Shown here: piece after piece, positions 1 through 64,000 of the stretch
Position numbering within the stretch: position 1 is the stretch's first letter
How the letters are laid out: every line of letters starts with the position of its first letter
Source of the DNA: Capsulimonadaceae bacterium
GTDB taxonomy: Bacteria > Armatimonadota > Armatimonadia > Armatimonadales > Capsulimonadaceae
Length of the DNA stretch: 64,000 bases
Assembly: GCA_965215505.1 (NCBI GenBank)
Contig: OZ244065.1
Span: forward strand, 4,701,835-4,765,834
Reading direction: 5' to 3'
The notes under the pieces: generated by a model
Seen by the model: the letters and a program-made list of their open reading frames with translations, nothing else
Databases searched by the model: none
Told to the model about the DNA's origin: nothing
Translations under genes and position numbers: made by a program

Positions 1-1684
1 TCGCCGTGCCGGGGTCCCAGGCGTCCGTGTCGTTTCAATTCCAGCTTGGTTCTATTAGAAGCTTGCCCGTAGTGCTGTGCGTGGTCTACACACGAGGGCA
101 GGTTTCAATTCCAGCTTGGTTCTATTAGAAGCTGGCAGAACACCGGTTGGTTCACTGCTCCAGGTCCTCCACGTTTCAATTCCAGCTTGGTTCTATTAGA
201 AGGCTTCGGCCCGCTGACCGGCGCGGGCAGCCTCAGCGTGTTTCAATTCCAGCTTGGTTCTATTAGAAGCCTCCCACCCGTCCAACTCCCTCCCCCGGAC
301 GCTCATGTTTCAATTCCAGCTTGGTTCTATTAGAAGCGGCACGGGGAGCGGCCCCAATGAACACCCCCCGCAAGTTTCAATTCCAGCTTGGTTCTATTAG
401 AAGAAGCACACCGCCGAGATGCTCCGCGCCCGCTGCATCTGTTTCAATTCCAGCTTGGTTCTATTAGAAGCTCGTGATCTGTAAAGCAACTGAGGGCAGC
501 AACTTCAGTTTCAATTCCAGCTTGGTTCTATTAGAAGAACGTGGTGCTTTACCACTTGTTGGCCTAGATGTATGTTTCAATTCCAGCTTGGTTCTATTAG
601 AAGCTCATAAGTTCTTGTCAAGACCTTTCAAGGTTTATTTGTTTCAATTCCAGCTTGGTTCTATTAGAAGGCAACGTGCGCGGCTTGACTAGGATCATTG
701 GCTTGTTGGTTTCAATTCCAGCTTGGTTCTATTAGAAGTAGAGGTCGCCCGTGTCGGGCCGCACGTCTAGCATCTCGGTTTCAATTCCAGCTTGGTTCTA
801 TTAGAAGGGGTGAGGTAGGTCGGCACGCCCGCCGCGTTTAGCCGCGTTTCAATTCCAGCTTGGTTCTATTAGAAGACGGCGCAGAAGGTCGCCGCACTGT
901 CCTCGTACCTGCTCGTTTCAATTCCAGCTTGGTTCTATTAGAAGTTTCCCCGTGACCCGCGCCCGTGTCCTTTTCTCAGAGTTTCAATTCCAGCTTGGTT
1001 CTATTAGAAGTCTCCGTCGCCTTCGGGCGCGCGGGCGGCCTCCCCCTCAGTTTCAATTCCAGCTTGGTTCTATTAGAAGGAGCATCAATCGTGTCTGTAA
1101 CCATGACGCCCATTATAGTTTCAATTCCAGCTTGGTTCTATTAGAAGCCGATCAACGATGACAACACAATCCGTCAGTCTCTCATGCGTTTCAATTCCAG
1201 CTTGGTTCTATTAGAAGTGGTGGATCAATCAGCAGAAGCAACAGGTTGAGAAGTTTCAATTCCAGCTTGGTTCTATTAGAAGCGGGGTCTATGCTCCGTT
1301 TCCAGTGGGCGAGAGCATGTTTCAATTCCAGCTTGGTTCTATTAGAAGGACGGAACGGTCGTGGAGCGCCACCTGTTCAATCACGAGTTTCAATTCCAGC
1401 TTGGTTCTATTAGAAGTTTGCCAACGTACTGAAAACGTCCCGGTTCGGCGTGTTTCAATTCCAGCTTGGTTCTATTAGAAGGCGAGTGCGCCACCACGCG
1501 CCGCGCGTCCCGGTCCTCGTTTCAATTCCAGCTTGGTTCTATTAGAAGGCTGGGGCCGCCCCTGATCAACATCTCCCAGGGCCTCTGTTTCAATTCCAGC
1601 TTGGTTCTATTAGAAGTGGGCCTGCTCAACGTCTATGTGGCGTTCTACATCTATGTTTCAATTCCAGCTTGGTTCTATTAGAAG
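1..1684 (-). CRISPR. CRISPR array with 25 identical 30-bp repeats (GTTTCAATTCCAGCTTGGTTCTATTAGAAG on the + strand). It has 24 complete spacers of 35-41 bp plus a partial spacer at 1-31, and it continues beyond the window edge.
   Basis: Repeat starts were read at 32,102,173,240,307,374,441,508,574,641,709,778,846,915,981,1050,1118,1188,1253,1319,1387,1452,1519,1587,1655. The reverse complement ends in ATTGAAAC, the usual 8-nt crRNA 5' handle of Cas6-processed repeats. Transcription is therefore inferred on the - strand, from the cas2-proximal side. Confidence 0.97.
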
Positions 1685-1888
1685 ACCACATCTGGTAGTG
1701 GTCGGTCATTGCCGTACTAGGTCTGTGAAGGCGAAACGCTGACACAGCCATTATGTCACAGGAATGGGATTTTTCACCCGCTTTTTGGGGGAAAGAGTCG
1801 TCGGCCTTCTCTGTAGCAGAGGGCTACCGGGGGCCGACGACACGCGGATGGAGGCCAAAACGAGCGAACGGATTGGGTGAGGATCGGG
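1685..1888 (-). promoter_or_regulatory. CRISPR leader and cas2-array spacer region
   Basis: This is a 204-bp non-coding stretch between the cas2 stop and the last repeat. It contains a 10-bp-stem hairpin (GTCGTCGGCC at 1797-1806, GGCCGACGAC at 1832-1841) that could terminate the cas operon. No promoter hexamers could be assigned confidently. Confidence 0.6.
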
Positions 1889-2152
1889 TTAGAGGAAGTT
1901 GCTGACGGGGAGCTTCTCGCAGCCGAACACCTGGCGGTCTACCCACTTGGCGTCGCGCAGGACCCAGAGGAGGACCGAGTCGCGCTCCCCCGTGAGGAGT
2001 TTCTTCAGGCCAACCTTCATGGATTCCAGTTTGGACTCCGGCAGGTCGCCCTCGAAGACCGAGTTCTGGACGCGCGGCAGGAAGCGCCGCATGAACTTGC
2101 AGACCTTGCCGACCCGCTCTTCCCCCACGTCGTAGACGACGATGACGTACAT
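1889..2152 (-). CDS. cas2: CRISPR-associated endoribonuclease Cas2
   Basis: The 87-aa product begins MYVIVVYDV..ERV.KV, the typical Cas2 N-terminal beta-strand with catalytic Asp. It lies directly downstream of cas1 and next to the array. GC-rich codon usage. Confidence 0.93.
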   Translation of the reverse strand: MYVIVVYDVGEERVGKVCKFMRRFLPRVQNSVFEGDLPESKLESMKVGLKKLLTGERDSVLLWVLRDAKWVDRQVFGCEKLPVSNFL

Positions 2153-2203
2153 GATGAAGTCCTCCAGATGTGCTGCCAGGAAGGATGCGCTGCCGGCGAG
2201 CCG

Positions 2204-3427
2204 TCACCACCAGGCGCGGAAGGCGCGGTAAGTTTCCGCGCCGGTCAGGTGCCGGATCAGCTTGTAGCACTCCAGGCGGATCAGGTGCCGGTACGAGACC
2301 GAACGCCCCAGGCGACGGTGCTTGATGGTGGTCGCCAGGCGGTCCTCCAGAGCGCCCAGGAACAGCTTCTTGCCCGCGTCGGTCAGGAAGCAGCCGTCGA
2401 GGCTGCGGTCGAAGTGGCTGTCCTTGAGCTGGCCCGTGTTGATCAGGCGGAAGATGGCCCGGTCCACGATCAGAGGCTTGAAGATCTCCGACAGGTCCAG
2501 AGCCAGCGAGAAGCGGCGCGCGCCCGGCTCGTGCAGGTAGGAGATGGTGGGCGTAAGCTGCGTGCGGTAGATCTCGCCCAGGCAAACGGTGTAGAGGTGT
2601 GAGTTGCCGAAGGAGATCAGCGCGTTGACCTCGTTGTCGGGCGGGCGGCGGACGCGCCGCTCGAACGTCCATCCTTCGCTGAGGATGTGCCGCCACGCCT
2701 GGTAGTAACGCTCGCGCATCTTGCCCTCGATGCCGCGCAACATGTTGATCTCGGCCTGCGCCCCGATCAGGTCGGACAGGCCGCCGATGACGTCGCGCAG
2801 GGTGCCGAGTGGGCTGGCCGCCTCGTCCCAGACGACCGCGCCGACAAGCGGGTCCGCCTCTCCGTCCTCCGGCGCTTCGCCTTCGGGTGACACGGCCTCT
2901 TGGGGCGGCGCAGGCGCGGCGGCGACAGCGTCTACGGCCGCCTCGGCGTCCGGGTCCGTGGGAACCCCGCTGCTCGCCCCGCCCTCGCTGCTGGGGGCCT
3001 CTTCCGCCCCGATCTCCCCCGCCGGCTCGCGCTCGTCGCCCGCGCCGCCCTTGCGCTTCTCGTAGTAGGCGATGTTGCGGAGGAGCGAATGGGCGGCCCC
3101 GCGCACCAGTTCACGCGCGAGCATCAGGCGCCGATCCATGTCCGCGTAGTGGCTGACCTGGTGGACGAGCAGGTAGCCGGAGTGCAGGTATTCGCGCGGA
3201 TAGTAGGAGCCGGCGTAGAAGCCGTAGTAGTTGAAGACGTGCAGGGGGATCTTCTTTTGCGACAGGAAGTTGAGTAGCTTGGTGTTCAGGTCCACCTCGC
3301 CGTAGAGGTACAGGCTCTCCACGTCCTCGACCGGCACGGGCCGCTTCTGGCCGGCCTCGTTCTCGATGTAGAGCGTGTTGGCCTCGCGCTTGACGCGCCC
3401 GTTGGACAGCACATAGTAGTTCTTCAT
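2204..3427 (-). CDS. cas1: CRISPR-associated endonuclease Cas1 (type I-B-like) with an internal acidic Ala/Pro/Glu-rich insertion of about 80 aa
   Basis: The product is 407 aa. It has a conserved Cas1 N-terminus (MKNYYVLSNGRVKRE.NTLY) and C-terminal motifs (RRPPDNEVNALISFGNSHLY, ISYLHEPG). It is longer than the usual ~330 aa because of a low-complexity block. Confidence 0.93.
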   Translation of the reverse strand: MKNYYVLSNGRVKREANTLYIENEAGQKRPVPVEDVESLYLYGEVDLNTKLLNFLSQKKIPLHVFNYYGFYAGSYYPREYLHSGYLLVHQVSHYADMDRRLMLARELVRGAAHSLLRNIAYYEKRKGGAGDEREPAGEIGAEEAPSSEGGASSGVPTDPDAEAAVDAVAAAPAPPQEAVSPEGEAPEDGEADPLVGAVVWDEAASPLGTLRDVIGGLSDLIGAQAEINMLRGIEGKMRERYYQAWRHILSEGWTFERRVRRPPDNEVNALISFGNSHLYTVCLGEIYRTQLTPTISYLHEPGARRFSLALDLSEIFKPLIVDRAIFRLINTGQLKDSHFDRSLDGCFLTDAGKKLFLGALEDRLATTIKHRRLGRSVSYRHLIRLECYKLIRHLTGAETYRAFRAWW

Positions 3428-3458
3428 GACATTCTCTTCATGGCGCGCTCCCCCTGCC

Positions 3459-4001
3459 TTACCCCCAGCAGAGGTCCTGATACGAACACTTCTTGCAGAC
3501 CGCCATCGGCTTGGGCACGACCGGCGGCGCGGGCCGCTCCCGCGTCGCGCGCACCCCTTCGATGACCCGTTCCACCTCGGCCTCCAGGTCGGGCGTCAGG
3601 GTCACGTCCTCGCGGCGGCGCTGCTTGGGGTAGTCAATGACGCCCGTCGTCTCGATGCCCTTCTCGTGCTTGAGGTAATACAGGTAGTAGAGGAGCTGGA
3701 AGAGGGTGGCGCGCTGCCCGCCCTGGCTCTTCTTGACCTCGTGGACGGCCCCGCTGTCGGTGAAGTCCAGGCGTAGGAGGCCGTCAATGAGGACATCCTT
3801 GCGGCTCTTGTCCTGATAGCTCTCGCTATGCACGAGCTGCCCCAGGGCGACGTTCTCGGCCCCGACGCCGCCGGTGACATGCTCCTGCTCCATGCCGTGC
3901 GAGAACCACCACAGCTTGCGCGGGCAGAGGACGAAGTAGTGGACCTCCGTCCCGCCGATGCGGAGGGCCTGAAGGGAGTCTTGATCTTGCTCGACCGACA
4001 T
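3459..4001 (-). CDS. cas4: CRISPR-associated exonuclease Cas4 (RecB-like nuclease with Fe-S cysteines)
   Basis: The product is 180 aa. It has an N-terminal Cys (FVLCPRKLWW) and a C-terminal C..C..C cluster (AVCKKCSYQDLC). It sits between cas3 and cas1. GC-rich. Confidence 0.9.
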   Translation of the reverse strand: MSVEQDQDSLQALRIGGTEVHYFVLCPRKLWWFSHGMEQEHVTGGVGAENVALGQLVHSESYQDKSRKDVLIDGLLRLDFTDSGAVHEVKKSQGGQRATLFQLLYYLYYLKHEKGIETTGVIDYPKQRRREDVTLTPDLEAEVERVIEGVRATRERPAPPVVPKPMAVCKKCSYQDLCWG

Positions 4002-4010
4002 GGTATTTCC

Positions 4011-6476
4011 TCAGATGAAATTTGAACCGGGAGCGATACCAATTCCGCGCGTGAACGTATAGTCGCACTCGTTACCCAACTTGCGAATGCCAAAAATCTC
4101 ATTCCAAAAGGCGGGAGCGACGTCTTCTTCTTTGATCCGCAATTGTACAATGTGTTCAGCCATGCTGCGTAAATGTGCTTCTACAGCGACCTTTAGCTTC
4201 TTAAAGTCTTTGTAGTTGCCACGTTTACGTTTTGCCTCTGTCAATGACTGTGCCAGTATTTCTAACTGTTCAAAGTCTGTATCTGCTGGTCCTTGTGGGA
4301 TGTAATAGCGAAATTGCTTGCCAAAGTCTTGTTCATCAATGAGACGGAACCGACCCATGTTCTCAAACGCTGCTTCGTTAATACAGCGTATAAGATTTCC
4401 TTTGTCATAATCTTTGCCAACTTTTGGATGCTCACCGATAGAAAGGTTGTTATTGACCAGTTCAAAAAAGGCTTGCTGAATACCTAGCAAATCCCGCTCG
4501 CGAACGATTTCCGGCAGATTAGTACGGGAGAAATCTAAATACCAGGCTGGCTCACTTTTCTGATAAATCAATGCAGCGCGTGATTTTTTGTTCTCATTCT
4601 TTAATTCAAAGACAAACACGATGCCTTGTTTGCTATTGCCATCGTGATCCTGTAGCAATCCGTTACGATTACAACGCCCTGCGGCTTGGATAAGATTCGG
4701 TAAAGGACACAGGTCTCGAAAGACAACTGGAAAATCAATATCTACGCCCGCTTCGATCAGTTGTGTTGTAATCAGAACAATCCTTTCGCCCTTATCAAGT
4801 ACCTGTTTAGCTCTCGCTATTTTCCTGCGGCGGTCGTGTGGTGTGAAAAGTGTGCTCAACAGCATGATACACTCATCTTCTTCGGTAGTACTGAGAATAT
4901 CAAAGAGATTTTTGGTGTCGTCAATTGTGTTCAAGATAATAAGACATGACGATTTTTGTTCGCTAACCTTTTCTGCTAGTTTTTCAAGAGAAAACTCGGT
5001 ATCAAGCATGCGTTGAATTTTGTAACGGTCAAAAACTGGACTGCCATAGTACACAGATGCATTTACAAGTTCTTGGGGCTTGACATAAGAAGTGAAAAGC
5101 CTCTCAGGACATTCCTGGGGATCGCGTGTTGCTTTTGAAGCTATCTCCAGAGCTGGCATAGTAGCTGTAGAAATAATAGCGTAAGAGTTGAATTTGCGAC
5201 AAAAGGCATCAAGAAATGCCGTAAAAAAGACATACAAACGCGGGGGTAACGCTTGTATTTCATCAACGAGGAAAATAGTGTTGGAAAAATTGGGCAATCG
5301 CAACAAAGTTGCGTTACGGTTGCTCATAAACGTCTCGAATAGTTGCACGAATGTCGTAATGATGAAAGGGGCATCAAATGTGTCTTGGGCAAAACTCTCT
5401 TGCAACAGCGCATCGATCTTTGCTGGATCGTTATCCAGTTCTTCCTGCAACTTCTCCATGCGCTCATTGTGCGCCTTTGAGTCGATCCGTAGAACAACAT
5501 CTTCTTCAGGATTGTCAGTATTCAGAATATCCCGACAAACCCTTTCTACTTGTTCTGTGATCGAGAGAAAAGGAAGGCCATAAATAATGCCGAGATTGTT
5601 GTTCTTCTGAAGAATTTCATTGGCAAGTGCTAACAGCATCATTGTCTTGCCAGATCCCGTCGGCGAAGTCAATGAGAATACTCGCTGGTCTTTATCAAGC
5701 GCCGATTTGAGAGATGTGACAGCCTCTTCCCGAATTTGAGTACGCACTTTATTAAGTTCGCTATCCATCGTGAAGGATGCTAGGGTTTTTGTGAGTGCGG
5801 TGTCAACGCGGGCTGCGAAAGAGTCGGTGTAGAATGCTCTCCTGAACTCTTTGTTGTCGCCAGCATCCCGCTTGTCAGACTCAATGAGACAGGAGAAAGC
5901 GAATTGTGTTTCCAATACGAAATCAAGTGGGGCAGTCGCAATAACGCTTTCGCTGCACTTGCTAAAATCTTTTAACAGATTTATAGTGGGCTTTTCAAAA
6001 AGATCAAATGGCTTATGATTGGTTAGGCTTTGCAGTGATTGCGATGCTCGCAAAAAATCTGATGCCGGTAAATAGGGCTGCGTTTTAAGAAACTCTACCA
6101 TTCGGTCACGCTCATTGATACCGATGATACTTTCAGTGAAGTTAGTGAGGTTTCCATGATGGCGTGCCGTTAAAGCGATAATGCTGAAAATCTGAGAAGC
6201 AGTTAGCCCAAGCGGATTGTCCCTGTTCTTTGCAAGGAAGCAAAGGAAAGCATAGGCAGAGAGACAAGCATGATTTGAGTACGCACCCGCAGTTGGCGGC
6301 ATATTGCCAAGCTTCTCCTGAAAGAACGGGTTGAGCTTGCCTACATCGTGAAATATGGCGGCAACTTCTGCAATCCAAAGATTCGTGCGTAGCTTTGTGC
6401 CGTCTATGACCCCCTGAGTATGGATGTGAAGCAACTTGTGCGGGTGGGAACGAAAGGCTTCTAGATCAAACTCCAT
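4011..6476 (-). CDS. cas3: Cas3 fused HD nuclease and DEAD/DEAH helicase
   Basis: The product is 821 aa. It has an HD motif (AAIFHDVGKLNPFFQ), Walker A (SPTGSGKT), a DExx box (FLVDEIQA) and helicase C motifs. Visibly AT-rich codon usage. Confidence 0.93.
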   Translation of the reverse strand: MEFDLEAFRSHPHKLLHIHTQGVIDGTKLRTNLWIAEVAAIFHDVGKLNPFFQEKLGNMPPTAGAYSNHACLSAYAFLCFLAKNRDNPLGLTASQIFSIIALTARHHGNLTNFTESIIGINERDRMVEFLKTQPYLPASDFLRASQSLQSLTNHKPFDLFEKPTINLLKDFSKCSESVIATAPLDFVLETQFAFSCLIESDKRDAGDNKEFRRAFYTDSFAARVDTALTKTLASFTMDSELNKVRTQIREEAVTSLKSALDKDQRVFSLTSPTGSGKTMMLLALANEILQKNNNLGIIYGLPFLSITEQVERVCRDILNTDNPEEDVVLRIDSKAHNERMEKLQEELDNDPAKIDALLQESFAQDTFDAPFIITTFVQLFETFMSNRNATLLRLPNFSNTIFLVDEIQALPPRLYVFFTAFLDAFCRKFNSYAIISTATMPALEIASKATRDPQECPERLFTSYVKPQELVNASVYYGSPVFDRYKIQRMLDTEFSLEKLAEKVSEQKSSCLIILNTIDDTKNLFDILSTTEEDECIMLLSTLFTPHDRRRKIARAKQVLDKGERIVLITTQLIEAGVDIDFPVVFRDLCPLPNLIQAAGRCNRNGLLQDHDGNSKQGIVFVFELKNENKKSRAALIYQKSEPAWYLDFSRTNLPEIVRERDLLGIQQAFFELVNNNLSIGEHPKVGKDYDKGNLIRCINEAAFENMGRFRLIDEQDFGKQFRYYIPQGPADTDFEQLEILAQSLTEAKRKRGNYKDFKKLKVAVEAHLRSMAEHIVQLRIKEEDVAPAFWNEIFGIRKLGNECDYTFTRGIGIAPGSNFI

Positions 6477-7162
6477 GCACTTCCTCCTGAAAAACGGTAA
6501 TGTTCGCCGGTCACTGCTATTTCTTGATTTGCAGTTGGATAGATGACGTCAACATATCGTTCCGGCAAATTCCAGAAGTCGTTGTTCTGATAGGTCGGAA
6601 TGCGCTCAAATCCAACGCGGAAGTTGCTAAGGTCAACCCGCTCCCGGTCCAGCTTAAATCGCCGAGGCACAAAGCCTTGTGTGCTAAAGCTTCCTTCTGA
6701 ATGGCTGAACTCACCCTGTTCCAGTGGAATAATTTCCGCAGGGCAATTGTGAAGACCGAAAACCGGTGTGTAATACGACTCACTATTCTGTATGAGTTGA
6801 GTGAACTCCTGAAATAGTCCTTCTGACCGTTCATTCGCGAGCGCAAGTGCGACAGTAAAGTCTGGGTTCTTCAGAAACTCCATCTGCTTTGGAGCCTTCT
6901 CAAACAGATTTTCCGCACGACGCAGAGTAAATGCCCACGACTCTTTTCGCACAGTTCCGCTTACCTGGACTCCGTAAAGTAAATCCTCACTTAGTACTGG
7001 AAATAAGGAACGCATGGCCTCCCGCTCTTGACCTGTGACCGCTCCGATCAACCCTATAAAAGCGGTTTTCGTGATAAAGTCATGTGTCAGCGGATTGTTG
7101 TTAGTTTCCGGCTTTTTAAAGTGTGCCCACCTACCGCGTAGGCGCAACGTCAGCCCTTTCAT
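6461..7162 (-). CDS. cas5: Cas5 (type I-B Cascade subunit)
   Basis: The 233-aa product has a Cas5-type N-terminus (MKGLTLRLRGRWAHFKKPETNNNPLTHDFITKTAFIGLIGAVTG). It lies between cas7 and cas3 and overlaps cas3 by 16 nt. AT-rich. Confidence 0.85.
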   Translation of the reverse strand: MKGLTLRLRGRWAHFKKPETNNNPLTHDFITKTAFIGLIGAVTGQEREAMRSLFPVLSEDLLYGVQVSGTVRKESWAFTLRRAENLFEKAPKQMEFLKNPDFTVALALANERSEGLFQEFTQLIQNSESYYTPVFGLHNCPAEIIPLEQGEFSHSEGSFSTQGFVPRRFKLDRERVDLSNFRVGFERIPTYQNNDFWNLPERYVDVIYPTANQEIAVTGEHYRFSGGSAWSLI

Positions 7163-7164
7163 TT

Positions 7165-8097
7165 TTATCCCTCGGCTTCCAAGAACGTCATCGTGTTGAA
7201 TTTGGGCATCGCCACGAGTTGTTCAGAAAGGCTGGGAACTTCTGTATAGAAGTTGACTGCCTTCACAACAGGCGATTGAGTAAGTTCCAGAAACCGTGAA
7301 AAGTCCAGAGCGTAGTCGTCGAAAGAGCGCAATTGCTCATCTCTCTTGTCCGATTTGAGGGCGATAGAGCGATCTACGCCATAGAGCTTTTTTGTCGCGC
7401 CACTGTAAACGATTTGCAGCAGCAACAAAGAGTTTTGATTTGACTTGGTGCGAGTATTCGCGTTGTTGATGCTCTCCCACAGAGCCTGAAACATCAGTCG
7501 AATGTCGTCTTCAGTGAGGCCGGTATGACGGGCAGAAAAAGGATTGATCCACCCATGAATTTGATTTACGACGTATGGCACCACAGTTGTCGTGCCTATC
7601 GCACCACGTTCTTTGTCTGTGCTAGATGCAAAGACGGAAGTGTTTTGGTGCATGCGTAATTCGACTGCGTTAAGAGAGGGGTTTAGCAGGGCGAACTGGA
7701 CCGGCCCGGTGAGATTGACGGCATTTTTTTCTTGTGTAAGAATTCCTCCGAATAGACGTACATCAGTGAGGGATTTTAGGATTGCTAGAGTGTCCTTATC
7801 CTCCGCGATCTTTTTGAGCGCATTGAAGCGGGCAGCGGCCCCCGACTCTGCATCACCTTTTGCGTTCTTTTCGACACTGCTCCGATCATTGAGGACATAG
7901 ACAGAGTTGCGGTCCATGTCGGCAATGTAGTCACGGATGAAGCGCTTGATACGAACATCACTGACGAGGGCCTTTTTAGTTTCCTCATCGTAGCGCTGCT
8001 CACCCGTGAATGGGTCGCCGTTTGGGATCGAGTAGGTACTTTCGTACAAGAAGAGGATTTCTGACTTATCGACAGGCAGATTTTGCATATTGTTCAT
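7165..8097 (-). CDS. cas7: Cas7 (type I-B/I-C Csh2/DevR-like backbone subunit)
   Basis: The 310-aa product has a characteristic N-terminus (ILFLYESTYSIPNGDP...RYDEETKKALVSDVRIKRFIRDY). It sits between cas8b and cas5. AT-rich. Confidence 0.88.
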   Translation of the reverse strand: MNNMQNLPVDKSEILFLYESTYSIPNGDPFTGEQRYDEETKKALVSDVRIKRFIRDYIADMDRNSVYVLNDRSSVEKNAKGDAESGAAARFNALKKIAEDKDTLAILKSLTDVRLFGGILTQEKNAVNLTGPVQFALLNPSLNAVELRMHQNTSVFASSTDKERGAIGTTTVVPYVVNQIHGWINPFSARHTGLTEDDIRLMFQALWESINNANTRTKSNQNSLLLLQIVYSGATKKLYGVDRSIALKSDKRDEQLRSFDDYALDFSRFLELTQSPVVKAVNFYTEVPSLSEQLVAMPKFNTMTFLEAEG

Positions 8098-8119
8098 TGG
8101 TGTTTGCTCCCTCCCAGGA

Positions 8120-9937
8120 TTATTCTTCGTCTTGGCCTTCTGCGGCGGTCAGGTCTGGCGCTTTAGAACCGTCATCAGCTTTCTGATATGGTTGGAAATA
8201 GCTCTCAAAGAACCCGAAAGCGCAAAAGTCGCTGTCGTACTTTTCGACGCTCTCATCGAAGCTGAGAATTTTTTCTGCTAATTCACTTGAAGTGCGGAAT
8301 GTGAACTTAGTACGATCATGCATCACGAGTTTTTGGTTGATCTCGTTGTGCAATTTGACTACATCAGGCAATGTCGAGATGCGACGGGACAGCAGCCCAA
8401 CGTAGTTCTTCTCGAAAGATTTGATGGGGCTTTTAGGTCCAGCGAATTGGCGGCCCATCTTGCCAAGAAGTGAGCCAACTTGATAGCTTTGAGAACCCTG
8501 TATGTCCATGAGGCGGTCCCCTTCGTAATTTTGCAACAGTATCAGAAAGTAGAAATCGTATTTGAACAGGTTAAAACCAGTTCCACCGTTGCGAATATTG
8601 AACTGTGTTTTTTCGATAAGCGCAGGCAGCAGAACAGGATCGTCGTAATAGGTTTCGCTATAAATTTGCGGCAAGACTTTAAACAGATGGTTCTGGTACT
8701 TCTTTTTCGCCCGCGTCATGTCTCCTAGTATGTTTAGGAATGAACGAGTAATATCTAGCGGAGCAAGATCCTTCTTGAATAGAAGCTGTCTTTCTTGATT
8801 CAACTTGTTGCGGATATGACGTACTTTCTTACTGAGATCAGTGAGCCGACTTTTTTCCAGGCCGGAGATTTCGAGCAAATCTGAATCCGGCGTAGAAGGA
8901 CCACTTCCTGCCTTGCTGAAGATAAAGTCAAACTGAACGATGTTATCATCAACATCATCCATGACGGCTGCAAAGAGCTTATCTAGGTTTGTTTCATCAC
9001 CAGAAATCTCAGGTGAGGGAGCCGCAAGATTTTCCTCGCTTTGCTCCGCTCGGCTCAACGACTTCCGCTCGAAAAACGTCTCAATCTGCTTCGCTGTTAG
9101 GCGGCTGGTGCTGTCTTGTTCATTGCCACGGGGCAGGACGATGATCTTGACGTCCCGTTCGCGAATGACAGCTCTCTGCGAGTAATCGATAGCATAAAGC
9201 AGATTCAAAACATCGTCAAATGAGCGAAAGATGCGACTCTTATACTGGCTCTTGCTATCAAACCCAGGAGCATTATTCTTTCCCGAAGCAAGCGTTTTAT
9301 AAAGAGCCTTTTTGAGAACATAACCGTTCGCGATCTCTGAATACTCGACGAACTCATCAAGCAGTTTTTCATTGATGAGCTTCATCTCGCCTTCAAACTC
9401 ATACCAACTTTTGCCATCAAAATCAAAGTGCAAAAAGATGCTAGGCTTGTCGTGAAGAAGCGCCTCCAAAGCTTCAATGTTGGCCTTTAGCGAACTGCGA
9501 AACTTTTCAATATGAGAATCTGCAAACGCGGCGGCATCTTGTTGGCCGCGCACGAAAGAATTGACTTGGAAGCCCTTTGCCGCCACGGATGGATCACCAA
9601 GAACGAAGTTCGTTTCAGTGATGCTGATGTCGCCCGTTTTGTTATTCGTGACCGTTTGATAGCATATGTCGCCAAAGATATACTTCTTCATCGAGTCCGC
9701 ATCAGAGGTCTTATAGTTGAGATAAAACAGACGGTTCTTGATGAAATCCTCGTCTGTCAGAGGCACCCTGTTGTTGAGGTCGAACGTAAAATCAGGCCGT
9801 ACAGGAATGGAGTAGTAGCTGATTGGCTGTTTCTCAGTGGTTTGTGGTGCTTGCTTAACATACCGATGATGCTTGAGACCACCAGGGCCTTTTACATTGC
9901 GGAAAGTTTCGCCGATCTTCAAAAGCGTTTCTAACAT
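8120..9937 (-). CDS. cas8b: Cas8b-like large subunit of type I-B Cascade
   Basis: The product is 605 aa and is the first gene of the cas8-cas7-cas5-cas3 block. Size, position and the lysine/asparagine-rich composition fit Cas8b. The family call rests on context more than on motifs I can name. Confidence 0.75.
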   Translation of the reverse strand: MLETLLKIGETFRNVKGPGGLKHHRYVKQAPQTTEKQPISYYSIPVRPDFTFDLNNRVPLTDEDFIKNRLFYLNYKTSDADSMKKYIFGDICYQTVTNNKTGDISITETNFVLGDPSVAAKGFQVNSFVRGQQDAAAFADSHIEKFRSSLKANIEALEALLHDKPSIFLHFDFDGKSWYEFEGEMKLINEKLLDEFVEYSEIANGYVLKKALYKTLASGKNNAPGFDSKSQYKSRIFRSFDDVLNLLYAIDYSQRAVIRERDVKIIVLPRGNEQDSTSRLTAKQIETFFERKSLSRAEQSEENLAAPSPEISGDETNLDKLFAAVMDDVDDNIVQFDFIFSKAGSGPSTPDSDLLEISGLEKSRLTDLSKKVRHIRNKLNQERQLLFKKDLAPLDITRSFLNILGDMTRAKKKYQNHLFKVLPQIYSETYYDDPVLLPALIEKTQFNIRNGGTGFNLFKYDFYFLILLQNYEGDRLMDIQGSQSYQVGSLLGKMGRQFAGPKSPIKSFEKNYVGLLSRRISTLPDVVKLHNEINQKLVMHDRTKFTFRTSSELAEKILSFDESVEKYDSDFCAFGFFESYFQPYQKADDGSKAPDLTAAEGQDEE

Positions 9938-10011
9938 GGCATTTCCTGTTACCGCATTCTTGCGATGCGCTCGTCATAGAACGGAAGAAGCAGAAGTGCT
10001 CAGTGAAGATG

Positions 10012-10440
10012 AGAGATTGTGACCTGCGGCCCTAATCTCCGGCGAGGCACAAGTGCCAGGCGTTGCTATCTGTCCACAACACCATGTAGCCGAAGCAGGT
10101 CGTTTGGCGACCATTCGGGCCGCAGGAACATTTGGGAGAATTATAGCACAGGAAGCAGGGAAACAGCAAAGGGAGAGGGCGACCTGCGGCCCTATCTTCA
10201 GCGAGGCCCTGGGCCAGACGTTGTAACGCCGTGTGACCGAAGAAAGACGTGAAGCGACCGTTCGAGCCGCAGGGACATTTACAGGCGCAGTATACCCCAA
10301 AGAACAGGAGCGCGGGTGGGGCGAAGGGACGACCTGCGATCCTATCTCCCGCGCGAGGCGGGAGCAGGCCGCGAACGCGACTTTTCGGAGTGCAGGGACG
10401 TTTGTCCTCGCGGTATGCCCTAAAGAATCCGCATTGTTCC
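10012..10440. repeat. Three tandem, diverged units of 150-160 bp immediately upstream of cas8b
   Basis: The anchor GACCTGCGGCCCT occurs at 10021 and 10181, and as GACCTGCGATCCT at 10331. Each is complementary to a downstream partner: GGGCCGCAGG at 10117-10126, GCCGCAGG at 10266-10273, GCAGG at 10392-10396. On the - strand each unit carries a -10-like hexamer: TATAAT (10145-10140), TATACT (10294-10289), degenerate in unit 3. Confidence 0.85.
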
Positions 10441-10543
10441 GTTGTTCTCGATTCATCGGAGTTGCCCTTTCCCGCGCGCTTATCTGCCATTCTTTTGTGT
10501 TCCACAGGGGGTATAATTCACCTGACCCTGGAGGAACACCGCC

Positions 10544-10783
10544 ATGACGGTCTTGCTGTCTTTAACAACGGAACAGGAACAAAAACTGACGCAAGCGGCC
10601 CAGGCGCGGGGTCTGGATGCCGACCGTCTCTTACACGAGGTGCTGGATACGGCTCTCGCGCAATTAGAACCCGCGTCGGTGCCCACGCCCAAACGGATGC
10701 CGGACCTTCACTTCGGCCAAACCTGGGTTAGTGACGATTTTGATGCGCCTCTGCCCGATAGTTTCTGGCTAGGTGAAGAATGA
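10544..10783 (+). CDS. Type II antitoxin (VapB-like, DUF2281-like C-terminus)
   Basis: The product is 79 aa. Its stop overlaps the downstream PIN toxin start in an ATGA arrangement. The C-terminal DDFDAPLPDSFW motif is typical of this antitoxin class. Confidence 0.75.
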   Translation: MTVLLSLTTEQEQKLTQAAQARGLDADRLLHEVLDTALAQLEPASVPTPKRMPDLHFGQTWVSDDFDAPLPDSFWLGEE

Positions 10784-11166
10784 ACCTCCTCCTGGACACC
10801 CACACATTTCTTTGGTGGGACAACGGTTCCGTCAATCTCTCGCCCCGCGTGCTTGCGCTCTGCAACGACCCGACCGTGATTCTGTATCTGAGCCTGGTCA
10901 GTCTCTGGGAGCTTCAGATCAAGAGCGGCCTGGGCAAACTGTCTTTGCGCCTGCCGCTACGAGCGCTTGTGGCGGACCATCAGCAAAAGAATGGGATGCG
11001 ACTGCTGCCGATCACCCTCGACCATCTCCTCGCGCTGGACGCTCTGCCACACCATCATAAAGACCCGTTCGACCGTCTTCTGATCGCGCAGGCGCAGGTG
11101 GAAGGCATGTCCTTAGCCAGCATGGATCATGTTTTTGCCGGCTACCCTGTTTCCCTTATTTGGTGA
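10780..11166 (+). CDS. vapC: PIN-domain type II toxin (VapC family)
   Basis: The product is 128 aa. It has an N-terminal LLLDTHTFLWW acidic motif and C-terminal DPFDRLLIAQA, both typical of PIN toxins. Confidence 0.85.
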   Translation: MNLLLDTHTFLWWDNGSVNLSPRVLALCNDPTVILYLSLVSLWELQIKSGLGKLSLRLPLRALVADHQQKNGMRLLPITLDHLLALDALPHHHKDPFDRLLIAQAQVEGMSLASMDHVFAGYPVSLIW

Positions 11167-11918
11167 CCTTTGATGTCCACCATGCCGAATCCCGCCGCGT
11201 TCTTCTCGCCGAAGCCGGTTTCGTATCCCACTCGCATCAGGTCCACGGAACCGGAAACGGTGAACGGGCAGAAGGCACCGACGATTCGGATGTTCTTGAA
11301 TGTCGTCAGCTTGGTCCCGCCGCCCGTCCGGGCCAGGTAGGCGGGGCCGAAGGCCAGCGCGAAGCGGTCGTCGTCGGGCAGGTCCCCATAAACCAGGCGG
11401 TGCTTGCGGAGCAGGTTGCGGCGCACGGCCTCGGAGAAAGCCTCCCCGTCACTGGGCCGCAGGTAGCGCGTCCCTCCGTCCGGCAGCGGCAGGGCGGCGA
11501 CAACCGGCGACAGGCAGGTGAAGGCGGTCGTCTCGGACAGGATGGGGGCGGCCAGCGTCTCGATCTGCGTGATGGGGAGTGTCGCCGGGCCGACCCGGAG
11601 CGCCCCCGCCGCCAGCAGGCCCGTGGCGAGGTTCGTCAGGAACGGCTCCACCGGCGAGGCGATCAGCCATTCCAGCGGGCCGGGCGCGAAGCGCAGCATG
11701 TCGCCGTCCACGGTGCGCCGCGTGCCCCGCAGCCAGGAGAACGTGAACAGCTTGAAGCGCCGCCCGTCCTCATCCGCGTAACCGTCGTCGTGCAGGAAGC
11801 GGGCGTAGTCGGCGTCCGAGGCCGCCAGGAGTCCGTAGACGGCAGCAGTCAACCACTCTTGGTAGTTGATCGGCAGCCGGGTCCCCGTTGAGTTGTCTAG
11901 ACAAACGCGCAGGCGCAT
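11142..11918 (-). CDS. cas6: Cas6 CRISPR RNA endoribonuclease
   Basis: The product is 258 aa. It has a RAMP-type N-terminus (MRLRVCL...LPINYQEWL) and a C-terminal glycine-rich loop (GFGEKNAAGFGMV). It is GC-rich and its 3' end overlaps vapC convergently by 25 nt. Confidence 0.85.
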   Translation of the reverse strand: MRLRVCLDNSTGTRLPINYQEWLTAAVYGLLAASDADYARFLHDDGYADEDGRRFKLFTFSWLRGTRRTVDGDMLRFAPGPLEWLIASPVEPFLTNLATGLLAAGALRVGPATLPITQIETLAAPILSETTAFTCLSPVVAALPLPDGGTRYLRPSDGEAFSEAVRRNLLRKHRLVYGDLPDDDRFALAFGPAYLARTGGGTKLTTFKNIRIVGAFCPFTVSGSVDLMRVGYETGFGEKNAAGFGMVDIKGHQIRETG

Positions 11919-12002
11919 CGCTTCCCCTCAGTCCTCTCTCAGTCCTCTTCTCGGTCCTTCATCTACAAGTATGGCATCCCACAGTGCAGCATAGCTGCAT
12001 TC

Positions 12003-13157
12003 TCACGACGCGGCGTAAATCTCGCGGAGTTTTTTCGCCTCCGCCGCCAGCTCCCGGCGCAGGGCAGGCGGCTCCAGGACCTCGACTTCGGCCCCGTAAC
12101 CCAGCAGCCAGCGCTTCACCTCCGCCGTCCCTGCCAGGGCCAGCGTCATCTCCAGGCTGCCGTCCGCCGCTTCCGCGCACTGCTGGCTGGGGTGGTAGCG
12201 CCGCTCGCGTATCCAGCGGGCCTGGTAGGGCGAGAAGCGCACCCGCACCGTCACCAGCGCTTCCCCGTGATGCAGCGCGAAGCCGTGACTCAGGTAGGCT
12301 TCCACGTCGAAATCGGCGTCACGCGCGAAGGCATCTCCGGGCGGGAGCAGCGCCCACTCGCGGACGCGCCCCAGGAAGAAGTCGCGGAAGCCCTGCCGCC
12401 ACTCGCACCAGGCGATCAGGTACGGCTCGCCGCGCCAGTGGTGCAGGTGGTACGGCTGCACGACCCGCTCGTTCACGTCGTCGCGGTGGGCGCTGTAGTA
12501 GAGGAGTTGGAGACGCCGCCGCTCCTCCAGCCCCCGGCGGCAGTCGTCCAGCAGAGCCGGGGACGCGCCCACGGCGCTCTGGGCCTGGATGGCACCGCCC
12601 ATGCTCTCCGCCGCCGTCTCTGCTAAAGATGACAGGAAGGGCTGGAGGCGCTGGGCCAAGGCGCTGACCGGCCCGGCGTCCGGCGCGGCCAGGTACTCGC
12701 GGGCGGCCAGGAGGGACCGGCGCAGGGTGGCGGCCTCCCGCTCGGTGAGGGCGAGGAACGGGAGCAGGTAGGTCGGGTCGGTGTAGGCCCACCCGCCGCG
12801 CCGCCGGTCGTAGACGAGGGGTGCGCCGAGGTTGTCCGTCAGGTGGCGGTGGTCGGCGAAGGCCGTGCGGCGGGAGACGCCGAACTGTTGGCAGACGGCC
12901 TCGGCGTTGGGGTAGTGCCGGCTGCGGATCTGGCTGTCGATCCAGTAAAGGCGTTCGATCTGAGACAAGGGACACTCGCTCCATGCCGTGAAAAGCCGTA
13001 AAGGCGGTTTCTTGCTCTCTGTTCCATAGAGGCCCGGCTTTTTCCTGTCTGTGTCAAGGAACGGAGAACGTAAGTGCCATTCAATCGTCCGTTGCCTCGG
13101 TCTTTGCTTCCCCTGCCCATTGCCGCGAGGGGACGTCCGTCGCCCGGACCCAGCCAC
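12003..13157 (-). CDS. HTH plus WYL-domain transcriptional regulator (probable CRISPR-Cas regulator)
   Basis: It has an N-terminal HTH (SQIERLYWIDSQIRSRHYPNAEAVCQQFGVSRRTAFADHRHL) and a WYL-like core (VVQPYHLHHWRGEPYLIAWC). It lies directly upstream of cas6 on the same strand. The ORF-maximal GTG start at 13157 is probably too far upstream; the true start is likely near 12968-13070. Confidence 0.8.
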   Translation of the reverse strand: MAGSGRRTSPRGNGQGKQRPRQRTIEWHLRSPFLDTDRKKPGLYGTESKKPPLRLFTAWSECPLSQIERLYWIDSQIRSRHYPNAEAVCQQFGVSRRTAFADHRHLTDNLGAPLVYDRRRGGWAYTDPTYLLPFLALTEREAATLRRSLLAAREYLAAPDAGPVSALAQRLQPFLSSLAETAAESMGGAIQAQSAVGASPALLDDCRRGLEERRRLQLLYYSAHRDDVNERVVQPYHLHHWRGEPYLIAWCEWRQGFRDFFLGRVREWALLPPGDAFARDADFDVEAYLSHGFALHHGEALVTVRVRFSPYQARWIRERRYHPSQQCAEAADGSLEMTLALAGTAEVKRWLLGYGAEVEVLEPPALRRELAAEAKKLREIYAAS

Positions 13158-13718
13158 GACCTCTGATCACCAGCGGTTTTTCCACAGGGTTATCCATAGT
13201 TGGCTTTCCAGCCTGCCGATTTTTGCGGAGGGCATTTACTGCTTTGATGCCTTACCCGGACGTGTGGCGTGGGTTATAATCTTGCGGGGAGAGTGGTTCC
13301 GCCCAGACGGAACCGTTCTTGGACAGCAAGGAAGATCAGGAAAGGATCTGGTACGGCGATCCGTTGCTCCCTGGACCCTGTCCGTTGTGTCACAACGTCC
13401 GCTGGTGCGGTCGGACGTGGGTTGACGCGGCGCGATCCTTCTGAGTCCCTCGTAACCCGTGCAAAGGTCTGACCATTATAAGCCGGGAACAACTGGAAGG
13501 GGTTTGTTCGCGCGAGCAAGCGATGGGCTAAGTCCCAGCCAGGAATATGCGGACAGGACTAGTCAGAGGCCCACGGTCAAACAGAACTGGTTGCATATCG
13601 TGAGGCTGAGAGGTGTGGGTGAGGCTTATAACTCTTGGCAAAGCCCACGCGCGGCCTCCCGGTCAGTATCCGCCACATTCCGTCCTAACAGAACGCCGGA
13701 CTGCGGCACCAAAAGGGG

Positions 13719-15296
13719 TTAATGACGCTTACGCAGTTCTTCAACCACATCCGCTATGTTGAAGGGCAGATTCAGGATTTTGCAAGCCCTTTGGTATCTC
13801 TTCCTGAAATTGTCGGCTTTGCTCTCTATCTTTCCTGACTCTTGTAGGAACTTGTAAGCGCCTTGGTAAGAGGGCCAGCTTTTTTGCTTGATGTAAATGT
13901 GTAAGACGTCCCTCACCAGCCGGAGGCTGTCTTGGTTGGAGATTTTGTACCTGGTAGCTCCATGCGCTTTCCTCATAAGCGATGCTTGTTCCCTAAGATA
14001 GATCTCCCTGATGGTATCTGCCGTGACCCAGGAGTCAGCCTCAATCGTGATGCTGTCATGCGAAGCCTTCCCGTTCATCAGGCACTCAGCGGCCACACTG
14101 GCTGCATCCGAAGCGTCCATATTCACCACAATGCTTTTGGAAGTGCGGACACTCACCGGTCTATAATCCGCCTTGTCGGTCAGGACGAACATAGCTTGCT
14201 CCCGGCGTCCACCTGGGATCGCGTTCATGACGATCCGCGAGATGAGAAGGTCATAAAGCTCCTCCACCACTGAGCTCGTAAAGAAGCGGGTAAACCTGCC
14301 CGGCGTGTTTTCATTTTCACTCCCTTCGAGATCTGCTTCCCAGAAAAAAGGGTCACGGAGCAGTTTTACGGGTTTATGGTCCGACACCAGTGTCTTCTCA
14401 ATGATGCAACTTCTGCTTCCTGTAGCCCCCGTGCTGCCCGAGGTTACTTCAATGCTGACCGTATACTTGTACCAACGATGTACCTTCCCCAAAGAACCAT
14501 AATGAACAACGGTTGAAGGATAAGTAACTGTCTGACCCTTCAGCCGCTTCCTCTGTTCAGGCGTAACCACTTCTACGGCTTGATTTAGTACCTTCGCCTT
14601 ATGATCCGTGACAGAGGCACCTAACCCCTCGATGTCTGTGAAAGAAAGATACCGGAGAGCGGGGGAGGAGAGAAAAGCCCGCGCCTGGGCTGTGGACAAA
14701 AGGCCTGAAGGCAGGTATTTCTCTCGAAACACTTGCACCTGCGGTAAGAACCCGCAAAGCACACCCCGATGCATTGAAATTGCTTCTATGCCTTCCCGCT
14801 CTTGGGGGCTGAACACTTCTAGACCAACAGGGATCTTCTCTTGCTGAAGAGGCTCCTTAGAAAGCTCAACACTCTCAGCCTGTTGACGGGAACTTTGTTG
14901 TGGCAGTGACCGAGGAGCCTTAGAACACAAGTCTCTTGCTATTTTCCTTTCGAGGTCGTTTTTTGCAACCCCTTGAAGAGCTGATTCAAAACTCTCCCAT
15001 TGCCTGGCTTCTTCCCTTTTCTCCCTCGTTAGTTGTCCCTTCACTCGTTCAACTATTTCCGCTTTTTCGCGTTCATCTAGGCCATCGTGGACCCCTCCAA
15101 TATCGTAATCTGCCGATAATCGTACAAGAAAATACAAAGTCGCTGTCGTAAACTCGACCAAATTTAATCTTTCCCTGAGCCAGTCAAGTGAAGAAATCAG
15201 TTGCTCCTCATCCTCTTCCATTGCCCTGTCCATATCTTCAAAGTCAGACATATAAGCCTCTCTAAATGTCTTGTGGATAATAGTACATGTCGTCAA
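13719..15296 (-). CDS. Hypothetical protein with no recognisable family (525 aa from the ORF-maximal start; 510 aa from the SD-preceded ATG at 15251)
   Basis: This is a long uninterrupted ORF in the most AT-rich part of the element. GAGAGG lies 6 nt upstream of the ATG at 15251. The N-terminus is acidic and the product has no transmembrane segments. Confidence 0.7.
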   Translation of the reverse strand: MTTCTIIHKTFREAYMSDFEDMDRAMEEDEEQLISSLDWLRERLNLVEFTTATLYFLVRLSADYDIGGVHDGLDEREKAEIVERVKGQLTREKREEARQWESFESALQGVAKNDLERKIARDLCSKAPRSLPQQSSRQQAESVELSKEPLQQEKIPVGLEVFSPQEREGIEAISMHRGVLCGFLPQVQVFREKYLPSGLLSTAQARAFLSSPALRYLSFTDIEGLGASVTDHKAKVLNQAVEVVTPEQRKRLKGQTVTYPSTVVHYGSLGKVHRWYKYTVSIEVTSGSTGATGSRSCIIEKTLVSDHKPVKLLRDPFFWEADLEGSENENTPGRFTRFFTSSVVEELYDLLISRIVMNAIPGGRREQAMFVLTDKADYRPVSVRTSKSIVVNMDASDAASVAAECLMNGKASHDSITIEADSWVTADTIREIYLREQASLMRKAHGATRYKISNQDSLRLVRDVLHIYIKQKSWPSYQGAYKFLQESGKIESKADNFRKRYQRACKILNLPFNIADVVEELRKRH

Positions 15297-15380
15297 CGGG
15301 ACGCGGAGCTAAGAGGGGCCACAATCAGCCTTTGAGTCCAATCTGCCACCGGAACGAACAACCTACAGAGGAGGTAACGC

Positions 15381-15512
15381 ATGAAGCCTACGACACCGCA
15401 CAGCCAACCCACGCCTAACCCGCATTGGGTCATGTTCTGGCAAAAAGTTCGAGCCGCAGCGGATGAGTTACGCCGCCTCGAAGCCGAGCAGGCTCAGGGC
15501 GACCAGCTTTAG
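15381..15512 (+). CDS. Small hypothetical protein (43 aa)
   Basis: Translated by hand as MKPTTPHSQPTPNPHWVMFWQKVRAAADELRRLEAEQAQGDQL. A strong SD (GAGGAGG) lies 7 nt upstream. It is too short for the ORF track. Confidence 0.45.
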   Translation: MKPTTPHSQPTPNPHWVMFWQKVRAAADELRRLEAEQAQGDQL

Positions 15513-15535
15513 ATCGAGATCACAAGGAGATCACA

Positions 15536-15706
15536 ATGAACAGTGTTCCATTCAATCGCCCCACAGGCAGCCCCGGCCCGCGCCGCCCCGTTCTGCCGCC
15601 CCGTCTCTTTCTCGACTTGCCCTTACCTGGCCTGGGGCAAACGAGTATTACCGGGGCGCAAACGCCACCGGCGGGCGTCACGGAGTGGGAGAGGGGAAAA
15701 GCCTGA
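15536..15706 (+). CDS. Small hypothetical protein (56 aa) translationally coupled to rep
   Basis: Translated by hand as MNSVPFNRPTGSPGPRRPVLPPRLFLDLPLPGLGQTSITGAQTPPAGVTEWERGKA. An AAGGAG SD lies upstream. Its stop overlaps the rep ATG (TGATG). Confidence 0.45.
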   Translation: MNSVPFNRPTGSPGPRRPVLPPRLFLDLPLPGLGQTSITGAQTPPAGVTEWERGKA

Positions 15707-16629
15707 TGTTCCCAGACTACCTCACGTTCAGCGTGCCCCTGCCCGTGGCAGAGTGGCTACTAGGCAGCCTGACCAGCCCCTACATGAGCAAGCGCTCCCC
15801 GTCAAGCACTTATGAAGAGGTGAGACGTTGCGGCGGCGTCTCAATCTCCGTGCCCGCCAACCCGAACGCGGAGGCGCGTGTCGAAGTGACAGGTGACGGC
15901 TGCCGCGAACTGGAAGCGGCGGGCACGGTAGCCCATTGGCCGACGTTTCTGAGGAGCCTGCTGAATGACGGAGCAAGGTTCACGCGCTTTGACTTCGCCA
16001 TTGACGATCAAATCGGCCTCCTCAATCTCGACCACATCATCACCGCCTGTGAAGAGGGGCGCGTCGTGTCAGCCTACAAGAGCGTGGACTTCCGCCCCAA
16101 GCTGGACGGGACCACCGGCCAGATCATCGGGCGGGGTGTCACGTTCGGCACACGCGGATCGGAGAGCTACGTTCGCATCTATGACAAGGAGTTACAGCAG
16201 GCCGTCCCTGGGCACTGGATCAGAGTGGAGCTAGAGACGCGCAAAGAAAGGGCACAAGCACTGGCAGAGGCGATCGCCAAGCGCGGGGCACAAGTCGTGC
16301 CCCCCATTCTACTCAGCTACCTCAATTTCAAGGTGCAAGGGCGAGACAAGAGGCGGTGCCGCTGGAAAACGGAAAGCTGGTGGACAACCTTCCTGGGCAC
16401 GACGCGACGCCGCCGGCTAGAAGTCGCGCCCCGGAACGTGAGCCTGGAGAAGACTTACCGTTGGCTGATCCGCAGTGTCGCACCGGCGTTCGCGCGAGTA
16501 TATGACAGTGGGATAGGTGAGCAGCTTATCACGCAGATGCTGGCGCACGGGCGGTCGAGGCTGAACCGTATCCCCGCCACGGCTACCAGGAGTGAGGCAG
16601 AGCCAGCGGCGAAGGCGGAGCATCCGTGA
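15706..16629 (+). CDS. Replication initiation factor (Rep_trans family, rolling-circle type)
   Basis: It starts MFPDYLTFSVP, matching the family's typical xDWLxFT start. It also has the YVRIYDKELQ motif typical of Rep_trans proteins. The ORF-track start at 15463 adds an implausible Arg/Pro-rich extension. Confidence 0.8.
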   Translation: MFPDYLTFSVPLPVAEWLLGSLTSPYMSKRSPSSTYEEVRRCGGVSISVPANPNAEARVEVTGDGCRELEAAGTVAHWPTFLRSLLNDGARFTRFDFAIDDQIGLLNLDHIITACEEGRVVSAYKSVDFRPKLDGTTGQIIGRGVTFGTRGSESYVRIYDKELQQAVPGHWIRVELETRKERAQALAEAIAKRGAQVVPPILLSYLNFKVQGRDKRRCRWKTESWWTTFLGTTRRRRLEVAPRNVSLEKTYRWLIRSVAPAFARVYDSGIGEQLITQMLAHGRSRLNRIPATATRSEAEPAAKAEHP

Positions 16630-16734
16630 AGGCATGACAGACCAGCGCGGTCAATCGGAGCCGCCTCGCGGCCCCTTGACTTCAATTCCAGCCGCCGCCA
16701 CAACCTTGGGGAGCGCACTGGCAGCAGGACGGTT

Positions 16735-17019
16735 TTAGCTGCCTGTGCGTTTCCCGGCCACGGCGAGTGCAGCGGAGGATGTCTCCTGCAACGACGCCAC
16801 ATCGCGCTTTCGCCCGCGCCCCGGCCCGCGCGGCTTGATGGTACGCTTGATGCCGTTGTAACTGCCCGGCTGGTAAGCATCGAGGTCAGCCGCGCGCAGT
16901 GCAATCCGATCCAGGACGCGCACGGAAGGCAGCAGGCCCCGCTCGATTGCCTTATAAATGGTGGGCAGCGAGACGCCCTTAATCTCGGCGGCCTTCTTCG
17001 GCGTAAGGTACTCGTCCAT
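16735..17019 (-). CDS. Excisionase-family / MerR-like HTH DNA-binding protein (candidate recombination directionality factor)
   Basis: The sequence MDEYLTPKKAAEIKGVSLPTIYKAIERGLLP is a classic excisionase-type HTH. AGGAG lies upstream of the ATG at 17019. The C-terminal tail is basic. Confidence 0.75.
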   Translation of the reverse strand: MDEYLTPKKAAEIKGVSLPTIYKAIERGLLPSVRVLDRIALRAADLDAYQPGSYNGIKRTIKPRGPGRGRKRDVASLQETSSAALAVAGKRTGS

Positions 17020-17148
17020 GTGTCTCCTGATGCTCGTTTGCCGTGGCAGTTCCTGCTTGTTGTCTAACAGTGAATACATTATGACACAAAGAACGCTGGA
17101 AGTCCAAACTGTTCTCCTTTCAATATTTAGGAGGAATATCTAGGCCAC

Positions 17149-17183
17149 TTGATATTTAATGTACAAAACAGTATACTTATAAT
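17149..17183 (+). promoter_or_regulatory. Sigma70-like promoter upstream of the serine recombinase
   Basis: TTGATA (17149-17154) is followed by a 17-nt spacer and TATACT (17172-17177), with an adjacent TATAAT (17178-17183). It sits in an AT-rich patch about 415 nt upstream of the recombinase start. Confidence 0.5.
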
Positions 17184-17598
17184 GCGGCCCTGACCGCCTG
17201 AATGAGCGTCGTCACACTAGCCGCTAGGCTGTTCGCCCTGCTTCACGGAGACAGCGCCGCCCACACCGAGGCGCGGGCGCGGCCCAGCATCAAAAGCCGT
17301 GCGGTACTTTGGGAAGACGGCTACGAGGCTCGCAGCATGAGGCTGGGGTTGTTGCCGGCAACTTCCCCTAGACAACTTGTACCAGTTCCTGCGGCTTCGA
17401 TAAGCTGGCCCCGTTCGGCTCATACTGATCCTGCTTGCGCCTTCCCACGTTTCCGTTTGGACGGAGGCGTGGGGAGTCTCGTGGCAATTGGGGAGGCTTA
17501 CCGCTCGGCCCTTTGCAGTCCGCCTGAGAGGTTTTTTCATCAAGTAGTCGGGTCCAGGTAGGGGCGCGGCTGCCATAGCAATGCATAGGAGAAGCATC

Positions 17599-19332
17599 AT
17601 GACAACCCCAGACTTCAACAAGTCAAAAGGCGCGGTCCTCTACACCCGCGTCAGCACCGGCGACCAGGACAAAAACGGGACAAGCCCGGAGACGCAGCTT
17701 TCCGCCTGTCGGGCTAGGGCGCTCGCTGAGGGCCTGCCCGTCGTCGCACAGTATCATGACGGCGGCATATCAGGCGGCTTCCTGCTGACCCGCGCGGGGA
17801 TGCAGGCGGCCCTTGCCGACATCCAGGCCGGGCGGGCTGACACGCTCATCTGCGCCAACATCAGCCGCTACAGCCGTGACACCGAACATCAGCAGGCGAT
17901 CAAGAAGGCCGTCAAAGCGGCGGGCGGCCATCTCGTATTCTGCGACATGGCGTTTGATGACACGCCGGAGGGGGATCTCGCATTCGGCGTGATGGGGACT
18001 TTCGCCGAGTATGAGCGCAAAGTGATTCGCCAGAGGACCATGCGGGGCAAGAGGAAGCGCGCGGAGGAGGGGCAGCAACCGCAGCGCAGCCGGTCCCCCT
18101 ACGGCTATCACATCGTCACCAACGCCGAAGTGGCCGCCGGGCTGCACCCTGCCCACCTGCGCGGGCGCTACCTCGTTCTGGAACCGATGGCCGGTATGGT
18201 GCGGCGCATCTTCGCCGATTATCACTCCGGGGCGTTCAGCCTGTCCGCGCTGTGCCTCGCGCTGAACCGTGAGGGGGTTGCGACGCCCGGCCACGGGAGA
18301 GCCTGGCAGGAGGCCACACTGCGGGTCATCCTGATGAACCCCGTTTATAAGGGCGAACCCGTCAGCGGGCGGCAGAAGTGCGTCACCGACGAGAGCCGCA
18401 TCGGGCAACGGCACAAGCTGACGGGCCGCCCCATCCGCACTCCGTACACGCGCACCCTGGCCCCTCCTGATGACCTCCTGACGCTCTCCGCCCCACCTCT
18501 GGTTGACGCCGAGGTTTGGGAGGCCGTGCAGTCGCGCCTGACCCGCATGAGCGGCGAGGGTGGCGGCAGCCCGCGTCAGGTGAGGATGCTGTCGGGCCAC
18601 ACGGTCTGCCCCTACTGCGGCGGCAAAGCCGGCATCAAGTACCAGAAGGCGAACGGGAAGAGATACCGCTACTTCACCTGCAACCAGCACAAACAGGCGC
18701 GGCGCGGACACGAAGGTTCTCCGTGCCGGGGCGAGCTGTATCCGGTGGAGACAGTAGAACAGGCCGTGTTGCAGTCCCTTCGGGATGCTTGGCAGAAGCC
18801 CGCCGCAGTCCAGGCGGCCCTGCACGTCTACACCGAGCCGATGCCGCTCAACAAGCGGACGGGCGAAGACGCCGAAACCCGGAAGGCCTTGGACGACCTG
18901 AAGGTGGAAGAGCAGGCGACCGCACAGGCCCAGGTCGCAGCCATCCGCGCGGGTGCATCACCAGACGCTTTCGCGCCCCTCTTCGCTGACATCGCCGCCC
19001 GGCGAAAGGCGTTACTGGCGCAACAGCAACCGGCGGCCATGAGCGGTGCGGCGGACGAAACGGGGAAGCCGGGCCGGGCAGGGCGGAAGAGCACCAATGT
19101 TGATCTGAAGATGGCCTGCCTGGCGATGGAGGAGGCGTGGCGCGTTCTGACCAGTGAAGGGGTCGAGGGGCACGTCAAACGCGATCTGCTGCTGACACTG
19201 GTAGAGAAGGTGATCTGCCACAAAGACGGGGCTGAAGTCGTGTTTCTCCCCGGCGTGTTCGGGGACGCCGGGGAGGGCGACGGGGTATCAACCCTTTATA
19301 CCACCTGCATCGGCATCAGGACGCACAGGTAG
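17599..19332 (+). CDS. Large serine recombinase (resolvase domain, recombinase domain and zinc-ribbon)
   Basis: It has the catalytic-serine motif AVLYTRVSTGDQ and a Cys cluster (CPYCGG...FTCNQH). The product is 577 aa from the SD-preceded ATG at 17599. The ORF-track start is 17581. Confidence 0.9.
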   Translation: MTTPDFNKSKGAVLYTRVSTGDQDKNGTSPETQLSACRARALAEGLPVVAQYHDGGISGGFLLTRAGMQAALADIQAGRADTLICANISRYSRDTEHQQAIKKAVKAAGGHLVFCDMAFDDTPEGDLAFGVMGTFAEYERKVIRQRTMRGKRKRAEEGQQPQRSRSPYGYHIVTNAEVAAGLHPAHLRGRYLVLEPMAGMVRRIFADYHSGAFSLSALCLALNREGVATPGHGRAWQEATLRVILMNPVYKGEPVSGRQKCVTDESRIGQRHKLTGRPIRTPYTRTLAPPDDLLTLSAPPLVDAEVWEAVQSRLTRMSGEGGGSPRQVRMLSGHTVCPYCGGKAGIKYQKANGKRYRYFTCNQHKQARRGHEGSPCRGELYPVETVEQAVLQSLRDAWQKPAAVQAALHVYTEPMPLNKRTGEDAETRKALDDLKVEEQATAQAQVAAIRAGASPDAFAPLFADIAARRKALLAQQQPAAMSGAADETGKPGRAGRKSTNVDLKMACLAMEEAWRVLTSEGVEGHVKRDLLLTLVEKVICHKDGAEVVFLPGVFGDAGEGDGVSTLYTTCIGIRTHR

Positions 19333-20072
19333 TCGGCGTCGTCGGTGGGGCGGATGACGCCGGGGTGCAGCGGCTCGGTCAGCTCGATGTGCAGGCCCTC
19401 GGTGTCCAGCACGTTCAGCACGTCGGCCAGGTACTTGGCGTTGAAGGCGATCTCCACCAGGCTGGCGTCGCCCGCGCGGGCCACCTCCACCTCCTCGTAG
19501 GCGTTGCCGACGCTCCCGCTCTCCGCCGTGATGGTCAGCCGGTCGCCGTCCTCGGTCGTCCGCAGGACGACCCGGCTGGCCGAGTCGCGGGCGACGATGG
19601 AGGCGCGCTTGACGGCGGCGGCCAGGGGCGCGCGCTCGACGGTCAGGGTCTTGGTGGCCTGGGCGGGGATGACGCGCTCGTAGTTTGGGAACTGGCCGTC
19701 GATCAGGCGCGAGATCAGGGTCGTCTTGCTGCCCTGCCCGTCACTCTTATCGCCTTCCCCCTTGCCGCCGCCGTTCTCGATCTGGAACTGGATCTGGTTG
19801 CCGGACAGGGTGACGACCACCTCGCCGTCCTCGTTGCCGATGATGCGGAGAAGCTCGTTCATGGCGCGCGACGGCACGATGGCGCTGGCGCTGCCCGACC
19901 CCTCCTTGACGGGGCAGTCGCGGACGGCCAGGCGGTGGGTGTCGGTGGCGACCAGGCGCAGGCTGTCGCCCTGGAAGACGACCAGGACGCCGGTGAGGAT
20001 GGCGCGGGTCTCGTCGGTGGAGGTGGCGAAGATGGTCTGCTTGATGGCGTCGGGCATCCCCGGTGAAGCCAT
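19296..20072 (-). pseudogene. dnaN: 5'-truncated dnaN (DNA polymerase III beta clamp, domains II and III only)
   Basis: The 258-aa ORF aligns to the clamp from about residue 125 (AIKQTIFATSTDETRAILTGVLV) to a typical C-terminus (YLCVLMPMQVV). An in-frame TAG lies about 33 codons upstream of the ORF start. Only 136 nt separate it from the next gene, so there is no room for domain I. Confidence 0.75.
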
Positions 20073-20208
20073 CCGGCTGAGGGCGTTGAGCAGGAGACGA
20101 GAACGCGGCTCCCGGCCCGCCGCATCTGCAATGAACGCGACCTACCTGTGCCGCAGAGCCATGACCACATAAAACCGAACACACCGCATCCGCGCATCGT
20201 CAGGCCTG

Positions 20209-21549
20209 TCACGGCGCGGGGGAGGGGACGGAGGGCAGGCCGCGCGCGCCGTCCGCAGACACCGACCGGACGGCAAACAGGTAGTCGTCTTTGGACAGGG
20301 GGAGCGTGACTGTCTCCGCCCCCTCGACCCGTTTAAAGCCGGTCCAGTCGGGCGCGTCCGTCGGACGCCATAACACCTCGTAAGCCGCCGCGTTCGGCAC
20401 ACGCCCCCAGGAGAGTTTCGTCTCCGGGCTGAGGTCGGCTTTCAGCAGGACACTCGGCGGCGGGGCGGGGGCGGAGGCAAGCGAGGCGACAGTCGCGGCG
20501 TTCACGCGGGCGACGCGCGCCAGATACTCGTAGTCCACGAACTGCGGCAGGTCGCCGTACTGGACGCCTTTTTCCACGCGCACGTCCTGGTGCTGGTGCC
20601 GCCAGTCCTCGTTCATCTCGGTGAAGCGCACGGCGGGAAAGCCGCGCTGGACGAACGGGGCGTGGTCCCCGCCGCGCAGATAGCGGTCCAGGCGGTAGAC
20701 GAGCGCGACGCCGAAGCCGGGCACATAGCGACGGCCCGCGTCCAGGACGGACCGCGCCAGTGTCCGGGCGGGCGTGTCGGCGTCCGTCCCCGCCGACCGC
20801 CTGCGGGCGGTCTGGGCCGCCGTCTCCGTCGGGTCCGCGCCCGAGGCGAACACCCGGACGTGCGAGTCGTCGTGGATGCCGCCTTGCCCGTGCGAGTTGC
20901 CGACGATGTCGTTCGTGATCATCGCCTCCACGTCAACCTTGCCGTCAGTCATCTCCTGCGCCAGGTGCGTCGAGCCGTACAGCCCCTGCTCCTCCCCCGT
21001 CACGGCGACGAACTTGACCGTTGCCGCATAGTGGTGGCCCGCCATCAGCCGGGCCAGTTCCAGCGCGACGGCCACCCCCGAGGCGTCGTCGTTCGCCCCC
21101 GGCGCGGTCGCCGAGGCGTTCATCACGTCCGTGACGCGCGAGTCGTAGTGCCCGCTGATGATGATGACCCGCTCCGGCGTCTCGTCGCCCGGCAGCGTCG
21201 CCACAACGTCCGTCAGCGAGACGGGCGCGGGCAGACGCTCCCCCGCAGGCTGCGTCCAGGTGTCCCGCTCGACTCGGAGCCGCCCGCCGTTAGCCGCCGA
21301 GACCGCCTGAAACTGCGCCGCGATCCAGTTCACCGCGAGTGCGCTGCCGGTCGGCGAGAGCGTGTGGCGCGTCGGGAACGACGCCAGCGTCCGCACCGTG
21401 TTTTCCAGCCGCGCCGCCGAGACGCCGCCGACGACGGCCTGCACCCCGGCGTCTTTATCCGGCGGGGCCGCGCCCGCCGCGCCGGCAAAAAGAAGCAGCG
21501 TGGCCGCGAAAGGGGCGGAGAGGAAAAAGGGAAATCGGAGCGTCGTCAT
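20209..21549 (-). CDS. M28 family metallopeptidase with a signal peptide and a C-terminal FN3-like domain
   Basis: It has the motifs SGHYDSR, GANDDASGVAVALELAR and VTGEEQGLYGS, plus an N-terminal hydrophobic signal. Confidence 0.85.
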   Translation of the reverse strand: MTTLRFPFFLSAPFAATLLLFAGAAGAAPPDKDAGVQAVVGGVSAARLENTVRTLASFPTRHTLSPTGSALAVNWIAAQFQAVSAANGGRLRVERDTWTQPAGERLPAPVSLTDVVATLPGDETPERVIIISGHYDSRVTDVMNASATAPGANDDASGVAVALELARLMAGHHYAATVKFVAVTGEEQGLYGSTHLAQEMTDGKVDVEAMITNDIVGNSHGQGGIHDDSHVRVFASGADPTETAAQTARRRSAGTDADTPARTLARSVLDAGRRYVPGFGVALVYRLDRYLRGGDHAPFVQRGFPAVRFTEMNEDWRHQHQDVRVEKGVQYGDLPQFVDYEYLARVARVNAATVASLASAPAPPPSVLLKADLSPETKLSWGRVPNAAAYEVLWRPTDAPDWTGFKRVEGAETVTLPLSKDDYLFAVRSVSADGARGLPSVPSPAP

Positions 21550-21567
21550 GCAGTAGTTCTTTCGTTG

Positions 21568-21885
21568 TCAGCGCCCGTGCGCCGCCAGTCCGAGGCCGAC
21601 GAGGGCCGCCAGGCTCAGGATCGCCATCAGGCCGCCCGGCATGAAGGCGCGGGTACGGACGTAGCGGACGGTGAAGAAGACGAGCAGGGCGAGCGTCAGA
21701 GCCAGCGCCGCCGGCAGGCCCCAGGCCTGGCTGTGGCCGACTCCCCACGCCGCCGCCAGCAGGCCCAGGCCGCCGCCGAGGCCGCCGATCAGCGAAGGGC
21801 GGCTGCCGGCCTTGACGAAGCCGAGGACGCCCCCCAGGATGACCAGGACGGCGTAGACGAGGGTGATGATCGCGGCTGTGTTCAT
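21568..21885 (-). CDS. Small four-helix membrane protein (TMEM14/UPF0136-like)
   Basis: The 105-aa product is Gly/Ala/Leu-rich with four hydrophobic segments. Confidence 0.6.
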   Translation of the reverse strand: MNTAAIITLVYAVLVILGGVLGFVKAGSRPSLIGGLGGGLGLLAAAWGVGHSQAWGLPAALALTLALLVFFTVRYVRTRAFMPGGLMAILSLAALVGLGLAAHGR

Positions 21886-21902
21886 GGGTCCATTGTACCC
21901 GC

Positions 21903-23252
21903 TCAGGCCGCTTCAGGCTTTTCCGACAGCGGCACCCGGCTCTTCGTCCAGGCGGGCAGCAGCAGGATGAGCAGCCCGGCGGGGACCGTCAGGGCCAGAC
22001 CCCACCCGTTGGTCGCGTGCCAGGCATAGGTGGCGCTGTGGCCGCTCTGCGGCCCGCAGAAGTCGTACAGGGTGCCGCCGACCTTCTCTCCCAGCGCGCC
22101 GGCCAGGGCGATGGAGGAGAGGACCAGGCCGTAGACGGTCCCCTCGATGTGCGGCGGGCAGGCGCGTGCGGCCAGCGTGTACAGGCAGAGCGTGTACAGG
22201 ATGCCGGCGAATCCGCCGATGACCGCCACGACCCTGGCGGAGAACTGGTCGTGCAGTCCGAAGTTGATCAGGTACAGGGAGCAGTCACACGCCCACGCCC
22301 CCACGGTCACGGCCACGACGGGCATCTTTCGCGAGACCACGCCGAAGGTGAGGATGCCGAGTAGGACGCCCGCCGCGCTGAACTGGCCCAGGCCGCCGAT
22401 GAACTGCTTGGAGAAGTGCAGACTGTCCACGGTGTAGTAGAGCTGGGCGGTATTGGTGCCCGGCGTGAAGATCAGGTAGAAGACATAGGCGACGACGGCC
22501 CACAGGCCGGGGGACCGGGCCGCCCGCCGCAGTGCGTCGGTCGTCTGGGCGCGCTCGGCCCGCTTCGCTTCCAGGCGCTCGGCGTGTTCGGCGGGCGTCT
22601 CCCGTGCGCTCTGCCCCGCGATGACGCGCTTCTCATCGATCAGCAAGGCCAGCGGCAGGGCGAGAAGGGAGATCAGGGCCGCCGTGCGGAAGCAGGAGGC
22701 GTAAGACCAGTTCTGGGTCACATAGCCGCCCAGACGGGCCGTGAAGACCAGCGTCAGCAGGTAGGGGGTGAACATCTGGACCGCCTGAACACGCCCCACG
22801 GTCCCGGTCCGGTTGCCGACCGTCACCATGATCGCGTCCGCCATGATCAGCACGGTGACACCGCCCGCGAACGCGATTATCACGAGTAGGAGCGTAGTCA
22901 GATAGGCGTAGTGGGAAACGAGGGACAGGCAGAAAAATCCCAGCGCGGCCGTCAGCGCGGCCAGCGCGTAGTAGGAGCGGCGGTGGTAGCCCAGCAGAGG
23001 GAAGAGGTCGGACCCGGCCCCGATCAGGGGCCGCAGATAGTTAGGGATCGCCACCAGGATGGCGAGGGTCGCCAGCCCGCCCGCCGAGAGGTGGAGCTGC
23101 TCTTTGTAGAGGAACAGGAGCTTCTCCCCGGAGAACGTGCCGACGAGGGTGCTGACGACCATCGTCGCGGCCATCAGCAGGATGAGGCGCAGGAAGGCGG
23201 CGCGCTCGCCGGGCGGCGCGGCGGTCTCGCGGTCGAGGGTGAGTGTTGCCAA
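21903..23252 (-). CDS. MFS transporter (folate-biopterin transporter/BT1-like)
   Basis: The 449-aa product has about 12 hydrophobic segments and an N-terminal region resembling BT1-family transporters. Confidence 0.7.
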   Translation of the reverse strand: MATLTLDRETAAPPGERAAFLRLILLMAATMVVSTLVGTFSGEKLLFLYKEQLHLSAGGLATLAILVAIPNYLRPLIGAGSDLFPLLGYHRRSYYALAALTAALGFFCLSLVSHYAYLTTLLLVIIAFAGGVTVLIMADAIMVTVGNRTGTVGRVQAVQMFTPYLLTLVFTARLGGYVTQNWSYASCFRTAALISLLALPLALLIDEKRVIAGQSARETPAEHAERLEAKRAERAQTTDALRRAARSPGLWAVVAYVFYLIFTPGTNTAQLYYTVDSLHFSKQFIGGLGQFSAAGVLLGILTFGVVSRKMPVVAVTVGAWACDCSLYLINFGLHDQFSARVVAVIGGFAGILYTLCLYTLAARACPPHIEGTVYGLVLSSIALAGALGEKVGGTLYDFCGPQSGHSATYAWHATNGWGLALTVPAGLLILLLPAWTKSRVPLSEKPEAA

Positions 23253-23530
23253 CGGTCTTTCCTTTCGTTGCGAAGCTCAACCCTCGGCGCTGAGGGGCAG
23301 TGAACGTGTCAGGTGATGTGAAGGCCCCATTTCGACACTCCCGCCTGATTCTCCTGCTGCCGTAAAACGCCTCTTCTCAGCGCGCCCCTATTGTTGCCGG
23401 TTTTTCCTGATCCGGCCCGGTCGGCATGATTCCTGCAATTGTAGAACAATGCGGCAGACCACTGGGGACGCGCCGCAGGCGATCGTGCCTTCCTATCAGC
23501 CTTCGCCCCCGCAGAGAAAAGAAAACCCGC

Positions 23531-24043
23531 ATGTCCATTTTTTACAAAGCCGGCCTGGCGCTTGTTGTCCTCGGTGCCCTGGGGCAGACCACCCCGGCAA
23601 GCGCCATGGGAGTCACCGTCGCCGCCGCGCCCGTCACCGGCGGCGGGAGTAGCCCGTACACCTACTCCTATGCCGTCACCCCCAGCTTCAACGCCAGCCA
23701 GTTCGCGTTCACCTTCTCGGACCCGAACGTCAGCTTCAGCAGCGTCACCGGGCCTCTGAACACCGTCAACCAGACCACGCCGGGCAGCTTCATCAACTTC
23801 GGCGCGGCCGGGGCCTTCCTGCCCGCCGGCTCCTCGGAGACGATCTCCTTCACCTCGCCGGATGCACCGAACGGCGGCACCTTCATCGCCGCCGGGACCG
23901 GGTCCGGCAGCGCCGGATACTCGCTCACGGCCCCCGGCCCCGCCCCCGTGCCGGAGTCCTCCACCACGGTCAGCCTGGGCCTGCTGCTGGCCCTCGGCCT
24001 GGGCGGCGTCGCCGTCGCAGCCCGCAAGAAGCGCGTCGCCTAA
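23531..24043 (+). CDS. PEP-CTERM sorting-domain protein
   Basis: It has a signal peptide (MSIFYKAGLALVVLGALGQTTPASA). The C-terminus has VPESST, then a hydrophobic helix, then RKKR. Confidence 0.8.
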   Translation: MSIFYKAGLALVVLGALGQTTPASAMGVTVAAAPVTGGGSSPYTYSYAVTPSFNASQFAFTFSDPNVSFSSVTGPLNTVNQTTPGSFINFGAAGAFLPAGSSETISFTSPDAPNGGTFIAAGTGSGSAGYSLTAPGPAPVPESSTTVSLGLLLALGLGGVAVAARKKRVA

Positions 24044-25623
24044 GCGTCTCCCGCTTCGGCCAGGACTCCTTCAGCCCTCGTCTCCTCGGAGGCGGGGGCC
24101 TCTTCACGTCCCAGCCCCGCCTTCCCCGGCAGCAGGGTAACGCCCGCCAGCAGCAGGGCGCAGAAGCCGACGAACCAGTCCCCCCACCGCACATACGGCG
24201 TCACCGTCTGGCGCGACTCGACCCGCCCCCACACCACGGCGGGCTGGAACAGGCCCGCCTCTGCGATCACCCGGCCCGACGGGTCAATCACCTGCGAGAC
24301 GCCGGTGGCCGCACTGCGGACGAGGTAGCGGTCGGTTTCGGCGGCGCGGACGGCGGCGATGGCGGAGTGCTGCCGTGCCGCGGCCGTGCGCCCGAACCAG
24401 GCGTCGTCAGTGGACACGACGAGCAGGCCCGCGCCGCGTGCCACTTGTTCTCGGAGGAAGCGGGGGTAGGACGACTCGAAGCAAATGGCCGCCCCGAGGG
24501 GGCCGACATCCGGCCCGCCGTCCAGCAGCAGCTGCTCGTCTTCGCCCGGCTTCATGTCGGAGTGCGTGACGTGGAGCGCTTCCAGGAACGGGAACCGCGC
24601 GACGCCCGGCACGAACTCCCCGAACGGCACGAGCTGCCGCTTCCGGTAGCTGCCGGTGATGTTGCCGTGCGCGTCCAGCAGGAACAGGCTGTTGGCGCTC
24701 TTGTGCAGGGCGGCGTCATACTCCCCGCCGCCGATGACCATGGCCTGATGCGCCCGGTAGGCCTGCCTCTGTACGCGCCGCCGCGTCTCCTCGTCGTTCA
24801 GCAGATACCCTGGGAAGGCCGTTTCCGGCCACACGACCAGGGCCGCCCCGTGCGCCGCCGCCTCCTGGCTCTGCCCCCCGAACGTCTGCATCACCCGCGC
24901 CGCGTAGGCCGGACCTTGCGGCACGTCCTGGACGATGTCCCCCTGCAAGGCCGCCGCCACGAACGTGGGCCGCAGATGCTCCGTCCGCAGCGTCACCCCC
25001 CCGTACACCAGTGCGGCGGCGACCAGGCCCGCCGCCGCTCCCGCGAATGCCCCCGCCCGCCGCTCCCGCCACGCCTCCGCCAGCGCGACGTTCACCAGCA
25101 CGAGCAGGAACGCCAGCCCCCAGATGCCCGTCAGCTTCGTCACCTGCAAGAGCGGTAGGGCGAGGTGCTGCGTGTAGGCCAGGTCCCCCCAGCCCAGCGC
25201 CAGCGTCCCCGACTGCCGCCACCACTCGACGACTGACCACAAGGCCGGGACGCCGAGCCGGAAGGCCCACGGGGAGGGCCTGGTGCGGAGCCACTGCGCG
25301 CCCAAAGCCCAGACGCCGAGGTAGAAGGCTTGATAGGCAGTGACCAAGACCCAGCCCAGCGTGCTGAGGGCGGGTCCGATGATGTGGCCCGCGAAGACGA
25401 TGATCCAGGTGGACATGGTGCCGAGGAAGCAAGCACCGAGGAGCAGCCCGTGGGCGAAGGCGGCGCGCTTGGAGCGGAAGGGGAACAGTGTGAGGAAGGG
25501 GACCAGGCCGGCCCAGGCGAGCCAGCCGCAGTCCAGGCGGGGGAGGGCGGCGGCCAGCAGCAGGCCGGAGAGGGCCGTCAGGGCGAGGCGTTTCCACGCC
25601 CCGCGCGTGTCATGTTTTTGCAT
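24040..25623 (-). CDS. lnt: Apolipoprotein N-acyltransferase
   Basis: The product is 527 aa. It has an N-terminal multi-TM domain and a C-terminal nitrilase-like domain with VVWPE and AICFES motifs. Confidence 0.88.
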   Translation of the reverse strand: MQKHDTRGAWKRLALTALSGLLLAAALPRLDCGWLAWAGLVPFLTLFPFRSKRAAFAHGLLLGACFLGTMSTWIIVFAGHIIGPALSTLGWVLVTAYQAFYLGVWALGAQWLRTRPSPWAFRLGVPALWSVVEWWRQSGTLALGWGDLAYTQHLALPLLQVTKLTGIWGLAFLLVLVNVALAEAWRERRAGAFAGAAAGLVAAALVYGGVTLRTEHLRPTFVAAALQGDIVQDVPQGPAYAARVMQTFGGQSQEAAAHGAALVVWPETAFPGYLLNDEETRRRVQRQAYRAHQAMVIGGGEYDAALHKSANSLFLLDAHGNITGSYRKRQLVPFGEFVPGVARFPFLEALHVTHSDMKPGEDEQLLLDGGPDVGPLGAAICFESSYPRFLREQVARGAGLLVVSTDDAWFGRTAAARQHSAIAAVRAAETDRYLVRSAATGVSQVIDPSGRVIAEAGLFQPAVVWGRVESRQTVTPYVRWGDWFVGFCALLLAGVTLLPGKAGLGREEAPASEETRAEGVLAEAGDA

Positions 25624-25682
25624 TGCGGGGGGATTGTACCACTGTTGCCCCCCGCCCCCCAGAGGAAACTTCGCAGGACTTG

Positions 25683-28600
25683 CTACCGGGCACTGGCCGC
25701 CGTCAGCGCCAGCAGGGCGGGGACGCCGCGCCGGTCCGGGCCGTACACCAGGTCAACCGTTCCGATCACCTTGGCCGGGAACGGGTTATTCCACTGCTGG
25801 GAGTAGGCCACCGCGGAATAGGGCGTCCCGGCAAACGGCTTCGCCCAGGCGGTCTGCGCGCCCGGCAGGGCGGTGGGGACCGTCTGCCGATAGTCGTCCA
25901 CGCTGATCTCGGCGTAGACCGGGACTTTAGCGGCCGTGCCGTCGGCGTAATGAACGACGTAGTCGGCCATCTCGTACCGCTTGCCCTGCTTGACCTCGTC
26001 CGCATTGCGGCGGCTGTCCAGGCGGGCGGCTTGCAGGAAGAACAGGGCGTCGGCTTTACGATTGACCGGGATGCCGACAACATGGTCGGGCAGGCCGCCC
26101 GGTACTCCATTGCCGCCGAGCATGACGACGGAGGGCACCGGCGAGGTGGCGAAGTCGTAAAGGGTGTAGGGCACCCCGGCGAAATGCTGACGCCCACGCG
26201 GCAGGTCGGCGAACGTATACGCCTTGTCGCCGAACCAGCCCCGGTCGGTGAGGTACTGGTTCGCCTGCCTGGACAGGTCGAGCGGCGTGTAGGTCAGGTC
26301 GGCGGCCCCCGCGATCACCGTCTTGCCGCCCGAAAACGGCGCGTGGAGATTACGGAGGAGTGTCGCCAGGATGGCCTGCTTCTTGCCCGCGTTCTCCGGG
26401 TTCGTCTCCGCCTCCTTGAACTTGACGTTGCACAAAAGGATGCCGCCCGCCCCGCGCGGGTACTCAAGCATCGCGCCGATGTTCAGCAGCGGCCTGACGC
26501 TCCGGTAGAAGGAGGCGGGACGGGCCGCTTTCAAGTAGATGTTGTCCAGGCCGATGTTCGTGCTGCCCGGCTTCCGGGCATAGTCCACGACCTGCAAGGT
26601 GATCTCTTTCGCCATGCGCGGCGGGCTGAGGGTGAACGTCTGCGGGTCGCCGTTCGGCTGGACGTCCAGCGGGACCCGGTCCGTGCCGTTGAAAACGAGC
26701 GCGATCTTGGTCGTCGGGTTGTAGTTCAGGTCCTGCACATAGGTGAACTGCGTGATCTTTTCACTCCGGGGCAGCGTGATCGGGATGCCGGTCGTCTTGC
26801 CCGGCTCGGGGCCGGGGAAGTTGATGATGAGTGGCCAGAAGCCGTCCGCCTGCGTGTAGTTGTTGGTGATCTTGTCCCAGGCGAAAAACGGCGACTTGCC
26901 GAACGGGGCCACGTCGTCATAATCCAGAACGTAGCTGTAGGCGTCGGCGTCCGGATACTGGCCCGCCGAGTAGCCGAAGATCTGCTTGCCGGACCCCATG
27001 ACGATGGCCGAGGTCGCAAGCCCCGCCGTCAGCGGGTTGCGGACGGCGGGCCAGGTGACTTTCTCCTGCCCGAAAGGCCGGATCAGGTGATCTACGCCGA
27101 CCAGCGCGTTATAATCGGCCAGGCCCTCAGGCGTCACATCGTTCAGCACCAGCCACCCACCGCCGCGCGTGAAGGCTTCTACGCGGGCCTTGTTCCGGGC
27201 CAGGGCGTGCAGGGCGGCGGGCGTCGCGCGGACGACCGCGATGCCGCCCGGCTTGCCCAGCGCGGCCAGGGGGTCGGCCGCTTTGCCGTAGTCCAGGCCG
27301 ACCGCCTCCATCGCCTTCAGCAGCGGCGCGTCGTCGCCGACGGCCGCCGTCACCGGATGGAACACCTGCCTGTAGGCCAGGCCGTAGAAGACCATGTTCA
27401 GCAGGAGCTTTTGCGCGACCGGGTTTGTGGTTAGCTTCTGCCCGATGACGAGCTGGCTGATCAGCATCTCGCCCCTGCCCGCCGTCATCTCGGCCAGGGC
27501 GGTGTCTTGCAGGCGCGGGCCGCACTGGACCAGCGACTTGCCGCCCGTCGTGGGCTTGACGTAGGCGTCACGGTAGACGGTCCCGTCCTGGCCCCAGGTG
27601 AAGAAGTCTTTTTGTGCCAGCCCGCGCAGGACCGGATGGTCCAGGTCTTCGGCGAAGGCGATGCCGCCCCGGTTGGTGTCCGGGGCCATGTCGCCGGGCA
27701 AGGCCTGGAAGCGGAGCGGGTTCTTCTGTTCCAGCACGATGACCGTGTGCCCGCCCGACGCATAGGCGGCCAGCGCACTCGACGTGCTTTGGGCCGCCGT
27801 CAGCGCGTCGGGGCCGATGATAAGGACCTTAGCCCCAGCGGGCAGCACGTTCAGGCTTGCAAGCCTTGTGAACGGCAGCCTTTGAGCGTTCAGGAGGGCC
27901 GCGACGGTTCCCGCCGGGTCATAGACGGCGAGCGATCCGGTTCCCGGCAGCGGCTGTATCGCCTGCACCCGCGCTCCGGCGCGGTGGAAGTGGCGGGCGG
28001 TCCTGATGCCTACCGGCAGGACGGAAACCGCCTTCACGTCCCGGTACACCTCCTTGCCAGCGCGCGTCAGCGTCAGCGTCCACGTCCCCTCCTGACGGTC
28101 GGCGGCAGCGGGCATCGGCAGCGTCACGTCGAACTTTCGGTCACCGCCCGCCGGGACGGCGCAGGCCTTGCTCGTGCGCGCGATCTGCCTGCCGCCGACC
28201 GTCAGCACACAGGTCAGCGTGATCGGGGATGCATCGTGCGTGTCGTTAAAAATGCCCAGCGTCCGCGTCACCTTTTGGCCGCCTCCGAACGTCCAGTCCC
28301 ACTGCCGGCACAGCACGGCGACCGGCTGCCAGGCCGGATACTGGAGGTCGGTTTCGCCGCCGAACCAGAAGTGGAAGTTGATGCCGTTCCAGCGGTAGCC
28401 CTCCGATAGCATCCGCGCGGCCAGCCCGACGGCCGGGTGCGACTCGGCCTTGCCGACAAATGCGCTCTCGCCGCCGACCGTCGCCAACTCCGCCGGGTCA
28501 ACGCCGTTGGCGAAGAAGTCCTCGCCCAGCAGGATCGGCTTGGCCTGTGTGATCGGCCAGATCTGCCGGTGCGCGAGAGCCGCGCGGTCATACGCGCCCT

Positions 28601-30725
28601 CAGGCAGCGTGTCCAGGCTGGGCTGTAGATAGTGGCCGCCGTAGACGGGCAGCGACTCGTCTAAAAGGGCGTTGCCGCCGTCGGTCATCTGCGGGCGGGT
28701 CGGGTCCAGCGCGGCCAGCATGTCGGCGGCCCGCTTCATCTCCCGCGTCGTCACCTTGTCCTGCCCGAAGACATGGGCGTTGATGAAGGTGATCTCGTTC
28801 TCCATGCTCCAGATGAAGATGGACGGGTGGTTGCGCTGGCCCTTGACCCAGGCGGCGAGCTGCTGACGCCAGTTTTCATAGAGGGCGGGCCGGGTGATGT
28901 CGTAAAACCCGTTCGCGCCTTCCCCGTCGAAAATGCCGGTGCGGCGGACGGGGACGCCTTGCGCGTCGAAGAAGTCTAAAGCGTCCGGCATCTCCTTCCC
29001 GCCGTAGACGCCCTCCGCCCAGACGCGCTGCATGGTCTGCCCGTGTTTAAGCCACAGGGAAACCGCTTCGAGGTCCGCCCGTCCGTAACCCGCCAGGTCC
29101 GCCCGCCCGTGCCACGGCACGCCGTTCAGGGTGAACTGCGGACCCGACCAGCCCCACTCGCGGAAGCCGAACTTGGTGGTACGCTCGTCAACGGGCCGCC
29201 CGCCGATGCTCAAGGTCGTGACGACGTTGTACTGCGCCGGGGCGTCCGGCCACCACAGCTTGGGGTCGGCCCAGCCCTCGGACAGCCGAACGACCGCGCC
29301 CTGTCCGGCGGGGACGGACACGTCCTGCGGTGCGAACGTCTTGGCGACCGGCCCGCCCGCCAGCGGCACGACCTTGTTCGCGACAGTTACGGTCATCGCT
29401 TGCTCCGTCGGGTTATGCACCGTCACTTCCAGCCCCAGGGTTTTCTTCTTGACCGAGGGAACGGCAAACACGTCGGACGTGTAGGCCCGTCCCGCCACAA
29501 TGAGGGAGGGCGTCAGTAGCAGCCCCGTCTCGTAGTGCGATAGGACGGGCATGTCGAGCTGGTTGGTCGTGTTATAGTGCCAGAAATCGTAAGGGGTGTA
29601 CTGCGGGTGACGCGCGTTCTCGGCATTTGCCAGGCCGTAGAAGGCGTCTTTGACGCCCACCCAGACCTCGTTGACCTGCCCCGGATCGACCGCCTGCGTG
29701 ATGTCGCAGTCCCAGGCCGCATAGGGGGCCTTCGTCCAGCCGCATTGCCGCCCGTTGACGAAGACGGTGGCAATCATGTTCTCGGAGGGGACGTGCAAAT
29801 AGAACGCCCGTCCCGCCGCGCCTGACGGCACGTTTACCCGCGTCCGCAGCCAGTACCGATGCACATAGGTCAGCTCGGGCCGGGCCGCGTTCCGGTCGCC
29901 GGGCACCGAAAGGGCGTGCCAGCTCAGGTCGCCTGCGGCGGGCGCGGCCTTGATCGGCCCCAGCCGGTCGTCCGTCACCGCCTCGTCGTCGGCCGCCGCC
30001 TGCCAGTCGCCTCGGAGCGGCGTGGCCGTCTGTGCCGCGCCGTCCGGGACAGCCAGCGTGAAGACGTGCGTCGCCGCCGCTTTGTCGGCGTCCGAGAGCG
30101 CGGCTAGGTCGCCCGGCTTGTTCGGCCCGTCGGGATGAAACGGGGCCGTCGTCAGGCACAGGGCGTCGGAGGCGTAGACGATCTTCGCGTCCTTGCCCTT
30201 GTCGTCTTTCGTCCGGGACAAGCGGATTTGCAGCGTGTGCGGCCCTGCCGTGAGTGTTTGCCGCCCCAGCGGCAGCCAGGCGACGGGGTTCCAGGTCTGG
30301 AGTTCCTCCACGTCTAGGGTGTCCGCGTCCGGCCTCACCGTCGCCCACGCGCCGCCGTCCATGCGCCACTCAAAGGAGGAGCGGACGCGCTCGTACCCAA
30401 CCCGGTCCCAGACGCCATAATCGCCCGCCGCCGGTGCCGCGATGCCATACGTCAGCACGATCCCTTCCGCCGGGACCGTCTTCGCCACGTCCCCGGCCTC
30501 GATGTTAACATGGAGCCACTTGCCGCCCGCAAGGTACTGCGGTCGGCCCACGTCTTCGATAGTCGGCTTGACCGAGGCAGGCGTGACGGACGTCGGCGCT
30601 TCGCCCTCCACCCAGGCAAAGTTCGCGGGCGCGTCGGCGCGGGCTGTCAGAGGAAGGAGGCTGAGGGCGAGGAGGGCGAAAGCAAACGGGGCAAAGGCGA
30701 AAAGGGGGCGGCGTTTATGAGGCAT
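25683..30725 (-). CDS. Very large secreted multidomain protein with a glycoside hydrolase family 2-like core
   Basis: The product is 1680 aa from the ATG at 30725. It has a signal peptide (MPHKRRPLFAFAPFAFALLALSLLPLTARA) and the GH2 signature NHPSIFIWSMENE. The ORF-track start at 30881 would read through an intergenic palindrome. Confidence 0.8.
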   Translation of the reverse strand: MPHKRRPLFAFAPFAFALLALSLLPLTARADAPANFAWVEGEAPTSVTPASVKPTIEDVGRPQYLAGGKWLHVNIEAGDVAKTVPAEGIVLTYGIAAPAAGDYGVWDRVGYERVRSSFEWRMDGGAWATVRPDADTLDVEELQTWNPVAWLPLGRQTLTAGPHTLQIRLSRTKDDKGKDAKIVYASDALCLTTAPFHPDGPNKPGDLAALSDADKAAATHVFTLAVPDGAAQTATPLRGDWQAAADDEAVTDDRLGPIKAAPAAGDLSWHALSVPGDRNAARPELTYVHRYWLRTRVNVPSGAAGRAFYLHVPSENMIATVFVNGRQCGWTKAPYAAWDCDITQAVDPGQVNEVWVGVKDAFYGLANAENARHPQYTPYDFWHYNTTNQLDMPVLSHYETGLLLTPSLIVAGRAYTSDVFAVPSVKKKTLGLEVTVHNPTEQAMTVTVANKVVPLAGGPVAKTFAPQDVSVPAGQGAVVRLSEGWADPKLWWPDAPAQYNVVTTLSIGGRPVDERTTKFGFREWGWSGPQFTLNGVPWHGRADLAGYGRADLEAVSLWLKHGQTMQRVWAEGVYGGKEMPDALDFFDAQGVPVRRTGIFDGEGANGFYDITRPALYENWRQQLAAWVKGQRNHPSIFIWSMENEITFINAHVFGQDKVTTREMKRAADMLAALDPTRPQMTDGGNALLDESLPVYGGHYLQPSLDTLPEGAYDRAALAHRQIWPITQAKPILLGEDFFANGVDPAELATVGGESAFVGKAESHPAVGLAARMLSEGYRWNGINFHFWFGGETDLQYPAWQPVAVLCRQWDWTFGGGQKVTRTLGIFNDTHDASPITLTCVLTVGGRQIARTSKACAVPAGGDRKFDVTLPMPAAADRQEGTWTLTLTRAGKEVYRDVKAVSVLPVGIRTARHFHRAGARVQAIQPLPGTGSLAVYDPAGTVAALLNAQRLPFTRLASLNVLPAGAKVLIIGPDALTAAQSTSSALAAYASGGHTVIVLEQKNPLRFQALPGDMAPDTNRGGIAFAEDLDHPVLRGLAQKDFFTWGQDGTVYRDAYVKPTTGGKSLVQCGPRLQDTALAEMTAGRGEMLISQLVIGQKLTTNPVAQKLLLNMVFYGLAYRQVFHPVTAAVGDDAPLLKAMEAVGLDYGKAADPLAALGKPGGIAVVRATPAALHALARNKARVEAFTRGGGWLVLNDVTPEGLADYNALVGVDHLIRPFGQEKVTWPAVRNPLTAGLATSAIVMGSGKQIFGYSAGQYPDADAYSYVLDYDDVAPFGKSPFFAWDKITNNYTQADGFWPLIINFPGPEPGKTTGIPITLPRSEKITQFTYVQDLNYNPTTKIALVFNGTDRVPLDVQPNGDPQTFTLSPPRMAKEITLQVVDYARKPGSTNIGLDNIYLKAARPASFYRSVRPLLNIGAMLEYPRGAGGILLCNVKFKEAETNPENAGKKQAILATLLRNLHAPFSGGKTVIAGAADLTYTPLDLSRQANQYLTDRGWFGDKAYTFADLPRGRQHFAGVPYTLYDFATSPVPSVVMLGGNGVPGGLPDHVVGIPVNRKADALFFLQAARLDSRRNADEVKQGKRYEMADYVVHYADGTAAKVPVYAEISVDDYRQTVPTALPGAQTAWAKPFAGTPYSAVAYSQQWNNPFPAKVIGTVDLVYGPDRRGVPALLALTAASAR

Positions 30726-30746
30726 TCTGTTGATCCTAACGAAAAA

Positions 30747-30892
30747 ACCGGCCATGAATGGCCGGCCTACTTTTGAGTGAAAACCCCTGCGGGGTTGAAG
30801 ACCGTAGGGGCGCCGCTTGCCGCGCCCTCCTGCCTTGTCCCCAGTCGCGGAGCGACTTCCATTCGCGAGTAGGCCGGCCATTCATGGCCGGT
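30747..30892. repeat. Palindromic intergenic element: perfect 25-bp inverted repeats flanking a 96-bp core
   Basis: ACCGGCCATGAATGGCCGGCCTACT (30747-30771) pairs with AGTAGGCCGGCCATTCATGGCCGGT (30868-30892). The core contains the dispersed motif GTAGGGGCGCCGCTTGCCGCGCCCT. Confidence 0.9.
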
Positions 30893-30897
30893 TCCGC

Positions 30898-31803
30898 TCA
30901 CGCCGCCGCGCCCACCATTCCTGCCCCCGACTTCGGCGCGGCGGGCCGCTTGGTGCCCAATATCTCCATCAGGTTCGCCGACGGGCCGACCAGGAACAGC
31001 GCGAAGTACGGCGCGTGGACGTTGCCCGTCAGGCGCAGGACGCATTCCACGGCCGCCACCGAGGCGGCCACCGCCATCTGCGGGCCGACGCCCTTCACCG
31101 TGCTTTTGGGGTCCGTGATCATGAAGAAGATGAAGAGCTGGTAGACCGGCCCCGTGATCGGCGCGACTTCATCCACGAAGGCACGCCACAGGCCCATGTC
31201 GTGATGCCCCGGCAGGGCAGCGCGCAGGGCGGCGAATGCGACGAACGCCCCGACGTAGGCGGCGCAGATGTGCAGCCGCTTCAAGCGCCACAGGATGACC
31301 GAGCCTAATGTCCAGATCGTCACCATCGGCCAGATCGAGTTGCTGAACTGCTGCGTCAGGCTCGCCACCGCCACCGGTGCCAAAAACAGCATCGCCGAGA
31401 TGCCAAAGTTGGAAGGGTTCCACAGATGCCGCCCGTGCAGGCGCAGGACGTACTTGGACAGGATCGAGATCACCGACACGAACACGAATGGCCAGATCAA
31501 GGGCGACCGGACCAGGATGCCGCAGCTGATCCCCGACACATAGGCGCTCGCCAGGTGCGGGAACTTGCGGTAGACGAGGTAGCTCAGGACGATCTCGGTC
31601 GCGATGCTGCACCCGATGGCGAGAAATGTCTTCGGGTAGCTCTCCAGGATGCCGTAGGAGACCTGCCCGATGATGAGAATCAGCGTGATGACGAGGGGCG
31701 CGACGTAGCGGCTGTCGAACTGCGGCTTCGGCGGCGCGGCGGGCGGCATCCGCTCCGACAGGGCGGGGGCGGACACCGGGGAAGAAAGGCGTTCCTTGAT
31801 CAT
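30898..31803 (-). CDS. Integral membrane protein, RnfD/NqrB-like (UnbU-like)
   Basis: The 301-aa polytopic product has HLWNPSNFGI and FFMITDPKST motifs. It is adjacent to UnbV/CRTAC1 genes. Confidence 0.6.
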   Translation of the reverse strand: MIKERLSSPVSAPALSERMPPAAPPKPQFDSRYVAPLVITLILIIGQVSYGILESYPKTFLAIGCSIATEIVLSYLVYRKFPHLASAYVSGISCGILVRSPLIWPFVFVSVISILSKYVLRLHGRHLWNPSNFGISAMLFLAPVAVASLTQQFSNSIWPMVTIWTLGSVILWRLKRLHICAAYVGAFVAFAALRAALPGHHDMGLWRAFVDEVAPITGPVYQLFIFFMITDPKSTVKGVGPQMAVAASVAAVECVLRLTGNVHAPYFALFLVGPSANLMEILGTKRPAAPKSGAGMVGAAA

Positions 31804-31961
31804 GGCGTCTTACCATTTCTAATGCGGGATGAGGCTGATTGCGACTATTATACCACACACGGGCGGCATGGGGCAAACGAAAACCGCCGCAGGGGATTTT
31901 CCCTGCGACGGTCTTATACGACTGCCGACAAGTGCGGCAGGCCGGCTGAACAGTGACGTGC

Positions 31962-32825
31962 TTAGATCGGACTCATCGTGGCCGCGAAGCCGGAGGCACC
32001 TGTTCCGGCTGCCACTCCGGCAGGGCTTGAGGGGGCACAGGGGCTTCCGTTCTGGTCCTGCGGGCAGGAGGCATTGTTGTTCGCGGTCCCGGCCGAAACC
32101 TGGCTGGGGCGCAGCCACTTGACGTGGCCATCCACCAGGGCGAAGTTGGAGCCGTCCGCATGCCGCCCGGTCGGGGCCAGGTAGCGGCCCTTGTAGTTAT
32201 TCGCCGCCAGGGTGTTCGGGCTGCCGAGGTAGCCGGTGGCATACTTCGTCGTGCCGTTGTTGTCGCCGCCGTCGATCCAGCCGGCCCCGTACTGGTCATA
32301 GCCCAGGGCCGAGACCGTCGCGGTCTCCTGCGGGTAGCTGAGTGTCGCGGGGTCGCCGGCGATCTCCATCAGCAGGACCGTGCTGGACGGGGCGGACTGC
32401 TGCGACAGGCTGCCGCCCGCCATGTTCGAGCCGAGATTCTCGTTCATCGCGTAGGAGACCGGCGTCCGCGCAGCGCCCTGATTCCCGAGCGTTGCCCCCG
32501 GCCCCACGTTGTCGCCGCTGGTCGAGTCGTCCGGGCAGGTGAAGACGCCGCTGCTCTTGACGAAACTGTAGATCTCGCCCCCCCAGCCCCGGCCCGCGCC
32601 GCCGGGGGCATTGCCACACGGCATTCTCTCGTCGGAATCCTGGGTGTACTGGACGAACGCCAGCGCGAGCTGCTTCTCGTTGGACTCACACGAGGCGCGG
32701 CGGGCGTTCTCGCGGACCTTCTGGAAGACCGGGAACAGGATCGCCGCGAGAATCGCTATGATCGCGATGACGACGAGCAGCTCGATCAGGGTGAAACCCG
32801 ACCGGGGCTTAGCGGGGTGGGACAT
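31962..32825 (-). CDS. Prepilin-type N-terminal cleavage/methylation domain protein (DUF1559, H-X9-DG family)
   Basis: It has the N-terminus [25 protein letters not shown] and a C-terminal [14 protein letters not shown] motif. Confidence 0.88.
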
Positions 32826-32908
32826 AAAGCGTGTTCTCCTTGAATCCTATACGGCACTACTGTACACACTGTGACACAGCACCGGTAATGATGTCAATGT
32901 TTTTTTTG

Positions 32909-34687
32909 CTAGAGTTTTGGGACTCGCGCCTCCGCCGCCCGGCCCCCCTCGTGGACGGTCAAAAACCGGTCCGCCTTGACATGGCGCAGGGAATCCACCC
33001 GCCCGCCGGGCCACCGGATGCTGACCGTCTCCGCATAGCCCGCCTTGCCCAAGCCCAGGTGGACGCGCACGTCTGAAGCCGACAGGTACGAGCCGTCCGT
33101 GTGGCACAGCCGCGTCTGCGTCAGGCCGCCCGCCGTGGCCGTGACCAGCGCGCCGATGCCGTCGCGGTTGCTCTTTGTGCCGACCAGCGTGAGCGAGAGC
33201 CAGTGGCCGACGGGGCGGCACTCGTTGCGGAGCAGCAGGGGCGTCCCCTCGCTGTCCACGACCAAGGCGTCCACGCGCCCGTCGTTGTCGAAGTCGCCGA
33301 CGGCGAGGCCGCGCCCGACCAGAGGGCGCGGCAGGTCCGGCCCCGCCCGCCCGCTCATGTCCACCAGCAGCCGCCCCTTGTCGTTGCGGAAAAGCTGGGT
33401 CGGCTGGCGGTAGGTCGTAGTCTTGTCCACCAGGGCGATGTTGTCATAGACGTGACCGTTCGTGATCATCAGGTCGAGCCAGCCGTCGTTGTCGTAGTCC
33501 AGCCACTTCGCGCCGAAGGCGACATATGGCGCGGTGGCCGATGCCAGCAGCAGGCCCGCCGACCGGTCCTGGAACAGCCCGCCGCCCTCGTTGTGGAAGG
33601 CGGACTTCGGCTCCCCCTGGAAGGCCGCCGCGAAGAGGTCCAGCCGGCCGTCGTTGTCATAATCGCCCCAGTCCGTGCCCATCCCCGCGTGCATCCGGAA
33701 CCGGCCGTCATACGCCGTCCCGGATGCGCCGCCCCGGCTGCGGAACGTCTCCCCACGGTTCTGGAACAGGTCCCCCGGCTCCTCATCGTCGGCGAGGTAG
33801 AGGGAGGGCCGCCCGGAGCCGTCGAAGTCGGCGAACGCGACGCCCAGCGTCTTGCCCGCGCCACCCTGGAGGTCCCACTCGCGCGTCGCGTCCCGGAACC
33901 TGCCCCCGCCCTCGTTCCGGTAGAAGGCCCCATGCTCCGCCCCATACTCGGTGGGCGAGCAGGCGACCTGCTGCGCGTCCTTCGGGCAGAGCCGCCGACT
34001 CGTCTTGGGGTCGAACTTGATGTAATCGCCGACATACAGGTCCAGCCGCCCGGAGCCGGGCGTCGTCTCGGCGAAGGCCGCCGACGTCCCCCAGGGCTGG
34101 GACTTCAGGCCCGACCGCGCCGTCACGTCCGTGAAGCGCCTGCCCCCGCCCGCCGCCCGCTCGTTGTGCAGCAGCAGACCGGTCCGGTAGCCGCTGACGT
34201 ACACGTCCTCGTAGCCGTCGTTGTCGTAGTCGCCGACCGCGCACCCCAGGAAGTGCCCGCGCAGCCGGTCCAGTCCGGCCTGACGGGACACGTCGGCGAA
34301 GTGGCCGCGCCCGTCGCCCTTGAAGAGGGCGAGGCGGTCCGCCCCGATCAGCAGGACGGAGAGGTGGCCGGAGTTGTCGTAGTCGAGGAGGGCGCAGCCG
34401 TTGCCGATGGTCTGGAGGATGTCGAGGGGGCGGGGTCCGGGGATGGCCCAGCGGTAGCGCAGGCCCGCATTGGCCGCCACATCTACGAAGAGCGCCTTCG
34501 CCTCGCCAACGCTGCCGACGGCCGCCGCCCCGGTCGGGGCGCTCGGCGGCGTCTTGTGGGTCGCGAGCCAGGAGCCGGGCCGGGGGGGGCCGAGGTGGTG
34601 CGGGGTGGCGGCCTCTTCCTCCGGCCCGCAGCCCGCCAGGAGCAGGAGGAGCAGAGGAAGGAGCCGGCTAAGGCTCCTGGACGACAC
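32909..34687 (-). CDS. CRTAC1-family protein (FG-GAP/VCBS repeats plus ASPIC/UnbV C-terminal domain), probable lipoprotein
   Basis: It has repeated DYDNDG/DFDNDG motifs and an UnbV-like C-terminus (DGIGALVT...RWPGG). The lipobox LLLLLAGC follows a candidate GTG start at 34687. The ORF-track start at 34936 overlaps the upstream gene. Confidence 0.8.
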   Translation of the reverse strand: MSSRSLSRLLPLLLLLLAGCGPEEEAATPHHLGPPRPGSWLATHKTPPSAPTGAAAVGSVGEAKALFVDVAANAGLRYRWAIPGPRPLDILQTIGNGCALLDYDNSGHLSVLLIGADRLALFKGDGRGHFADVSRQAGLDRLRGHFLGCAVGDYDNDGYEDVYVSGYRTGLLLHNERAAGGGRRFTDVTARSGLKSQPWGTSAAFAETTPGSGRLDLYVGDYIKFDPKTSRRLCPKDAQQVACSPTEYGAEHGAFYRNEGGGRFRDATREWDLQGGAGKTLGVAFADFDGSGRPSLYLADDEEPGDLFQNRGETFRSRGGASGTAYDGRFRMHAGMGTDWGDYDNDGRLDLFAAAFQGEPKSAFHNEGGGLFQDRSAGLLLASATAPYVAFGAKWLDYDNDGWLDLMITNGHVYDNIALVDKTTTYRQPTQLFRNDKGRLLVDMSGRAGPDLPRPLVGRGLAVGDFDNDGRVDALVVDSEGTPLLLRNECRPVGHWLSLTLVGTKSNRDGIGALVTATAGGLTQTRLCHTDGSYLSASDVRVHLGLGKAGYAETVSIRWPGGRVDSLRHVKADRFLTVHEGGRAAEARVPKL

Positions 34688-36485
34688 GCAGTTTGTCTGT
34701 CTGTAGCGCCGAAGCGGGGAGGGTCTGCGCGGCCCGGCCGTCGGGCCAGCGGATGACGGCCTTTTCAAGCTGCGCGTTCTTGCCCAGGCCGAAATGCAGG
34801 CGGTGGTCGTTCTGGGCGCAGAAGCCGCTGGCCGCCGTGACCTGCTGGAGCTGCGACACCTCCCCGCCCTTGTCGTCCTTCCAATAGAGCCGCACCGACG
34901 CGCCCACGGCGTCGCGGTTGGCGTGCGTCCCGACAAGCTCGAACCCGGCCCACTGCCGGCCCGGCGCGACCGTGTTCTTGTAGAGCAGCAGCGGCCCGCG
35001 CTGTGTCGCCACCAGGATGTCCAGAGCGCCCGTGTTCCACAGGTCCGCCTCGGCCACCGCCCGCCCGTCGTGCGTGTCGCCGACCCCGACCGCGCCGGCC
35101 ACGTCCTTGAAGGTGCCGTAGCCGTCGTTCAGCCAGACGTGTTTGCGCTCGTACCCGGACAGGCTCATGTCGTGCATCGGCGGCCAGTTCTGAGCATCTG
35201 AAATGACACCGCCGTTCGCGCCCGCGATTTTGCCGTAGTCGTACCAGTAGCTCTTGTCGGGGCTGGCCGAGACGTAGCCGTTGGTCAGGAACAGGTCCAG
35301 AGTGCCGTCGTTGTTCAGGTCCCCGAACTGCGCCCCGAAGCTCCACCCGCCCATCTCGACCTTCGCCACGGTGGCGATGTTGTCGTAGTGCAGCCGGGAC
35401 GGAGGACCCGACGGCATCCACAGGTTGTTGCCCTGGACCAGATTGCCCGGTGCGCTGATGTTGGTGATGTAGAGGGCGAACCGGCCCGAGTTCTGGACGT
35501 CGCCGAAGGACAGGCTCATGCCGCTCTTGGCCTGGTAGCCGACGTTCGCGCTGTTGCCGATCTCCCGGAAGCTTCTGCCCCCGTCGTTCGCGTAGATCTC
35601 GGCCGCGCCGTAGTCGTTCGCCAGCACGATGTCCTGGAAGCCGGTCCCGCGCAGGTCCGCCGTCCCGCAGGCCAGTGTCCAGCGCTGGTCCCCGCCCAGG
35701 CCCATCTTCCGGGTCACGTCTTCAAACCTCCCGCCCCCGACATTATGCAGCAGGTATTTGTGGCCCCCGTTGTTTGCGAACTCGAAGGACGACGGCATCA
35801 TGCGCGTATTCTTCAGGTGCCATAAATCCACGTCCTCCGGGTAGTAGCCGCAGATCAGCAAATCCAGTTTGCCGTCGTTGTCGTAATCCACCCAGGTCGC
35901 GCTGTTGGCATTCACCCAACGGGGCAGGCCCGCCGAGCCGGTGACGCGCGTGAATCCCTTGCCGCCGTCGTTGTGGAACAGCTCGGGCCGACCCCACTTG
36001 TAGACCAGCAGGTCCGGGTAGCCGTCGTTGTCGTAGTCGCCCCAGACCGCGCCCATGCATGCCCCCGTGTCCGGCTTGTTCAGGTCGGCCACGCCCATCT
36101 TCTCGGCGACATCGGTGAACGTGCCGTCGTGGTTGTTGTGGTACAGACGGTTCTGGCTGCCCTCGGCGCTGTTGGTGACGTAGATGTCCGGCCAGCCGTC
36201 CTTGTCGAAGTCGGCGACCGTGACCGAGGCCCCCATCGAAGCCACCTGCGGCATGATGTGGGCCAGCTTGGAATCGAGCGTGGGGGCCTCATGCGTGAAG
36301 TCAATCCCGCTCTTGTGGGCAACTTCTTGCAGCGTGAACCCGTAGTTCCTGATCGCATCAGGGCTTGCCACCAGCCCCGGCCCGCCAATATCCGGCGGGA
36401 CCACGCGGCGGTTCAGCGCGGCGACTGACACGAGCAGGGCGACGAGGATGACGGCTAGGAGCGGTTGTGGTATGCGGCTTTGCAT
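34668..36485 (-). CDS. CRTAC1-family protein (FG-GAP/VCBS repeats plus ASPIC/UnbV domain), secreted
   Basis: It has a signal peptide (MQSRIPQPLLAVILVALLVSVAA), repeated DFDKDG/DYDNDG motifs and an UnbV-like C-terminus (DAVGASVRLYW...IRWPDG). Confidence 0.85.
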   Translation of the reverse strand: MQSRIPQPLLAVILVALLVSVAALNRRVVPPDIGGPGLVASPDAIRNYGFTLQEVAHKSGIDFTHEAPTLDSKLAHIMPQVASMGASVTVADFDKDGWPDIYVTNSAEGSQNRLYHNNHDGTFTDVAEKMGVADLNKPDTGACMGAVWGDYDNDGYPDLLVYKWGRPELFHNDGGKGFTRVTGSAGLPRWVNANSATWVDYDNDGKLDLLICGYYPEDVDLWHLKNTRMMPSSFEFANNGGHKYLLHNVGGGRFEDVTRKMGLGGDQRWTLACGTADLRGTGFQDIVLANDYGAAEIYANDGGRSFREIGNSANVGYQAKSGMSLSFGDVQNSGRFALYITNISAPGNLVQGNNLWMPSGPPSRLHYDNIATVAKVEMGGWSFGAQFGDLNNDGTLDLFLTNGYVSASPDKSYWYDYGKIAGANGGVISDAQNWPPMHDMSLSGYERKHVWLNDGYGTFKDVAGAVGVGDTHDGRAVAEADLWNTGALDILVATQRGPLLLYKNTVAPGRQWAGFELVGTHANRDAVGASVRLYWKDDKGGEVSQLQQVTAASGFCAQNDHRLHFGLGKNAQLEKAVIRWPDGRAAQTLPASALQTDKLRVVQEP

Positions 36486-36541
36486 GAATCTGTTCTAAGC
36501 GCCGGGTGCGGCGCGCGGCGCGGTGGAAAAGGCTGCCCGCG

Positions 36542-36859
36542 TCAAGAGGGCACTGTTTCGCGCGGGCCTGCTTCCTGCAAGCCGGCGACGGTGTGTTCCG
36601 ATCCGATGGCACGGAGTTGACCCGCTGGGGACCACCCCGCAGGCGGCAGAATACGGCGGCTATGCCACTTCGCCCCTCCATCGAGCCACCTGTTCCTCAA
36701 CTCGGTATGGCTGAACAGACTGTCGTGGTGGCCGAACTGGGTGCCGCAGCAGACACAGATCATGCTGTCTTGGACCTGCTCGCCGAAATCATATCCGCAG
36801 ACCAGGCACAAGTTGTTCATGGAGGCATCCATCACCAGAGCGGCGACAAGACTTGCCAC
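36542..36859 (-). CDS. Small zinc-ribbon protein (hypothetical)
   Basis: It has CLVCGYDF...CVCCGTQF paired CxxC motifs. The start is uncertain; in-frame ATGs lie at 36859 and 36820. Confidence 0.4.
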   Translation of the reverse strand: MASLVAALVMDASMNNLCLVCGYDFGEQVQDSMICVCCGTQFGHHDSLFSHTELRNRWLDGGAKWHSRRILPPAGWSPAGQLRAIGSEHTVAGLQEAGPRETVPS

Positions 36860-36904
36860 GGGTTGGAACCCGAGGCACCGAAAAGCCCCGCCTCCAGGGG
36901 ACGC
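36855..36904 (-). repeat. Dispersed 50-bp REP-like element, copy A (inverted relative to copy B)
   Basis: Its reverse complement GCGTCCCCTGGAGGCGGGGCTTTTCGGTGCCTCGGGTTCCAACCCGTGGC closely matches copies at 36984 and 56606. Confidence 0.85.
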
Positions 36905-36983
36905 AAGAGACAGGAAATACGCGCGTAGGGGCGGGGTCCCCCCGCCCTCCCGTCTTATCCGTTTCCTTGCCTGGACTTGTCTC

Positions 36984-37033
36984 GCGTCCCCTGGACGCTG
37001 GGAACTTGGCAGCCTCGGGTTTCAACCCGTGGC
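36984..37033 (+). repeat. Dispersed 50-bp REP-like element, copy B
   Basis: The sequence is GCGTCCCCTGGACGCTGGGAACTTGGCAGCCTCGGGTTTCAACCCGTGGC. With copy A it forms an inverted pair around a GTAGGGGCGGGGTCCCCCCGCCCT hairpin. Confidence 0.85.
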
Positions 37034-37122
37034 TCTTTGCGGGCGTAACACCATTATAGCATACTCCCCCGGCTCGCCCGCAGTTCCAGCCCCGTGGCCT
37101 ACCTCCCTGCTCTGCCGCGACA

Positions 37123-38667
37123 CTACCCCGTCCGCCGCCGCTCCGCCGCCCCCCGCTTCGCCCGCAGGTGCGGCAGCAGGTCGCGGCCCGGTACGAACTG
37201 ATACCGGCGCTCCAGCATCGCCGCCAGCCGCCCCCGCGCGGGCAGGTCGCTCCCGTCGGCGGCCCCGTCCAGGCACGGACTCGGGCCGAGGATGCCGTCA
37301 CGGCGCAGCGCTTCCAAAGCATCCCCCCACTGCTTGATCACCTTGCCGGGGTTCGTCCGCGCCGTCTCCTCCCACGCTACCTGCCCGCCGCTCAGGACCG
37401 TCCGCATCTTGAGCGGGTGCTGCGGCGTGACCAGCGTGCGCGTCTTGCCGTCCTTGGTCACGTCCTGGAATGTCATTTTAGAAGCCTGGTTGTTCATCTG
37501 GAAGACCAGATACCAGCCGATCCGCCGCTCCCACCCCTGCCGCTGCAAGTCGTACTCGGCCAGGCGCTTCAGCGAGACGCCCAGCATCGCCCGTTCGGCC
37601 ACCAGGGGCCGCGCCCACTCGCCCAGCGACAGCAGATACCCCGCCGTCTCCGGCTCCGACTCGCCCGCGCCCGCCGTGGGCCGGAAGAAGCGGGACCGCC
37701 GAACCAGCAGAGGCCCTTCCGCCACCATCGCCGTCTTCCGGCGACGTCCCGTGTCCGGGTCCGTCAGCCACAGGTCGGCCGCGCTGCGGGTCTGCATCCG
37801 GCCCGAGCAGAGGAATTCCAGACGGGCCGCCACCTGCTCCCGCAGCTCGCGCGAGCGTTTGCGCGGGTCGGTCCCGCGCCACGCGAAGTAGTCCTCCACC
37901 AGCACCGGAAAGGCCGCATCAAAGTCGTCCCCGCCGGTGCGGACATAGAAGGCGCTGACCGCCAGGGCCGCCACGTCCCAGGTCATCGCATCCAGGAGCG
38001 GCTCGCCACCCGACCAGGCCAGCGCGTTCCCGCCCCGGATGCACTCCGCCGCTTCGCGGCCCTGCATCTCCGAATCCTGATGACAGGCGGCGAACAGCAA
38101 GGCCATCAGGGGCGGCTGCAAGAGGAGGCGGCTGCGGACGCGCGGGGCCGCCAGCGGGGTGGGGGAGCCGGTCGCCGCCCCCCGCAGCGCCTCGTAGTGA
38201 GCCTGATAGGAGGCCGTCACCCGCCCGACGGCCTCGAAATAGCCGTCCCGGATCGCCTCGGACTCCAGCCAGCGTTCCTCGTCACTCGCCCCCGCGTGCC
38301 CCCAAGCGGCGGCCAGGGCGGCGTCGCGCTCCCGCAGCAGATGCTCGCGCTCGGCCAATTCGCCGCTCTCGCGCATGAGCCGCAGCACCGGCTCGCAGAC
38401 GCAAAGCTCGTGCAGGCGTGGCAGACGCCCGTCCTGCCCCCGCGCCTGCCGCCCCGGCGGACCCTCCCACAGATCCCAGGCGCGGCTCCCCGCCACCAGG
38501 TCACTCAGCAGGCGGCCCGCCCGCGTCGCCGTCGCGCCGTGTTCGCGCTCCGCCGTCCGCAGGTCGGCGCGCGAAGGGCTGCCGCCGCCCGATGCGCCGC
38601 CCAGGGCGGCCTGGAGCTGCCTCAGCAGCGCCTCGGCGGCCCCTTCGGTGGCAGAAAGCGCGTTCAT
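37123..38667 (-). CDS. Hypothetical protein (514 aa), translationally coupled to the upstream acyl-CoA dehydrogenase-like gene
   Basis: The ATG at 38667 overlaps the upstream stop (ATGA). No family was recognised. The ORF-track start at 38907 lies inside the upstream gene. Confidence 0.65.
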   Translation of the reverse strand: MNALSATEGAAEALLRQLQAALGGASGGGSPSRADLRTAEREHGATATRAGRLLSDLVAGSRAWDLWEGPPGRQARGQDGRLPRLHELCVCEPVLRLMRESGELAEREHLLRERDAALAAAWGHAGASDEERWLESEAIRDGYFEAVGRVTASYQAHYEALRGAATGSPTPLAAPRVRSRLLLQPPLMALLFAACHQDSEMQGREAAECIRGGNALAWSGGEPLLDAMTWDVAALAVSAFYVRTGGDDFDAAFPVLVEDYFAWRGTDPRKRSRELREQVAARLEFLCSGRMQTRSAADLWLTDPDTGRRRKTAMVAEGPLLVRRSRFFRPTAGAGESEPETAGYLLSLGEWARPLVAERAMLGVSLKRLAEYDLQRQGWERRIGWYLVFQMNNQASKMTFQDVTKDGKTRTLVTPQHPLKMRTVLSGGQVAWEETARTNPGKVIKQWGDALEALRRDGILGPSPCLDGAADGSDLPARGRLAAMLERRYQFVPGRDLLPHLRAKRGAAERRRTG

Positions 38668-39749
38668 AGCCCGAAGAACGGCGAGATCAACTGGTCCAGC
38701 GTGCTGGCCTGGACCTCCGGCGTCAGCACCGCCGTGCCGTAGAACTGCGCCTCGCGCAGAAGCCGCTGCGGGGCGGACGTGACCAGGTGCGCGCTGCCCC
38801 CCGTCGCGATCACGGTCGCGTGGGCCGCCCGCAGGGCCAGGACGTTCGCCGTGGCCCGCGCCCGCAGCGCGTGAGTCTTGTAATCGGGATGGGCCGCGCA
38901 GTCGCACCAGGTCAGCGCCTCGCGCCGGCAGCCGTCGATCTCCAAGGTCAGCGCGAACGCCGTCTGGCCCAGCGTCTCGCGCCCAGGCCGGGCCGCCAGC
39001 TCGCGCAGATAGCGCGCGCAGCCCCGCGCGTTGCCAAGCGGCAGCGCGGCGTGGGTCGTGATGGCCTTATCATCGGCCACCTTCAGCGCCTCGGCGGGCC
39101 GAACGGCCAGCACGCGCTCATCAGGGATGAATAAGTCGCGCACCTCCACTTCAACGGTGTCCGAGGCCGCCATGACGATCAGCGCCAGTGGGGCGCTCGC
39201 CGAGAGCGCCGCCCCGTCCTGTTTCTTATCCACATAGGTAAACAGATGGTCGCCGCCCTCCAGAGTGGCCCCCAGCGCGAACCCGTCCACCAGCCCCCAG
39301 CCGGTGATCCACGGGATGAGGCCGTCCACCCTGTAGCCGCCCGCGACCTCCGCCGCCCGCACGACCGGCGGCCCGTGACGGCGCAGGTGGGACAGCGCGA
39401 CCCCGCAGCGCCCTCGCCCCGAGGCCAGCGCGGGCAGCAGTTCGCGCTTCAGGGCCTCGTTCTCGCCCTCCGCGATGAGCCTGGTCCCCGTCTGGATCTG
39501 CTGCTGGGTGAACGCCGTCACTCCGCAAGCCGAAGCCAAAATCTCGGCGTACTCGTGCCGCGTCACCGCGTCCGCCCCCAGGCCGCCGTACTCAGTAGGG
39601 ATTCCCAGCCCGAACATTCCCGCCGCGCCCAGCCGCCGGACATTGTCCGCGACCGGCCCGGCCACGCCGCCCCGGTCGGCCTCGGCGGCGCAGGGCCGCA
39701 GGAACTCGTCGGCGATCTGCCATACGGCATGCAGCAGTTCTCTATCCAT
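38664..39749 (-). CDS. Acyl-CoA dehydrogenase family protein
   Basis: The 361-aa product has the three-domain ACAD layout, with MFGLGIPTEYGG and RLLREAQFY-type motifs. Confidence 0.8.
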   Translation of the reverse strand: MDRELLHAVWQIADEFLRPCAAEADRGGVAGPVADNVRRLGAAGMFGLGIPTEYGGLGADAVTRHEYAEILASACGVTAFTQQQIQTGTRLIAEGENEALKRELLPALASGRGRCGVALSHLRRHGPPVVRAAEVAGGYRVDGLIPWITGWGLVDGFALGATLEGGDHLFTYVDKKQDGAALSASAPLALIVMAASDTVEVEVRDLFIPDERVLAVRPAEALKVADDKAITTHAALPLGNARGCARYLRELAARPGRETLGQTAFALTLEIDGCRREALTWCDCAAHPDYKTHALRARATANVLALRAAHATVIATGGSAHLVTSAPQRLLREAQFYGTAVLTPEVQASTLDQLISPFFGL

Positions 39750-39984
39750 AACCTGATGATAACATAACCCCCCGTTTTCGTCAACAAGCCACTTTGCCGG
39801 GTGTAGGACTTTTCACCTCACATCCGCCCCCGTTCACCTGATGTCCGGCGGCTGCACCCTGACTACACGAGCAACGGGCGCGGCGGCCCGTCAAGGAGTT
39901 CAAGGCGTGGCCTCCGGCGCGGGACTCCCGGCGCGCATTTCGTGATATGATGCGGGACACGCCGAAGTATCAGGAGATGAACCC

Positions 39985-41046
39985 ATGTATCGCCTACCGC
40001 TCCCCCCTCTGCCGCTCCTCGGTCTGCTGTGCGCCGCCGCGCTCCTGCCCGCGCCGCGCACCGCCGCGCAGGCCCCCGCCCCGACCGCCCCGGAAGCGAC
40101 CTACCGCATCCACCACACGCTCACCGTCCGGGACATCCCGGCGGGGACAAAAAAGGTGCGCCTCTGGTTCTGGCTGCCCCAGGAAGACGAGGCGCAGAAG
40201 GTGCTGGACTTCACCGTCGCCCAGGCGCCGGCCGGCTTCCGCACGGAAGTAGACCCCGCGACGGGGACGACCTACCTTTACGCCGAAGTTGACCGGCCGC
40301 AGGCCGCCGCGATCGCCGTCTCCACCGACTTCACCCTCTGCCGGCGCGTGACGGCGACCGCGCTGGACCCCCAACGGGCCGGGCCGCTGACCGACCGGCA
40401 CCGGGCGGCCTTCGCCGACGATCTGCGGACGGACGTCCCGCACATGGTCGTGGACGCCAAAATGAGGGCGCTGGCCGACCGTCTGTGCGGCTCCGAGACC
40501 AACGTCGTCCGCCAGGCGCGGCTGCTGTACGACTATGTGGTGGACAACACCCAGCACTACTCCAAGAGCGCCACCGCGCCCAAGTCGTCCAACCTGGGCG
40601 ACGCGGAATACTGCCTGGCGAGCGGCGGCGGGGCCTGTACCGACCTGCACTCCCTGTTCGGCGCGCTGGCCCGCGCGCGGGGCATCCCCACCCGGATCTG
40701 CTTCGGGTCACTGCTGAAGGCGCAGAACGAGGGCAAGGAGACCGACCCCGGCTACCGCTGCTGGGTGCTGTTCTTCGTCCCCGGCTACGGCTGGACCCCC
40801 GCCGATCTCGCCGCCGCGAACCTCGCCCCGGAGAAGAAGGACTTCTATTTCGGCGGCCTGGACTCCCGCCGCGTCCTGTTCTCGCGCGGCCGTGACCTGA
40901 CCCTGGCACCGAAGCAGGACGGGCCGCCGGTCAACCTGTTCATTCGCGCCTATGTGGAGGTAGACGGAGCGCCCTACACGAGTTTCGACCGGAAGATGAC
41001 GTTCGTCACGCAGCCGGCCCCGGCACTCGCCTCGGCGGCCCGATGA
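39985..41046 (+). CDS. Transglutaminase-like cysteine protease domain protein, secreted
   Basis: It has a signal peptide (MYRLPLPPLPLLGLLCAAALLPAP) and a core motif GACTDLHSLFGALARARGIPTR with downstream His/Asp. Confidence 0.8.
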   Translation: MYRLPLPPLPLLGLLCAAALLPAPRTAAQAPAPTAPEATYRIHHTLTVRDIPAGTKKVRLWFWLPQEDEAQKVLDFTVAQAPAGFRTEVDPATGTTYLYAEVDRPQAAAIAVSTDFTLCRRVTATALDPQRAGPLTDRHRAAFADDLRTDVPHMVVDAKMRALADRLCGSETNVVRQARLLYDYVVDNTQHYSKSATAPKSSNLGDAEYCLASGGGACTDLHSLFGALARARGIPTRICFGSLLKAQNEGKETDPGYRCWVLFFVPGYGWTPADLAAANLAPEKKDFYFGGLDSRRVLFSRGRDLTLAPKQDGPPVNLFIRAYVEVDGAPYTSFDRKMTFVTQPAPALASAAR

Positions 41047-41209
41047 TTTTCACTTCGCGTCCGATTTCGTTCACCTGGCGTCAGCAAACATACCGGACGC
41101 CCCTTCTGTACGGGCCGCTCTCGTGCCTCTAAGGACTCTGACGGCCGCCGCGCCCACCCCTGGCGCGGCGGGCGGACCCGTGCTAAACTACAGCATCAAG
41201 GAAATCGTC

Positions 41210-41752
41210 ATGGCACACATCACACTCCCCGAAGGCGTCCCCGGCATCGGCGGGCCGCTGAGACAGTACCCCGAGACGGCCCAGCACCTCCTGGGGCTGG
41301 CGCAGGCCCTCCTGCGCGGGCCGTCGTCACTGACGGAGGCCGAGCGAGAGGTCATCGCCACCTACGTCTCGTCCCAGAACGGCTGCAACTTCTGTAGGGA
41401 CTCCCACGGCGCGGCGGCCCGCGCCCTGCTCGGGGACGAGGCCCACATCGTGGACTCGGTAAAAGCCGACTTCGAATGCGCCCCCGTCAGCGAGAAGCTG
41501 AAGGCGCTGCTGGCCATCGCCGGGAGAGTCCAGCAGGGCGGGCGCACTGTCTCCGATGGGGACGTGGCACGGGCCAGGGCAGCCGGGGCCGACGACAAGG
41601 CCGTCCACGACACCGTCCTCATCGCCGCCGCCTTCTGCATGTACAACCGCTATGTGGACGGCCTGGCGACGCCGACGCCCACCGACCCCGCCGACTACGA
41701 CCGCATGGGCGTCGCCCTGGCCCGCCACGGCTACGGGCGCGGCGCCCAGTAG
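41210..41752 (+). CDS. Carboxymuconolactone decarboxylase / AhpD-like peroxidase-related protein
   Basis: It has a CNFCRDSH (CxxC-type) motif. AAGGAA lies upstream of the ATG at 41210. Confidence 0.8.
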   Translation: MAHITLPEGVPGIGGPLRQYPETAQHLLGLAQALLRGPSSLTEAEREVIATYVSSQNGCNFCRDSHGAAARALLGDEAHIVDSVKADFECAPVSEKLKALLAIAGRVQQGGRTVSDGDVARARAAGADDKAVHDTVLIAAAFCMYNRYVDGLATPTPTDPADYDRMGVALARHGYGRGAQ

Positions 41753-41776
41753 AACGAACCGACAAGGAGCAGACCC

Positions 41777-41977
41777 ATGGCGACGACACGGCAGCACTCA
41801 CAGGCAAGCGCCCGGCAGGAAGAGGCCCGGAAGTGTCGGCAGACGATGCAGCGCCTCCTCGGCAGCCTCGCCGTCCACCTGCCCGCCGAACACCCCTCGT
41901 TCCGGTCGGCATTCCTGCTGGAATACCAGCGCGCCGCGAAGGCGAACACACCCAGACAACGCAAAGGAGCATCCTAG
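41777..41977 (+). CDS. Small basic hypothetical protein (66 aa)
   Basis: An AAGGAG SD lies upstream. It ends 3 nt before the next small gene. Confidence 0.4.
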   Translation: MATTRQHSQASARQEEARKCRQTMQRLLGSLAVHLPAEHPSFRSAFLLEYQRAAKANTPRQRKGAS

Positions 41978-41980
41978 AAC

Positions 41981-42199
41981 ATGGCAGACACGACCAACGA
42001 CCAACTGCTTCTGGACAACCAGAAGACGATCCTGGCGAACCAGAAGACCATCGAAGCCAACCAGCACGACATCAAGGCGAACCAGGAGCAGATCAAGTCT
42101 AACCAGGACAAGCTCGACAGCATCCTGAGCAACCAGGAGGAGATCAAGGACAACCAGAAGACGATCATCGCCAACCAGGAGAAGATCCTCGCCAAATAA
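41981..42199 (+). CDS. Small heptad-repeat (xNQxxIx) coiled-coil protein (72 aa)
   Basis: It has eight consecutive 7-residue units (DNQKTIL, ANQKTIE, ANQHDIK, ANQEQIK, SNQDKLD..., NQEEIK, DNQKTII, ANQEKIL). An AAGGAG SD lies upstream. GC content is lower than in neighbouring genes. Confidence 0.6.
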   Translation: MADTTNDQLLLDNQKTILANQKTIEANQHDIKANQEQIKSNQDKLDSILSNQEEIKDNQKTIIANQEKILAK

Positions 42200-42379
42200 T
42201 GGCCGACCCCGGCCAGTCCGGGATCTGGCCCGAAGCCCCGAAGGGGCGGCCCACCGGCGCAGCCGGGAGTAGACCGGCCCTTCAGGGCCGGTGCCTCTGC
42301 CCATCGGGCCGGGGCCTCTGTCTCCGGCTCCGGCACCGCCTCGTGGCGAAGCGCCCCCGTTCTGTGCTATCATTACAGC

Positions 42380-43228
42380 GTGTCAACACTCACAAACGCG
42401 CCCGCCCCGGCGACCGACGCCCCGGCGGCTAAATCCGCACCGACGCAGACCCGCCGGGACATCGCCGCCCTCGTCCTGCCCCTGGCCGTCCTGCTGGGCG
42501 CGCTCGCCCTCTGGGCCGGCATCACCAGCCTGCGCGTCCACGGGCAGCTCCTGGTCCCGACCTACGGGACGCCCTCGCCGCTCGCCGTCGCACAGGGCGT
42601 CCCGGACGAGCTGCACTCGGGGCGGCTGTTCTCGGACACTGTCGCGTCCCTGTTCCGGGTCGGAGTCGGGTTCGGCCTGGCCGTCGTCCTCGGCATCCCA
42701 CTCGGTTTGTGGATGGGCGGGCAGCCGCTCGCCCGCGCCGCCTTCCTGCCCGGCGTCAACTTCTTCCGGTGCCTGTCGCCGCTGGCCTGGTTCCCCTTCG
42801 CCATCCTCTGGTTCGGCGTCGGGGACGCCCCGGCGATCTTCTTGATCTTCATGGCCTCGTTCTTCCCGCTGGCCCTGACTACCATGGCCGCCGTGGCGAA
42901 CATCCCCGCCGTGCATTTCCGGGTCGCCCGCGACTACGGCTTCCGGGGCCGCGAGCTGCTGACCCATGTGACCCTGCCGGCCATCCTGCCCCAGGTCATC
43001 ACCGCCCTGCGCGTGACCGCAGGCGTCGCCTGGGTGGTCATCGTGGCCGCCGAGATGGTCGGCTGCAAGGACGGCCTGGGCTACGGCGTGTCCGACGCCA
43101 ACAACGCCCTGCGGCTCGATCTGGTCGTGCTGTACATGCTCCTCATCGGCGCTCTGGGCGTCACCCTGGACCGCGTGCTGGCGCAGCTCACCCGCCTGCC
43201 CTCCGTCCGCTGGGGCTACGAGCGTTAG
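42380..43228 (+). CDS. ABC transporter permease (NitT/TauT family)
   Basis: The 282-aa product has six hydrophobic segments and an EAA-like loop. It has a GTG start and is followed by the ATPase. Confidence 0.85.
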   Translation: MSTLTNAPAPATDAPAAKSAPTQTRRDIAALVLPLAVLLGALALWAGITSLRVHGQLLVPTYGTPSPLAVAQGVPDELHSGRLFSDTVASLFRVGVGFGLAVVLGIPLGLWMGGQPLARAAFLPGVNFFRCLSPLAWFPFAILWFGVGDAPAIFLIFMASFFPLALTTMAAVANIPAVHFRVARDYGFRGRELLTHVTLPAILPQVITALRVTAGVAWVVIVAAEMVGCKDGLGYGVSDANNALRLDLVVLYMLLIGALGVTLDRVLAQLTRLPSVRWGYER

Positions 43229-43243
43229 AACACGGGTGTTAGC

Positions 43244-43972
43244 ATGACCGACCCGCAAGTGGCCCTGCGCCTGGACCGCGTTTCGCGCTCGTTCGGGGCC
43301 GTCTCCGTTCTGGAAGACCTCTCGCTGACCGTCGCGAAGGGCGAGTTCGTCGTCCTCGTCGGCCCGTCCGGGTGCGGCAAGAGTACCCTGCTGAACGTGC
43401 TTTCCGGCGCGCTGCCCCCCACCTCGGGGGCCGTGGCGGCGGACGGCATCCTGCGGACCGTCTACCAGCAGGACGGCCTGTTCCCCTGGCTGACCGTCCG
43501 GGACAACATCGCCCTGGGCCTGCGGACCCTGCCCGACGGGCCGGAAAAGGCGCGCGAGCTGGACGAGCTGATGGCGCTCATCCGCTTGGCCGAGTTTGCC
43601 GGTCACTATCCGCATCAGCTCTCCGGCGGGATGCGCCAGCGCGTCGAACTCGCCCGCGCCCTCGCCGGCCGCTCCGACATCCTGCTGCTGGATGAGCCGT
43701 TCTCGGCCCTCGACTACCAGACCCGCCTGCGCCTGCGCCGCGAGCTGGCCCGCCTGCTCGCCCAGCGCCCGCGCACCGTCGTCTTCGTGACCCACGACAT
43801 CGAAGAAGCCGCCCAACTCGCCGACCGCGTCCTGGTCCTGACCGAGCGGCCCGCCCGCATCCGCACCGAGCTTCGGCTGACCACCCCGCGCCCGCGCGAC
43901 CTGACCCAGCCCGACGTCGTCCAGGCGACGAAGCGGATCATCCATGAACTCGGGCTGGACGAGGCGGAGTGA
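43244..43972 (+). CDS. ABC transporter ATP-binding protein (NitT/TauT family)
   Basis: It has Walker A (GPSGCGKST), the signature motif LSGGMRQR and Walker B (ILLLDEPFSALD). Confidence 0.92.
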   Translation: MTDPQVALRLDRVSRSFGAVSVLEDLSLTVAKGEFVVLVGPSGCGKSTLLNVLSGALPPTSGAVAADGILRTVYQQDGLFPWLTVRDNIALGLRTLPDGPEKARELDELMALIRLAEFAGHYPHQLSGGMRQRVELARALAGRSDILLLDEPFSALDYQTRLRLRRELARLLAQRPRTVVFVTHDIEEAAQLADRVLVLTERPARIRTELRLTTPRPRDLTQPDVVQATKRIIHELGLDEAE

Positions 43973-44171
43973 TCCTACCCCCGGCGCGAGCGCGGAGCAA
44001 CTGCACCCGACCGACCCCTCCCTCGGAGGGAAGGGTGGGTGGCGGAGGCCAGGGCGCGTCTGGTCATGCGGCTTCCCGTGACCGGGTGGCCTCTCGGCAA
44101 TACGGATAAACCTTCATTCACCCACCCTTCCCTCCGAGGGAGGGGTCGGCACTTGTGCCGGGGGTAGGATC
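43971..44171. repeat. Long imperfect palindromic element between the ABC ATPase and substrate-binding genes
   Basis: The termini GATCCTACCCCCGGC (43971-) and GCCGGGGGTAGGATC (-44171) are complementary. So are the inner arms GACCCCTCCCTCGGAGGGAAGGGTGGGTGG and CACCCACCCTTCCCTCCGAGGGAGGGGTC. The left terminus overlaps the ATPase stop codon. Confidence 0.85.
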
Positions 44172-44196
44172 AGATCACATCAAAGGAGAAAGCCAC

Positions 44197-45243
44197 ATGT
44201 CCTCATCACCCAAAATCGGTCTCGGCGTCGTCGCCGCCATCGTCCTGCTGGCCCTGCTCCGCTTCCAGCCCTGGCACCACGCCCAGAACGCAGCAGACAA
44301 CACCGTCCACTCCGGCCCCAACACCGCCGCCCGGCAGGAGCTGACCGTCGGCTTCCTGCCCGTCACCTGCCACCTGACCTGCCCGGTCACCGATTACGCC
44401 TCGCACCAGAGTACGACCGGGACGAATTTCAACTCGCAAAGGTTCACCGACTTCCCCACCGTCGCCGCCGCCGTCAAGGCCAAAAAACTTCAGGCGACGT
44501 TCATGATCGTCCCGCTCGCCATGAAACTGCGCGAACAGGGCGTCCCCGTCAAGATCTGCTACCTGGGCCACCGCGACGGGTCGGAGATCGTCGTCGCCAA
44601 GAACAGCCCCGCCAAGAGCCTGCGCGACATGATCGGCAAGACCTTCGCCATCCCCAGCCCCTACAGCAACCAGAACCTGGTCCTGCACGAGCTGATGCAC
44701 AAGCAAGGGATGTCCCCCACCGACATCAACTGCATCCCGCTCCCGCCCGCCCAGATGCCCACCGCCCTCGCCAGCGGCAAGATCGACGGCTACTTCGTCG
44801 GCGAGCCGTTCTGCGGCAAGGCCGAGATGGACGGCACGGGCCGCGTCCTCTACTACGCCAAGGACGTCTGGCCGCACTTCATCTCCTGCGCCCTCGTCGT
44901 CCATGAGGACCTGATCCGGGACCACCCCGACCAGGTGCGCGACCTTGTCACCGGCATCGCCCGCTCGGGCGCGTGGGCCGACGCCCACCGCTTGGAGGCC
45001 GCCAAGATCGTCGCCCCCATGTACCACCAGAACCAGAAGTTATTAGAGTTCGTCCTGACCCAGCCCAAAGACCGCGTCAGCTACTCCATGCTGACGCCGA
45101 GCAAAGAGGACTTGCAGGCCATCGCCGACGCCGCCCTGGACCAGAAGGTCCTGACCAAGCCTTGCAACGTCGCCGACCTGATGGACCTCGACTTCATCCC
45201 CAAAGACATCCAGCCCGCCGACATCAAGGTGGCGGCCAAGTAG
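44197..45243 (+). CDS. ABC transporter substrate-binding protein (NMT1/THI5-like, NitT/TauT family)
   Basis: It has an N-terminal anchor (MSSSPKIGLGVVAAIVLLALL) and an AAGGAG SD. It belongs to the operon with the permease and ATPase. Confidence 0.8.
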   Translation: MSSSPKIGLGVVAAIVLLALLRFQPWHHAQNAADNTVHSGPNTAARQELTVGFLPVTCHLTCPVTDYASHQSTTGTNFNSQRFTDFPTVAAAVKAKKLQATFMIVPLAMKLREQGVPVKICYLGHRDGSEIVVAKNSPAKSLRDMIGKTFAIPSPYSNQNLVLHELMHKQGMSPTDINCIPLPPAQMPTALASGKIDGYFVGEPFCGKAEMDGTGRVLYYAKDVWPHFISCALVVHEDLIRDHPDQVRDLVTGIARSGAWADAHRLEAAKIVAPMYHQNQKLLEFVLTQPKDRVSYSMLTPSKEDLQAIADAALDQKVLTKPCNVADLMDLDFIPKDIQPADIKVAAK

Positions 45244-45316
45244 CAAGGTACCGGCAAAATAGATGGTATACTCGTTCCAGCCCGGCCCACACGCCGGGCT
45301 GGAATCGCGAGTAGCC

Positions 45317-46390
45317 ATGAACATCCAGAAGTCCACCCAGGCTTACGAGGCCTGGCTCGCCCAGCACACCACCCTGGTGCCATCCGACCTCGCCTTCAAG
45401 CACGAGCAGATGGCCGAGGGCGCGTTCCCCTTCCTCCGCTCCACCTTCTATCGCTGGGCGCAGGTCTTCCCCAAGGCCTGCCCCGAACTCGTCAAGGCAC
45501 CCGTCCTGCTCGCCGTCGGCGACCTGCACATCGAGAACTTCGGGACCTGGCGGGACGCCGAGGGCCGCCTGATCTGGGGCGTCAACGACTTCGACGAGGC
45601 GCACGAGATGCCCTACACCCTCGACCTCGTCCGGCTGGCCGCCTCCGCCCACCTCGCCGACGGCCTGCGCTGCCGGGCCGAGGCCGCCGCAGGCGCGATC
45701 CTCGACGGCTACTCGGCCGGCCTGAAGGCCGGCGGCAAGCCGTTCGTGCTGGCCGAGGACCACGCCTGGCTCCGCACCGTCGCCGTGCAGCACCTCGGCG
45801 ACCCCGTGCAGTTCTGGAAGAAGATGGGCGGCCTGCCCTCCGTGGATGACGGCCTCCCCGCCAGCGCCCGCGAGGGCCTGGAACACCTCCTGCCCAAGCC
45901 CCGCCCTCCCTACCGCGTCGCCCGCCGCCGGGCCGGCCTGGGCAGCCTGGGCCACATGCGCTTCGTCGGCCTGGCCGAGCGCGCGGGCGGACAGGTCGCC
46001 CGCGAGGCCAAGGCCCTCGTCCCCTCCGCCTGGCTGTGGGCCGAGAACCATCAAGGCCCGCTCGAAATCCTCTACCAAGCACTCCTCACCCGCGCCGTCC
46101 GCTGCCCCGACCCGTTCGTCGAGCTGCGTGGCCAGTGGATACTGCGCCGGCTGGCCCCCGACTGCACCCGCGTTCCACTGGAGGGTCTCGGCACCGAGGA
46201 CGACGAGCTGCGCCTCCTGCGCGCGATGGGCTGGGAGACGGCCAATATCCACCTCGGCAGCCCCGACGCCATCAAAGCCGTCCTGAAAGACCTAAAAAGC
46301 CGCCCCGCCGGTTGGCTCCGGGCCGCCGCCGAAGCCATGTCCGAGGCCACCGAGCGCGACTGGCGGGAGTGGAAGAAGTCGGGTTCTTAG
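45317..46390 (+). CDS. DUF2252 domain protein
   Basis: FPFLRSTFYRW and GDLHIENFG motifs are typical of DUF2252. The ATG is at 45317. Confidence 0.75.
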   Translation: MNIQKSTQAYEAWLAQHTTLVPSDLAFKHEQMAEGAFPFLRSTFYRWAQVFPKACPELVKAPVLLAVGDLHIENFGTWRDAEGRLIWGVNDFDEAHEMPYTLDLVRLAASAHLADGLRCRAEAAAGAILDGYSAGLKAGGKPFVLAEDHAWLRTVAVQHLGDPVQFWKKMGGLPSVDDGLPASAREGLEHLLPKPRPPYRVARRRAGLGSLGHMRFVGLAERAGGQVAREAKALVPSAWLWAENHQGPLEILYQALLTRAVRCPDPFVELRGQWILRRLAPDCTRVPLEGLGTEDDELRLLRAMGWETANIHLGSPDAIKAVLKDLKSRPAGWLRAAAEAMSEATERDWREWKKSGS

Positions 46391-46425
46391 AGCGGGGGTG
46401 TCTGCTATCACCGGGGATTGAGGCA

Positions 46426-46851
46426 ATGAGCAGCGGTGACAACCTGATAGCCAGTCGTCGGCAACTGCGCCTGTTCCGGGCGGCTCAGGCGGGGGACGTG
46501 CCGCTCGTGGAGCAGCTATTGGCGGAGGGATCTGACGTGGAAGGGCGAAACAGCGCCTCCCTGTCTGCGCTCCACTTCGCCGCCGCCAGCGGGCAATCGG
46601 GGGCTGTCAGATGCTTGCTCAGGCATGGCGCGGACGTCAACGCCGCAAGTCATATCGGATTATCCCCGCTGATGATTGCGGCGCGCGACGGTCATGCGGA
46701 GATCGTCAGCCTACTGATAGAGGCCGGGGCCGACATCCGGGCGACCGTTGCCACCGTTCCAGAAGCCCGCGACCATGCAGGCCGGAGTGCTTTGTCACTG
46801 GCCTCCGACAGCCAGATCATTGCCCTCTTGGAACAGCCCCGATCTGCTTGA
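46426..46851 (+). CDS. Ankyrin-repeat protein
   Basis: It has three to four ANK units (LFRAAQAGDVPLVEQLLAEGSDV; SALHFAAASGQSGAVRCLLRHGADVN; SPLMIAARDGHAEIVSLLIEAGADI). Confidence 0.85.
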   Translation: MSSGDNLIASRRQLRLFRAAQAGDVPLVEQLLAEGSDVEGRNSASLSALHFAAASGQSGAVRCLLRHGADVNAASHIGLSPLMIAARDGHAEIVSLLIEAGADIRATVATVPEARDHAGRSALSLASDSQIIALLEQPRSA

Positions 46852-47035
46852 GTGCCTGTGGGTGTCCCCTGCCCTTCCGGGCCGGGGTTGAAGAGCATCA
46901 CGCCGAAGGTTACGCCATCCACTAGACTTCTTCTGCTCGCGCCTCCTAGTCGCTGCGCTCCATAGCGGAGTGAAAGGTGGGGAGTTGCAAGGCTAAAGTA
47001 CGGGGGTTCAGCCCCGTGCCTCCCCCACCGACAAA

Positions 47036-47066
47036 CGGCCCCCGGCACTTCAAGTGCCGGGGGCCG
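47036..47066. terminator. Strong hairpin between convergent genes (candidate bidirectional terminator)
   Basis: CGGCCCCCGGCAC-TTCAA-GTGCCGGGGGCCG gives a 13-bp perfect stem. There is no clear U-tract. Confidence 0.5.
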
Positions 47067-47083
47067 TCTCGCCCTGCCTCAAC

Positions 47084-47860
47084 CTACTTCGCCGACACCA
47101 GTGCGGCGATCTTCGCCCGCGCCTCCGCGAGCGCGCCGTTCGTCACGTCGTCGCCCCCCGCTGTGTTGTTGACGTGAATGAACTCCAGGTCCGTGACTCC
47201 CATGAAGCCGAAGACGTTTTTGACGGTGGGGTCCTGCACGTTGTAGGCCTCGCGCGCCTCGCCCGGCCCGTAACCCCCGCCGCCGCGCGCGGTCACGACG
47301 ATGGCCTTCTTGTTCTTCAGCAGACCCTCATAGGTGGCCGGGTTGAACGTCTCGCCCGCCCGCGCGACCTGGTCAATGTAGGACTTGAAGACGCCAGGGA
47401 CGCTGAAGTTGTACATGGGGATGCCGATGACATAGACGTCGGCTGCCTTCAGCTCGGCGATCAGCTCGTCGGAGAGCGCCAGCACGGCCTTCTGCTCGGG
47501 GGTGCGGGCCTCGGCGGGCGTGTACATGGCGTAGATGAACGGCTCGGAGACGTAGGGAATCTCCTGGTGGCCGAGGTCTCGGTAGGTTACGGTCGCGGTC
47601 GGGTCGGCGTCCTTCATCGCCTGGACAAGCTCGCCGGAGATCGTCCGGGAGTGGGAAGCGCTGCCGCGGGCGCTGGAGTCAAGGTGCAGGATGTGTGTCA
47701 TCGTCGTTCCCTTCGGTGTCTCTTTACTGGGTGCCTCTTTGATCGTTTCCATCGTCGCGGGCGGCGCGGCGGTGTCCTTCCGGGCGTACCTCCAGAGGAA
47801 ATAGCCCCCGACGGCCGCCCCGGCGAGCAGGGCGACGTTGCGGGCTGTCTTGTCAGCCAT
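47084..47860 (-). CDS. azoR: FMN-dependent NADH-azoreductase, possibly with an N-terminal membrane-anchor extension
   Basis: The core starts MTHILHLDSSARGSASHSR at the ATG at 47701. The longer ORF from 47860 adds MADKTARNVALLAGAAVGGYFLWRY. Confidence 0.8.
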   Translation of the reverse strand: MADKTARNVALLAGAAVGGYFLWRYARKDTAAPPATMETIKEAPSKETPKGTTMTHILHLDSSARGSASHSRTISGELVQAMKDADPTATVTYRDLGHQEIPYVSEPFIYAMYTPAEARTPEQKAVLALSDELIAELKAADVYVIGIPMYNFSVPGVFKSYIDQVARAGETFNPATYEGLLKNKKAIVVTARGGGGYGPGEAREAYNVQDPTVKNVFGFMGVTDLEFIHVNNTAGGDDVTNGALAEARAKIAALVSAK

Positions 47861-48932
47861 TGGCGTGATCTGTCCTTTCAGCGGTTCGTGGCTTGTCGAA
47901 AAGGGGGGACTGCCTCACGAGAGGCGCGACGCGGCTGCCGATCAGCTCGATCGCGCGCATCAGCTTTTCATGAGGGAGCGAAGCGTTGTCCATCTGGAAC
48001 GAGACGCGCGAGACCCCGCCCAGGGCCGCGCTGTGCCGCAGAATCTTCTCGGCAACTTCTTCCGGGCCGCCGACCAGCAAGGCCCCCTTCGGCCCCGCCT
48101 GCGCGTCGAACTGGGCGCGCGTCACCGGCGGCCAGCCGCGCTCCTTGCCGATCTTCGTGAAGGTGTGGGCGTAGCCGGGGAAGAACTCGTCGGCGGCCTC
48201 CCGCGTCGTCTCCCCCACATAGCCCAAGGAGTGCAGGCCGACCTTGAGCTGATCGGGTGCGTGGCCCGCCCTCCTGCCCGCCTCCCGGTACAACTCGACC
48301 AGCGGGCCGAACCGGTGCGTCTCCCCGCCGATGATCGCCACCATCAGCGGCAGCCCCAGAGTCCCCGCCCGGACGAACGATTCGGGCGTCCCGCCCACGC
48401 CCAGCCAGATCGGCAGCGGGTCCTGCACGGGGCGCGGGTAGATGCCCTGGCCCGTCAGAGGCGCGCGGTGCCGGCCGGACCAGTGGACGTGTTCGTTCGC
48501 CCTGATGTTGAGCAGCAGATCCAGCTTCTCCGTGAAGAGCGAGTCATAGTCGTTCAGCTTCAGGCCGAACAGCGGGAACGACTCGGTGAACGAGCCGCGC
48601 CCGACCACCATCTCCGCCCGGCCCTCCGAGATCAGGTCGAGCGTGGCGAACTGCTGGAAGACCCGCACAGGGTCGGCCGCACTCAGCACCGTCACCGCGC
48701 TGGTCAGCCGGATGCGCCTGGTGCGCGCCGCCGCCGCCGCCAGGATGACGGCGGGGGCCGAGTCGAGGAACTCCGGGCGGTGGTGTTCCCCGATCCCGAA
48801 CACGTCCAGGCCCACCGCGTCGGCGTGTTCGACCCGCTCAAGCAGCCGGCCCATCGCTTCGGGCGCGCTGGCCTGGGTGCCGGTGGCTTCGTCGAAGAAC
48901 GCCGCCGCGAAGCTGTCAATCCCGAACTGCAT
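47853..48932 (-). CDS. LLM-class (luciferase-like) flavin-dependent oxidoreductase
   Basis: The N-terminus MQFGIDSF...GLDVFGIGEHHRPEF and the TIM-barrel length (359 aa) are typical of the family. Confidence 0.85.
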   Translation of the reverse strand: MQFGIDSFAAAFFDEATGTQASAPEAMGRLLERVEHADAVGLDVFGIGEHHRPEFLDSAPAVILAAAAARTRRIRLTSAVTVLSAADPVRVFQQFATLDLISEGRAEMVVGRGSFTESFPLFGLKLNDYDSLFTEKLDLLLNIRANEHVHWSGRHRAPLTGQGIYPRPVQDPLPIWLGVGGTPESFVRAGTLGLPLMVAIIGGETHRFGPLVELYREAGRRAGHAPDQLKVGLHSLGYVGETTREAADEFFPGYAHTFTKIGKERGWPPVTRAQFDAQAGPKGALLVGGPEEVAEKILRHSAALGGVSRVSFQMDNASLPHEKLMRAIELIGSRVAPLVRQSPLFDKPRTAERTDHANG

Positions 48933-49341
48933 TGTAGTTCCCCGCGCGCACCGTCTCCGGGCTGTCCACCCGCATGGCGAAGACGCCCGCGAAGGCGGAC
49001 CGCACGCTGTAGAAGACGATCCCCCAGAGGATCAGCGTCACCAGGCCGGGCGGCAGGCCCTTCGGGTCCAGCAGGGTGTGATACAGCAGGATGCTCACGA
49101 TGACCGGCCCGAGCAGCACCAGCGCGATGGGGACGAAGCGGTTGGCAAGAAGCAGCGCGCCGCCGATCGTCTGGAGCAGGAACACCGGCACCATGAAGTG
49201 CGAGCTGCCCAAGGCCGAAAGGAACTTCAAGCCCTCGGGCGGGGGCGGCGGCTGGGGGAGGAAATGGAAAAACCCGTTCAGCCCGAAGACCAGAAACATC
49301 AGGCCGAGCAGGTTGCGCGCGATGAGCATGACGATTTTCAT
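48916..49341 (-). CDS. DoxX-family membrane protein
   Basis: The 141-aa product has four hydrophobic helices. It overlaps the downstream LLM gene by 17 nt. Confidence 0.7.
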   Translation of the reverse strand: MKIVMLIARNLLGLMFLVFGLNGFFHFLPQPPPPPEGLKFLSALGSSHFMVPVFLLQTIGGALLLANRFVPIALVLLGPVIVSILLYHTLLDPKGLPPGLVTLILWGIVFYSVRSAFAGVFAMRVDSPETVRAGNYNAVRD

Positions 49342-49542
49342 GGGGACCCTTTCACGAACAGTGCGATGCGTGTATTCCGGAACCGCGCGGCTCCGGTGTA
49401 TTGATTATGTTCCCAATACTTTAATTTGTCAAGCGCATTATAAAATAACACACAAAGTATATTCATGTCCTGATGGGGTGAGGTACAATGGGGGCAGAGT
49501 GAGTAGGCGTTCCTCCCGGAATCAGAGAGCGAGTGGCTGAGG

Positions 49543-49953
49543 ATGAGAGTTCAAGATGAGGTTAAGGACCACAGGGAATTTGAGAACCATGAGGCTGACA
49601 GTGCGGTGCCACACTGCCCCGCCTCGGCCTTCATCCGGGGTGCCCTGCTGCTCCAGGAAAAATGGGTCCTGATGATCGTCTATAGTCTGGGGGGCGGGGC
49701 GGTCGGCTTCAGCGAGCTGATGCGCCGGGGCGGCATCAACACGACGACACTCACCCAGCGGCTCAACCTCCTGGAACAGGCGGGGGTACTCGTCAGGACG
49801 GTCCATTCAACCATGCCGCCCCGGACGAGCTACGAGCTGACCGAGGCCGGGCAGGCGCTCCGCCCCGTCTTGGAAGCCATCACGGAATGGAGCGGGACCT
49901 ATCTGCCTGCTCGGGAGGCGGCGGAAGTGTGTTCGGGGGCGGACACTTCTTAG
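49543..49953 (+). CDS. HxlR-family winged-helix transcriptional regulator
   Basis: It has the motifs CP...LLQEKWVLMIVYSL, FSELMR and SYELTEAGQAL. It is divergent from the DoxX/LLM/AzoR operon. Confidence 0.85.
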   Translation: MRVQDEVKDHREFENHEADSAVPHCPASAFIRGALLLQEKWVLMIVYSLGGGAVGFSELMRRGGINTTTLTQRLNLLEQAGVLVRTVHSTMPPRTSYELTEAGQALRPVLEAITEWSGTYLPAREAAEVCSGADTS

Positions 49954-50233
49954 GGTTCCGTGGGTCCGCCCCGTCTGGAGCCGCCTCGCCTTGGAAAAGA
50001 AGGTTCATGGGGGGAGCGAATGGGAAAGAGAGAGCGGCATATCCCATCCACTCCCGAGGCGACCCTTCCGGCTGGCGTCACATGATGTAAGCCATAGCAC
50101 ATCCCAATGTTAAGTCAGCGTTAAAACAGCGACGCTCCCAAAGAACTTCTTTGCCGAAGCGCCTAATCCGATGGATTGGCATGATTTATGCACTAGATAA
50201 ATACTGGAAAACTACTGAGCCGAGGAAAAAATC

Positions 50234-50947
50234 ATGAGCGTTCCAGTCTCGACCCGAGTCTCAAGCCAATCTTCAAGCCAATCCTCGTCACAGGCGTCGG
50301 CCCACGCGGCGATCCGATATGCGCTCCCTCAAACGGGGACTTCGCGCGCCGACGCGGCGGCGCGACGCGCCCTGGATCTGGCGGTTTCCGCCATCGCCCT
50401 GCTGCTGCTGCTGCCGCTCTTCGCCCTGATCGCCCTGGCGATCCGCCTCGACAGCCACGGCCCCGTCCTGTTCATCCAGCGCCGCGTCGGCAAGGACGGG
50501 CGCGAGTTCCCCGTCTTCAAGTTCCGCTCCATGTTCACCGACGCCGAGCAGCGCCTCGACATCCTGCTGGGCGCGAACGAGCGGAACGGCCCGGTCTTCA
50601 AGATGCGCCAGGACCCGCGCGTCACCCGCGTCGGCCGCATCCTGCGGAAGTGTTCCTTCGACGAGCTGCCCCAGCTCATCAACATCCTGCGCGGCGAGAT
50701 GTCCCTGGTTGGGCCACGCCCCGCCCTCCCCCGCGAGGTCGCCCTGTATTCCCCCGAGCAGCACCTGCGGCTCTCGGTGACGCCCGGCCTGACCGGCTTG
50801 TGGCAGGTTTCGGGCCGCGCGAACCTCACCTTCGAGCAGGCGATGGACCTGGACCTGGAATACATCCGCCGCCAGTCCTTCGCCCTGAACGTCGTCCTGA
50901 TCGCCCGCACCGTGCCCGCCGTCCTGACCGCGCACGGGGCCTACTGA
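50234..50947 (+). CDS. Polyprenyl-phosphate sugar phosphotransferase (bacterial sugar transferase family)
   Basis: It has the motifs FKFRSM, DELPQLINILRGEMSLVGPRP and GLTGLWQVSGR. Confidence 0.9.
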   Translation: MSVPVSTRVSSQSSSQSSSQASAHAAIRYALPQTGTSRADAAARRALDLAVSAIALLLLLPLFALIALAIRLDSHGPVLFIQRRVGKDGREFPVFKFRSMFTDAEQRLDILLGANERNGPVFKMRQDPRVTRVGRILRKCSFDELPQLINILRGEMSLVGPRPALPREVALYSPEQHLRLSVTPGLTGLWQVSGRANLTFEQAMDLDLEYIRRQSFALNVVLIARTVPAVLTAHGAY

Positions 50948-50974
50948 CGGCCCTTTCCTTGCTTGCCCGAAAGG

Positions 50975-51005
50975 CCGCCGACAAGCTCTGTCGGCGGTCT
51001 TTCTT
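50975..51005 (+). terminator. Intrinsic terminator-like hairpin after the sugar transferase gene
   Basis: CCGCCGACA-AGCTC-TGTCGGCGG is followed by TCTTTCTT. Confidence 0.6.
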
Positions 51006-51027
51006 GTGGGAGCGCTCTGGGGAGGTC

Positions 51028-51846
51028 CTACCGCGGCCCCATGCCGAAGCCCATGCCGTAGTCGGCGTTGATGCGGATACGGGTAGCGGCCAGCACGCCG
51101 TCGTCGCCCGCCTTGCCGTTCGCCATCACCCGGTCCCCCGCCTTCAGGTCGCCCAGCTTCTCCGAGACGTTCCGGCTCACCTTCACCGTCGGCCCGACCT
51201 TCAGCGTCACCAGGACGCCGTCCGCGACCGAGACCGTCAGCGGGCTGAGGCCCGTGATCGTGCCCGTCGCCTGCGCCGAGGCCGCCTGCGCCCCGCCCGG
51301 CTGCCCCGCTCCGGGCCGAGGCCCCATCGGCATCATGCCCGGCATCATCCCCATGCCGCCCCCGCCCATGTCGGCGCTGTCCCCCGCCGTGATCTGCGAG
51401 GCGGTGATGCCCGTCGGTACGCCCCGCACCTGGATCGTGTCCCCGACCTTCAGGTCCCCGACCGTCCCCTCCCGCGTCGCCGTGATCTTCGTCTCGCCCG
51501 TCACCCGCACCGTCTGCGGCGTCCCCCCGTTGAACATGGGGGCCAGCGTGACCGTCCCCGCCGCTGCGTCCACCGCCGTGACCGTGCCGTTCGCGAACGG
51601 CAGCCGCCCCATGCCGAAGGGATTGCCCCCGGTCATGTTCGGCCTGCCGCTCATCGGCACCCCGTTCGGCCCGCCCCCCATCGGCATCCCCGTCGTCGGC
51701 ACGCCCGTCGGCGCGGGCGGCACCATCGGCCCGCCCCCGCCGAACTGTGCCCACGCCGCCGTGGTGAGCGCCGTGCCCGCCAGGAGCGCGGCGGCCACTG
51801 TCTTGCCGCTGCGTGTCATGCGTCGTGTCATGCGAAATCTTATCAT
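51028..51846 (-). CDS. Secreted Gly/Pro/Met-rich protein with DUF5666-like beta domains
   Basis: It has a signal peptide (AAALLAGTALTTAAWA) and repeated GTVTAVD...TV.V and GDLKVGD..V.G modules. The start is one of the ATGs at 51846, 51831 or 51819. Confidence 0.6.
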   Translation of the reverse strand: MIRFRMTRRMTRSGKTVAAALLAGTALTTAAWAQFGGGGPMVPPAPTGVPTTGMPMGGGPNGVPMSGRPNMTGGNPFGMGRLPFANGTVTAVDAAAGTVTLAPMFNGGTPQTVRVTGETKITATREGTVGDLKVGDTIQVRGVPTGITASQITAGDSADMGGGGMGMMPGMMPMGPRPGAGQPGGAQAASAQATGTITGLSPLTVSVADGVLVTLKVGPTVKVSRNVSEKLGDLKAGDRVMANGKAGDDGVLAATRIRINADYGMGFGMGPR

Positions 51847-51973
51847 CAGTGCTGTTCCTCCGCCTGTTATACGCCCCCCCGCCGGGATTTGTTCGCCCCA
51901 CAAGGGCCGTATCAGGTATAATGCTTCCATGGTTCTGCCGATCACTGTCAACACCACATCACAAGACCGCCCG

Positions 51974-52921
51974 ATGAAAGCACTCCTCGCCAGCCCGCGC
52001 GGCTTCTGCGCCGGGGTAGACCGGGCCATTGATGTCGTCGAAGAATGCCTGGAGATCTTCGGTGCCCCCGTCTACGTCCGCCACGAGATCGTCCACAACG
52101 AACACGTCGTGGAGCGCCTGCGCCGCCGGGGCGCGGTCTTCACCGACGACCTCGCCGACGTCCCCGAAGGCAGCGTGCTCATCTTCTCCGCCCACGGCGT
52201 CTCCCCCGCCGTGCGGACCGAGGCGACGGCGCGCGGCCTGAAGGTCATTGACGCCACCTGCCCCCTCGTCACCAAGATTCATCTGGAAGTCCATAAGTTC
52301 CTCAAGCGCGGCTACGGCATCTTCTACATCGGACATAAAGGCCACGTCGAGACCGAAGGCACCCTGGGCGAAGCGCCGGGCCGCCTCCACCTCGTCACCG
52401 AAGTCTCCGAGGTCGCCGGCCTGCCCGAGCCGTCCGAAGCGAGATTGATCTACCTGACCCAGACCACCCTCTCCATTGACGAGACCAGCGACATCGTGGC
52501 CGCCCTCCGCGCCCGCTTCCCGCGCCTGGAAGACCCGCCCACCGGCGACATCTGCTATGCCACCCAGAACCGCCAGGACGCCATCAAGGTCATCGCCCCC
52601 CGCTCCGACGTGGTGCTTGTCATCGGGTCGCAGACCTCCTCCAACACCAAGTCCCTGCGCCAGGTCGCCGAAACCCTCGGTGCCCGCGCCTACCTCATCG
52701 GAGGCCGCGAAGACATCACCGCCGACATGCTGGTTGACGCCCAGACCGTCGGCGTCACCAGCGGCGCCAGCGCCCCCGAAGACCGCGTCCAAGGCGTCCT
52801 GGACGAACTCGCCGCGCGGGGCGTCTCCGCCGTCGAGGAGATCAAGGTGCGCGACGAAGACGTCGCCTTCACCCCGCCCCGCGAGATGAAACTGCTGCGG
52901 ATGGCGAAGATGGGAAGTTGA
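51974..52921 (+). CDS. ispH: 4-hydroxy-3-methylbut-2-enyl diphosphate reductase
   Basis: It starts MKALLASPRGFCAGVDRAI and continues VYVRHEIVHN, SAHGVSP and ATCPLVTK. Confidence 0.93.
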   Translation: MKALLASPRGFCAGVDRAIDVVEECLEIFGAPVYVRHEIVHNEHVVERLRRRGAVFTDDLADVPEGSVLIFSAHGVSPAVRTEATARGLKVIDATCPLVTKIHLEVHKFLKRGYGIFYIGHKGHVETEGTLGEAPGRLHLVTEVSEVAGLPEPSEARLIYLTQTTLSIDETSDIVAALRARFPRLEDPPTGDICYATQNRQDAIKVIAPRSDVVLVIGSQTSSNTKSLRQVAETLGARAYLIGGREDITADMLVDAQTVGVTSGASAPEDRVQGVLDELAARGVSAVEEIKVRDEDVAFTPPREMKLLRMAKMGS

Positions 52922-52972
52922 AGGCCGCGCCCACAGTTTGTGCGGTTAAACACTGTAGAGGGGGAAACCAAG

Positions 52973-53203
52973 ATGCTGAGTCCGCTTGTCGAGCAAGAAA
53001 TCTACCAACAACTCGAAGTCCTACCCACCAGTCAACAGCGCCAGGTCCTTGACTTCGCCCGCGCTTTGGCCCTCGCCCGACCGCGCGGCGTTCCAGGGCA
53101 GAGCCTGTTATCCTTGGCCGGCACCATAGATGCGCCTGATTTGGCCGTCATCTCCCAGGCCATCAAGGAAGACTGCGAACAGATAAACTCAGAAGGCTGG
53201 TAA
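52973..53203 (+). CDS. Type II antitoxin (VapB-like)
   Basis: The 76-aa product lies immediately upstream of a PIN toxin. An SD (GAGGGGG) lies upstream. Confidence 0.65.
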   Translation: MLSPLVEQEIYQQLEVLPTSQQRQVLDFARALALARPRGVPGQSLLSLAGTIDAPDLAVISQAIKEDCEQINSEGW

Positions 53204-53207
53204 TCCC

Positions 53208-53609
53208 ATGCTGAGTGCCACTTCCCTCCGCTTCCTGCTGGATACTAACATCGTCATCGCGCTCTTCGCTCAAGAGGCCGCCGTGTTACAGCAGTTGAGC
53301 CAGGCCCTTGAGGTCTTCGTCCCGAGCATCGTCCTGGGCGAACTGTACTATGGGGCGGAGAAGTCCGCGAACGCCGCCACGAACGTCCTGCGGGTAAGTG
53401 AACTAGCGGGCCGAAGCGCGGTCCTGGCCTGTGACGCCGAAACCGCGCAGCACTACGGGCAGATCAAAAACCGGCTGCGCGCTAAAGGGAAGCCGCTGCC
53501 CGAGAATGACATCTGGATCGCTGCCCTGGCGTTACAGCATGGCTTGGTTCTAGTCACACGGGACGCCCACTTCAACGAAATTGCTGGCCTGTCTGTGGTT
53601 GCCTGGTAA
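53208..53609 (+). CDS. vapC: PIN-domain toxin (VapC family)
   Basis: It has the motifs FLLDTNIVIALF, ENDIWIAALA and LVTRDAHF. Confidence 0.88.
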   Translation: MLSATSLRFLLDTNIVIALFAQEAAVLQQLSQALEVFVPSIVLGELYYGAEKSANAATNVLRVSELAGRSAVLACDAETAQHYGQIKNRLRAKGKPLPENDIWIAALALQHGLVLVTRDAHFNEIAGLSVVAW

Positions 53610-53712
53610 TTTCGTTGGTCCTGTCGCATTGCAGCCGGCACCACTCCCCGCCCCTTGCCCTACAACACGGTACTGTTTGTCGTGTCTTCGGCTGATGCTA
53701 AGAGGCTTCGTC

Positions 53713-54450
53713 ATGCGCGCTTTTCTCCACCGGGGCACCGACAACGAGTACCAGTCCGTGAACTTTGCCGTCGCCGCTCAAGGTTTCAAGGAGATGGGAT
53801 GGGAGTTGATCGGCTATCAGGATGTCGCATCCATACTGCCCGAACTCAGCCTGGAAGACGTGGTCGTAGATTTCGTTGATGAGTCGCGGGAGGCGCTGAA
53901 TCGCCTCGGCATTAAACCTGCTCCCGTTCCCACTTATCCCGAAGTGCTGCACCAGTATTTGGGAAGAAAGCTGTGGACCTCGACCATTGACAGGATCGCC
54001 TCCGCGCCGGAACTCTGGCCCGTCTTCGTCAAGCCGCGCGACGATTCAAAGAAGTTCACGGGGGTGCTTGTCAGGGGGACGGGCGACCTTGTAGGCTGTG
54101 GTGACCCGTCCCACGACACGCCTGTCTGGTGTTCCCAACCCGTGAACTTCATCAGCGAATGGCGCTGCTTTGTGCGCTACGGGAGAATCCTTGATGTCAG
54201 GCCCTACAAAGGGAACTGGCGCAGCCACTTCGACGCGCGGGTCATCGAAGAAGCGGTTGGGAGTTGGCAGGAGAAGCCGCGCGGGTGCGCGCTTGACTTC
54301 GGACTTGACGCGCAGGGCCGCACACTTATGGTCGAAGTCAATGACGGCTTTGCCCTGGGCGCTTACGGCCTTCCTCCCCTCCTCTACGCGCGTCTTCTTT
54401 CGGCCCGCTGGTCGCAGCTGACAGGGGCCAAAGACTTTTGCGACTTCTAA
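53713..54450 (+). CDS. ATP-grasp domain protein (DUF4343-like)
   Basis: The 245-aa product starts at the ATG at 53713, with WPVFVKP, KF.G and EWRCFV motifs. The ORF-track start at 53581 overlaps vapC. Confidence 0.6.
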   Translation: MRAFLHRGTDNEYQSVNFAVAAQGFKEMGWELIGYQDVASILPELSLEDVVVDFVDESREALNRLGIKPAPVPTYPEVLHQYLGRKLWTSTIDRIASAPELWPVFVKPRDDSKKFTGVLVRGTGDLVGCGDPSHDTPVWCSQPVNFISEWRCFVRYGRILDVRPYKGNWRSHFDARVIEEAVGSWQEKPRGCALDFGLDAQGRTLMVEVNDGFALGAYGLPPLLYARLLSARWSQLTGAKDFCDF

Positions 54451-54471
54451 CCAACTGCTAACAGGAACACA

Positions 54472-55206
54472 ATGCTGCTCGAAAACAAAATCGCCCTCGT
54501 CACCGGCGCGGGCCGGGGCATCGGCGCGGTCGTCGCCCGCCGGTTCGCCGAAGAGGGCGCGCGCGTCGTCGTCCACTATCGGGGCAGCCGCGAACCTGCC
54601 GAGGCGCTGGCCCAGGAGATCAGCGGCATCGCGCTTCAGGCGGACCTGACGGACGCCCTCGCGACCGAGGCGATGGTGGCGGACGCCCTCTCGCACTTCG
54701 GGCGCATTGACGTCCTGGTGAACAACGCCGCCTCCTTCGCCGCCGACCTCACGTTTGCCTCGGCCACCTGGGACGACTTCCGAACCGAGTTCGAGGGGGT
54801 GGTGGGGGCGACGGTCAACCCGACCAAAGCCGTCGCGCCCGTGATGATCTCGCAGGGGGAGGGGCGCATCGTCAACTTCGTCGCCACCCTTGTGCAGCGG
54901 CCCGCCGCCGAGTATGTCGTTCACACGACCGCCAAGAGCGCCCTCATCGGCCTGACGCGGACCCTGGCACGCGACCTCGGCCCGCACGGCATCACGGTCA
55001 ACATGGTTTCGCCGGGCATGACCCTGACCGACTACTCCCAGAGCCTCCCGGACGACGTGAAGGCGCGCGTCAGCGGCCTGACCCCCCTGCGCCGCCTGGC
55101 GACGCCTGAAGACGTAGCGAACGTCGTCCTGTTCTACGCCTCCCCGCTGGCCGGCTTCGTCACCGGCGCGAACATCGCCCCCGACGGCGGTCTTGCCGTA
55201 TTCTGA
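54472..55206 (+). CDS. SDR-family oxidoreductase (FabG-like)
   Basis: It has TGAGRGIG, NNAA and the Y...K catalytic region (TAKSAL). Confidence 0.88.
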   Translation: MLLENKIALVTGAGRGIGAVVARRFAEEGARVVVHYRGSREPAEALAQEISGIALQADLTDALATEAMVADALSHFGRIDVLVNNAASFAADLTFASATWDDFRTEFEGVVGATVNPTKAVAPVMISQGEGRIVNFVATLVQRPAAEYVVHTTAKSALIGLTRTLARDLGPHGITVNMVSPGMTLTDYSQSLPDDVKARVSGLTPLRRLATPEDVANVVLFYASPLAGFVTGANIAPDGGLAVF

Positions 55207-55222
55207 GGGGGACGGACCCCTA

Positions 55223-55344
55223 CCCCCCGCCCCTGCCCCCGCAAGCGGGAGAGGGGAGTCAAAATATGACTATGGTAGCGGCCGTCCCGGCATGAATTCT
55301 CCTTCATGCCCCCCTCTCCCGCTTGCGGGGGCGGGGCGGGGGGG
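55223..55344. repeat. Palindromic GC-rich intergenic element
   Basis: CCCCCCGCCCCTGCCCCCGCAAGCGGGAGAGGGG (55223-55256) is nearly perfectly complementary to CCCCTCTCCCGCTTGCGGGGGCGGGGCGGGGGGG (55311-55344). The spacer between them is 54 bp. Confidence 0.85.
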
Positions 55345-55388
55345 CCCCACGTTCCGCCACGCCGCCACATGGGTAAACATAACCACCC

Positions 55389-56576
55389 ATGAAAATCGCC
55401 TACTTCGACTGCTTCTCCGGCGTGAGCGGAGACATGACCCTCGCCGCCCTGCTGGCCTGTGGCGCGGACGAAGCCGCCTTCCGCGACCGCCTTGCCGCCC
55501 TCAACGTCCCCGGCTATGAACTGCGCGTTCAGCGCATCACGCGCGAGGGCATCACGGCCACCGACGTTGACGTGAAACTGATCGAAACCGAGCAAGGCCA
55601 CGGGCGGCACCTCTCGGACATCGCCGCCATCCTGGACTCCAGCCCCCTGCCGCCGCGTGTCCGGCAGAACGCCCTCGCCGTCTTCACCCGCCTGGCCGAC
55701 GCCGAGGCGAAGATCCACGGCACGACCCGCGAGCAGATCCATTTCCATGAGGTCGGGGCTGTGGACGCCATCGTGGACATCGTCGGCTCCTGCCTGCTGC
55801 TGGACATGCTGGGCGTCGAGCGCGTCGTGATGTCCTCCATCCCCTGCGGCTACGGCACCATCCAGTGCCAGCACGGCATCATGCCCGTCCCCGCCCCGGC
55901 CACGATGGAGCTATTGCAAGGATTTCCCGTCCACTCGGTAGACATCAAGGGCGAACTGGTCACGCCGACCGGGGCTGCCCTCCTGACGACACTGGCTGAT
56001 CCCCAATCGGCAGGCAGGATGCCCGCCATGCGCGTCCTGACCAGCGGCTTCGGGGCGGGCAAGAAGCAGTTCAAGCCGGACATGCCGAACCTCCTGCGCG
56101 TCATCCTCGGCGAGACCGAAGAGGCCGAGGCGGGGCGGGACAAAACGCCGCAGACCGTCGCCGTGCTGGAAACGAATCTGGACGACCAGAACCCCGAGGG
56201 CTTCGACCTGCTCATGGAACGCGCCTTCGCGGCGGGCGCTCTGGACGTCTTCTTCGCGCCCATCCAGATGAAGAAGAACCGCCCCGCTACGCTTCTTTCC
56301 GTCCTCTGCCCGCCCGACAAGGCCGATGCTTTGGCTGCCCTGCTGTTCCGCGAAACCGGCACCTTCGGCATCCGCGCCCGTGAGCAGCGCCGCTACACCT
56401 TGGCCCGCTCCTGGCGCACCGTCGCCACTGAGTTTGGTGACATCCGCCTCAAGGCCGGGGCCTGGCAAGGGGAGGAAGTCACGGTCGCCCCCGAATACGA
56501 GGACTGCAAGCGCGCCGCCCTCGCCCACGGCATCCCCCTCCGCCGCGTCTACGAAGCCGCCCTGCGGCAATCGTGA
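55389..56576 (+). CDS. larC: Nickel insertion protein LarC (DUF111 family)
   Basis: It starts MKIAYFDCFSGVSGDM and has the FHEVGAVDAIVDIVG motif. Confidence 0.88.
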   Translation: MKIAYFDCFSGVSGDMTLAALLACGADEAAFRDRLAALNVPGYELRVQRITREGITATDVDVKLIETEQGHGRHLSDIAAILDSSPLPPRVRQNALAVFTRLADAEAKIHGTTREQIHFHEVGAVDAIVDIVGSCLLLDMLGVERVVMSSIPCGYGTIQCQHGIMPVPAPATMELLQGFPVHSVDIKGELVTPTGAALLTTLADPQSAGRMPAMRVLTSGFGAGKKQFKPDMPNLLRVILGETEEAEAGRDKTPQTVAVLETNLDDQNPEGFDLLMERAFAAGALDVFFAPIQMKKNRPATLLSVLCPPDKADALAALLFRETGTFGIRAREQRRYTLARSWRTVATEFGDIRLKAGAWQGEEVTVAPEYEDCKRAALAHGIPLRRVYEAALRQS

Positions 56577-56605
56577 TCTCTCGCCGCCTTATCCTCTTCC
56601 CTCTC

Positions 56606-56655
56606 GCGTCCCCTGGACGCTGGGCTTTTCGGAGCCTCGGGTTTCAACCCGTGGC
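56606..56655 (+). repeat. Dispersed 50-bp REP-like element, copy C
   Basis: GCGTCCCCTGGACGCTGGGCTTTTCGGAGCCTCGGGTTTCAACCCGTGGC matches the copies at 36855 and 36984. Confidence 0.85.
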
Positions 56656-56769
56656 AATACCCGCCTGCCCGGTTTACAAACAATCCCCTGATGGTAAGTC
56701 GGTAACAGAAAAGACTTCACGCAATTCTAGGCTTCACGCAATCCTCGTAGCACGATCAGGAGCGACCGC

Positions 56770-58140
56770 ATGGAACGAGACGACCACTCCCCCCGACCTT
56801 CAGACACCCCTACAGACGCCGACCCACACACTTCCGACTCCGAACTGAGCCGCCGCCAGTTCCTCCGCACTGCCGGCCTTCTCGGTGCGGGCATCGCCCT
56901 GACCGGACGCGCCGCCGCCCAGGGGGGCGGCAACAACAGCGGCAGCCCCCAGGCCGGCGACACGGCGGCGTCAGGCCAGCAGTCCGGCGGCCAAGGGGGC
57001 GGTCAGTCCGGCGGCCAGTCCCAGACCCCCCCGTCAGGGACCCAGGACAACGGCCCCACACGGTCCTCGCGCCGGACGACGGGCGCACTCGGCAGCCAGA
57101 GCAAAGGCTCCTCGGCCCCGAAGGGCGTCCTCGACGGCTCCCCGACCGGCGAGGGCGAGATCCCGCGCCGTCCGCTAGGCAAGACCGGCATGACCGTCTC
57201 CGCGCTTGGCCTGGGTGGGCACCACCTCGGCGACGCCGACAGCGTGAACGAGGCCATGAACATCGTCCACGAGGCCATTGACACCGGCATCACCTTCTTC
57301 GACAACTGCTGGGAGTATCACAACGGCAAGAGCGAGGACTGGCTGGGCCGTGCGCTGGACGGCGGGCGGCGCGATAAGGTCGTCCTGATGACCAAGGTGT
57401 GTACGCACGGCCGGACCAAGGCGCTGGCGATGAAGATGCTGGAGGAGTCCCTGCGGCGGCTCCAGACCGACCACCTGGACGTCTGGCAGATCCACGCCAT
57501 CACCTACGACAACGACCCCGAATTGGCCTACGCCACCGGCGGCGTTCTGGAAGCGATGACCGAGGCGAAGCAGCAGGGGAAGGTGCGCGCGGTCGGCTTC
57601 ACCGGCCACAAGGACCCCGGCCTGCACCTGAAGATGATCCAGATGGGATACCCGTTCGACACCTGCCAGCTCCCCCTGAACCCCTTCGATGCGGGCTTCT
57701 TCAGCTTTGAACAGCAGGTCCTGCCCGTCCTGAACCAGAAGGGCATCGCGCCGCTGGGCATGAAGAGCATGAACGGCGGCGGCGAAGCCATCAAGCACGG
57801 CCTGATCACGGCGGAAGAAATGTTGCGCTACGCCATGGGCCTGCCCGTCGCCGTGACTATCGCCGGCATGGACTCGCTGGACGTGCTGCACCAGAACCTC
57901 CGCATCGCCCGAGGCTTCAAGCCTCTGTCGCCCGCCGAGACCGCCGAGCTGCGCGCCCGCTGCGCCCCGACCGCCGCCGACGGGCGGTACGAGCCGTACA
58001 AGGTCAGCATCCGCTACGACAACCCGATGACGCGCCAGCCGCACGGGTTCCCGGATGACCCCATGAATAAGGAAGTCATAGACATGATGGAGACCGGCAT
58101 CGCCCGCCCCGGCAACGCCGGACTCAACCTGTCCCTGTAA
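56770..58140 (+). CDS. Aldo/keto reductase with a twin-arginine signal and a Gly/Gln/Ser-rich linker
   Basis: It has a Tat motif (SRRQFLRTAGLLGAGIAL) followed by about 90 aa of low complexity. The AKR core then follows (LGLGGHHLG, FFDNCWEYHNG). Confidence 0.85.
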   Translation: MERDDHSPRPSDTPTDADPHTSDSELSRRQFLRTAGLLGAGIALTGRAAAQGGGNNSGSPQAGDTAASGQQSGGQGGGQSGGQSQTPPSGTQDNGPTRSSRRTTGALGSQSKGSSAPKGVLDGSPTGEGEIPRRPLGKTGMTVSALGLGGHHLGDADSVNEAMNIVHEAIDTGITFFDNCWEYHNGKSEDWLGRALDGGRRDKVVLMTKVCTHGRTKALAMKMLEESLRRLQTDHLDVWQIHAITYDNDPELAYATGGVLEAMTEAKQQGKVRAVGFTGHKDPGLHLKMIQMGYPFDTCQLPLNPFDAGFFSFEQQVLPVLNQKGIAPLGMKSMNGGGEAIKHGLITAEEMLRYAMGLPVAVTIAGMDSLDVLHQNLRIARGFKPLSPAETAELRARCAPTAADGRYEPYKVSIRYDNPMTRQPHGFPDDPMNKEVIDMMETGIARPGNAGLNLSL

Positions 58141-58163
58141 GCGACTCGCGAGAGGAACGAACC

Positions 58164-59372
58164 ATGCCGCAGAGCAACACGACGCCCGACCCACAGGCGC
58201 CTGACATGATGCCCACACCCGCCGACGAGCAGGTGGACAAGGGGCCGGAGGGCGTCCAGAACCACAGCACCGGCGGCAACGCCGTCGCGCACGACGCCGA
58301 CCCGAAGCCACCCGTCCTACAGCGCCCCGGTGCGGCGGGCGGCCTGGGGACCGCAACGCCCGTCGCGATGGCACAGGCCTACCTGCCGTCCCCGCTCGTG
58401 CCGCCACCCGCGCCCCTGCCGATGACAAACACCGGACCGGGCCAGATCCCCAAAAAGCCGCTGGGCCGGACCGGCGAACACGTCAGCATCATCGGCCTTG
58501 GCGGGTCCAGCTTGGGCGACGCCAGCTCCTTGGAAGAGGCCGTGCAGATCGCCCACGAGGCCATAGACGCGGGCGTCAACTTCATGGACAACGCCTGGGA
58601 ATACAACAACCACCGGAGCGAGGACTGGATGGGCCGCGCCCTGCAAGGCCGCCGCGACCGCGTCTTCCTGATGACCAAGTGTTGCACCCACGGGCGCGAC
58701 AAGAAAGTCGCCATGCAGCAGCTTGAGGAGTCCCTGACCCGCCTCCGCACGGATCATTTGGACCTGTGGCAGATCCACGAGTGCGTCTACTACGACGACC
58801 CCGACCTGCACTTCGCCCCTGGCGGCGTCTGGGAGGCCATGCTGGAGGCCAAGAAGCAGGGCAAGGTCCGCTTCATCGGCTTTACGGGCCACAAGACGCC
58901 CCAAATCCACCTGCGGATGATGGCGATGGCCGACCAGCACAACATGAAATTCGACACCGTCCAGATGCCGCTGAACGCCTTTGACGCCACTTACCGGAGT
59001 TTCCAGCAGTACGTTCTGCCGGAAGCCAACCGGCGCGGCATGGGCGTCCTGGGCATGAAGAGCCTCGGTGGAGCGGGCGAACCCGTCCAGCAGGGCGCGG
59101 TGACCGCCCGCGAGGCCCTGCGCTACGCCATGAGCCTGCCGGTCGCGACGACGATCAGCGGCATTGACTCGCTTCAAGTCCTGCGCCAAAACCTCGCCGT
59201 CGCCCGCGACTTCCAGCCCATGACGGCGGACGAGATGACCGCCCTGGCCCGGCGCTGCCAGGCGTTGGCCGGGGACGGGCACCTGGAACTCTACAAGAGT
59301 ACCAAGAAGTACGACGCCAACGTGGGCCGCTCCCAGCACAACTACCCGTCGCTGGAAGAACTCCCAATGTGA
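58164..59372 (+). CDS. Aldo/keto reductase (tandem paralogue) with a Pro-rich N-terminal extension
   Basis: The AKR core is collinear with the upstream paralogue (IGLGGSSLG, FMDNAWEYNNHRSEDW). No clear RR motif is present. Confidence 0.85.
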   Translation: MPQSNTTPDPQAPDMMPTPADEQVDKGPEGVQNHSTGGNAVAHDADPKPPVLQRPGAAGGLGTATPVAMAQAYLPSPLVPPPAPLPMTNTGPGQIPKKPLGRTGEHVSIIGLGGSSLGDASSLEEAVQIAHEAIDAGVNFMDNAWEYNNHRSEDWMGRALQGRRDRVFLMTKCCTHGRDKKVAMQQLEESLTRLRTDHLDLWQIHECVYYDDPDLHFAPGGVWEAMLEAKKQGKVRFIGFTGHKTPQIHLRMMAMADQHNMKFDTVQMPLNAFDATYRSFQQYVLPEANRRGMGVLGMKSLGGAGEPVQQGAVTAREALRYAMSLPVATTISGIDSLQVLRQNLAVARDFQPMTADEMTALARRCQALAGDGHLELYKSTKKYDANVGRSQHNYPSLEELPM

Positions 59373-60589
59373 CCGCTGCCTCTCCTGAAACAGACCGGAT
59401 GAACTGGCCCGTGCTGATCGCAGTCGGCACGGGCACGTTCATGTCGGCCCTCGACGGCAGTGTCGCCAACACCGTCCTGCCGGTCCTAACCCACGCCCTG
59501 CACGGCAGCATCGCCAATGCGGAGTGGGTCGTCACCGTCTACCTGCTCGTCACCAGCGCCCTGCTGCTCAGTGCCGGGCGCTGGGGCGACCTGCACGGCC
59601 ACAAGCCGATGTACCTGGTGGGGTTCGTCGTCTTCATCCTCGGGTCGGCCCTCTGCGGCCTGGCGACGACCCTCCCCCTGCTGGTCGTCATGCGCGGCTT
59701 GCAGGCACTCGGCGCGACCTGCCTCTTCGCCTCCTCCCCGGCCATCGTCACCCTGAACTTCCCCGCCAAGCGGCGCGGGCAGGCCTTGGGCTTGCAGGCG
59801 ACCCTAACCTATCTCGGCATCACGGCCGGGCCGCTGCTCGGCGGCTGGCTGACCTCTCACCTCGGCTGGCGCTCCGTCTTCTTCCTCAACGTCCCCATCG
59901 GCCTGCTCGCACTCGGCCTGAGCCAGCGCTTCGTCCCGCGCGACCATCCGCGCTCGACCTCGGCCGCCTTCGACATCCCCGGCTCCGCCCTGTTCGCCGC
60001 CGGCCTGGTCGCCCTGCTGCTGGCCTTGAACCAGGGCCACGCCTGGGGCTGGGCCTCGCTGCCCACTCTCGGCCTTCTCCTGCTCGCCGCCGTTTCCCTG
60101 GCCGGGTTCGTCGCGTGGGAGCGGCGCACGGCCACCCCGATGCTCGACCTGGGCCTGTTCCGCGACCGCAGCTTTTCCGCCGCGGGCGTCAGCGCCCTGC
60201 TCAATTTCGTCTGCCTGAGCGGCCTCCTGTTCCTACTGCCCTTCTATCTTATCGAAGGTCGGGGCCTGTCCGCCGCCCGCGCCGGTTTCTTCATCTGTGC
60301 CCTGCCGCTCGCCATGGCCGCCGTCGCCCCCGCTTCCGGCTGGCTCTCCGACCGTGTGGGGGCCGCCCTGCCCGCGACAACCGGCATGGCCCTCCTCGCC
60401 GCCGCGACACTGCTGCTGACCCGCCTCGGCCCTGAGTCAAGCCTGCACACCCTCGCCTGGGAACTCGCCCTGGCGGGCCTGGGCGTCGGCCTCTTCCTGT
60501 CCCCCAACAACAGCGCCCTGATGGGGTCCGCCCCGCGCGACCGCCAGGGCGTCGCGTCCGGCGTCCGCGCCGGGGGTGGGGGCTTCCCC
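59369..60589 (+). pseudogene. DHA2-type MFS transporter, apparently missing its last two transmembrane segments
   Basis: About 12 hydrophobic segments are recognisable up to LFLSPNNSALMGSAPRDRQGVASGV (about 60565). The frame then runs without a stop antisense to lacZ as Arg/His-rich nonsense. The GTG at 59369 overlaps the upstream stop; an alternative ATG lies at 59399. Confidence 0.6.
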
Positions 60590-63832
<3,243 letters not shown>

Positions 63833-63841
63833 CTACGCGGT

Positions 63842-64000
63842 TTAACGCCGGGACGCGCCTCTGAAATAATCCAGCCTCTTCACCCCGTACTTCAGCCCCG
63901 CGCTCCGGGCAAGCACCAAAGCCGCCGTCCGGTCCGCAGTCGCGCCGAAAACCGGCTCCGGCTGGTAGTCGTTCCTCAGCACGCTCCCACCGTTCCTCAC
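63842..64000 (-). CDS. 3' end of an unidentified gene running off the window
   Basis: Hand translation of the - strand gives ...VRNGGSVLRNDYQPEPVFGATADRTAALVLARSAGLKYGVKRLDYFRGASRR followed by a stop. It is too short to assign. Confidence 0.3.
   Translation of the reverse strand: MRNGGSVLRNDYQPEPVFGATADRTAALVLARSAGLKYGVKRLDYFRGASRR

Follow-up and report, generated by a model that had tools for sequence, protein, structure and literature searches.

Effector cassettes and a conserved frame in a compositionally split CRISPR-Cas locus of Armatimonadota

The CRISPR-Cas locus found in the window, the whole 64,000-nucleotide stretch of DNA analysed here, very probably consists of a conserved frame and an effector cassette that is exchangeable in situ, and the contrast in base composition between both parts would reflect two evolutionary regimes. 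The frame would comprise a WYL regulator gene and cas6, the adjoining intergenic region, where a toxin-antitoxin pair and DUF3800-IX-like RNA elements lie, and, past the effector genes, cas4-cas1-cas2 with leader and array, all with host composition and kept with their own repeat across the lineage, while cas8b-cas7-cas5-cas3 would be one of several alternative cassettes for the same slot. Judged from its sequence, the locus is a complete type I-B (Hmari/Csh-type) system and probably active. In-situ replacement of effector modules has already been described (Hudaiberdiev et al. 2017, BMC Evol Biol, Figures 4-5; PMC5704561), and Koonin and Makarova (2019; PMC6452270) summarise such replacement in terms of "attractor" genes; it is seen unusually clearly here.

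Gene content and base composition of the locus

The CRISPR array (positions 1-1684, minus strand, as all features below unless indicated) contains 25 identical 30-nt repeats (32-1684; crRNA-sense repeat CTTCTAATAGAACCAAGCTGGAATTGAAAC) and 24 unique spacers of 35-41 nt, for which no protospacers were found. The array extends beyond the left end of the window, where positions 1-31 are a partial spacer. The leader, which separates cas2 from the first repeat (1685-1888), shows one promoter-like site, a consensus match (GTGAAA-16-CATAAT with TG, 1777-1750). It is followed by cas2 (1889-2152; 87 aa), with 84-93% protein identity in close relatives, cas1 (2204-3427; 407 aa) and cas4 (3459-4001; 180 aa), of which all but the first seven or so codons belong to the frame. 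Cas1 is a member of the type I-B/HMARI family (TIGR03641, 437.6 bits, cutoff 304.1) and contains a low-complexity insert of about 85 residues; its homologues form a dense series of 80-95% identity and the named ones are all Armatimonadota. On the other side of the effector genes, cas6 (11142-11918; 258 aa; TIGR01877, 109.9 bits, cutoff 58.65) shows 75-88% identity in relatives carrying the same repeat, and a regulator with Pfam WYL and WCX domains (12003-13157) shows 78-89% in relatives. The regulator ORF has 384 residues and its homologues range between 319 and 337, which suggests that the true start lies about 60 codons further in.

The effector genes begin with cas8b (8120-9937; 605 aa), which encodes the large subunit (PADLOC Cas8b1, 347 bits, E 3e-104), followed by cas7/csh2 (7165-8097; 310 aa; TIGR02590, 184 bits, cutoff 171.55). 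The nearest Cas7 homologues outside its own 90% cluster show at most 71% identity, and the named ones belong to Acidobacteriota, Armatimonadota and Chlorobi. The cas5 product (6461-7162; 233 aa) matches Pfam Cas_Cas5d (43 bits, cutoff 23) and PADLOC Cas5b (86 bits), and scores 74.7 against TIGR02592 Cas5h, under the cutoff of 97. Finally, cas3 (4011-6476) encodes an 821-residue protein with HD and helicase domains (PADLOC Cas3b, 420 bits).

The type I-B Hmari/Csh variant, with the gene order cas6-cas8b-cas7-cas5-cas3-cas4-cas1-cas2, has been studied in Haloferax volcanii. The window locus shares this order, Cas8b, Csh2, Cas5, the fused HD-helicase Cas3, the HMARI-family Cas1 and a 30-nt repeat with the end ATTGAAAC; the corresponding end of the Haloferax repeat is retained in the crRNA as its 8-nt 5' handle. 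However, the window locus is bacterial, from a genome of 67% GC, its 605-residue large subunit is divergent and without match to any Pfam or NCBIfam model, and its cas6 is separated from cas8b by an inserted toxin-antitoxin pair and RNA elements.

As stated in the preliminary description, an AT-rich cas8b-cas7-cas5-cas3 block (4011-9937) lies between GC-rich genes. Per-gene GC3 of the block is 0.44-0.56, with GC and GC3 values of 0.442 and 0.444 for cas3, 0.483 and 0.491 for cas5, 0.487 and 0.559 for cas7, and 0.457 and 0.521 for cas8b. The GC3 of cas2, cas1, cas4, cas6 and the WYL gene is 0.920, 0.914, 0.906, 0.873 and 0.857, respectively, similar to the remaining window. The sliding GC profile is not flat: it drops from 0.63-0.74 to 0.42-0.50 over about 4000-10000 and then rises again, and the region from 17 to 64 kb has a GC of 0.675. 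Among the coding-like ORFs of the window, only the four effector genes and an unrelated ORF (13719-15296) show GC3 below 0.6, and most others range between 0.83 and 0.97. The richness of the effector proteins in Lys, Asn, Ile and Phe noted earlier was also found, as these residues together with Tyr account for 25-31% of them and 13-21% of other proteins. The host is a GC-rich soil bacterium of the phylum Armatimonadota.

The switch is as abrupt as was first described. The cas3 stop and the cas4 start are separated by 9 nt (4002-4010), the final 40 codons of cas3 have a GC3 of 0.47, the initial 20-codon blocks of cas4 reach 0.80 and then 1.0, and, of the best GC change-points, one (3997) falls 4 nt from the cas4 ATG and the other at about 10145.

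Cassette junctions and the region between cas6 and cas8b

The right cassette junction lies within 3980-4010, according to an alignment of 12 loci, blastn end points at 3966-3986 and the GC change-point. In this alignment, the 9-nt spacer with its ribosome-binding site, the cas4 ATG and the first seven or so cas4 codons are cassette-specific, and homology to loci with other cassettes begins at GAYTCCCTCAAAGCCCTCCGCATCGG. On the left side, a cassette-specific 5' untranslated stretch (9938-10013) precedes the junction at 10013/10014: homology to L005, L018 and L009, which have other cassettes, ends at 10014, whereas homology to L086 and L087, whose cassette is that of the window, runs on past it. 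Junction positions agree in all loci compared.

Sharp switches of composition at gene boundaries are also what the misjoining of an AT-rich block into a GC-rich locus would look like, and many of the related records are metagenome assemblies. Nevertheless, an assembly or binning chimera is extremely improbable: the window is part of a 6.18-Mb contig, the cas4 reading frame stays intact across the junction, and independent contigs from other samples show the same junctions (cas6-cassette-cas4 in L087 and L088; the whole locus in L089, L098, L111 and L021). The recurrence in L087, L088 and L089 indicates that the split did not arise in assembly.

The frame continues beyond the left junction with three tandem structured-RNA-like copies (10014-10403; copies at 10014-10133, 10177-10283 and 10323-10403). 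The segment 10328-10397 scores 38.6 bits against Rfam RF02968 (DUF3800-IX; gathering score 36.8), a long outer helix shows compensatory changes among copies, and the third copy has a fold z-score of -4.5. Matches were also found in L018, L086 and L087. DUF3800-associated RNA motifs have been reported (Weinberg et al. 2017; PMC5737381), and some V-A2 and VI-F loci carry DUF3800 RNase-H-fold proteins as accessories (PMC10910872, PMC12669027); here, in contrast, the locus is of type I and the RNA is present in three tandem copies, one of which reaches the gathering score. A DUF3800 gene adjoins the RNA element in L001/L006 and L089, and none was found within the 64-kb window.

Seven nucleotides upstream of the last RNA copy, a candidate extended -10 promoter element, TGTGCTATAAT (10140-10150), was picked out by inspection of the sequence and the alignment; relatives show TACAAT or TATACT at this position, and a two-hexamer promoter scan did not call it. 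Furthermore, a VapBC-like toxin-antitoxin pair lies on the plus strand (10544-11166; Pfam PIN, E 1.1e-10), in convergent orientation to cas6 and with an overlap of 25 nt. It consists of a 79-residue antitoxin-like ORF (10544-10783) and the gene of a PIN toxin (10780-11166). The pair is found at this position also in L005 (PIN 95%), L009 and L089.

Alternative cassettes in a common frame

The frame WYL-cas6 ... cas4-cas1-cas2-array is common to the Armatimonadota relatives, with 75-93% protein identity, and the slot between cas6 and cas4 holds at least six unrelated effector cassettes: I-B Hmari, Tneap, Pging-like, two other variants and an I-A-like type. Unrelated cassettes occupy the slot in loci whose Cas1 is 84-92% identical. 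L001/L006 (Cas1 90%) and L004/L007 (86%) contain cas5p-csp2-devR-cas3; L002 (92%), L096 and L008 contain cas5b-cas3-cas8b-cas7b; L005 (88%) contains orf538-devR-cas5-cas3; L097 (86%) contains Cas8a-Cas7a-Cas5a; and L013 shows a Tneap-type cassette. These comparisons bear out the earlier proposals that the effector module was replaced in situ while the adaptation genes and cas6 were kept, and that its history differs from that of cas6, WYL and cas4-cas1-cas2. As for an old, stable architecture, which had been set against a swap, the compositional split is indeed lineage-wide, but relatives differ in which genes the middle block holds and in how these are ordered.

The preliminary description correctly gave the repeat as AT-rich (11 of 30 G+C), but its assignment to the interference module, and the suggestion that the array was perhaps swapped too, did not hold. 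The window repeat is 28/30 identical to repeats beside Pging-like, DevR-type and I-A-like cassettes, and related AT-rich repeats are found in Acidobacteriota too, irrespective of host GC; therefore, the repeat belongs with cas6 and cas1-cas2, in the GC-rich frame. Given this conservation across the lineage, Cas6, Cas1-Cas2-Cas4 and the repeat would form a co-evolved set, and all cassettes would use crRNA made by the same Cas6.

Direct evidence of a recent cassette exchange comes from L002 and L096. Their cassette DNA is 93-100% identical (mostly 97-100%), versus 76-90% in WYL-cas6 and 89-95% in cas4-cas1-cas2, and such a near-identical cassette between diverged flanks suggests that it was exchanged through homologous recombination of the conserved sequences beside it. 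This is the likely route in general, and recombination would take place in cas4, from about codon 8 onward, and at the opposite flank in the cas6 3' end or the RNA region. The cassette lineage of the window is found in the same slot in L087 (92.9% DNA identity; 86% in the cas6 3' end) and L086 (84%), and L089 shows 72% identity in Cas1 and 70% in Cas7. No donor-recipient pair with full frames on both sides was found for the window cassette; L086-L088 stop 78 nt into cas4.

Cassette and frame histories disagree. The Acidobacteriota loci L093 and L094 show 65-66% identity to the window in Cas7 and 46-48% in Cas3, and the Armatimonadota locus L021 is only as close (65 and 47%); however, Cas6 and Cas4 identities are 22-30% and 44% in L093/L094, and 49 and 70% in L021. 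Similarly, L098 has a Cas1 82% identical to that of the window, and its Cas8b, Cas7 and Cas3 are nearer to those of L021 than to those of the window. This disagreement across phyla indicates genuine horizontal movement. Among loci with one and the same cassette type, frame and cassette identities roughly go together (L006-L007: Cas1 84%, Cas7 88%; window-L089: Cas1 72%, Cas7 70%), and some cassette-frame pairs may have been co-inherited for long, in which case exchange would be rarer than cassette diversity suggests.

As in the cases of Hudaiberdiev et al. (2017), related cas4-cas1-cas2, cas6 and repeat surround unrelated effector modules, flanks are syntenic on both sides, boundaries can be placed at the nucleotide level, and exchanges occur inside subtype I-B and between I-A and I-B. 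The term "GC content" is absent from the main text of that paper; here, the GC3 of the exchangeable block lies 0.35-0.45 under that of the frame, lineage-wide and apparently at compositional equilibrium. In addition, the frame includes the WYL regulator and often the toxin-antitoxin pair and DUF3800-IX-like RNA elements.

Base composition and age of the cassette

The replacement was first proposed to be recent. One recent event that brought in the effector block, perhaps with the array, from an AT-rich donor, its composition not yet ameliorated, would fit the strongly atypical codons and amino acids of the cassette and the scattering of its homologues over several phyla. Nevertheless, we consider such an import unlikely. 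The repeat belongs to the frame, and the same cassette lineage has a GC3 of 0.44-0.63 throughout, in the window and in the other GC-rich frames L087, L086 and L089. The other cassette types of the lineage are AT-rich as well: in the relatives examined, every cassette in the slot is AT-richer than its own frame. Acidobacteriota loci show the same split, which keeps its sign in hosts of 37, 53 and 67% GC, and in other phyla cas3 has a lower GC3 than cas1 in 28 of 35 loci (Wilcoxon p = 6e-6). Furthermore, polarised third-position substitutions in the window cassette are balanced and not GC-ward (126 AT>GC and 122 GC>AT, at 978 AT and 988 GC sites; implied equilibrium GC3 0.51), which argues that the cassette is not drifting toward host composition, although the scaffold control of this test is weak, with parsimony used on saturated, GC-skewed sites. 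The proposed recency is therefore not sustained.

Two cassettes are GC-richer within GC-rich frames, L101 (GC3 0.64-0.87) and L118 (0.62-0.74). Under a recent import, they would suit varied residence times, with the window cassette at the "young" end. They also count against another explanation, possible but doubtful, according to which old, balanced alternative cassettes stay AT-rich in situ under a different fixation regime, since they show that cassettes can turn GC-rich. As proposed, GC-biased gene conversion or GC selection would act on the shared, recombining frame and rarely on cassettes that most partners lack, or the AT-richness would be selected, for low expression or silencing. The agreement of composition and homology boundaries within a few nucleotides, the balanced substitutions at GC3 about 0.5, the split in three host-GC regimes and other phyla, and a cassette GC3 independent of that of the frame (0.39-0.47 and 0.89-0.96 in L018) are consistent with this regime, but the disagreement across phyla reflects real horizontal movement. 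It overlaps with the reading that we favour, an exchangeable cassette in a conserved frame, and differs only in the cause of the AT-richness, which we infer in either case.

As a general rule, accessory genes and mobile DNA are reportedly AT-richer than the core genome (Rocha and Danchin 2002; Daubin et al. 2003). By this rule, the window cassette behaves as accessory and the frame as core DNA; cassettes would move horizontally, even across phyla, and have their GC equilibrium below that of the frame, so that the contrast would mark two evolutionary regimes and not a datable recent import. Unlike the usual contrast between accessory and core DNA, both regimes meet here inside one operon, a few nucleotides from a start codon.

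Composition and gene content of the locus

Every cas gene of the locus is located on the minus strand. The genes cas2 (1889-2152), cas1 (2204-3427) and cas4 (3459-4001) show a third-codon-position GC (GC3) of 0.92, 0.91 and 0.91, respectively, and cas6 (11142-11918) and the gene of a WYL-WCX regulator (12003-13157) show 0.87 and 0.86. The four effector genes between cas6 and cas4, here called the cassette, show lower values: cas3 (4011-6476) 0.44, cas5 (6461-7162) 0.49, cas7 (7165-8097) 0.56, and cas8b (8120-9937) 0.52. These values confirm the AT-rich effector block inside a GC-rich locus that the preliminary description reported, and the compositional split is real and striking. The switch is also as abrupt as had been claimed: cas3 and cas4 are separated by 9 nt, and GC change-points fit best at 3997 and about 10145. 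The final 40 codons of cas3 have a GC3 of 0.47, and cas4 begins with 20-codon blocks of 0.80 and then 1.0. Sliding GC ranges between 0.42 and 0.50 across approximately 4000-10000 and between 0.63 and 0.74 in both flanks, with a background GC of the window of 0.675 (17-64 kb). Lys, Asn, Ile, Phe and Tyr together make up 25-31% of the effector proteins and 13-21% of the others. Among the coding-like ORFs of the window, a GC3 below 0.6 is restricted to the effector genes and a single unrelated ORF (13719-15296), and most of the remaining ones show 0.83-0.97. As host genes have a GC3 of about 0.9, the composition of the cassette is atypical for the host.

In profile searches that addressed membership in type I-B CRISPR-Cas (Hmari/Csh variant), PADLOC assigned the large subunit to Cas8b1 (347 bits, E 3e-104), and no match was found among Pfam or NCBIfam models. 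Cas7 belongs to the Csh2 family (TIGR02590, 184 bits; cutoff 171.55). Cas5 scored 74.7 bits with TIGR02592 (Cas5h; cutoff 97), 43 with Pfam Cas_Cas5d (cutoff 23) and 86 with PADLOC Cas5b. Cas3 contains both an HD nuclease (cas3_HD, 53.3; cutoff 43.45) and a helicase (cas3_core, 135.8; cutoff 102.45). Cas6 (TIGR01877, 109.9), Cas4 (TIGR00372, 79.2), Cas1 of the HMARI type (TIGR03641, 437.6) and Cas2 (TIGR01573, 41.9) are all above their cutoffs. Furthermore, a low-complexity insert of about 85 amino acids, rich in Ala, Glu, Pro and Gly (residues ~125-215), separates the N-terminal and catalytic parts of Cas1, and Pfam matches the protein in two stretches; close homologues are likewise long (387-445 amino acids), and the named ones all belong to Armatimonadota.

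Within the window, the array adjoining the cas6/cas4/cas1/cas2 set counts 25 repeats, all identical, and 24 spacers, all unique, and it extends past the window's left end. The repeat has 11 G+C in 30 positions, as counted previously. In a system of this variant, Cas6 would give the mature crRNA an 8-nt 5' handle, predicted here as ATTGAAAC, and interference would depend on a PAM. Protospacers from which a PAM could be read were sought in the rest of the window, in GenBank phages and, with three spacer cores, in viral contigs, and none was found.

A conserved frame and alternative cassettes

Homologues of Cas1 densely fill the range of 80-95% identity, the closest in the genome collection being from uncultured Armatimonadales, Capsulimonadaceae and Chthonomonadaceae genomes. 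The best matches of Cas7 outside its own 90% cluster reach at most 71% identity, and the named ones include Acidobacteriota (Blastocatellia, Aridibacter, Pyrinomonadaceae), Capsulimonadaceae and Prosthecochloris. Where a locus has a Cas1 84-92% identical to that of the window, its Cas4 (80-91%), Cas2 (84-93%), Cas6 (75-88%) and, if present, WYL regulator (78-89%) are similarly related; its effector proteins show no detectable match to those of the window, or less than 35% identity over short segments. Synteny is maintained on both sides of the place occupied by the cassette (the slot): the relatives L002, L005, L006 and L009 have WYL-cas6 at one end of it and cas4-cas1-cas2-array at the other, and L007 is arranged likewise, except that no WYL match is present. 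We refer to these shared parts, together with the intergenic region and the leader, as the frame.

The cassettes found in this frame are diverse. The loci L001/L006 and L004/L007 contain cas5p-csp2-devR-cas3; L002, L008 and L096 contain cas5b-cas3-cas8b-cas7b according to PADLOC; L005 contains genes for a 538-aa protein, devR, cas5 and cas3; L013 and L107 contain a Tneap-type I-B set; L097 contains a type I-A-like Cas8a-Cas7a-Cas5a set; and L009 contains an I-A-like set broken by frameshifts. Hmari-type cassettes like that of the window were found in the short-read Logan contigs L087 and L088 (92.9% DNA identity over window 3924-10197) and L086 (84.4%). Hmari-type cassettes are also present in L089 (Cas7 70% and Cas1 72% identical to the window), L021 (Cas7 65%, Cas1 62-65%), L098, L111 and L118. 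In the long-read assemblies L009 (3171-9440) and L092, cas genes are split into many short ORFs, such as devR in two pieces or a Cas3-like fusion of 1112 aa; sequencing frameshifts or real decay could explain this, and these genes were left out as evidence of function. Some relatives (L010, L011, L023 and L025) have extra genes between cas4 and cas1, and the block of L010 (5165-9988) includes Cas10 (type III), so the frame apparently has a second place where effector genes can be inserted.

The presence of unrelated cassettes in loci with Cas1 of 84-92% identity bears out the earlier proposal of a replaced effector module, with cas6 and the adaptation genes retained. On comparative grounds, the locus of the window is best read as an instance of a described process, in-situ replacement of the effector module. 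In this process, cas4 genes that are close relatives occur with differing effector modules, and effector genes are replaced in situ with the adaptation genes untouched, also within subtype I-B, with boundaries visible at nucleotide level (Hudaiberdiev et al. 2017, PMC5704561); this replacement has been summarised by Koonin & Makarova 2019 (PMC6452270), who propose anti-CRISPR pressure as a driver. Our locus shares with those cases the combination of related adaptation genes and unrelated effectors, the two-sided synteny and the nucleotide-level boundaries.

These boundaries can be defined at the nucleotide level on both sides. At the right junction, homology to loci with other cassettes starts at about codon 8 of cas4 (GAYTCCCTCAAAGCCCTCCGCATCGG), and the ribosome-binding site, the ATG and the initial 4-10 codons of cas4 come with the respective cassette. 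At the left junction, homology to L005, L018 and L009 stops at 10013/10014, just downstream of a conserved ~115-nt element; in L002, L013 and L015 the cassette directly abuts the cas6 stop. The contigs L086-L088 end 78 nt into cas4, and L087 and L088 begin within the final 135-140 nt of cas6. These ends probably mark breaks of the assembly graph where strains have a common frame and a different middle, which suggests that strains with different cassettes co-occur in samples SRR22405827, SRR22405875 and SRR22405885.

The cassette and the frame also differ in their histories. In L093 and L094 (Acidobacteriota) and L021 (Armatimonadota), the cassette proteins are equally far from those of the window: identities are 46, 45 and 43% for Cas8b, 65, 66 and 65% for Cas7, 55, 55 and 56% for Cas5, and 46, 48 and 47% for Cas3, respectively. 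Their frame proteins are unequally far, with 30, 22 and 49% for Cas6, 44, 44 and 70% for Cas4, and 53, 46 and 68% for Cas2. Locus L098 has a Cas1 82% identical to that of the window, yet its Cas8b, Cas7 and Cas3 are closer to L021. In the Pging-like group, cassette and frame identities are roughly parallel and disagree in detail: L014 is nearer than L018 to L006 in three of the four cassette proteins, and L018 is nearer in Cas6 and Cas4. Co-divergence of cassette and frame as a general statement was rejected on this last comparison and on L098. The clearest sign of recent exchange is the pair L002-L096, whose cassettes are 93-100% identical in DNA (mostly 97-100%), with 76-90% identity in the WYL-cas6 flank and 89-95% in cas4-cas1-cas2; the identity shifts within the terminal ~180 nt of cas6 and where cas7b meets cas4.

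The repeat goes with the frame. The preliminary description proposed that it perhaps arrived with the effector block. This is not supported: the crRNA-sense repeat CTTTTAATAGAACCAGGCTGGAATTGAAAC of L003, L005, L007 and L009 adjoins other cassette types and is identical to the window's at 28 of 30 positions (two differ). In Acidobacteriota, the repeats of Hmari loci are related to it and also AT-rich (L093, ...AATCGAACCAnnnTGGGATTGAAAC; L094, ...AATCGAACCAnnnTGGAATTGAAAC), in host DNA of 53% and 37% GC alike. AT-richness is thus a property of the repeat family. The repeat accompanies cas6 and cas1-cas2 and is independent of the effector block. Its long-standing partners are Cas6 and the integrase, and the arrays of relatives reach 80-142 repeats within the stretches fetched; this gives an indirect answer to two of the compatibility questions raised before, on processing of the repeat by Cas6 and on integration at it by Cas1-Cas2-Cas4. 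Spacers common to the arrays were sought because these would point to memory that survived a swap, and none was found between the 24 leader-proximal spacers of the window and the arrays of relatives.

The relatives form a natural series, in which one set of Cas6, repeat and Cas1-Cas2-Cas4 is combined with at least six effector cassettes. This makes testable the interchangeability of crRNA handles among Cascade variants, as well as how the acquisition PAM of Cas4 is kept compatible with the interference PAM of Cas8 after a swap.

Composition of the cassette among relatives

The compositional split is present in every relative examined. Frame and cassette GC3 are 0.89-0.96 and 0.39-0.47 in L018, 0.87-0.93 and 0.56-0.63 in L089, and 0.85-0.94 and 0.52-0.72 in L006. 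In Acidobacteriota, L093 shows 0.48-0.56 in the cassette, 0.78 in cas4 and 0.70 in cas1, and L094 shows 0.29-0.37, 0.42 and 0.45, respectively. We also surveyed 35 loci of other phyla, fetched by Cas1 similarity and with cas3 at most 6 kb from cas1. In 28 of these loci, cas3 shows the lower GC3 of the two genes (means 0.39 for cas3 and 0.48 for cas1; Wilcoxon p = 5.7e-6, calculated on loci that are not phylogenetically independent).

The polarity of substitutions in the cassette was studied by parsimony against L087, with L086 as single outgroup. Third positions show 126 AT>GC and 122 GC>AT changes on 978 AT and 988 GC sites, and the implied equilibrium GC3 of the cassette is 0.51, the same as its present value. 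These balanced changes indicate no amelioration over a third-position divergence of about 15%. In the frame genes, used as control, the per-site AT>GC bias is 1.6-2.0, above that of the cassette, in a comparison that is saturated and biased. Their implied equilibrium GC3 is 0.62-0.67 although the genes are at about 0.9, most likely because of parsimony bias and saturation; for this reason, the control was used solely to state that the frame changes more GC-ward than the cassette, and not as a calibrated expectation.

According to the amelioration model attributed to Lawrence & Ochman, a recent island reportedly shows an atypical composition with substitutions directed towards that of the host, is absent from close relatives, and is found almost unchanged in a donor whose composition matches. 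The cassette shows no directional substitutions towards host composition, and it is present in close relatives: its nearest copies, with 93 and 84% DNA identity, are in the same slot and adjoin cas6 and cas4 ends homologous to the frame of the window. No AT-rich donor was found among Cas7 homologues, Acidobacteriota loci or plasmids, where the only matches to the cassette were two of 52-59 nt in cas3, with no sign of a plasmid-borne donor. The AT-richness had been taken as a mark of recency; this is not supported, given the lineage-wide split and the 126 versus 122 changes without amelioration. The AT-richness could result from turnover of accessory DNA, from an absence of GC-biased conversion in the cassette, or from selection. 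GC enrichment of a cassette can happen, as seen in L101 (320-5937) and L118 (2253-8376), which differ from all other loci in showing fairly GC-rich cassettes in GC-rich frames (GC3 of 0.64-0.87 and 0.62-0.74, respectively); these may be long-resident, and would be good material to calibrate amelioration.

This case shows that a large GC3 contrast within an operon need not signal recent transfer, the AT-rich block being without drift to host composition, and this bears on how compositional detection of horizontal transfer is read for defence systems. The term "GC content" is absent from the main text of PMC5704561, and no report of a systematic difference in composition between effector and adaptation genes was found in the literature searched. 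The size and sharpness of the contrast and the apparent compositional equilibrium of the cassette go beyond that literature, as does the hint of a generally higher AT content in effector than in adaptation genes, which is seen in most related loci surveyed.

Elements beside the cassette

Three tandem structured-RNA-like elements (10014-10403, minus strand) are located between cas6 and cas8b. These were judged from Rfam matches and visible compensatory pairs. The copy at 10328-10397 scored 38.6 with the DUF3800-IX family (Rfam RF02968; gathering threshold 36.8). The two longer copies are below the threshold, yet they align with this copy and keep the same ends and outer helix, in which compensatory changes are found between copies. 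The family also matches L018 (1284-1350), L087 (170-239) and L086 (62-128). A tblastn search found no DUF3800 gene in the 64-kb window; a DUF3800 gene, of RNase-H fold, adjoins the RNA element in L001/L006 and in L089. The element links DUF3800 RNA motifs to type I-B loci. Upstream of it, TGcTATAAT is a candidate promoter, read from the sequence and not called by a two-hexamer scan.

The same region contains a VapBC-like toxin-antitoxin pair (a 79-aa ORF and a PIN protein; 10544-11166, plus strand), convergent with cas6 and overlapping its stop by 25 nt. The pair is conserved in this position in L005, L009 and L089, and is absent from L002, L006 and L087.

A wider reading, which we consider improbable when all its parts are taken jointly, is that the cas6-cas4 slot is a dedicated exchange platform kept across a bacterial phylum. 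A single chassis of Cas6, repeat and adaptation proteins would serve at least six structurally different Cascade-Cas3 cassettes, and the alternative cassettes would last as a balanced polymorphism, swapped by recombination, perhaps under anti-CRISPR pressure. They would be held at a separate, AT-richer equilibrium within a genome of GC3 0.9, because GC-biased conversion or selection would act on the shared frame only. The DUF3800-IX-like RNA elements of the left junction, whether or not a DUF3800 RNase-H-like gene accompanies them, would have a role in regulation or exchange.

Upstream of the WYL gene, the window contains the AT-rich ORF of 525 amino acids (13719-15296, GC3 0.53), without matches in Pfam, NCBIfam or PADLOC, followed by genes encoding a Rep_trans/MobT-like protein (15463-16629), an HTH_17 protein (16735-17079) and a large serine recombinase (17581-19332), and by a dnaN-like ORF of 258 amino acids without a separate N-terminal domain (19296-20072). 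This gene set suggests an integrated mobilisable element (13719-20072) beside the CRISPR locus, possibly inserted in dnaN. Further along, and unrelated to the CRISPR locus, 42011-42320 contains several 21-nt tandem repeats, in a GC-rich stretch over which overlapping ORFs were called (41798-43945).

Follow-up and report, generated by a model that had tools for sequence, protein, structure and literature searches.

Tandem RNA units of the DUF3800-IX class at the cas6-cas8b junction of a type I CRISPR-Cas locus in Capsulimonadaceae

Genes of the DUF3800 family (PF12686) are adjoined by 11 unrelated RNA motifs, one of which is DUF3800-IX (Weinberg et al. 2017, PMC5737381). The DUF3800-IX RNA (Rfam RF02968) is usually located beside a DUF3800 gene and follows a three-helix plan: outer stem, CGAA, a GUCGC hairpin, a second hairpin and a UAGG closing junction. 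DUF3800 proteins with an RNase H fold also recur inside class 2 CRISPR-Cas loci, as the TPR-DUF3800 accessories of Cas12a2/a3 and as Csx32 of Cas13 CASK loci; in the consulted parts of these reports (PMC10910872, PMC12669027, PMC13594972, bioRxiv 10.64898/2026.08.25.746378) they are often fused to TPR, no conserved adjacent RNA is described, and the Cas12a3 paper also mentions type III.

Small non-coding RNA genes within a cas operon are known from CreTA/CreR, where their classical position is between cas6 and cas8b of type I-B. The CreA/CreR RNAs, degenerate CRISPR repeats that Cascade processes and uses, have been proposed as guards or regulators of the cas genes (PMC8501985, PMC9458426 and bioRxiv 10.1101/2023.03.10.532045).

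Tandem direct repeats of a structured RNA tied to a nuclease-like protein gene characterize the type III toxin-antitoxin systems (ToxI/ToxN), in which the RNA partners are very diverse for each protein family. The ToxI repeats are about 36 nt long, share one promoter and lie on the same strand upstream of the toxin, with a terminator in between. Head-to-tail duplicates with their own promoters, diverged copies and a retained fold are also found among bacterial sRNAs: PrrF1/PrrF2, OmrA/OmrB and LhrC1-4. These sRNAs regulate in trans by base pairing; their terminators are defined and their regulons known.

The window analysed here, a 64-kb stretch of a Capsulimonadaceae genome, carries three tandem units directly upstream of cas8b. 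Probably, in our judgement, they are orphaned but structurally maintained tandem DUF3800-IX sRNA genes on the minus strand, and the promoters of the two units nearest to cas8b probably read into that gene. The units differ from ToxI in their length (80-120 nt), in the -10 box that most of them possess, in relatives whose RNA converges on the protein gene, and in lacking a toxin gene within the window; the type III features found in the window are the tandem repeats, whereas the downstream gene on the same strand is cas8b, which is not toxin-like, and no terminator is present. They resemble PrrF, Omr and LhrC in head-to-tail duplication, divergence and retained fold, but show no evident terminator, seed region or target.

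The three units and their family

The units and the neighbouring genes are arranged as follows.

4011-9937, minus strand: interference module cas8b-cas7-cas5-cas3, with Cas7, Cas5 and Cas3 downstream of cas8b by Pfam
8120-9937, minus strand: cas8b, first gene of the AT-rich interference module (PADLOC Cas8b1, E = 3.3e-104)
9938-10014, minus strand: spacer between unit 1 and the cas8b ATG; 77 nt, pyrimidine-rich, AGGAAA 6 nt before the ATG, without terminator
10015-10134, minus strand: unit 1, proximal to cas8b; long form, P2a hairpin extended by 11 nt (GUGGACAGAUAGCA)
10175-10281, minus strand: unit 2, middle; long form, P1, P1a and P2 with two extra hairpins, P2a and P2b
10325-10404, minus strand: unit 3, distal from cas8b and nearest to vapB; short three-helix form (P1, P1a, P2), the canonical DUF3800-IX form
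10544-10783, plus strand: vapB-like gene, divergent from the RNA units
10780-11166, plus strand: vapC with PIN domain (Pfam PIN, E = 1.1e-10), its 3' end overlapping that of cas6
11142-11918, minus strand: cas6 (Pfam Cas6_C and Cas6_I-A), conserved from locus to locus as the gene upstream of the RNA
12003-13157, minus strand: CRISPR-associated WYL-WCX regulator, upstream of cas6 (Pfam WYL and WCX; PADLOC CRISPR-associated WYL, E = 4e-37)

A first, sequence-only reading had placed three diverged tandem units in the gap between cas8b and vapBC, and they are indeed found at window positions 10015-10404. Its anchors (GACCTGCGGCCCT at 10021 and 10181, GACCTGCGATCCT at 10331) and their complementary partners (GGGCCGCAGG at 10117, GCCGCAGG at 10266, GCAGG at 10392) agree with the sequence, and the long-range stem it proposed for each unit corresponds to a 10-bp closing stem in all three, with further hairpins inside. 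A repeat search of the region returned families of direct repeats in three copies, spaced by 160/150 and 147/123 nt, together with a long-range inverted repeat whose arms (10023-10036 and 10113-10126) are 93% complementary; mean column identity in the three-way alignment is 68%.

Covariance models built from relatives detect the units at E = 4e-23 to 4e-20: unit 3 with model R1 at 91.1 bits, unit 2 with model R2 at 111.4 bits (E = 1.5e-22) and unit 1 with R2 at 100.5 bits (E = 4e-20). The same models find no further copy in the 64-kb window. These E-values, together with the independent, curated Rfam threshold passed by one unit, place the similarity of the three units beyond chance. Each unit has a counterpart elsewhere: L003:6480-6559 for unit 3 (87% identity), L037:313-419 (88%) and L040:2850-2957 (85%) as orthologues of unit 2, and L040:2690-2809 (88%) as the orthologue of unit 1 (L numbers designate the related loci). 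A coding function was rejected; the open reading frames over the units (9974-10456 and 10032-10505 on the minus strand, 10249-10731 on the plus strand) have no Pfam match, and the length differences between units are not multiples of three.

The sequence-only reading did not recognise the motif as a known RNA family, and in this it was mistaken. Unit 3 passes RF02968 with 38.6 bits at a gathering score of 36.8, the match covering the full model (1-67) at 10328-10397 on the minus strand, and in five other loci the short forms reach 39.8-56.8 bits. For units 1 and 2 the RF02968 model yields nothing even at E <= 10, and their predicted membership is linked to the class only via homology to unit 3 and to the short forms elsewhere. 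On these grounds we predict that all three units are paralogous genes on the minus (cas) strand, encoding a structured small RNA that belongs to the DUF3800-IX class.

Unit 3 shares the three-helix plan of the family in full, and in relatives a DUF3800 gene adjoins the RNA, as in the known family. There are also clear differences from DUF3800-IX as catalogued: (i) units 1 and 2 are longer, with two added hairpins within P2, and are missed by the Rfam model; (ii) the RNA forms tandem arrays of two to three copies with promoter elements, at a fixed site inside type I CRISPR-Cas loci; (iii) here and in several relatives the adjacent DUF3800 gene is lacking. A tblastn search of the whole window, with four DUF3800 proteins as queries, returned no DUF3800 gene (best E-value 0.4). 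The long form, the tandem arrays and the CRISPR context of a catalogued RNA family appear to be new; the searchable literature, which does not include the supplement of Weinberg et al. 2017, makes no mention of them for DUF3800-IX.

Fold, strand and promoters

Covariation, which could not be established by eye in the sequence-only reading, was assessed in 24 homologous copies. In the consensus fold 95.3% of the cells are paired, against 33-47% when the partners are slid; 16 of the 31 pairs show compensatory changes, and none of 500 shuffles reaches the observed values of pairing or compensation. The architecture, an outer stem around two hairpins with the CGAA and UAGG junction, is thus supported by covariation, and the long forms add the helices P2a and P2b (RNAalifold on 7 short and 11 long forms). 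The RNA begins with the conserved 5' end NAAAYGUUCCUGCG. CGAA, GUCGC and AGAUAGG in the junctions hardly vary, in the pattern-derived set partly by construction, as the search pattern for relatives fixed CTGC, CGAA, GTCGC, TAGG and GCAG; mild variation at the pattern-fixed positions occurs in the set anchored on Cas6. About 14 of 20 genome and 9 of 20 metagenome matches to this DNA pattern were chance matches in coding DNA, and these were removed by eye and with the covariance models.

The consensus pairs are intact in units 1 and 2 (31/31 each), and 20 of the 23 alignable pairs are intact in unit 3. Between units 1 and 2 all eight changed pairs still pair, while 16 of the 45 unpaired sites differ. 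Unit 1 folds with a minimum free energy of -56 kcal/mol (z = -4.5). By a hand count from the pairing table of the 24 copies, G-U wobbles make up about 71 of 686 cells, and on the opposite strand they would become A-C mismatches; the RNA is therefore assigned to the cas strand. A plus-strand RNA is ruled out by these wobbles, the weaker plus-strand folds and the orientation of the promoter boxes.

Upstream of the units the following elements were identified.

10140-10148, minus strand: -10 box of unit 1 in extended form, reading TGCTATAAT on that strand; TATAAT (6/6) with TGn, 5 nt before the model start
10169-10164, minus strand: weak -35-like TTGCTG, with an 18-nt spacer to the TATAAT at 10145-10140
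10289-10294, minus strand: -10 box of unit 2, TATACT (5/6), exactly 7 nt before the model start
10412-10417, minus strand: decayed -10-like box of unit 3, CATACC (3/6), at the conserved 7-nt distance

Both boxes of unit 1 and the 18-nt spacer had been read correctly from the sequence. Every unit was also said to begin with a -10-like hexamer; the -10-like box of unit 3 is decayed. As would be expected of an independent sRNA gene, a promoter element is present at a fixed distance across the loci: a TATAAT-like box of at least 5/6 precedes 27 of 35 units; its distance to the model start is exactly 7 nt in 20 of these, 15 have the TGn extension, and only 3% of random 20-mers reach 5/6 of TATAAT. 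A strict sigma-70 scan of 9700-11300 returned no promoter (TTGCTG agrees with TTGACA in 3 of 6 positions) and the -35 elements are weak, so the promoter assignment draws on the conservation of the -10 box across loci. In the positional counterparts of unit 3, the units just after vapB in L041, L042 and L043, the box is weak or, in L043, lacking. Given its decayed box, unit 3 may be weakly expressed.

The other feature of an independent sRNA gene, the intrinsic terminator, was not found; the scan of 9700-11300 gave 0 sites, and the tails of the RNA are rich in C and U and in most loci contain no U run. A gene copy is made up of a -10 box, a spacer that is usually 7 nt long, the conserved 5' end, a fold of several helices and the C/U-rich tail. 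The distance from the RNA to the first effector gene is short also in relatives (19-49 nt in L047, L042, L041, L040 and L003). The oppositely transcribed vapBC separates cas8b from cas6 and no terminator intervenes between unit 1 and cas8b, for which reasons the promoters of units 2 and 1 probably run on into cas8b-cas7-cas5-cas3. Unit 1 would then serve as a structured leader of about 195 nt and as the likely promoter of the interference operon. The starts, 3' ends and read-through of the units are predictions from the DNA. Two of the roles suggested in the sequence-only reading are consistent with these results: three tandem small RNAs, by the fold and the fixed-distance -10 box conserved in relatives, and stacked promoters with structured leaders, by the same conservation and the lack of a terminator before cas8b.

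The RNA and its DUF3800 partner in related loci

Of ten loci picked by Cas6 homology alone, nine have one to three copies of the RNA in the cas6-effector gap, and it is absent from one (L050-L052). The recurrent order is WYL, cas6, RNA, convergent DUF3800, effector module. The cas6/vapCB/RNA arrangement of the window is also found in L003, L041, L042 and L043, and tandem arrays of two to three copies in L003, L012, L037, L040 and L043. In 30 other loci of 8-13 kb the copies occur only in the cas6-effector gap, and in the 64-kb window only as the three adjacent units. The RNA is a fixture of the cas6-effector junction in type I CRISPR-Cas loci of relatives, which are Armatimonadota by the record titles of the genome-derived loci. 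No cas gene was detected next to the RNA in L004 (a MAG of Anaerolineales) and in L034 (a metagenome contig with a near-identical RNA), and in L044 one copy is inverted. Orthologous tandem units are kept between genomes that share only about 79% identity in Cas6. In the closest Cas6 relatives there is a single copy, weakened in L042 and truncated in L041, which indicates that the RNA is dispensable in some lineages. Plasmid, phage and viral collections contain no matches to the RNA, and an origin from a mobile element was rejected on the same searches.

A convergent DUF3800 (RNase H-like) gene is present in about half of all loci. It adjoins the RNA in 13 (L002, L004, L006, L012, L024, L028, L029, L036, L043, L044, L045, L046, L053), tail-to-tail and with an overlap of 0-25 nt; in L012 the last DUF3800 codons lie opposite the 3' end of the RNA. 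In L043 the cassette is duplicated, and one DUF3800 gene is a pseudogene fragment next to a retained RNA. In contrast to the class 2 accessories, the context is type I (cas6 with cas8b or cas3), the DUF3800 protein is stand-alone with about 220 aa, and the RNA is the more constant element. The recurrent partner of the RNA is a protein gene, where that of CreTA is an RNA toxin.

We propose a two-component cassette of RNA and DUF3800, in which the protein would bind the RNA as its inhibitor, substrate or guide; this partnership is inferred from gene adjacency. In the lineage of the window the cassette would have lost the DUF3800 protein. The RNA genes have been multiplied here to three copies that keep their structure. 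The earlier suggestion of a recombination scar applies to the site and not to the units: they are not scars themselves, but they lie at the very junction where the effector modules vary from locus to locus, with a jump in GC content from 42-50% in the interference module to 58-72% in the sequence to the right. A further, more tentative proposal is that the RNA is a repeat-independent functional part of this type I CRISPR-Cas lineage, which might guard or tune the interference operon with or without DUF3800, for example as a CreTA-like addiction or abortive-infection back-up assembled from an unrelated RNA and a protein nuclease, and which in this locus may have been exapted as a multi-promoter leader of cas8b.

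Alternative readings of the units

The alternative that survives best, possible though doubtful, regards the units as orphan RNA antitoxins or inhibitors, which would restrain DUF3800 as a nuclease toxin or an effector of abortive infection. The RNA would either bind the protein directly, as type III antitoxins do, or act as an antisense transcript overlapping at the 3' end, as in txpA/RatA; after loss of the toxin the copies would persist and multiply as anti-addiction elements, or to neutralise DUF3800 genes in other parts of the genome or carried by invaders. Such an ancestral function agrees with the orphaned sRNA genes preferred here. The tail-to-tail overlaps at 13 loci, the arrangement in L012, the RNA retained beside a decayed DUF3800 gene in L043 and the strong, near-consensus, extended promoters all fit, and tandem RNA repeats are a hallmark of ToxI-type antitoxins. 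The 11 unrelated motifs beside DUF3800 genes (PMC5737381) likewise point to a fast turnover of partners that resembles RNA antitoxins. Against this stand the window without a DUF3800 gene and the features unlike type III systems, i.e. a promoter for each unit and a strand opposite to the protein gene. PADLOC assigned the DUF3800 proteins to no defence family, save a marginal PDC-M04A hit (E = 4.6e-4) for the L006 protein, and in the parts of the DUF3800 literature examined no toxicity or defence role is shown. Trans-antisense pairing with the DUF3800 translation-initiation regions was rejected as well, complementarity not exceeding that of shuffled controls (RNAduplex z of -0.2 to 1.4, by a weak method that permits large loops).

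It is unlikely that the RNA is primarily a cis-acting leader, with its fold as the sensor of a ligand, protein or temperature for the effector operon and the tandem copies as stacked control. The RNA is always directed at the effector genes, apart from the one inverted copy in L044, lies 19-77 nt from the effector start codon in loci without DUF3800, has highly conserved junction nucleotides resembling a binding pocket, and is followed by no terminator in the scan. In about half of the loci, however, the convergent DUF3800 gene intervenes and makes control in cis impossible, so that a leader role can only be secondary. The L004 and L034 copies without a neighbouring cas gene and the inverted L044 copy speak against it too; moreover, an alternative pairing with the ribosome-binding site of cas8b is not apparent, and the motif folds independently of the downstream leader.

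Still less probable is that an RNA/DUF3800 cassette was lost and that the units are its non-functional relics, which slippage or recombination duplicated at a module-exchange junction and which now decay neutrally. The missing DUF3800 gene, the decayed -10 box of unit 3, the degraded copies in L041 and L042 and the position at the GC-content break would all be explained. Neutral decay is contradicted by the fully paired units 1 and 2 with their good -10 boxes, by paralogue substitutions that avoid or preserve pairs, and by orthologous tandem units persisting across genomes as divergent as their Cas6 sequences indicate.

A degenerate mini-CRISPR of the CreA/CreR (CreTA) type, guiding Cascade to repress a toxin or cas promoter, would occupy exactly this site, between cas6 and cas8b of type I-B (PMC8501985 and PMC9458426), but is very improbable and effectively refuted at the sequence level: within 9900-10560 the best match to the 30-nt repeat on either strand is 15/30, equal to the window background, the 8-nt handle ATTGAAAC is not found within 1 mismatch on either strand, the last 14 nt of the repeat have no match within 4 mismatches, and the conserved fold is unrelated to the CRISPR repeat. 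Elements acting at the DNA level, either the repeated WYL operators of the sequence-only reading or a dispersed REP/MITE repeat, are hardly credible even though the units are repeated in tandem, bear inverted repeats at their ends and occupy a regulatory intergenic region next to a WYL gene, because compensatory changes and G-U wobbles reveal selection on the base pairs of one RNA strand, the RNA is present in L043, L045 and L047, where no WYL gene was called immediately upstream of cas6, and the copies are neither dispersed through the window or the related loci nor found in the plasmid, phage and viral collections.

DUF3800 proteins keep appearing as unexplained accessories in CRISPR loci, and we know of no functional hypothesis offered since 2017 for the eleven RNA motifs associated with them. 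The locus described here and its relatives lend themselves to testing: at a single fixed site of type I cas operons they have an RNA that is strongly conserved and whose promoter boxes are defined, and they include natural variants that have or lack DUF3800, carry one to three RNA copies and precede differing effector modules. Rfam gains a structural variant, the long form, which is missed by the current model. If it is true that the RNA regulates or guards the cas operon, it would represent a second, repeat-independent class of cas-embedded RNA besides CreTA/CreR.

Genes for a DUF3800-IX-class structured RNA upstream of cas8b

The gap that separates cas8b (8120-9937, minus) from the vapB-like gene (10544, plus) holds three diverged head-to-tail units, each listed with its promoter-like box and the match of that box to TATAAT:

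10015-10134, minus: unit 1, long form; box TGCTATAAT at 10148-10140, minus, 6/6 plus TGn
10175-10281, minus: unit 2, long form; box TATACT at 10294-10289, minus, 5/6
10325-10404, minus: unit 3; box CATACC at 10417-10412, minus, 3/6

The triplication proposed in the sequence-only reading was borne out by a repeat search of the window, which returned direct-repeat families of three copies each (spacings 160/150 and 147/123 nt) and long-range inverted repeats (e.g. arms 10023-10036 / 10113-10126, 93% complementarity), and by a three-way alignment with a mean column identity of 68%. The anchors, complementary partners and hexamers described in that reading had all been located correctly, as a sequence check confirmed. 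The motif had not been recognised as a known RNA family; this has to be corrected. A whole-window Rfam scan at curated thresholds gave a single match, RF02968 (DUF3800-IX RNA), at 10328-10397 (minus) in unit 3, scoring 38.6 bits (gathering score 36.8) with all 67 model positions aligned. Units 1 and 2 gave no Rfam match even at E <= 10.

All three units have a common fold on the minus strand, which consists of a closing stem of 10 bp (P1), CGAA as junction nucleotides, the hairpin P1a beginning GUCGC, the stem P2, and AGAUAGG, which closes the junction. P2 contains two additional hairpins (P2a and P2b) in units 2 and 1, and one of these hairpins is extended by 11 nt in unit 1. Short and long forms both occur in other loci, and RNAalifold recovered these same helices for either class. 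Two covariance models were built, R1 for the short and R2 for the long form, whose E-values are approximate owing to shortened calibration; scans with both found no further copies in the window outside 10015-10404.

For 24 copies aligned to R2, standard pairs fill 95.3% of pair cells, as against 33-47% with partners slid by 1-3 columns; compensatory double changes are found in 16/31 pairs, and none of 500 shuffles matches any observed pairing measure. The search pattern used to collect relatives fixed CTGC, CGAA, GTCGC, TAGG and GCAG, and invariance in the pattern-derived set is thus partly by construction; the covariation is carried by the free P1 positions and by all of P2, P2a and P2b. G-U wobbles (about 71 of 686 cells, counted from the 24-copy pairing table) become A-C mismatches on the opposite strand, which identifies the cas strand as the functional one. 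The units are three paralogous genes for a DUF3800-IX-class structured RNA on the cas strand.

Relatives and genomic neighbourhood

Relatives, mostly metagenomic contigs, were sought with a degenerate DNA pattern derived from the conserved pieces. Judged by sequence and model score, six of 20 pattern matches in genome contigs were true relatives, as were 11 of 20 in metagenome contigs; viral contigs gave no pattern matches. The genome relatives are five Armatimonadota MAGs (L002, L003, L006, L012, L015) and one Anaerolineales MAG (L004). Short forms in five other loci score 39.8-56.8 bits in Rfam, which ties the whole relative set to DUF3800-IX. The top-scoring canonical copies are those of L004 (4781-4859, 56.8 bits) and of the metagenome contig L034 (1569-1647, 49.4 bits), whose RNAs are near-identical; L004 has a convergent DUF3800 gene beside the RNA, and L034 a HutZ-like gene in its place. 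Since cas6 was not detected in either locus, the CRISPR association may be specific to the Armatimonadota lineage.

The pattern-derived loci (Pfam, tblastn) have the order WYL regulator gene, cas6 and RNA on the same strand, often followed by a convergent gene for the RNase H-like DUF3800 protein on the opposite strand, and then effector genes. The window, L002 and L024 have the effector module cas8b-cas7-cas5-cas3; the module is cas3-first in L006, L033, L036, L023, L028 and L040. To remove ascertainment bias, loci were also sampled by Cas6 homology alone and scanned with R1 and R2. Among the 10 distinct Cas6-sampled loci, 9 have the RNA in the cas6-effector gap, the sole exception (L050-L052) lacking it, with cas6 abutting the next gene; the position of the RNA at the cas6-effector junction is conserved. 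Convergent DUF3800 genes are present in 5/10 Cas6-sampled and 8/14 pattern-derived loci. The window has no adjacent DUF3800 partner, and no such gene was detectable within its 64 kb.

When the window is compared with L002, L006, L024, L036 and L040-L047, the genes 3' of the RNA alternate between cas8b-first and cas3-first, and WYL-cas6-RNA remains homologous; the RNA marks the junction of effector-module exchange. The GC content is 42-50% in the interference module cas3-cas5-cas7-cas8b (4011-9937) and 63-72% in the adaptation genes, cas6 and WYL.

In the window, as in L003, L041, L042 and L043, a vapBC pair separates cas6 from the RNA. The window's vapB-like gene and PIN-type vapC (10544-11166, plus) lie opposite to cas6 (11142-11918, minus), and the 3' ends of vapC and cas6 overlap by 25 nt. 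VapC is 74-95% identical in the closest relatives, where the cas6/vapCB/RNA arrangement is conserved. A GGGGTATAAT box (10508-10517, plus), 27 nt before the vapB ATG, resembles the RNA promoters.

The CRISPR array (32-1684) comprises at least 25 identical 30-nt repeats and reaches the window edge. Its true orientation is the minus strand, on which the repeat terminates in ATTGAAAC, the customary handle of type I-B; transcription together with the cas genes, following cas2 (1889-2152, minus), is therefore probable. A lower-GC island adjoining the CRISPR-Cas locus (13000-19332) is probably an integrated mobile element:

13719-15296, minus: 525-aa ORF, no Pfam match
15463-16629: rolling-circle Rep_trans initiator
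16735-17079, minus: HTH_17 protein
17581-19332: large serine recombinase

In the adjoining region (19296-20402, minus), the dnaN ORF (DNA polymerase III beta) has just 258 aa, with a separate 86-aa ORF (20142-20402) directly upstream; the N-terminal domain PF00712 leaves only a sub-threshold trace (26.3 bits, no stretch passing alone). A frameshift could account for this, as could an error in the sequencing or disruption beside the recombinase-bearing element.

Promoters, copy number and maintenance

A TATAAT-like box precedes almost every copy, with at least a 5/6 match in 27 of 35 non-redundant units. In 20 of these 27 the distance from the box to the conserved 5' end NAAAYGUUCCUGCG is exactly 7 nt, and 15 boxes in the 35-unit set carry a TGn extension; the 5/6 level is attained by just 3% of random 20-mers drawn from these loci. 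The -10 boxes are good in units 1 and 2 and decayed in unit 3; boxes are also weak or absent on the first units after vapB in L041, L042 and L043. Elements at -35 are weak. The RNAs end in C/U-rich 3' tails that lack U runs.

The promoters of units 2 and 1 probably also drive the interference operon, because (i) vapBC, transcribed opposite to the cas strand, parts cas6 from cas8b; (ii) the units hold the sole promoter-like elements on the cas strand of the 606-nt gap; (iii) a strict scan of 9700-11300, which called no promoter, found no terminator either; (iv) unit 1 ends 77 nt from the cas8b ATG. Unit 1 would then form a leader of about 195 nt. Spacing is likewise tight (19-49 nt from RNA to effector genes) in relatives without DUF3800. 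Folding of the RNA motif does not depend on the downstream leader, and no switch-like alternative pairing was seen.

Arrays of copies are found in relatives too, with two copies in L003, L012 and L044 (one of the L044 pair inverted) and three in L037, L040 and L043; across the window and related loci the copies are not dispersed. Counterparts are the middle unit in L040 and L037 for unit 2 (85-88% identity), the last unit in L040 for unit 1 (88%) and the first unit in L003 for unit 3 (87%). At least the unit 2/unit 1 pair therefore arose before these genomes, with Cas6 proteins about 79% identical, diverged. Units 1 and 2 keep 31/31 consensus pairs; between them, 8/8 substitutions at paired positions preserve pairing and 16/45 unpaired positions differ, which argues against neutral decay of both. 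The closest Cas6 relatives carry one copy, weakened in L042 and truncated in L041; hence some lineages can do without the RNA.

The metagenomic locus L043 (4596-6645) reads, from cas6 to the effector genes, RNA, DUF3800 C-terminal fragment, RNA, full DUF3800, vapCB, RNA; it is a duplicated cassette that is losing one of its protein copies. In L044 an IS element (DDE_Tnp_1, 6778-7632) is inserted between cas6 and the RNA. The inverted copy of L044 (9123-9204) has a perfect TATAAT box and precedes the region of cas8b homology by about 100 nt (tblastn places this region from 9299, and the gene call begins at 9725).

Possible function and significance

The RNA and the DUF3800 protein would constitute a two-gene cassette, the RNA being the putative bound partner of the protein. 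By analogy, the cassette is most reminiscent of RNA antitoxin/nuclease toxin pairs, because of its tail-to-tail layout with occasional 3' overlap (L012, L029), the duplication with protein pseudogenisation in L043, and the eleven unrelated RNA motifs that adjoin DUF3800 genes (Weinberg et al. 2017, PMC5737381). A purely cis-regulatory leader is ruled out as the ancestral role, since DUF3800 intervenes in half of the loci. WYL operator sites, suggested earlier from the sequence, and REP/MITE repeats leave the RNA-level covariation unexplained; the RNA is also present in L043, L045 and L047, which have no adjacent WYL call, and shows no dispersal in the window and related loci. A CreTA/CreR-type element, i.e. 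a regulator derived from a CRISPR repeat, is excluded at the sequence level by the lack of a degenerate repeat or handle. ORFs overlapping the units have no family support for a coding reading.

The RNA family itself is already catalogued (Rfam RF02968; Weinberg et al. 2017, PMC5737381), and DUF3800 proteins have been noted as accessories of Cas12a2/a3 loci, Cas13 loci and type VII retrons. The searchable literature yielded no description of (i) the long structural variant; (ii) tandem arrays of promoter-bearing copies; (iii) the systematic cas6-effector placement in type I loci; (iv) persistence of the RNA without the protein. The main value of the finding is that the question of the role of DUF3800 RNAs can be put to simple experiments within a defined CRISPR setting.

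Follow-up and report, generated by a model that had tools for sequence, protein, structure and literature searches.

The genes at positions 13719 to 19332 of the analysed window (64,000 nucleotides from the genome of a member of the Capsulimonadaceae, Armatimonadota) are, on balance, best explained as that end of an approximately 37-kb island which encodes recombination and replication; the island would be moved by a large serine recombinase (LSR) and dock at the last codons and stop codon of dnaN. With slightly more confidence than doubt, we regard the locus as an LSR island resembling the SCC elements, with the CRISPR-Cas locus inside it, and not as a compact 6-kb element beside CRISPR-Cas, as a sequence-only reading had proposed.

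Genes of the element and its surroundings

The locus comprises the following features (window coordinates):

1..1684, + strand: CRISPR array (84 repeats in all, genome positions 4697792-4703518, beginning before the window)
2204..9937, - strand: cas1, cas4, cas3, cas5, cas7 (assigned with Pfam) and a 605-aa ORF in the cas8b position
11142..13157, - strand: cas6 and WYL/WCX regulator, the last stretch in common with the nearest relative, G012
13226..13718, no strand: non-coding stretch of 493 bp, specific to this genome in comparison with G012
13719..15251, - strand: unknown protein of 510 aa (ORF 13719-15296, probable ATG at 15251), divergent from the rep operon
15381..15512, + strand: mini-ORF of 43 aa, motif PNPHW..FW..VRAAA.EL
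15536..15706, + strand: mini-ORF of 56 aa, motifs SPGPRRPV.P and DLPL.GL
15706..16629, + strand: Rep_trans rolling-circle initiator of 307 aa (PF02486, E 7.9e-35)
16630..16734, no strand: gap of 105 bp, the place of two conserved genes in three other copies of the family
16735..17079, - strand: HTH_17/excisionase-type protein (PF12728, E 2.4e-8; TIGR01764; alternative start 17019)
17080..17580, + strand: AT-rich, promoter-like patch, then an untranslated stretch before the LSR gene
17581..19332, + strand: LSR of 583 aa with Resolvase, Recombinase and Zn_ribbon_recom domains
19288..19312, - strand: right attachment junction, with the 17-bp dnaN terminus CGATGCAGGTGGTATAA (19296-19312) followed by the element arm AGGGTTGA (19288-19295)
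19296..20051, - strand: second copy of the 3'-terminal 756 bp of dnaN (clamp domains II and III; TIGR00663 positions 134-366)
20052..20208, no strand: stretch of 157 bp between the dnaN fragment and a host M28 peptidase gene

All genes listed in the sequence-only reading (the 510-aa protein, two mini-ORFs with Rep_trans, the HTH protein, and the LSR) are present and intact. Its view of the locus as mobile-element DNA built on an LSR, an HTH protein, and a rolling-circle Rep is supported; the DNA is absent from G012, whose homology ends at position 13225 and resumes at 20205.

The catalytic Resolvase domain of the LSR (PF00239, E 5.3e-32, residues 18-165; catalytic motif YTRVSTGDQ with the serine nucleophile) is followed by the Recombinase (PF07508, E 1.9e-12) and Zn_ribbon_recom (PF13408, E 8.3e-9) domains, and the protein matches the integrase family phrog_95 in PHROGs (E 1.2e-83). 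An assignment to the Ccr equivalogs (CcrA, CcrB, or CcrC) was rejected because the best match in NCBIfam, CcrB, reaches only 74 bits (CcrC, 43 bits) against cut-offs of 900 bits. The best conserved partner of the LSR is the HTH_17 protein, which shows 61-71% identity in relatives, adjoins the LSR gene also in G002, and would control or direct the recombinase. The stretch 17080..17580 between the two genes contains no special fold (z-score 0.15).

The Rep_trans protein scores 120.7 bits against PF02486 (cut-off 29.6), and its best solved relative is a plasmid initiator (PDB 4CIJ, E 8.9e-21). The proposed start at the ATG at 15706 agrees with the homolog of G018, which aligns from residue 1. The motifs FDFAIDD, VRIYDK, and VELETR carry the catalytic tyrosine and the metal-binding acidic residues; D96, D100, D101, R157, I158, Y159, K161, and E175 are invariant across six relatives, and the catalytic motifs are intact. 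The stop codon of the 56-aa mini-ORF overlaps the ATG of rep (TGATG). Both mini-ORFs are kept at the protein level in four related elements, namely that of G018 and those of the metagenome loci L091, L092, and L093, with 46-67% identity for the 43-aa and 45-53% for the 56-aa product. Together with the two mini-ORFs, Rep_trans would replicate the excised circle by a rolling-circle route. Searches of sequence and fold recognized neither a double-strand nor a single-strand origin in the element: no non-coding block is conserved with G018, and the fold analysis revealed no unusual structure.

Three other copies of the family carry genes of about 115 and 230 aa in the slot after rep. Both are absent from the present copy, which identifies the 105-bp gap as a deletion scar. 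Because these genes are kept by all three other copies, the element may be defective, with two family genes being lost.

The 510-aa protein, predicted previously with 510-525 aa, is present, with 510 aa from the probable ATG, and has no match in Pfam, NCBIfam, PHROGs, PADLOC, or PDB. Searches of 1.84 billion representative proteins recovered 21 distant relatives, and the family is present in 13 of 401 genomes of the phylum, where it neighbors tyrosine or serine integrases and primase-type replication genes. It represents a family without annotation whose members occur repeatedly in integrative elements, in the company of unrelated integrases and replicases. The left part of the element is lower in G+C, as claimed earlier, with a content of 49.8% for the 510-aa gene, 62% for rep, and 66% for the LSR gene vs. 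about 68% for the host.

The end of dnaN as the target of the recombinase

The last 12 codons of the LSR (tail LYTTCIGIRTHR) are the antisense of the last codons of dnaN. The LSR gene overlaps the stop codon of dnaN by 31-37 nt also in five other genomes (G016, G018, G001, G008, and G002). A comparison with relatives, as suggested in the sequence-only reading, uncovered both occupied and empty target sites of LSR relatives: in a survey of the genus, an LSR lies at the end of dnaN in at least 10 of 20 informative genomes, remnants are found in 3, and clean empty sites, consisting of the dnaN stop, about 10 nt, and a hairpin, in 5. The complete Rep-HTH-LSR module is located at the true dnaN in the genus member G018 and in the metagenome contig JAABUK010000506.1. 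By this comparison of sites, the LSR family evidently inserts at the stop codon of dnaN.

The true dnaN of the present genome is located at 3.018 Mb and is unoccupied. The LSR adjoins the 756-bp duplicate, which is not the functional gene; it is 96.8% identical to the true dnaN, and the differences are clustered. A second dnaN match is present only in this genome among 24. The target gene, which is essential and close to the origin, is left intact, as is orfX in the case of the SCC elements. A search of the available literature found no paper on the dnaN stop codon as a recombinase landing site, and a spare 756-bp piece of a target gene as docking site is both unusual and testable.

Candidate attachment sites and proposed extent of the island

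The 17-bp dnaN terminus occurs in exactly three copies in the genome of 6.18 Mb and in none in the control. In front of the third copy stands TCAACCCT, which is exactly the reverse complement of the arm AGGGTTGA beside the LSR, and the extended inverted arms match at 11 of 13 positions; other LSR lineages bear different arms. The two candidate attachment sites therefore have an exact 17-bp shared core and imperfect inverted arms, as expected of LSRs. The partner of the right junction lies outside the window, 37.2 kb to the left (genome positions 4683880-4683909); within the window, there is no further copy of the dnaN terminus, the inverted arm, or a left attachment site. A similar layout is present in G018, where a terminus repeat (14 of 17 positions) is found 20.3 kb from dnaN, followed by a hairpin, at the point where host-like G+C content resumes.

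In the proposed mechanism, the LSR would pair the island site, which consists of the arms TCAACCCT and AGGGTTGA around a spare 17-bp dnaN end, with a dnaN terminus, and the crossover would fall within the shared 17 bp. This would leave dnaN intact, with its terminus repeated at both ends of the island, and would allow further islands to be added there in tandem, in the manner of SCC elements at orfX. The present island shows the corresponding arrangement, with the LSR joined to the last dnaN codons and a spare copy of the terminus at the far end; here, the 756-bp partial duplicate would act as a decoy docking site while the true dnaN stays empty. The predicted circle junction of the excised island is TCAACCCTGCACACGATGCAGGTGGTATAAAGGGTTGA.

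Between the two sites lie the entire type I-B CRISPR-Cas locus, with its array of 84 repeats, and only one LSR. The flanking locus described previously is real and consists of cas1, cas4, cas3, cas5, cas7, the ORF in the cas8b position (without a family match), cas6, and the array; the stretch 4011-9937 has a G+C content of 46%. The earlier placement of the element next to CRISPR-Cas is not favored: the matching repeat and inverted arm lie past that locus, 37.2 kb away, and CRISPR-Cas is therefore probably inside the island. For the same reason, the 510-aa gene and the WYL regulator would also belong to the island, or to a fused array of islands, which we infer to be one excisable unit. The spacer comparison proposed earlier gave no link between the array and the element: the 83 spacers match neither the element nor the rest of the genome, except for one partial match (23/24).

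The segment is at least composite, because it contains a pseudogene of a family gene in opposite orientation within the 37 kb. An older relic of the same junction is located just outside it, and debris accumulates at this locus. All relatives that were examined show rearranged flanks.

Alternative explanations

The locus might also be a stranded remnant, in which illegitimate recombination, or transfer from a sister strain, placed a copy of a reduced and immobile LSR-Rep module here along with 756 bp of dnaN, and the distant 17-bp copy stems from an older element. CRISPR-Cas could then be resident DNA caught between the scars of different events, because the divergence of cas6 and the WYL gene from G012 (85% identity) equals that of core genes and their G+C content is host-like. 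This explanation, which we consider unlikely, would account for the loss of two family genes, for the ectopic position close to a relic of the same junction and to a pseudogene of the family, and for the rearranged flanks. It sits poorly with a terminus repeat that is exact over 17 bp, with a distant arm that pairs specifically with the arm of this LSR lineage and not with those of others, and with the remaining reading frames and catalytic motifs, all of which are intact. The original proposal of a compact, self-sufficient integrative and replicative element of 5.6-6.2 kb, with a left end near 13.2-13.7 kb, draws on the break in homology with G012 at 13225, the lower G+C content of the left part, and a module that travels as a unit in four contexts. 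Nevertheless, the four family copies have nothing in common upstream of the first mini-ORF, relatives carry unrelated genes in the slot next to the rep operon, and the stretch 13226..13718 contains no sequence resembling an attachment site, no RNA family, and no unusual fold. Since the right end is the dnaN-fragment junction at 19296, the copy of the terminus and the inverted arm are missing at the left, two family genes are lost, and the island of G018 measures about 20 kb, we regard this proposal as very improbable.

It is also improbable, if somewhat less so, that the locus is an integrative mobilizable element whose Rep_trans protein serves mainly as a MobT-like relaxase, nicking an oriT for transfer through the conjugation pore of a helper. 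In streptococci, the Rep_trans proteins of integrative mobilizable elements act as relaxases (PMC7563843, PMC5704250), and the majority of plasmids encoding similar Reps are classed as mobilizable. The MobT match of the present protein (NCBIfam NF041493) is weak, with 93.2 bits far below the equivalog cut-off of 600 bits; moreover, its nearest solved relative is a plasmid replication initiator, its best plasmid matches are plasmids of 3.2-3.3 kb, and the genome has no match to VirD4/TraG (PF02534) or AAA_10 (PF12846), the sole FtsK being chromosomal. Of the earlier statement that capsid, conjugation, and mobilization genes are lacking, the first two parts stand, as no capsid or conjugation gene was seen; an absence of mobilization genes cannot be asserted because Rep_trans is a relaxase in some integrative mobilizable elements (PMC7563843).

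Relationship to known integrative elements

The proposed dnaN island shares with SCC and SCCmec elements (Ccr recombinases) an LSR whose insertion site is the 3' end of a conserved gene, which remains intact. By analogy, the gene terminus would be repeated at the island ends and tandem stacking would be possible, albeit at dnaN and not at rlmH (orfX). The systems differ in phylum, in the replication module, which is a Cch helicase with primase in SCC and a Rep_trans rolling-circle initiator here, and in the docking site, which here is a partial duplicate of the target gene. Another published island analogue is reportedly provided by the ssrA islands of Dehalococcoides with their recombinase DsiB. 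SCC elements bring their own replication genes (PMC7581432), and their varied cargo includes defense genes; some variants also carry CRISPR-Cas (PMC13017219).

The integrative mobilizable elements of Firmicutes, which measure a few kb and, for the most part, integrate at the 3' ends of ribosomal-protein genes by means of tyrosine integrases, likewise combine an integrase, Rep_trans, and small regulators without conjugation pore genes (PMC5704250, PMC7563843); in the present case, no helper conjugative element was found in the genome, and a relaxase role is putative. Small Rep_trans rolling-circle plasmids (pT181 group; PDB 4CIJ) have the same catalytic domain with conserved tyrosine and acidic residues, although identity is only about 27-30% and the present gene is chromosomally integrated.

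Implications

An LSR with both half-sites mapped to within a few bases is a candidate tool for site-specific integration. It is conceivable, though doubtful, that the partial dnaN is a decoy landing pad that collects LSR islands and spares the real gene, and that its occupant is an excisable rolling-circle island of about 37 kb with a complete type I-B CRISPR-Cas system and an 84-repeat array, which would amount to a mobile CRISPR cassette of the SCC type in the phylum Armatimonadota. Should the 37-kb boundaries prove correct, a recombinase island with a rolling-circle replicon of its own would carry a full CRISPR-Cas system and its long array as cargo, which would bear on how CRISPR-Cas systems move between chromosomal contexts in these bacteria.

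Gene content of the element

The window spans 4701835-4765834 of its source genome, which is complete (6.18 Mb). The gene calls of the sequence-only reading proved correct, including the shorter start of the rep gene; the alignment with the homolog of genus member G018 begins at residue 1 of the 307-aa form. The following features are present:

13719-15251, minus strand: open reading frame of a 510-aa protein
15381-15512: mini-ORF 1, conserved at the protein level in G018 and three metagenome contigs
15536-15706: mini-ORF 2, conserved at the protein level in G018 and three metagenome contigs
15706-16629: Rep_trans rolling-circle initiator (Rep; PF02486, E 7.9e-35)
16735-17079, minus strand: HTH_17/excisionase-type protein (HTH)
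17581-19332: large serine recombinase (LSR), with all three LSR domains present

The GC content is 49.8% in the gene of the 510-aa protein, 62% in rep, and 66% in the LSR gene (host-like genes, about 68%). Searches of the element for a conserved origin-like non-coding block and for structured non-coding regions yielded none.

Two further LSR genes are present in the genome. The second full-length copy (genome 608154-609908, minus strand), 46% identical to the window LSR, appears to interrupt a dprA-like gene; the frame converging on it reads through the motif ...SGGARGVDTYAH... up to the LSR tail. The third copy (genome 4219364-4221001; 50% identity) has a premature stop at 4220560 and is probably a pseudogene.

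The dnaN terminus as target site

The open reading frame that converges on the window LSR (19296-20072) is a dnaN without clamp domain I (TIGR00663 positions 134-366), which shares 96.8% identity over 759 bp with the true dnaN at 3.018 Mb. The same arrangement occurs in relatives, where the sole dnaN of G016, G018, G001, G008, and G002 faces a converging LSR that is 45-65% identical to that of the window and overlaps the last codons of dnaN by 31-37 nt. All 22 other genomes of the genus have a single dnaN. Its end is occupied by an LSR, or by an LSR C-terminus at a contig edge, in 10 of the 22 and by a short LSR remnant in three; no LSR was found at this position in seven, and two are uninformative. 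At the five clean empty sites, which include the true dnaN of the window genome, the stop codon is followed after about 10 nt by a GC hairpin; at occupied sites, it is followed by (T/A)AAGTT or similar. Each genome examined has a different sequence downstream of dnaN, and the cargo of relatives is defense-like, comprising AbiEii (G002), an SMC-type ATPase (G008), a PLD-SNF2 helicase with an Eco57I-type methylase (G001), and an HNH helicase with a Phage_CRI Rep (G016).

The idea that all elements of this family bring along a long dnaN fragment was rejected, as only one dnaN match occurs in each relative. The window fragment (19296-20051) differs from the true dnaN at 24 positions clustered in two patches, one with eight third-position changes inside 22 nt and one with an indel; the remainder is identical, and both copies have a lineage-specific insertion in common. 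This mosaic pattern suggests that the 756-bp copy originated from a close or sister strain or was subject to gene conversion. At the true locus, dnaA and dnaN are separated by a 2.3-kb insert (locus L014, 3475-5792; genome about 3015475-3017792), which is absent in relatives and encodes a 454-aa ORF without a Pfam match.

Proposed boundaries of the island

The sequence-only reading had proposed a compact element of 5.6-6.2 kb, whose left end should lie close to the gene of the 510-aa protein. This boundary was not recovered: when the right arm was compared with 13150-15300 by ungapped scanning and by local alignment, no left attachment site emerged that was better than in shuffled sequences, and neither a search for the 17-mer at the dnaN terminus with three mismatches allowed nor a repeat finder located a left end within the window. 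The downstream arm of the true dnaN has no second copy in the genome and none in the extracted loci. Relatives also provide no empty site for the window locus; none of them has the two flanks next to each other, and the neighbors of the M28 flank differ in G012 (the nearest relative), G004, and G014.

The search of the entire genome points instead to a much larger island. The 17-mer of the dnaN terminus, CGATGCAGGTGGTATAA, has exactly three copies in the genome and none in the reversed control; an exact match is expected by chance about 7e-4 times in 6.18 Mb (our own estimate). The copies are located as follows:

True dnaN: copy 1
19296-19312: copy 2, at the window junction
Genome 4683880-4683896, same orientation: copy 3, 17.9 kb left of the window start

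Copy 3 lies in the context ...GGTTCTCAACCCTGCACA-CGATGCAGGTGGTATAA-TCTAGATGGAAGCGG, followed by a hairpin with a 9-bp stem. At the window junction, TAA is followed by AGGGTTGA, of which TCAACCCT is the exact reverse complement, and the extended arms of copy 3 and the window junction match at 11 of 13 positions. By a rough estimate, the chance of such an 8-mer at the matching distance is about 3e-4. The pairing of the arms is specific to the lineage of the window LSR because other LSR lineages have other arms, and the joined arm-terminus pattern is absent from the other genomes of the genus. When joined, the two halves would form a plausible site of the LSR island, with 8-bp inverted arms around 22 bp that include the dnaN terminus. 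Excision would yield a circle with the predicted junction ...GGTTCTCAACCCTGCACACGATGCAGGTGGTATAAAGGGTTGATACCCC... and leave a vacated site predicted to read ...(dnaN fragment)GATGCAGGTGGTATAATCTAGATGGAAGCGG....

A comparable configuration is present in G018, where a copy of the dnaN terminus (14/17) lies 20.3 kb from the stop codon of the true dnaN. A second terminus scar, from a different dnaN allele (GTGCAGGTCGTGTGA), is located about 55 bp beyond the first (paired scars at 10532-10618 of locus L060; contig C38 of G018, about 30532-30618) and is followed by a perfect AT-rich palindrome or hairpin and then by host-like GC. This putative far end of an element at the true dnaN is organized by the same logic as the proposed island.

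A recurrent module in relatives

The genes around Rep recur in the order mini-ORF, mini-ORF, Rep, orfX (about 115 aa), orfY (about 230 aa), HTH (minus strand), and LSR. G018 and contig JAABUK010000506.1 (to which a second contig is 99.8% identical) carry the module at the true dnaN, whereas JAABUZ0100000735.1 has it at a different site. The orfX and orfY products of these three copies share 45-57% identity; the window copy is without both genes, and its gap between rep and HTH is only 105 bp. The four module copies have no sequence in common upstream of the first mini-ORF, and the divergent slot at this position is occupied by unrelated genes in relatives.

In a metagenome locus of the element (L093), a copy of the dnaN terminus (3907-3923, minus strand; 14/17, chance expectation 0.01) is present at the boundary of the HTH and LSR genes, which could be a recombinase binding site at the element's own promoter or a chance match. 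The start of the same contig (1-110) carries the apparent 3' part of a transposase gene, with the first mini-ORF about 300 bp further downstream; this gene remainder may explain the assembly break.

Possible roles of Rep and the 510-aa protein

The catalytic residues of Rep are intact. Related Rep proteins act as relaxases in streptococcal integrative mobilizable elements (PMC7563843). The MobT score of Rep is 93 (cut-off, 600), and neither a coupling protein nor a pore ATPase was found in the genome. Among solved structures, the closest to Rep is that of a plasmid initiator (PDB entry 4CIJ), and its best plasmid matches are plasmids of 3.2-3.3 kb. Rep more likely serves to replicate the excised circle; a function as relaxase is possible but less likely.

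The 510-aa protein has no match in Pfam, NCBIfam, PHROGs, PADLOC, a PDB profile search, or plasmid and phage tblastn; word-index searches returned only the query, and single-sequence structure prediction was unusable (mean pLDDT 35). A search of 1.84 billion representative proteins gave 21 distant relatives, and within the phylum the protein occurs in 13 of 401 genomes. The uncharacterized genes at the corresponding position in G018 and G090 are not its homologs. Relatives (loci L052, L054, L055, L056, L058, and L059) are encoded on small integrative elements with unrelated tyrosine or serine integrases and mutually unrelated replicases (PrimPol-D5, PrimPol-DUF3987, and DUF3854). In six of eight contexts examined, the gene is adjacent to an integrase gene (tyrosine or serine type), to a primase-type replication gene, or to both, a position that is occupied by the master regulator in many integrative elements. 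The protein is possibly a regulator or maintenance factor or, with slightly lower probability, defense or anti-defense cargo.

A probable stacked locus enclosing CRISPR-Cas

The sites that fit the window LSR bracket about 37.2 kb (genome 4683897-4721129). Besides a single LSR, the rep module, and the 510-aa gene, this segment comprises a WYL regulator, cas6, a PIN-domain gene, all effector and adaptation cas genes, the 84-repeat array, and about 14 kb of genes with mixed GC content. A match to the DUF3800-IX small RNA (RF02968, 38.6 bits; window 10328-10397, minus strand) lies between the gene in the cas8b position and the PIN and cas6 genes.

Directly outside the segment, between the dnaN-terminus copy and a dnaN relic, lies an islet of about 0.9 kb with a 164-aa HEPN protein and a small downstream ORF (genome about 4683040-4683790, minus strand; locus L019, about 7040-7790), which is probably a toxin-antitoxin islet. 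The relic beyond it (genome 4682738-4683022; L019, 6739-7023) preserves 250 bp of the same LSR/dnaN junction, with 130 bp of the dnaN end and 125 bp of the 3' end of an LSR of the window lineage. Its identity to the window junction is 82.6%, and a deletion between GAT.CC direct repeats has removed the 27-bp att core. With the islet and the relic beside the segment, the locus looks like a stacked array on the duplicated dnaN end, which would act as a decoy.

Two observations qualify the reading as an island: cas6 and the WYL gene diverge from their counterparts in G012 as much as core genes do, and a frameshifted orfY pseudogene is inverted inside the segment (genome 4693882-4694338, minus strand), with the CRISPR array starting about 3.5 kb away. 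Of the 83 spacers, none has a match in the element; one spacer (array position 4702845) has a partial match (23/24) at genome 3614383-3614406. If the island carries the CRISPR-Cas locus, the coexistence of element and CRISPR-Cas system, which had been raised as a question, would need no special explanation.
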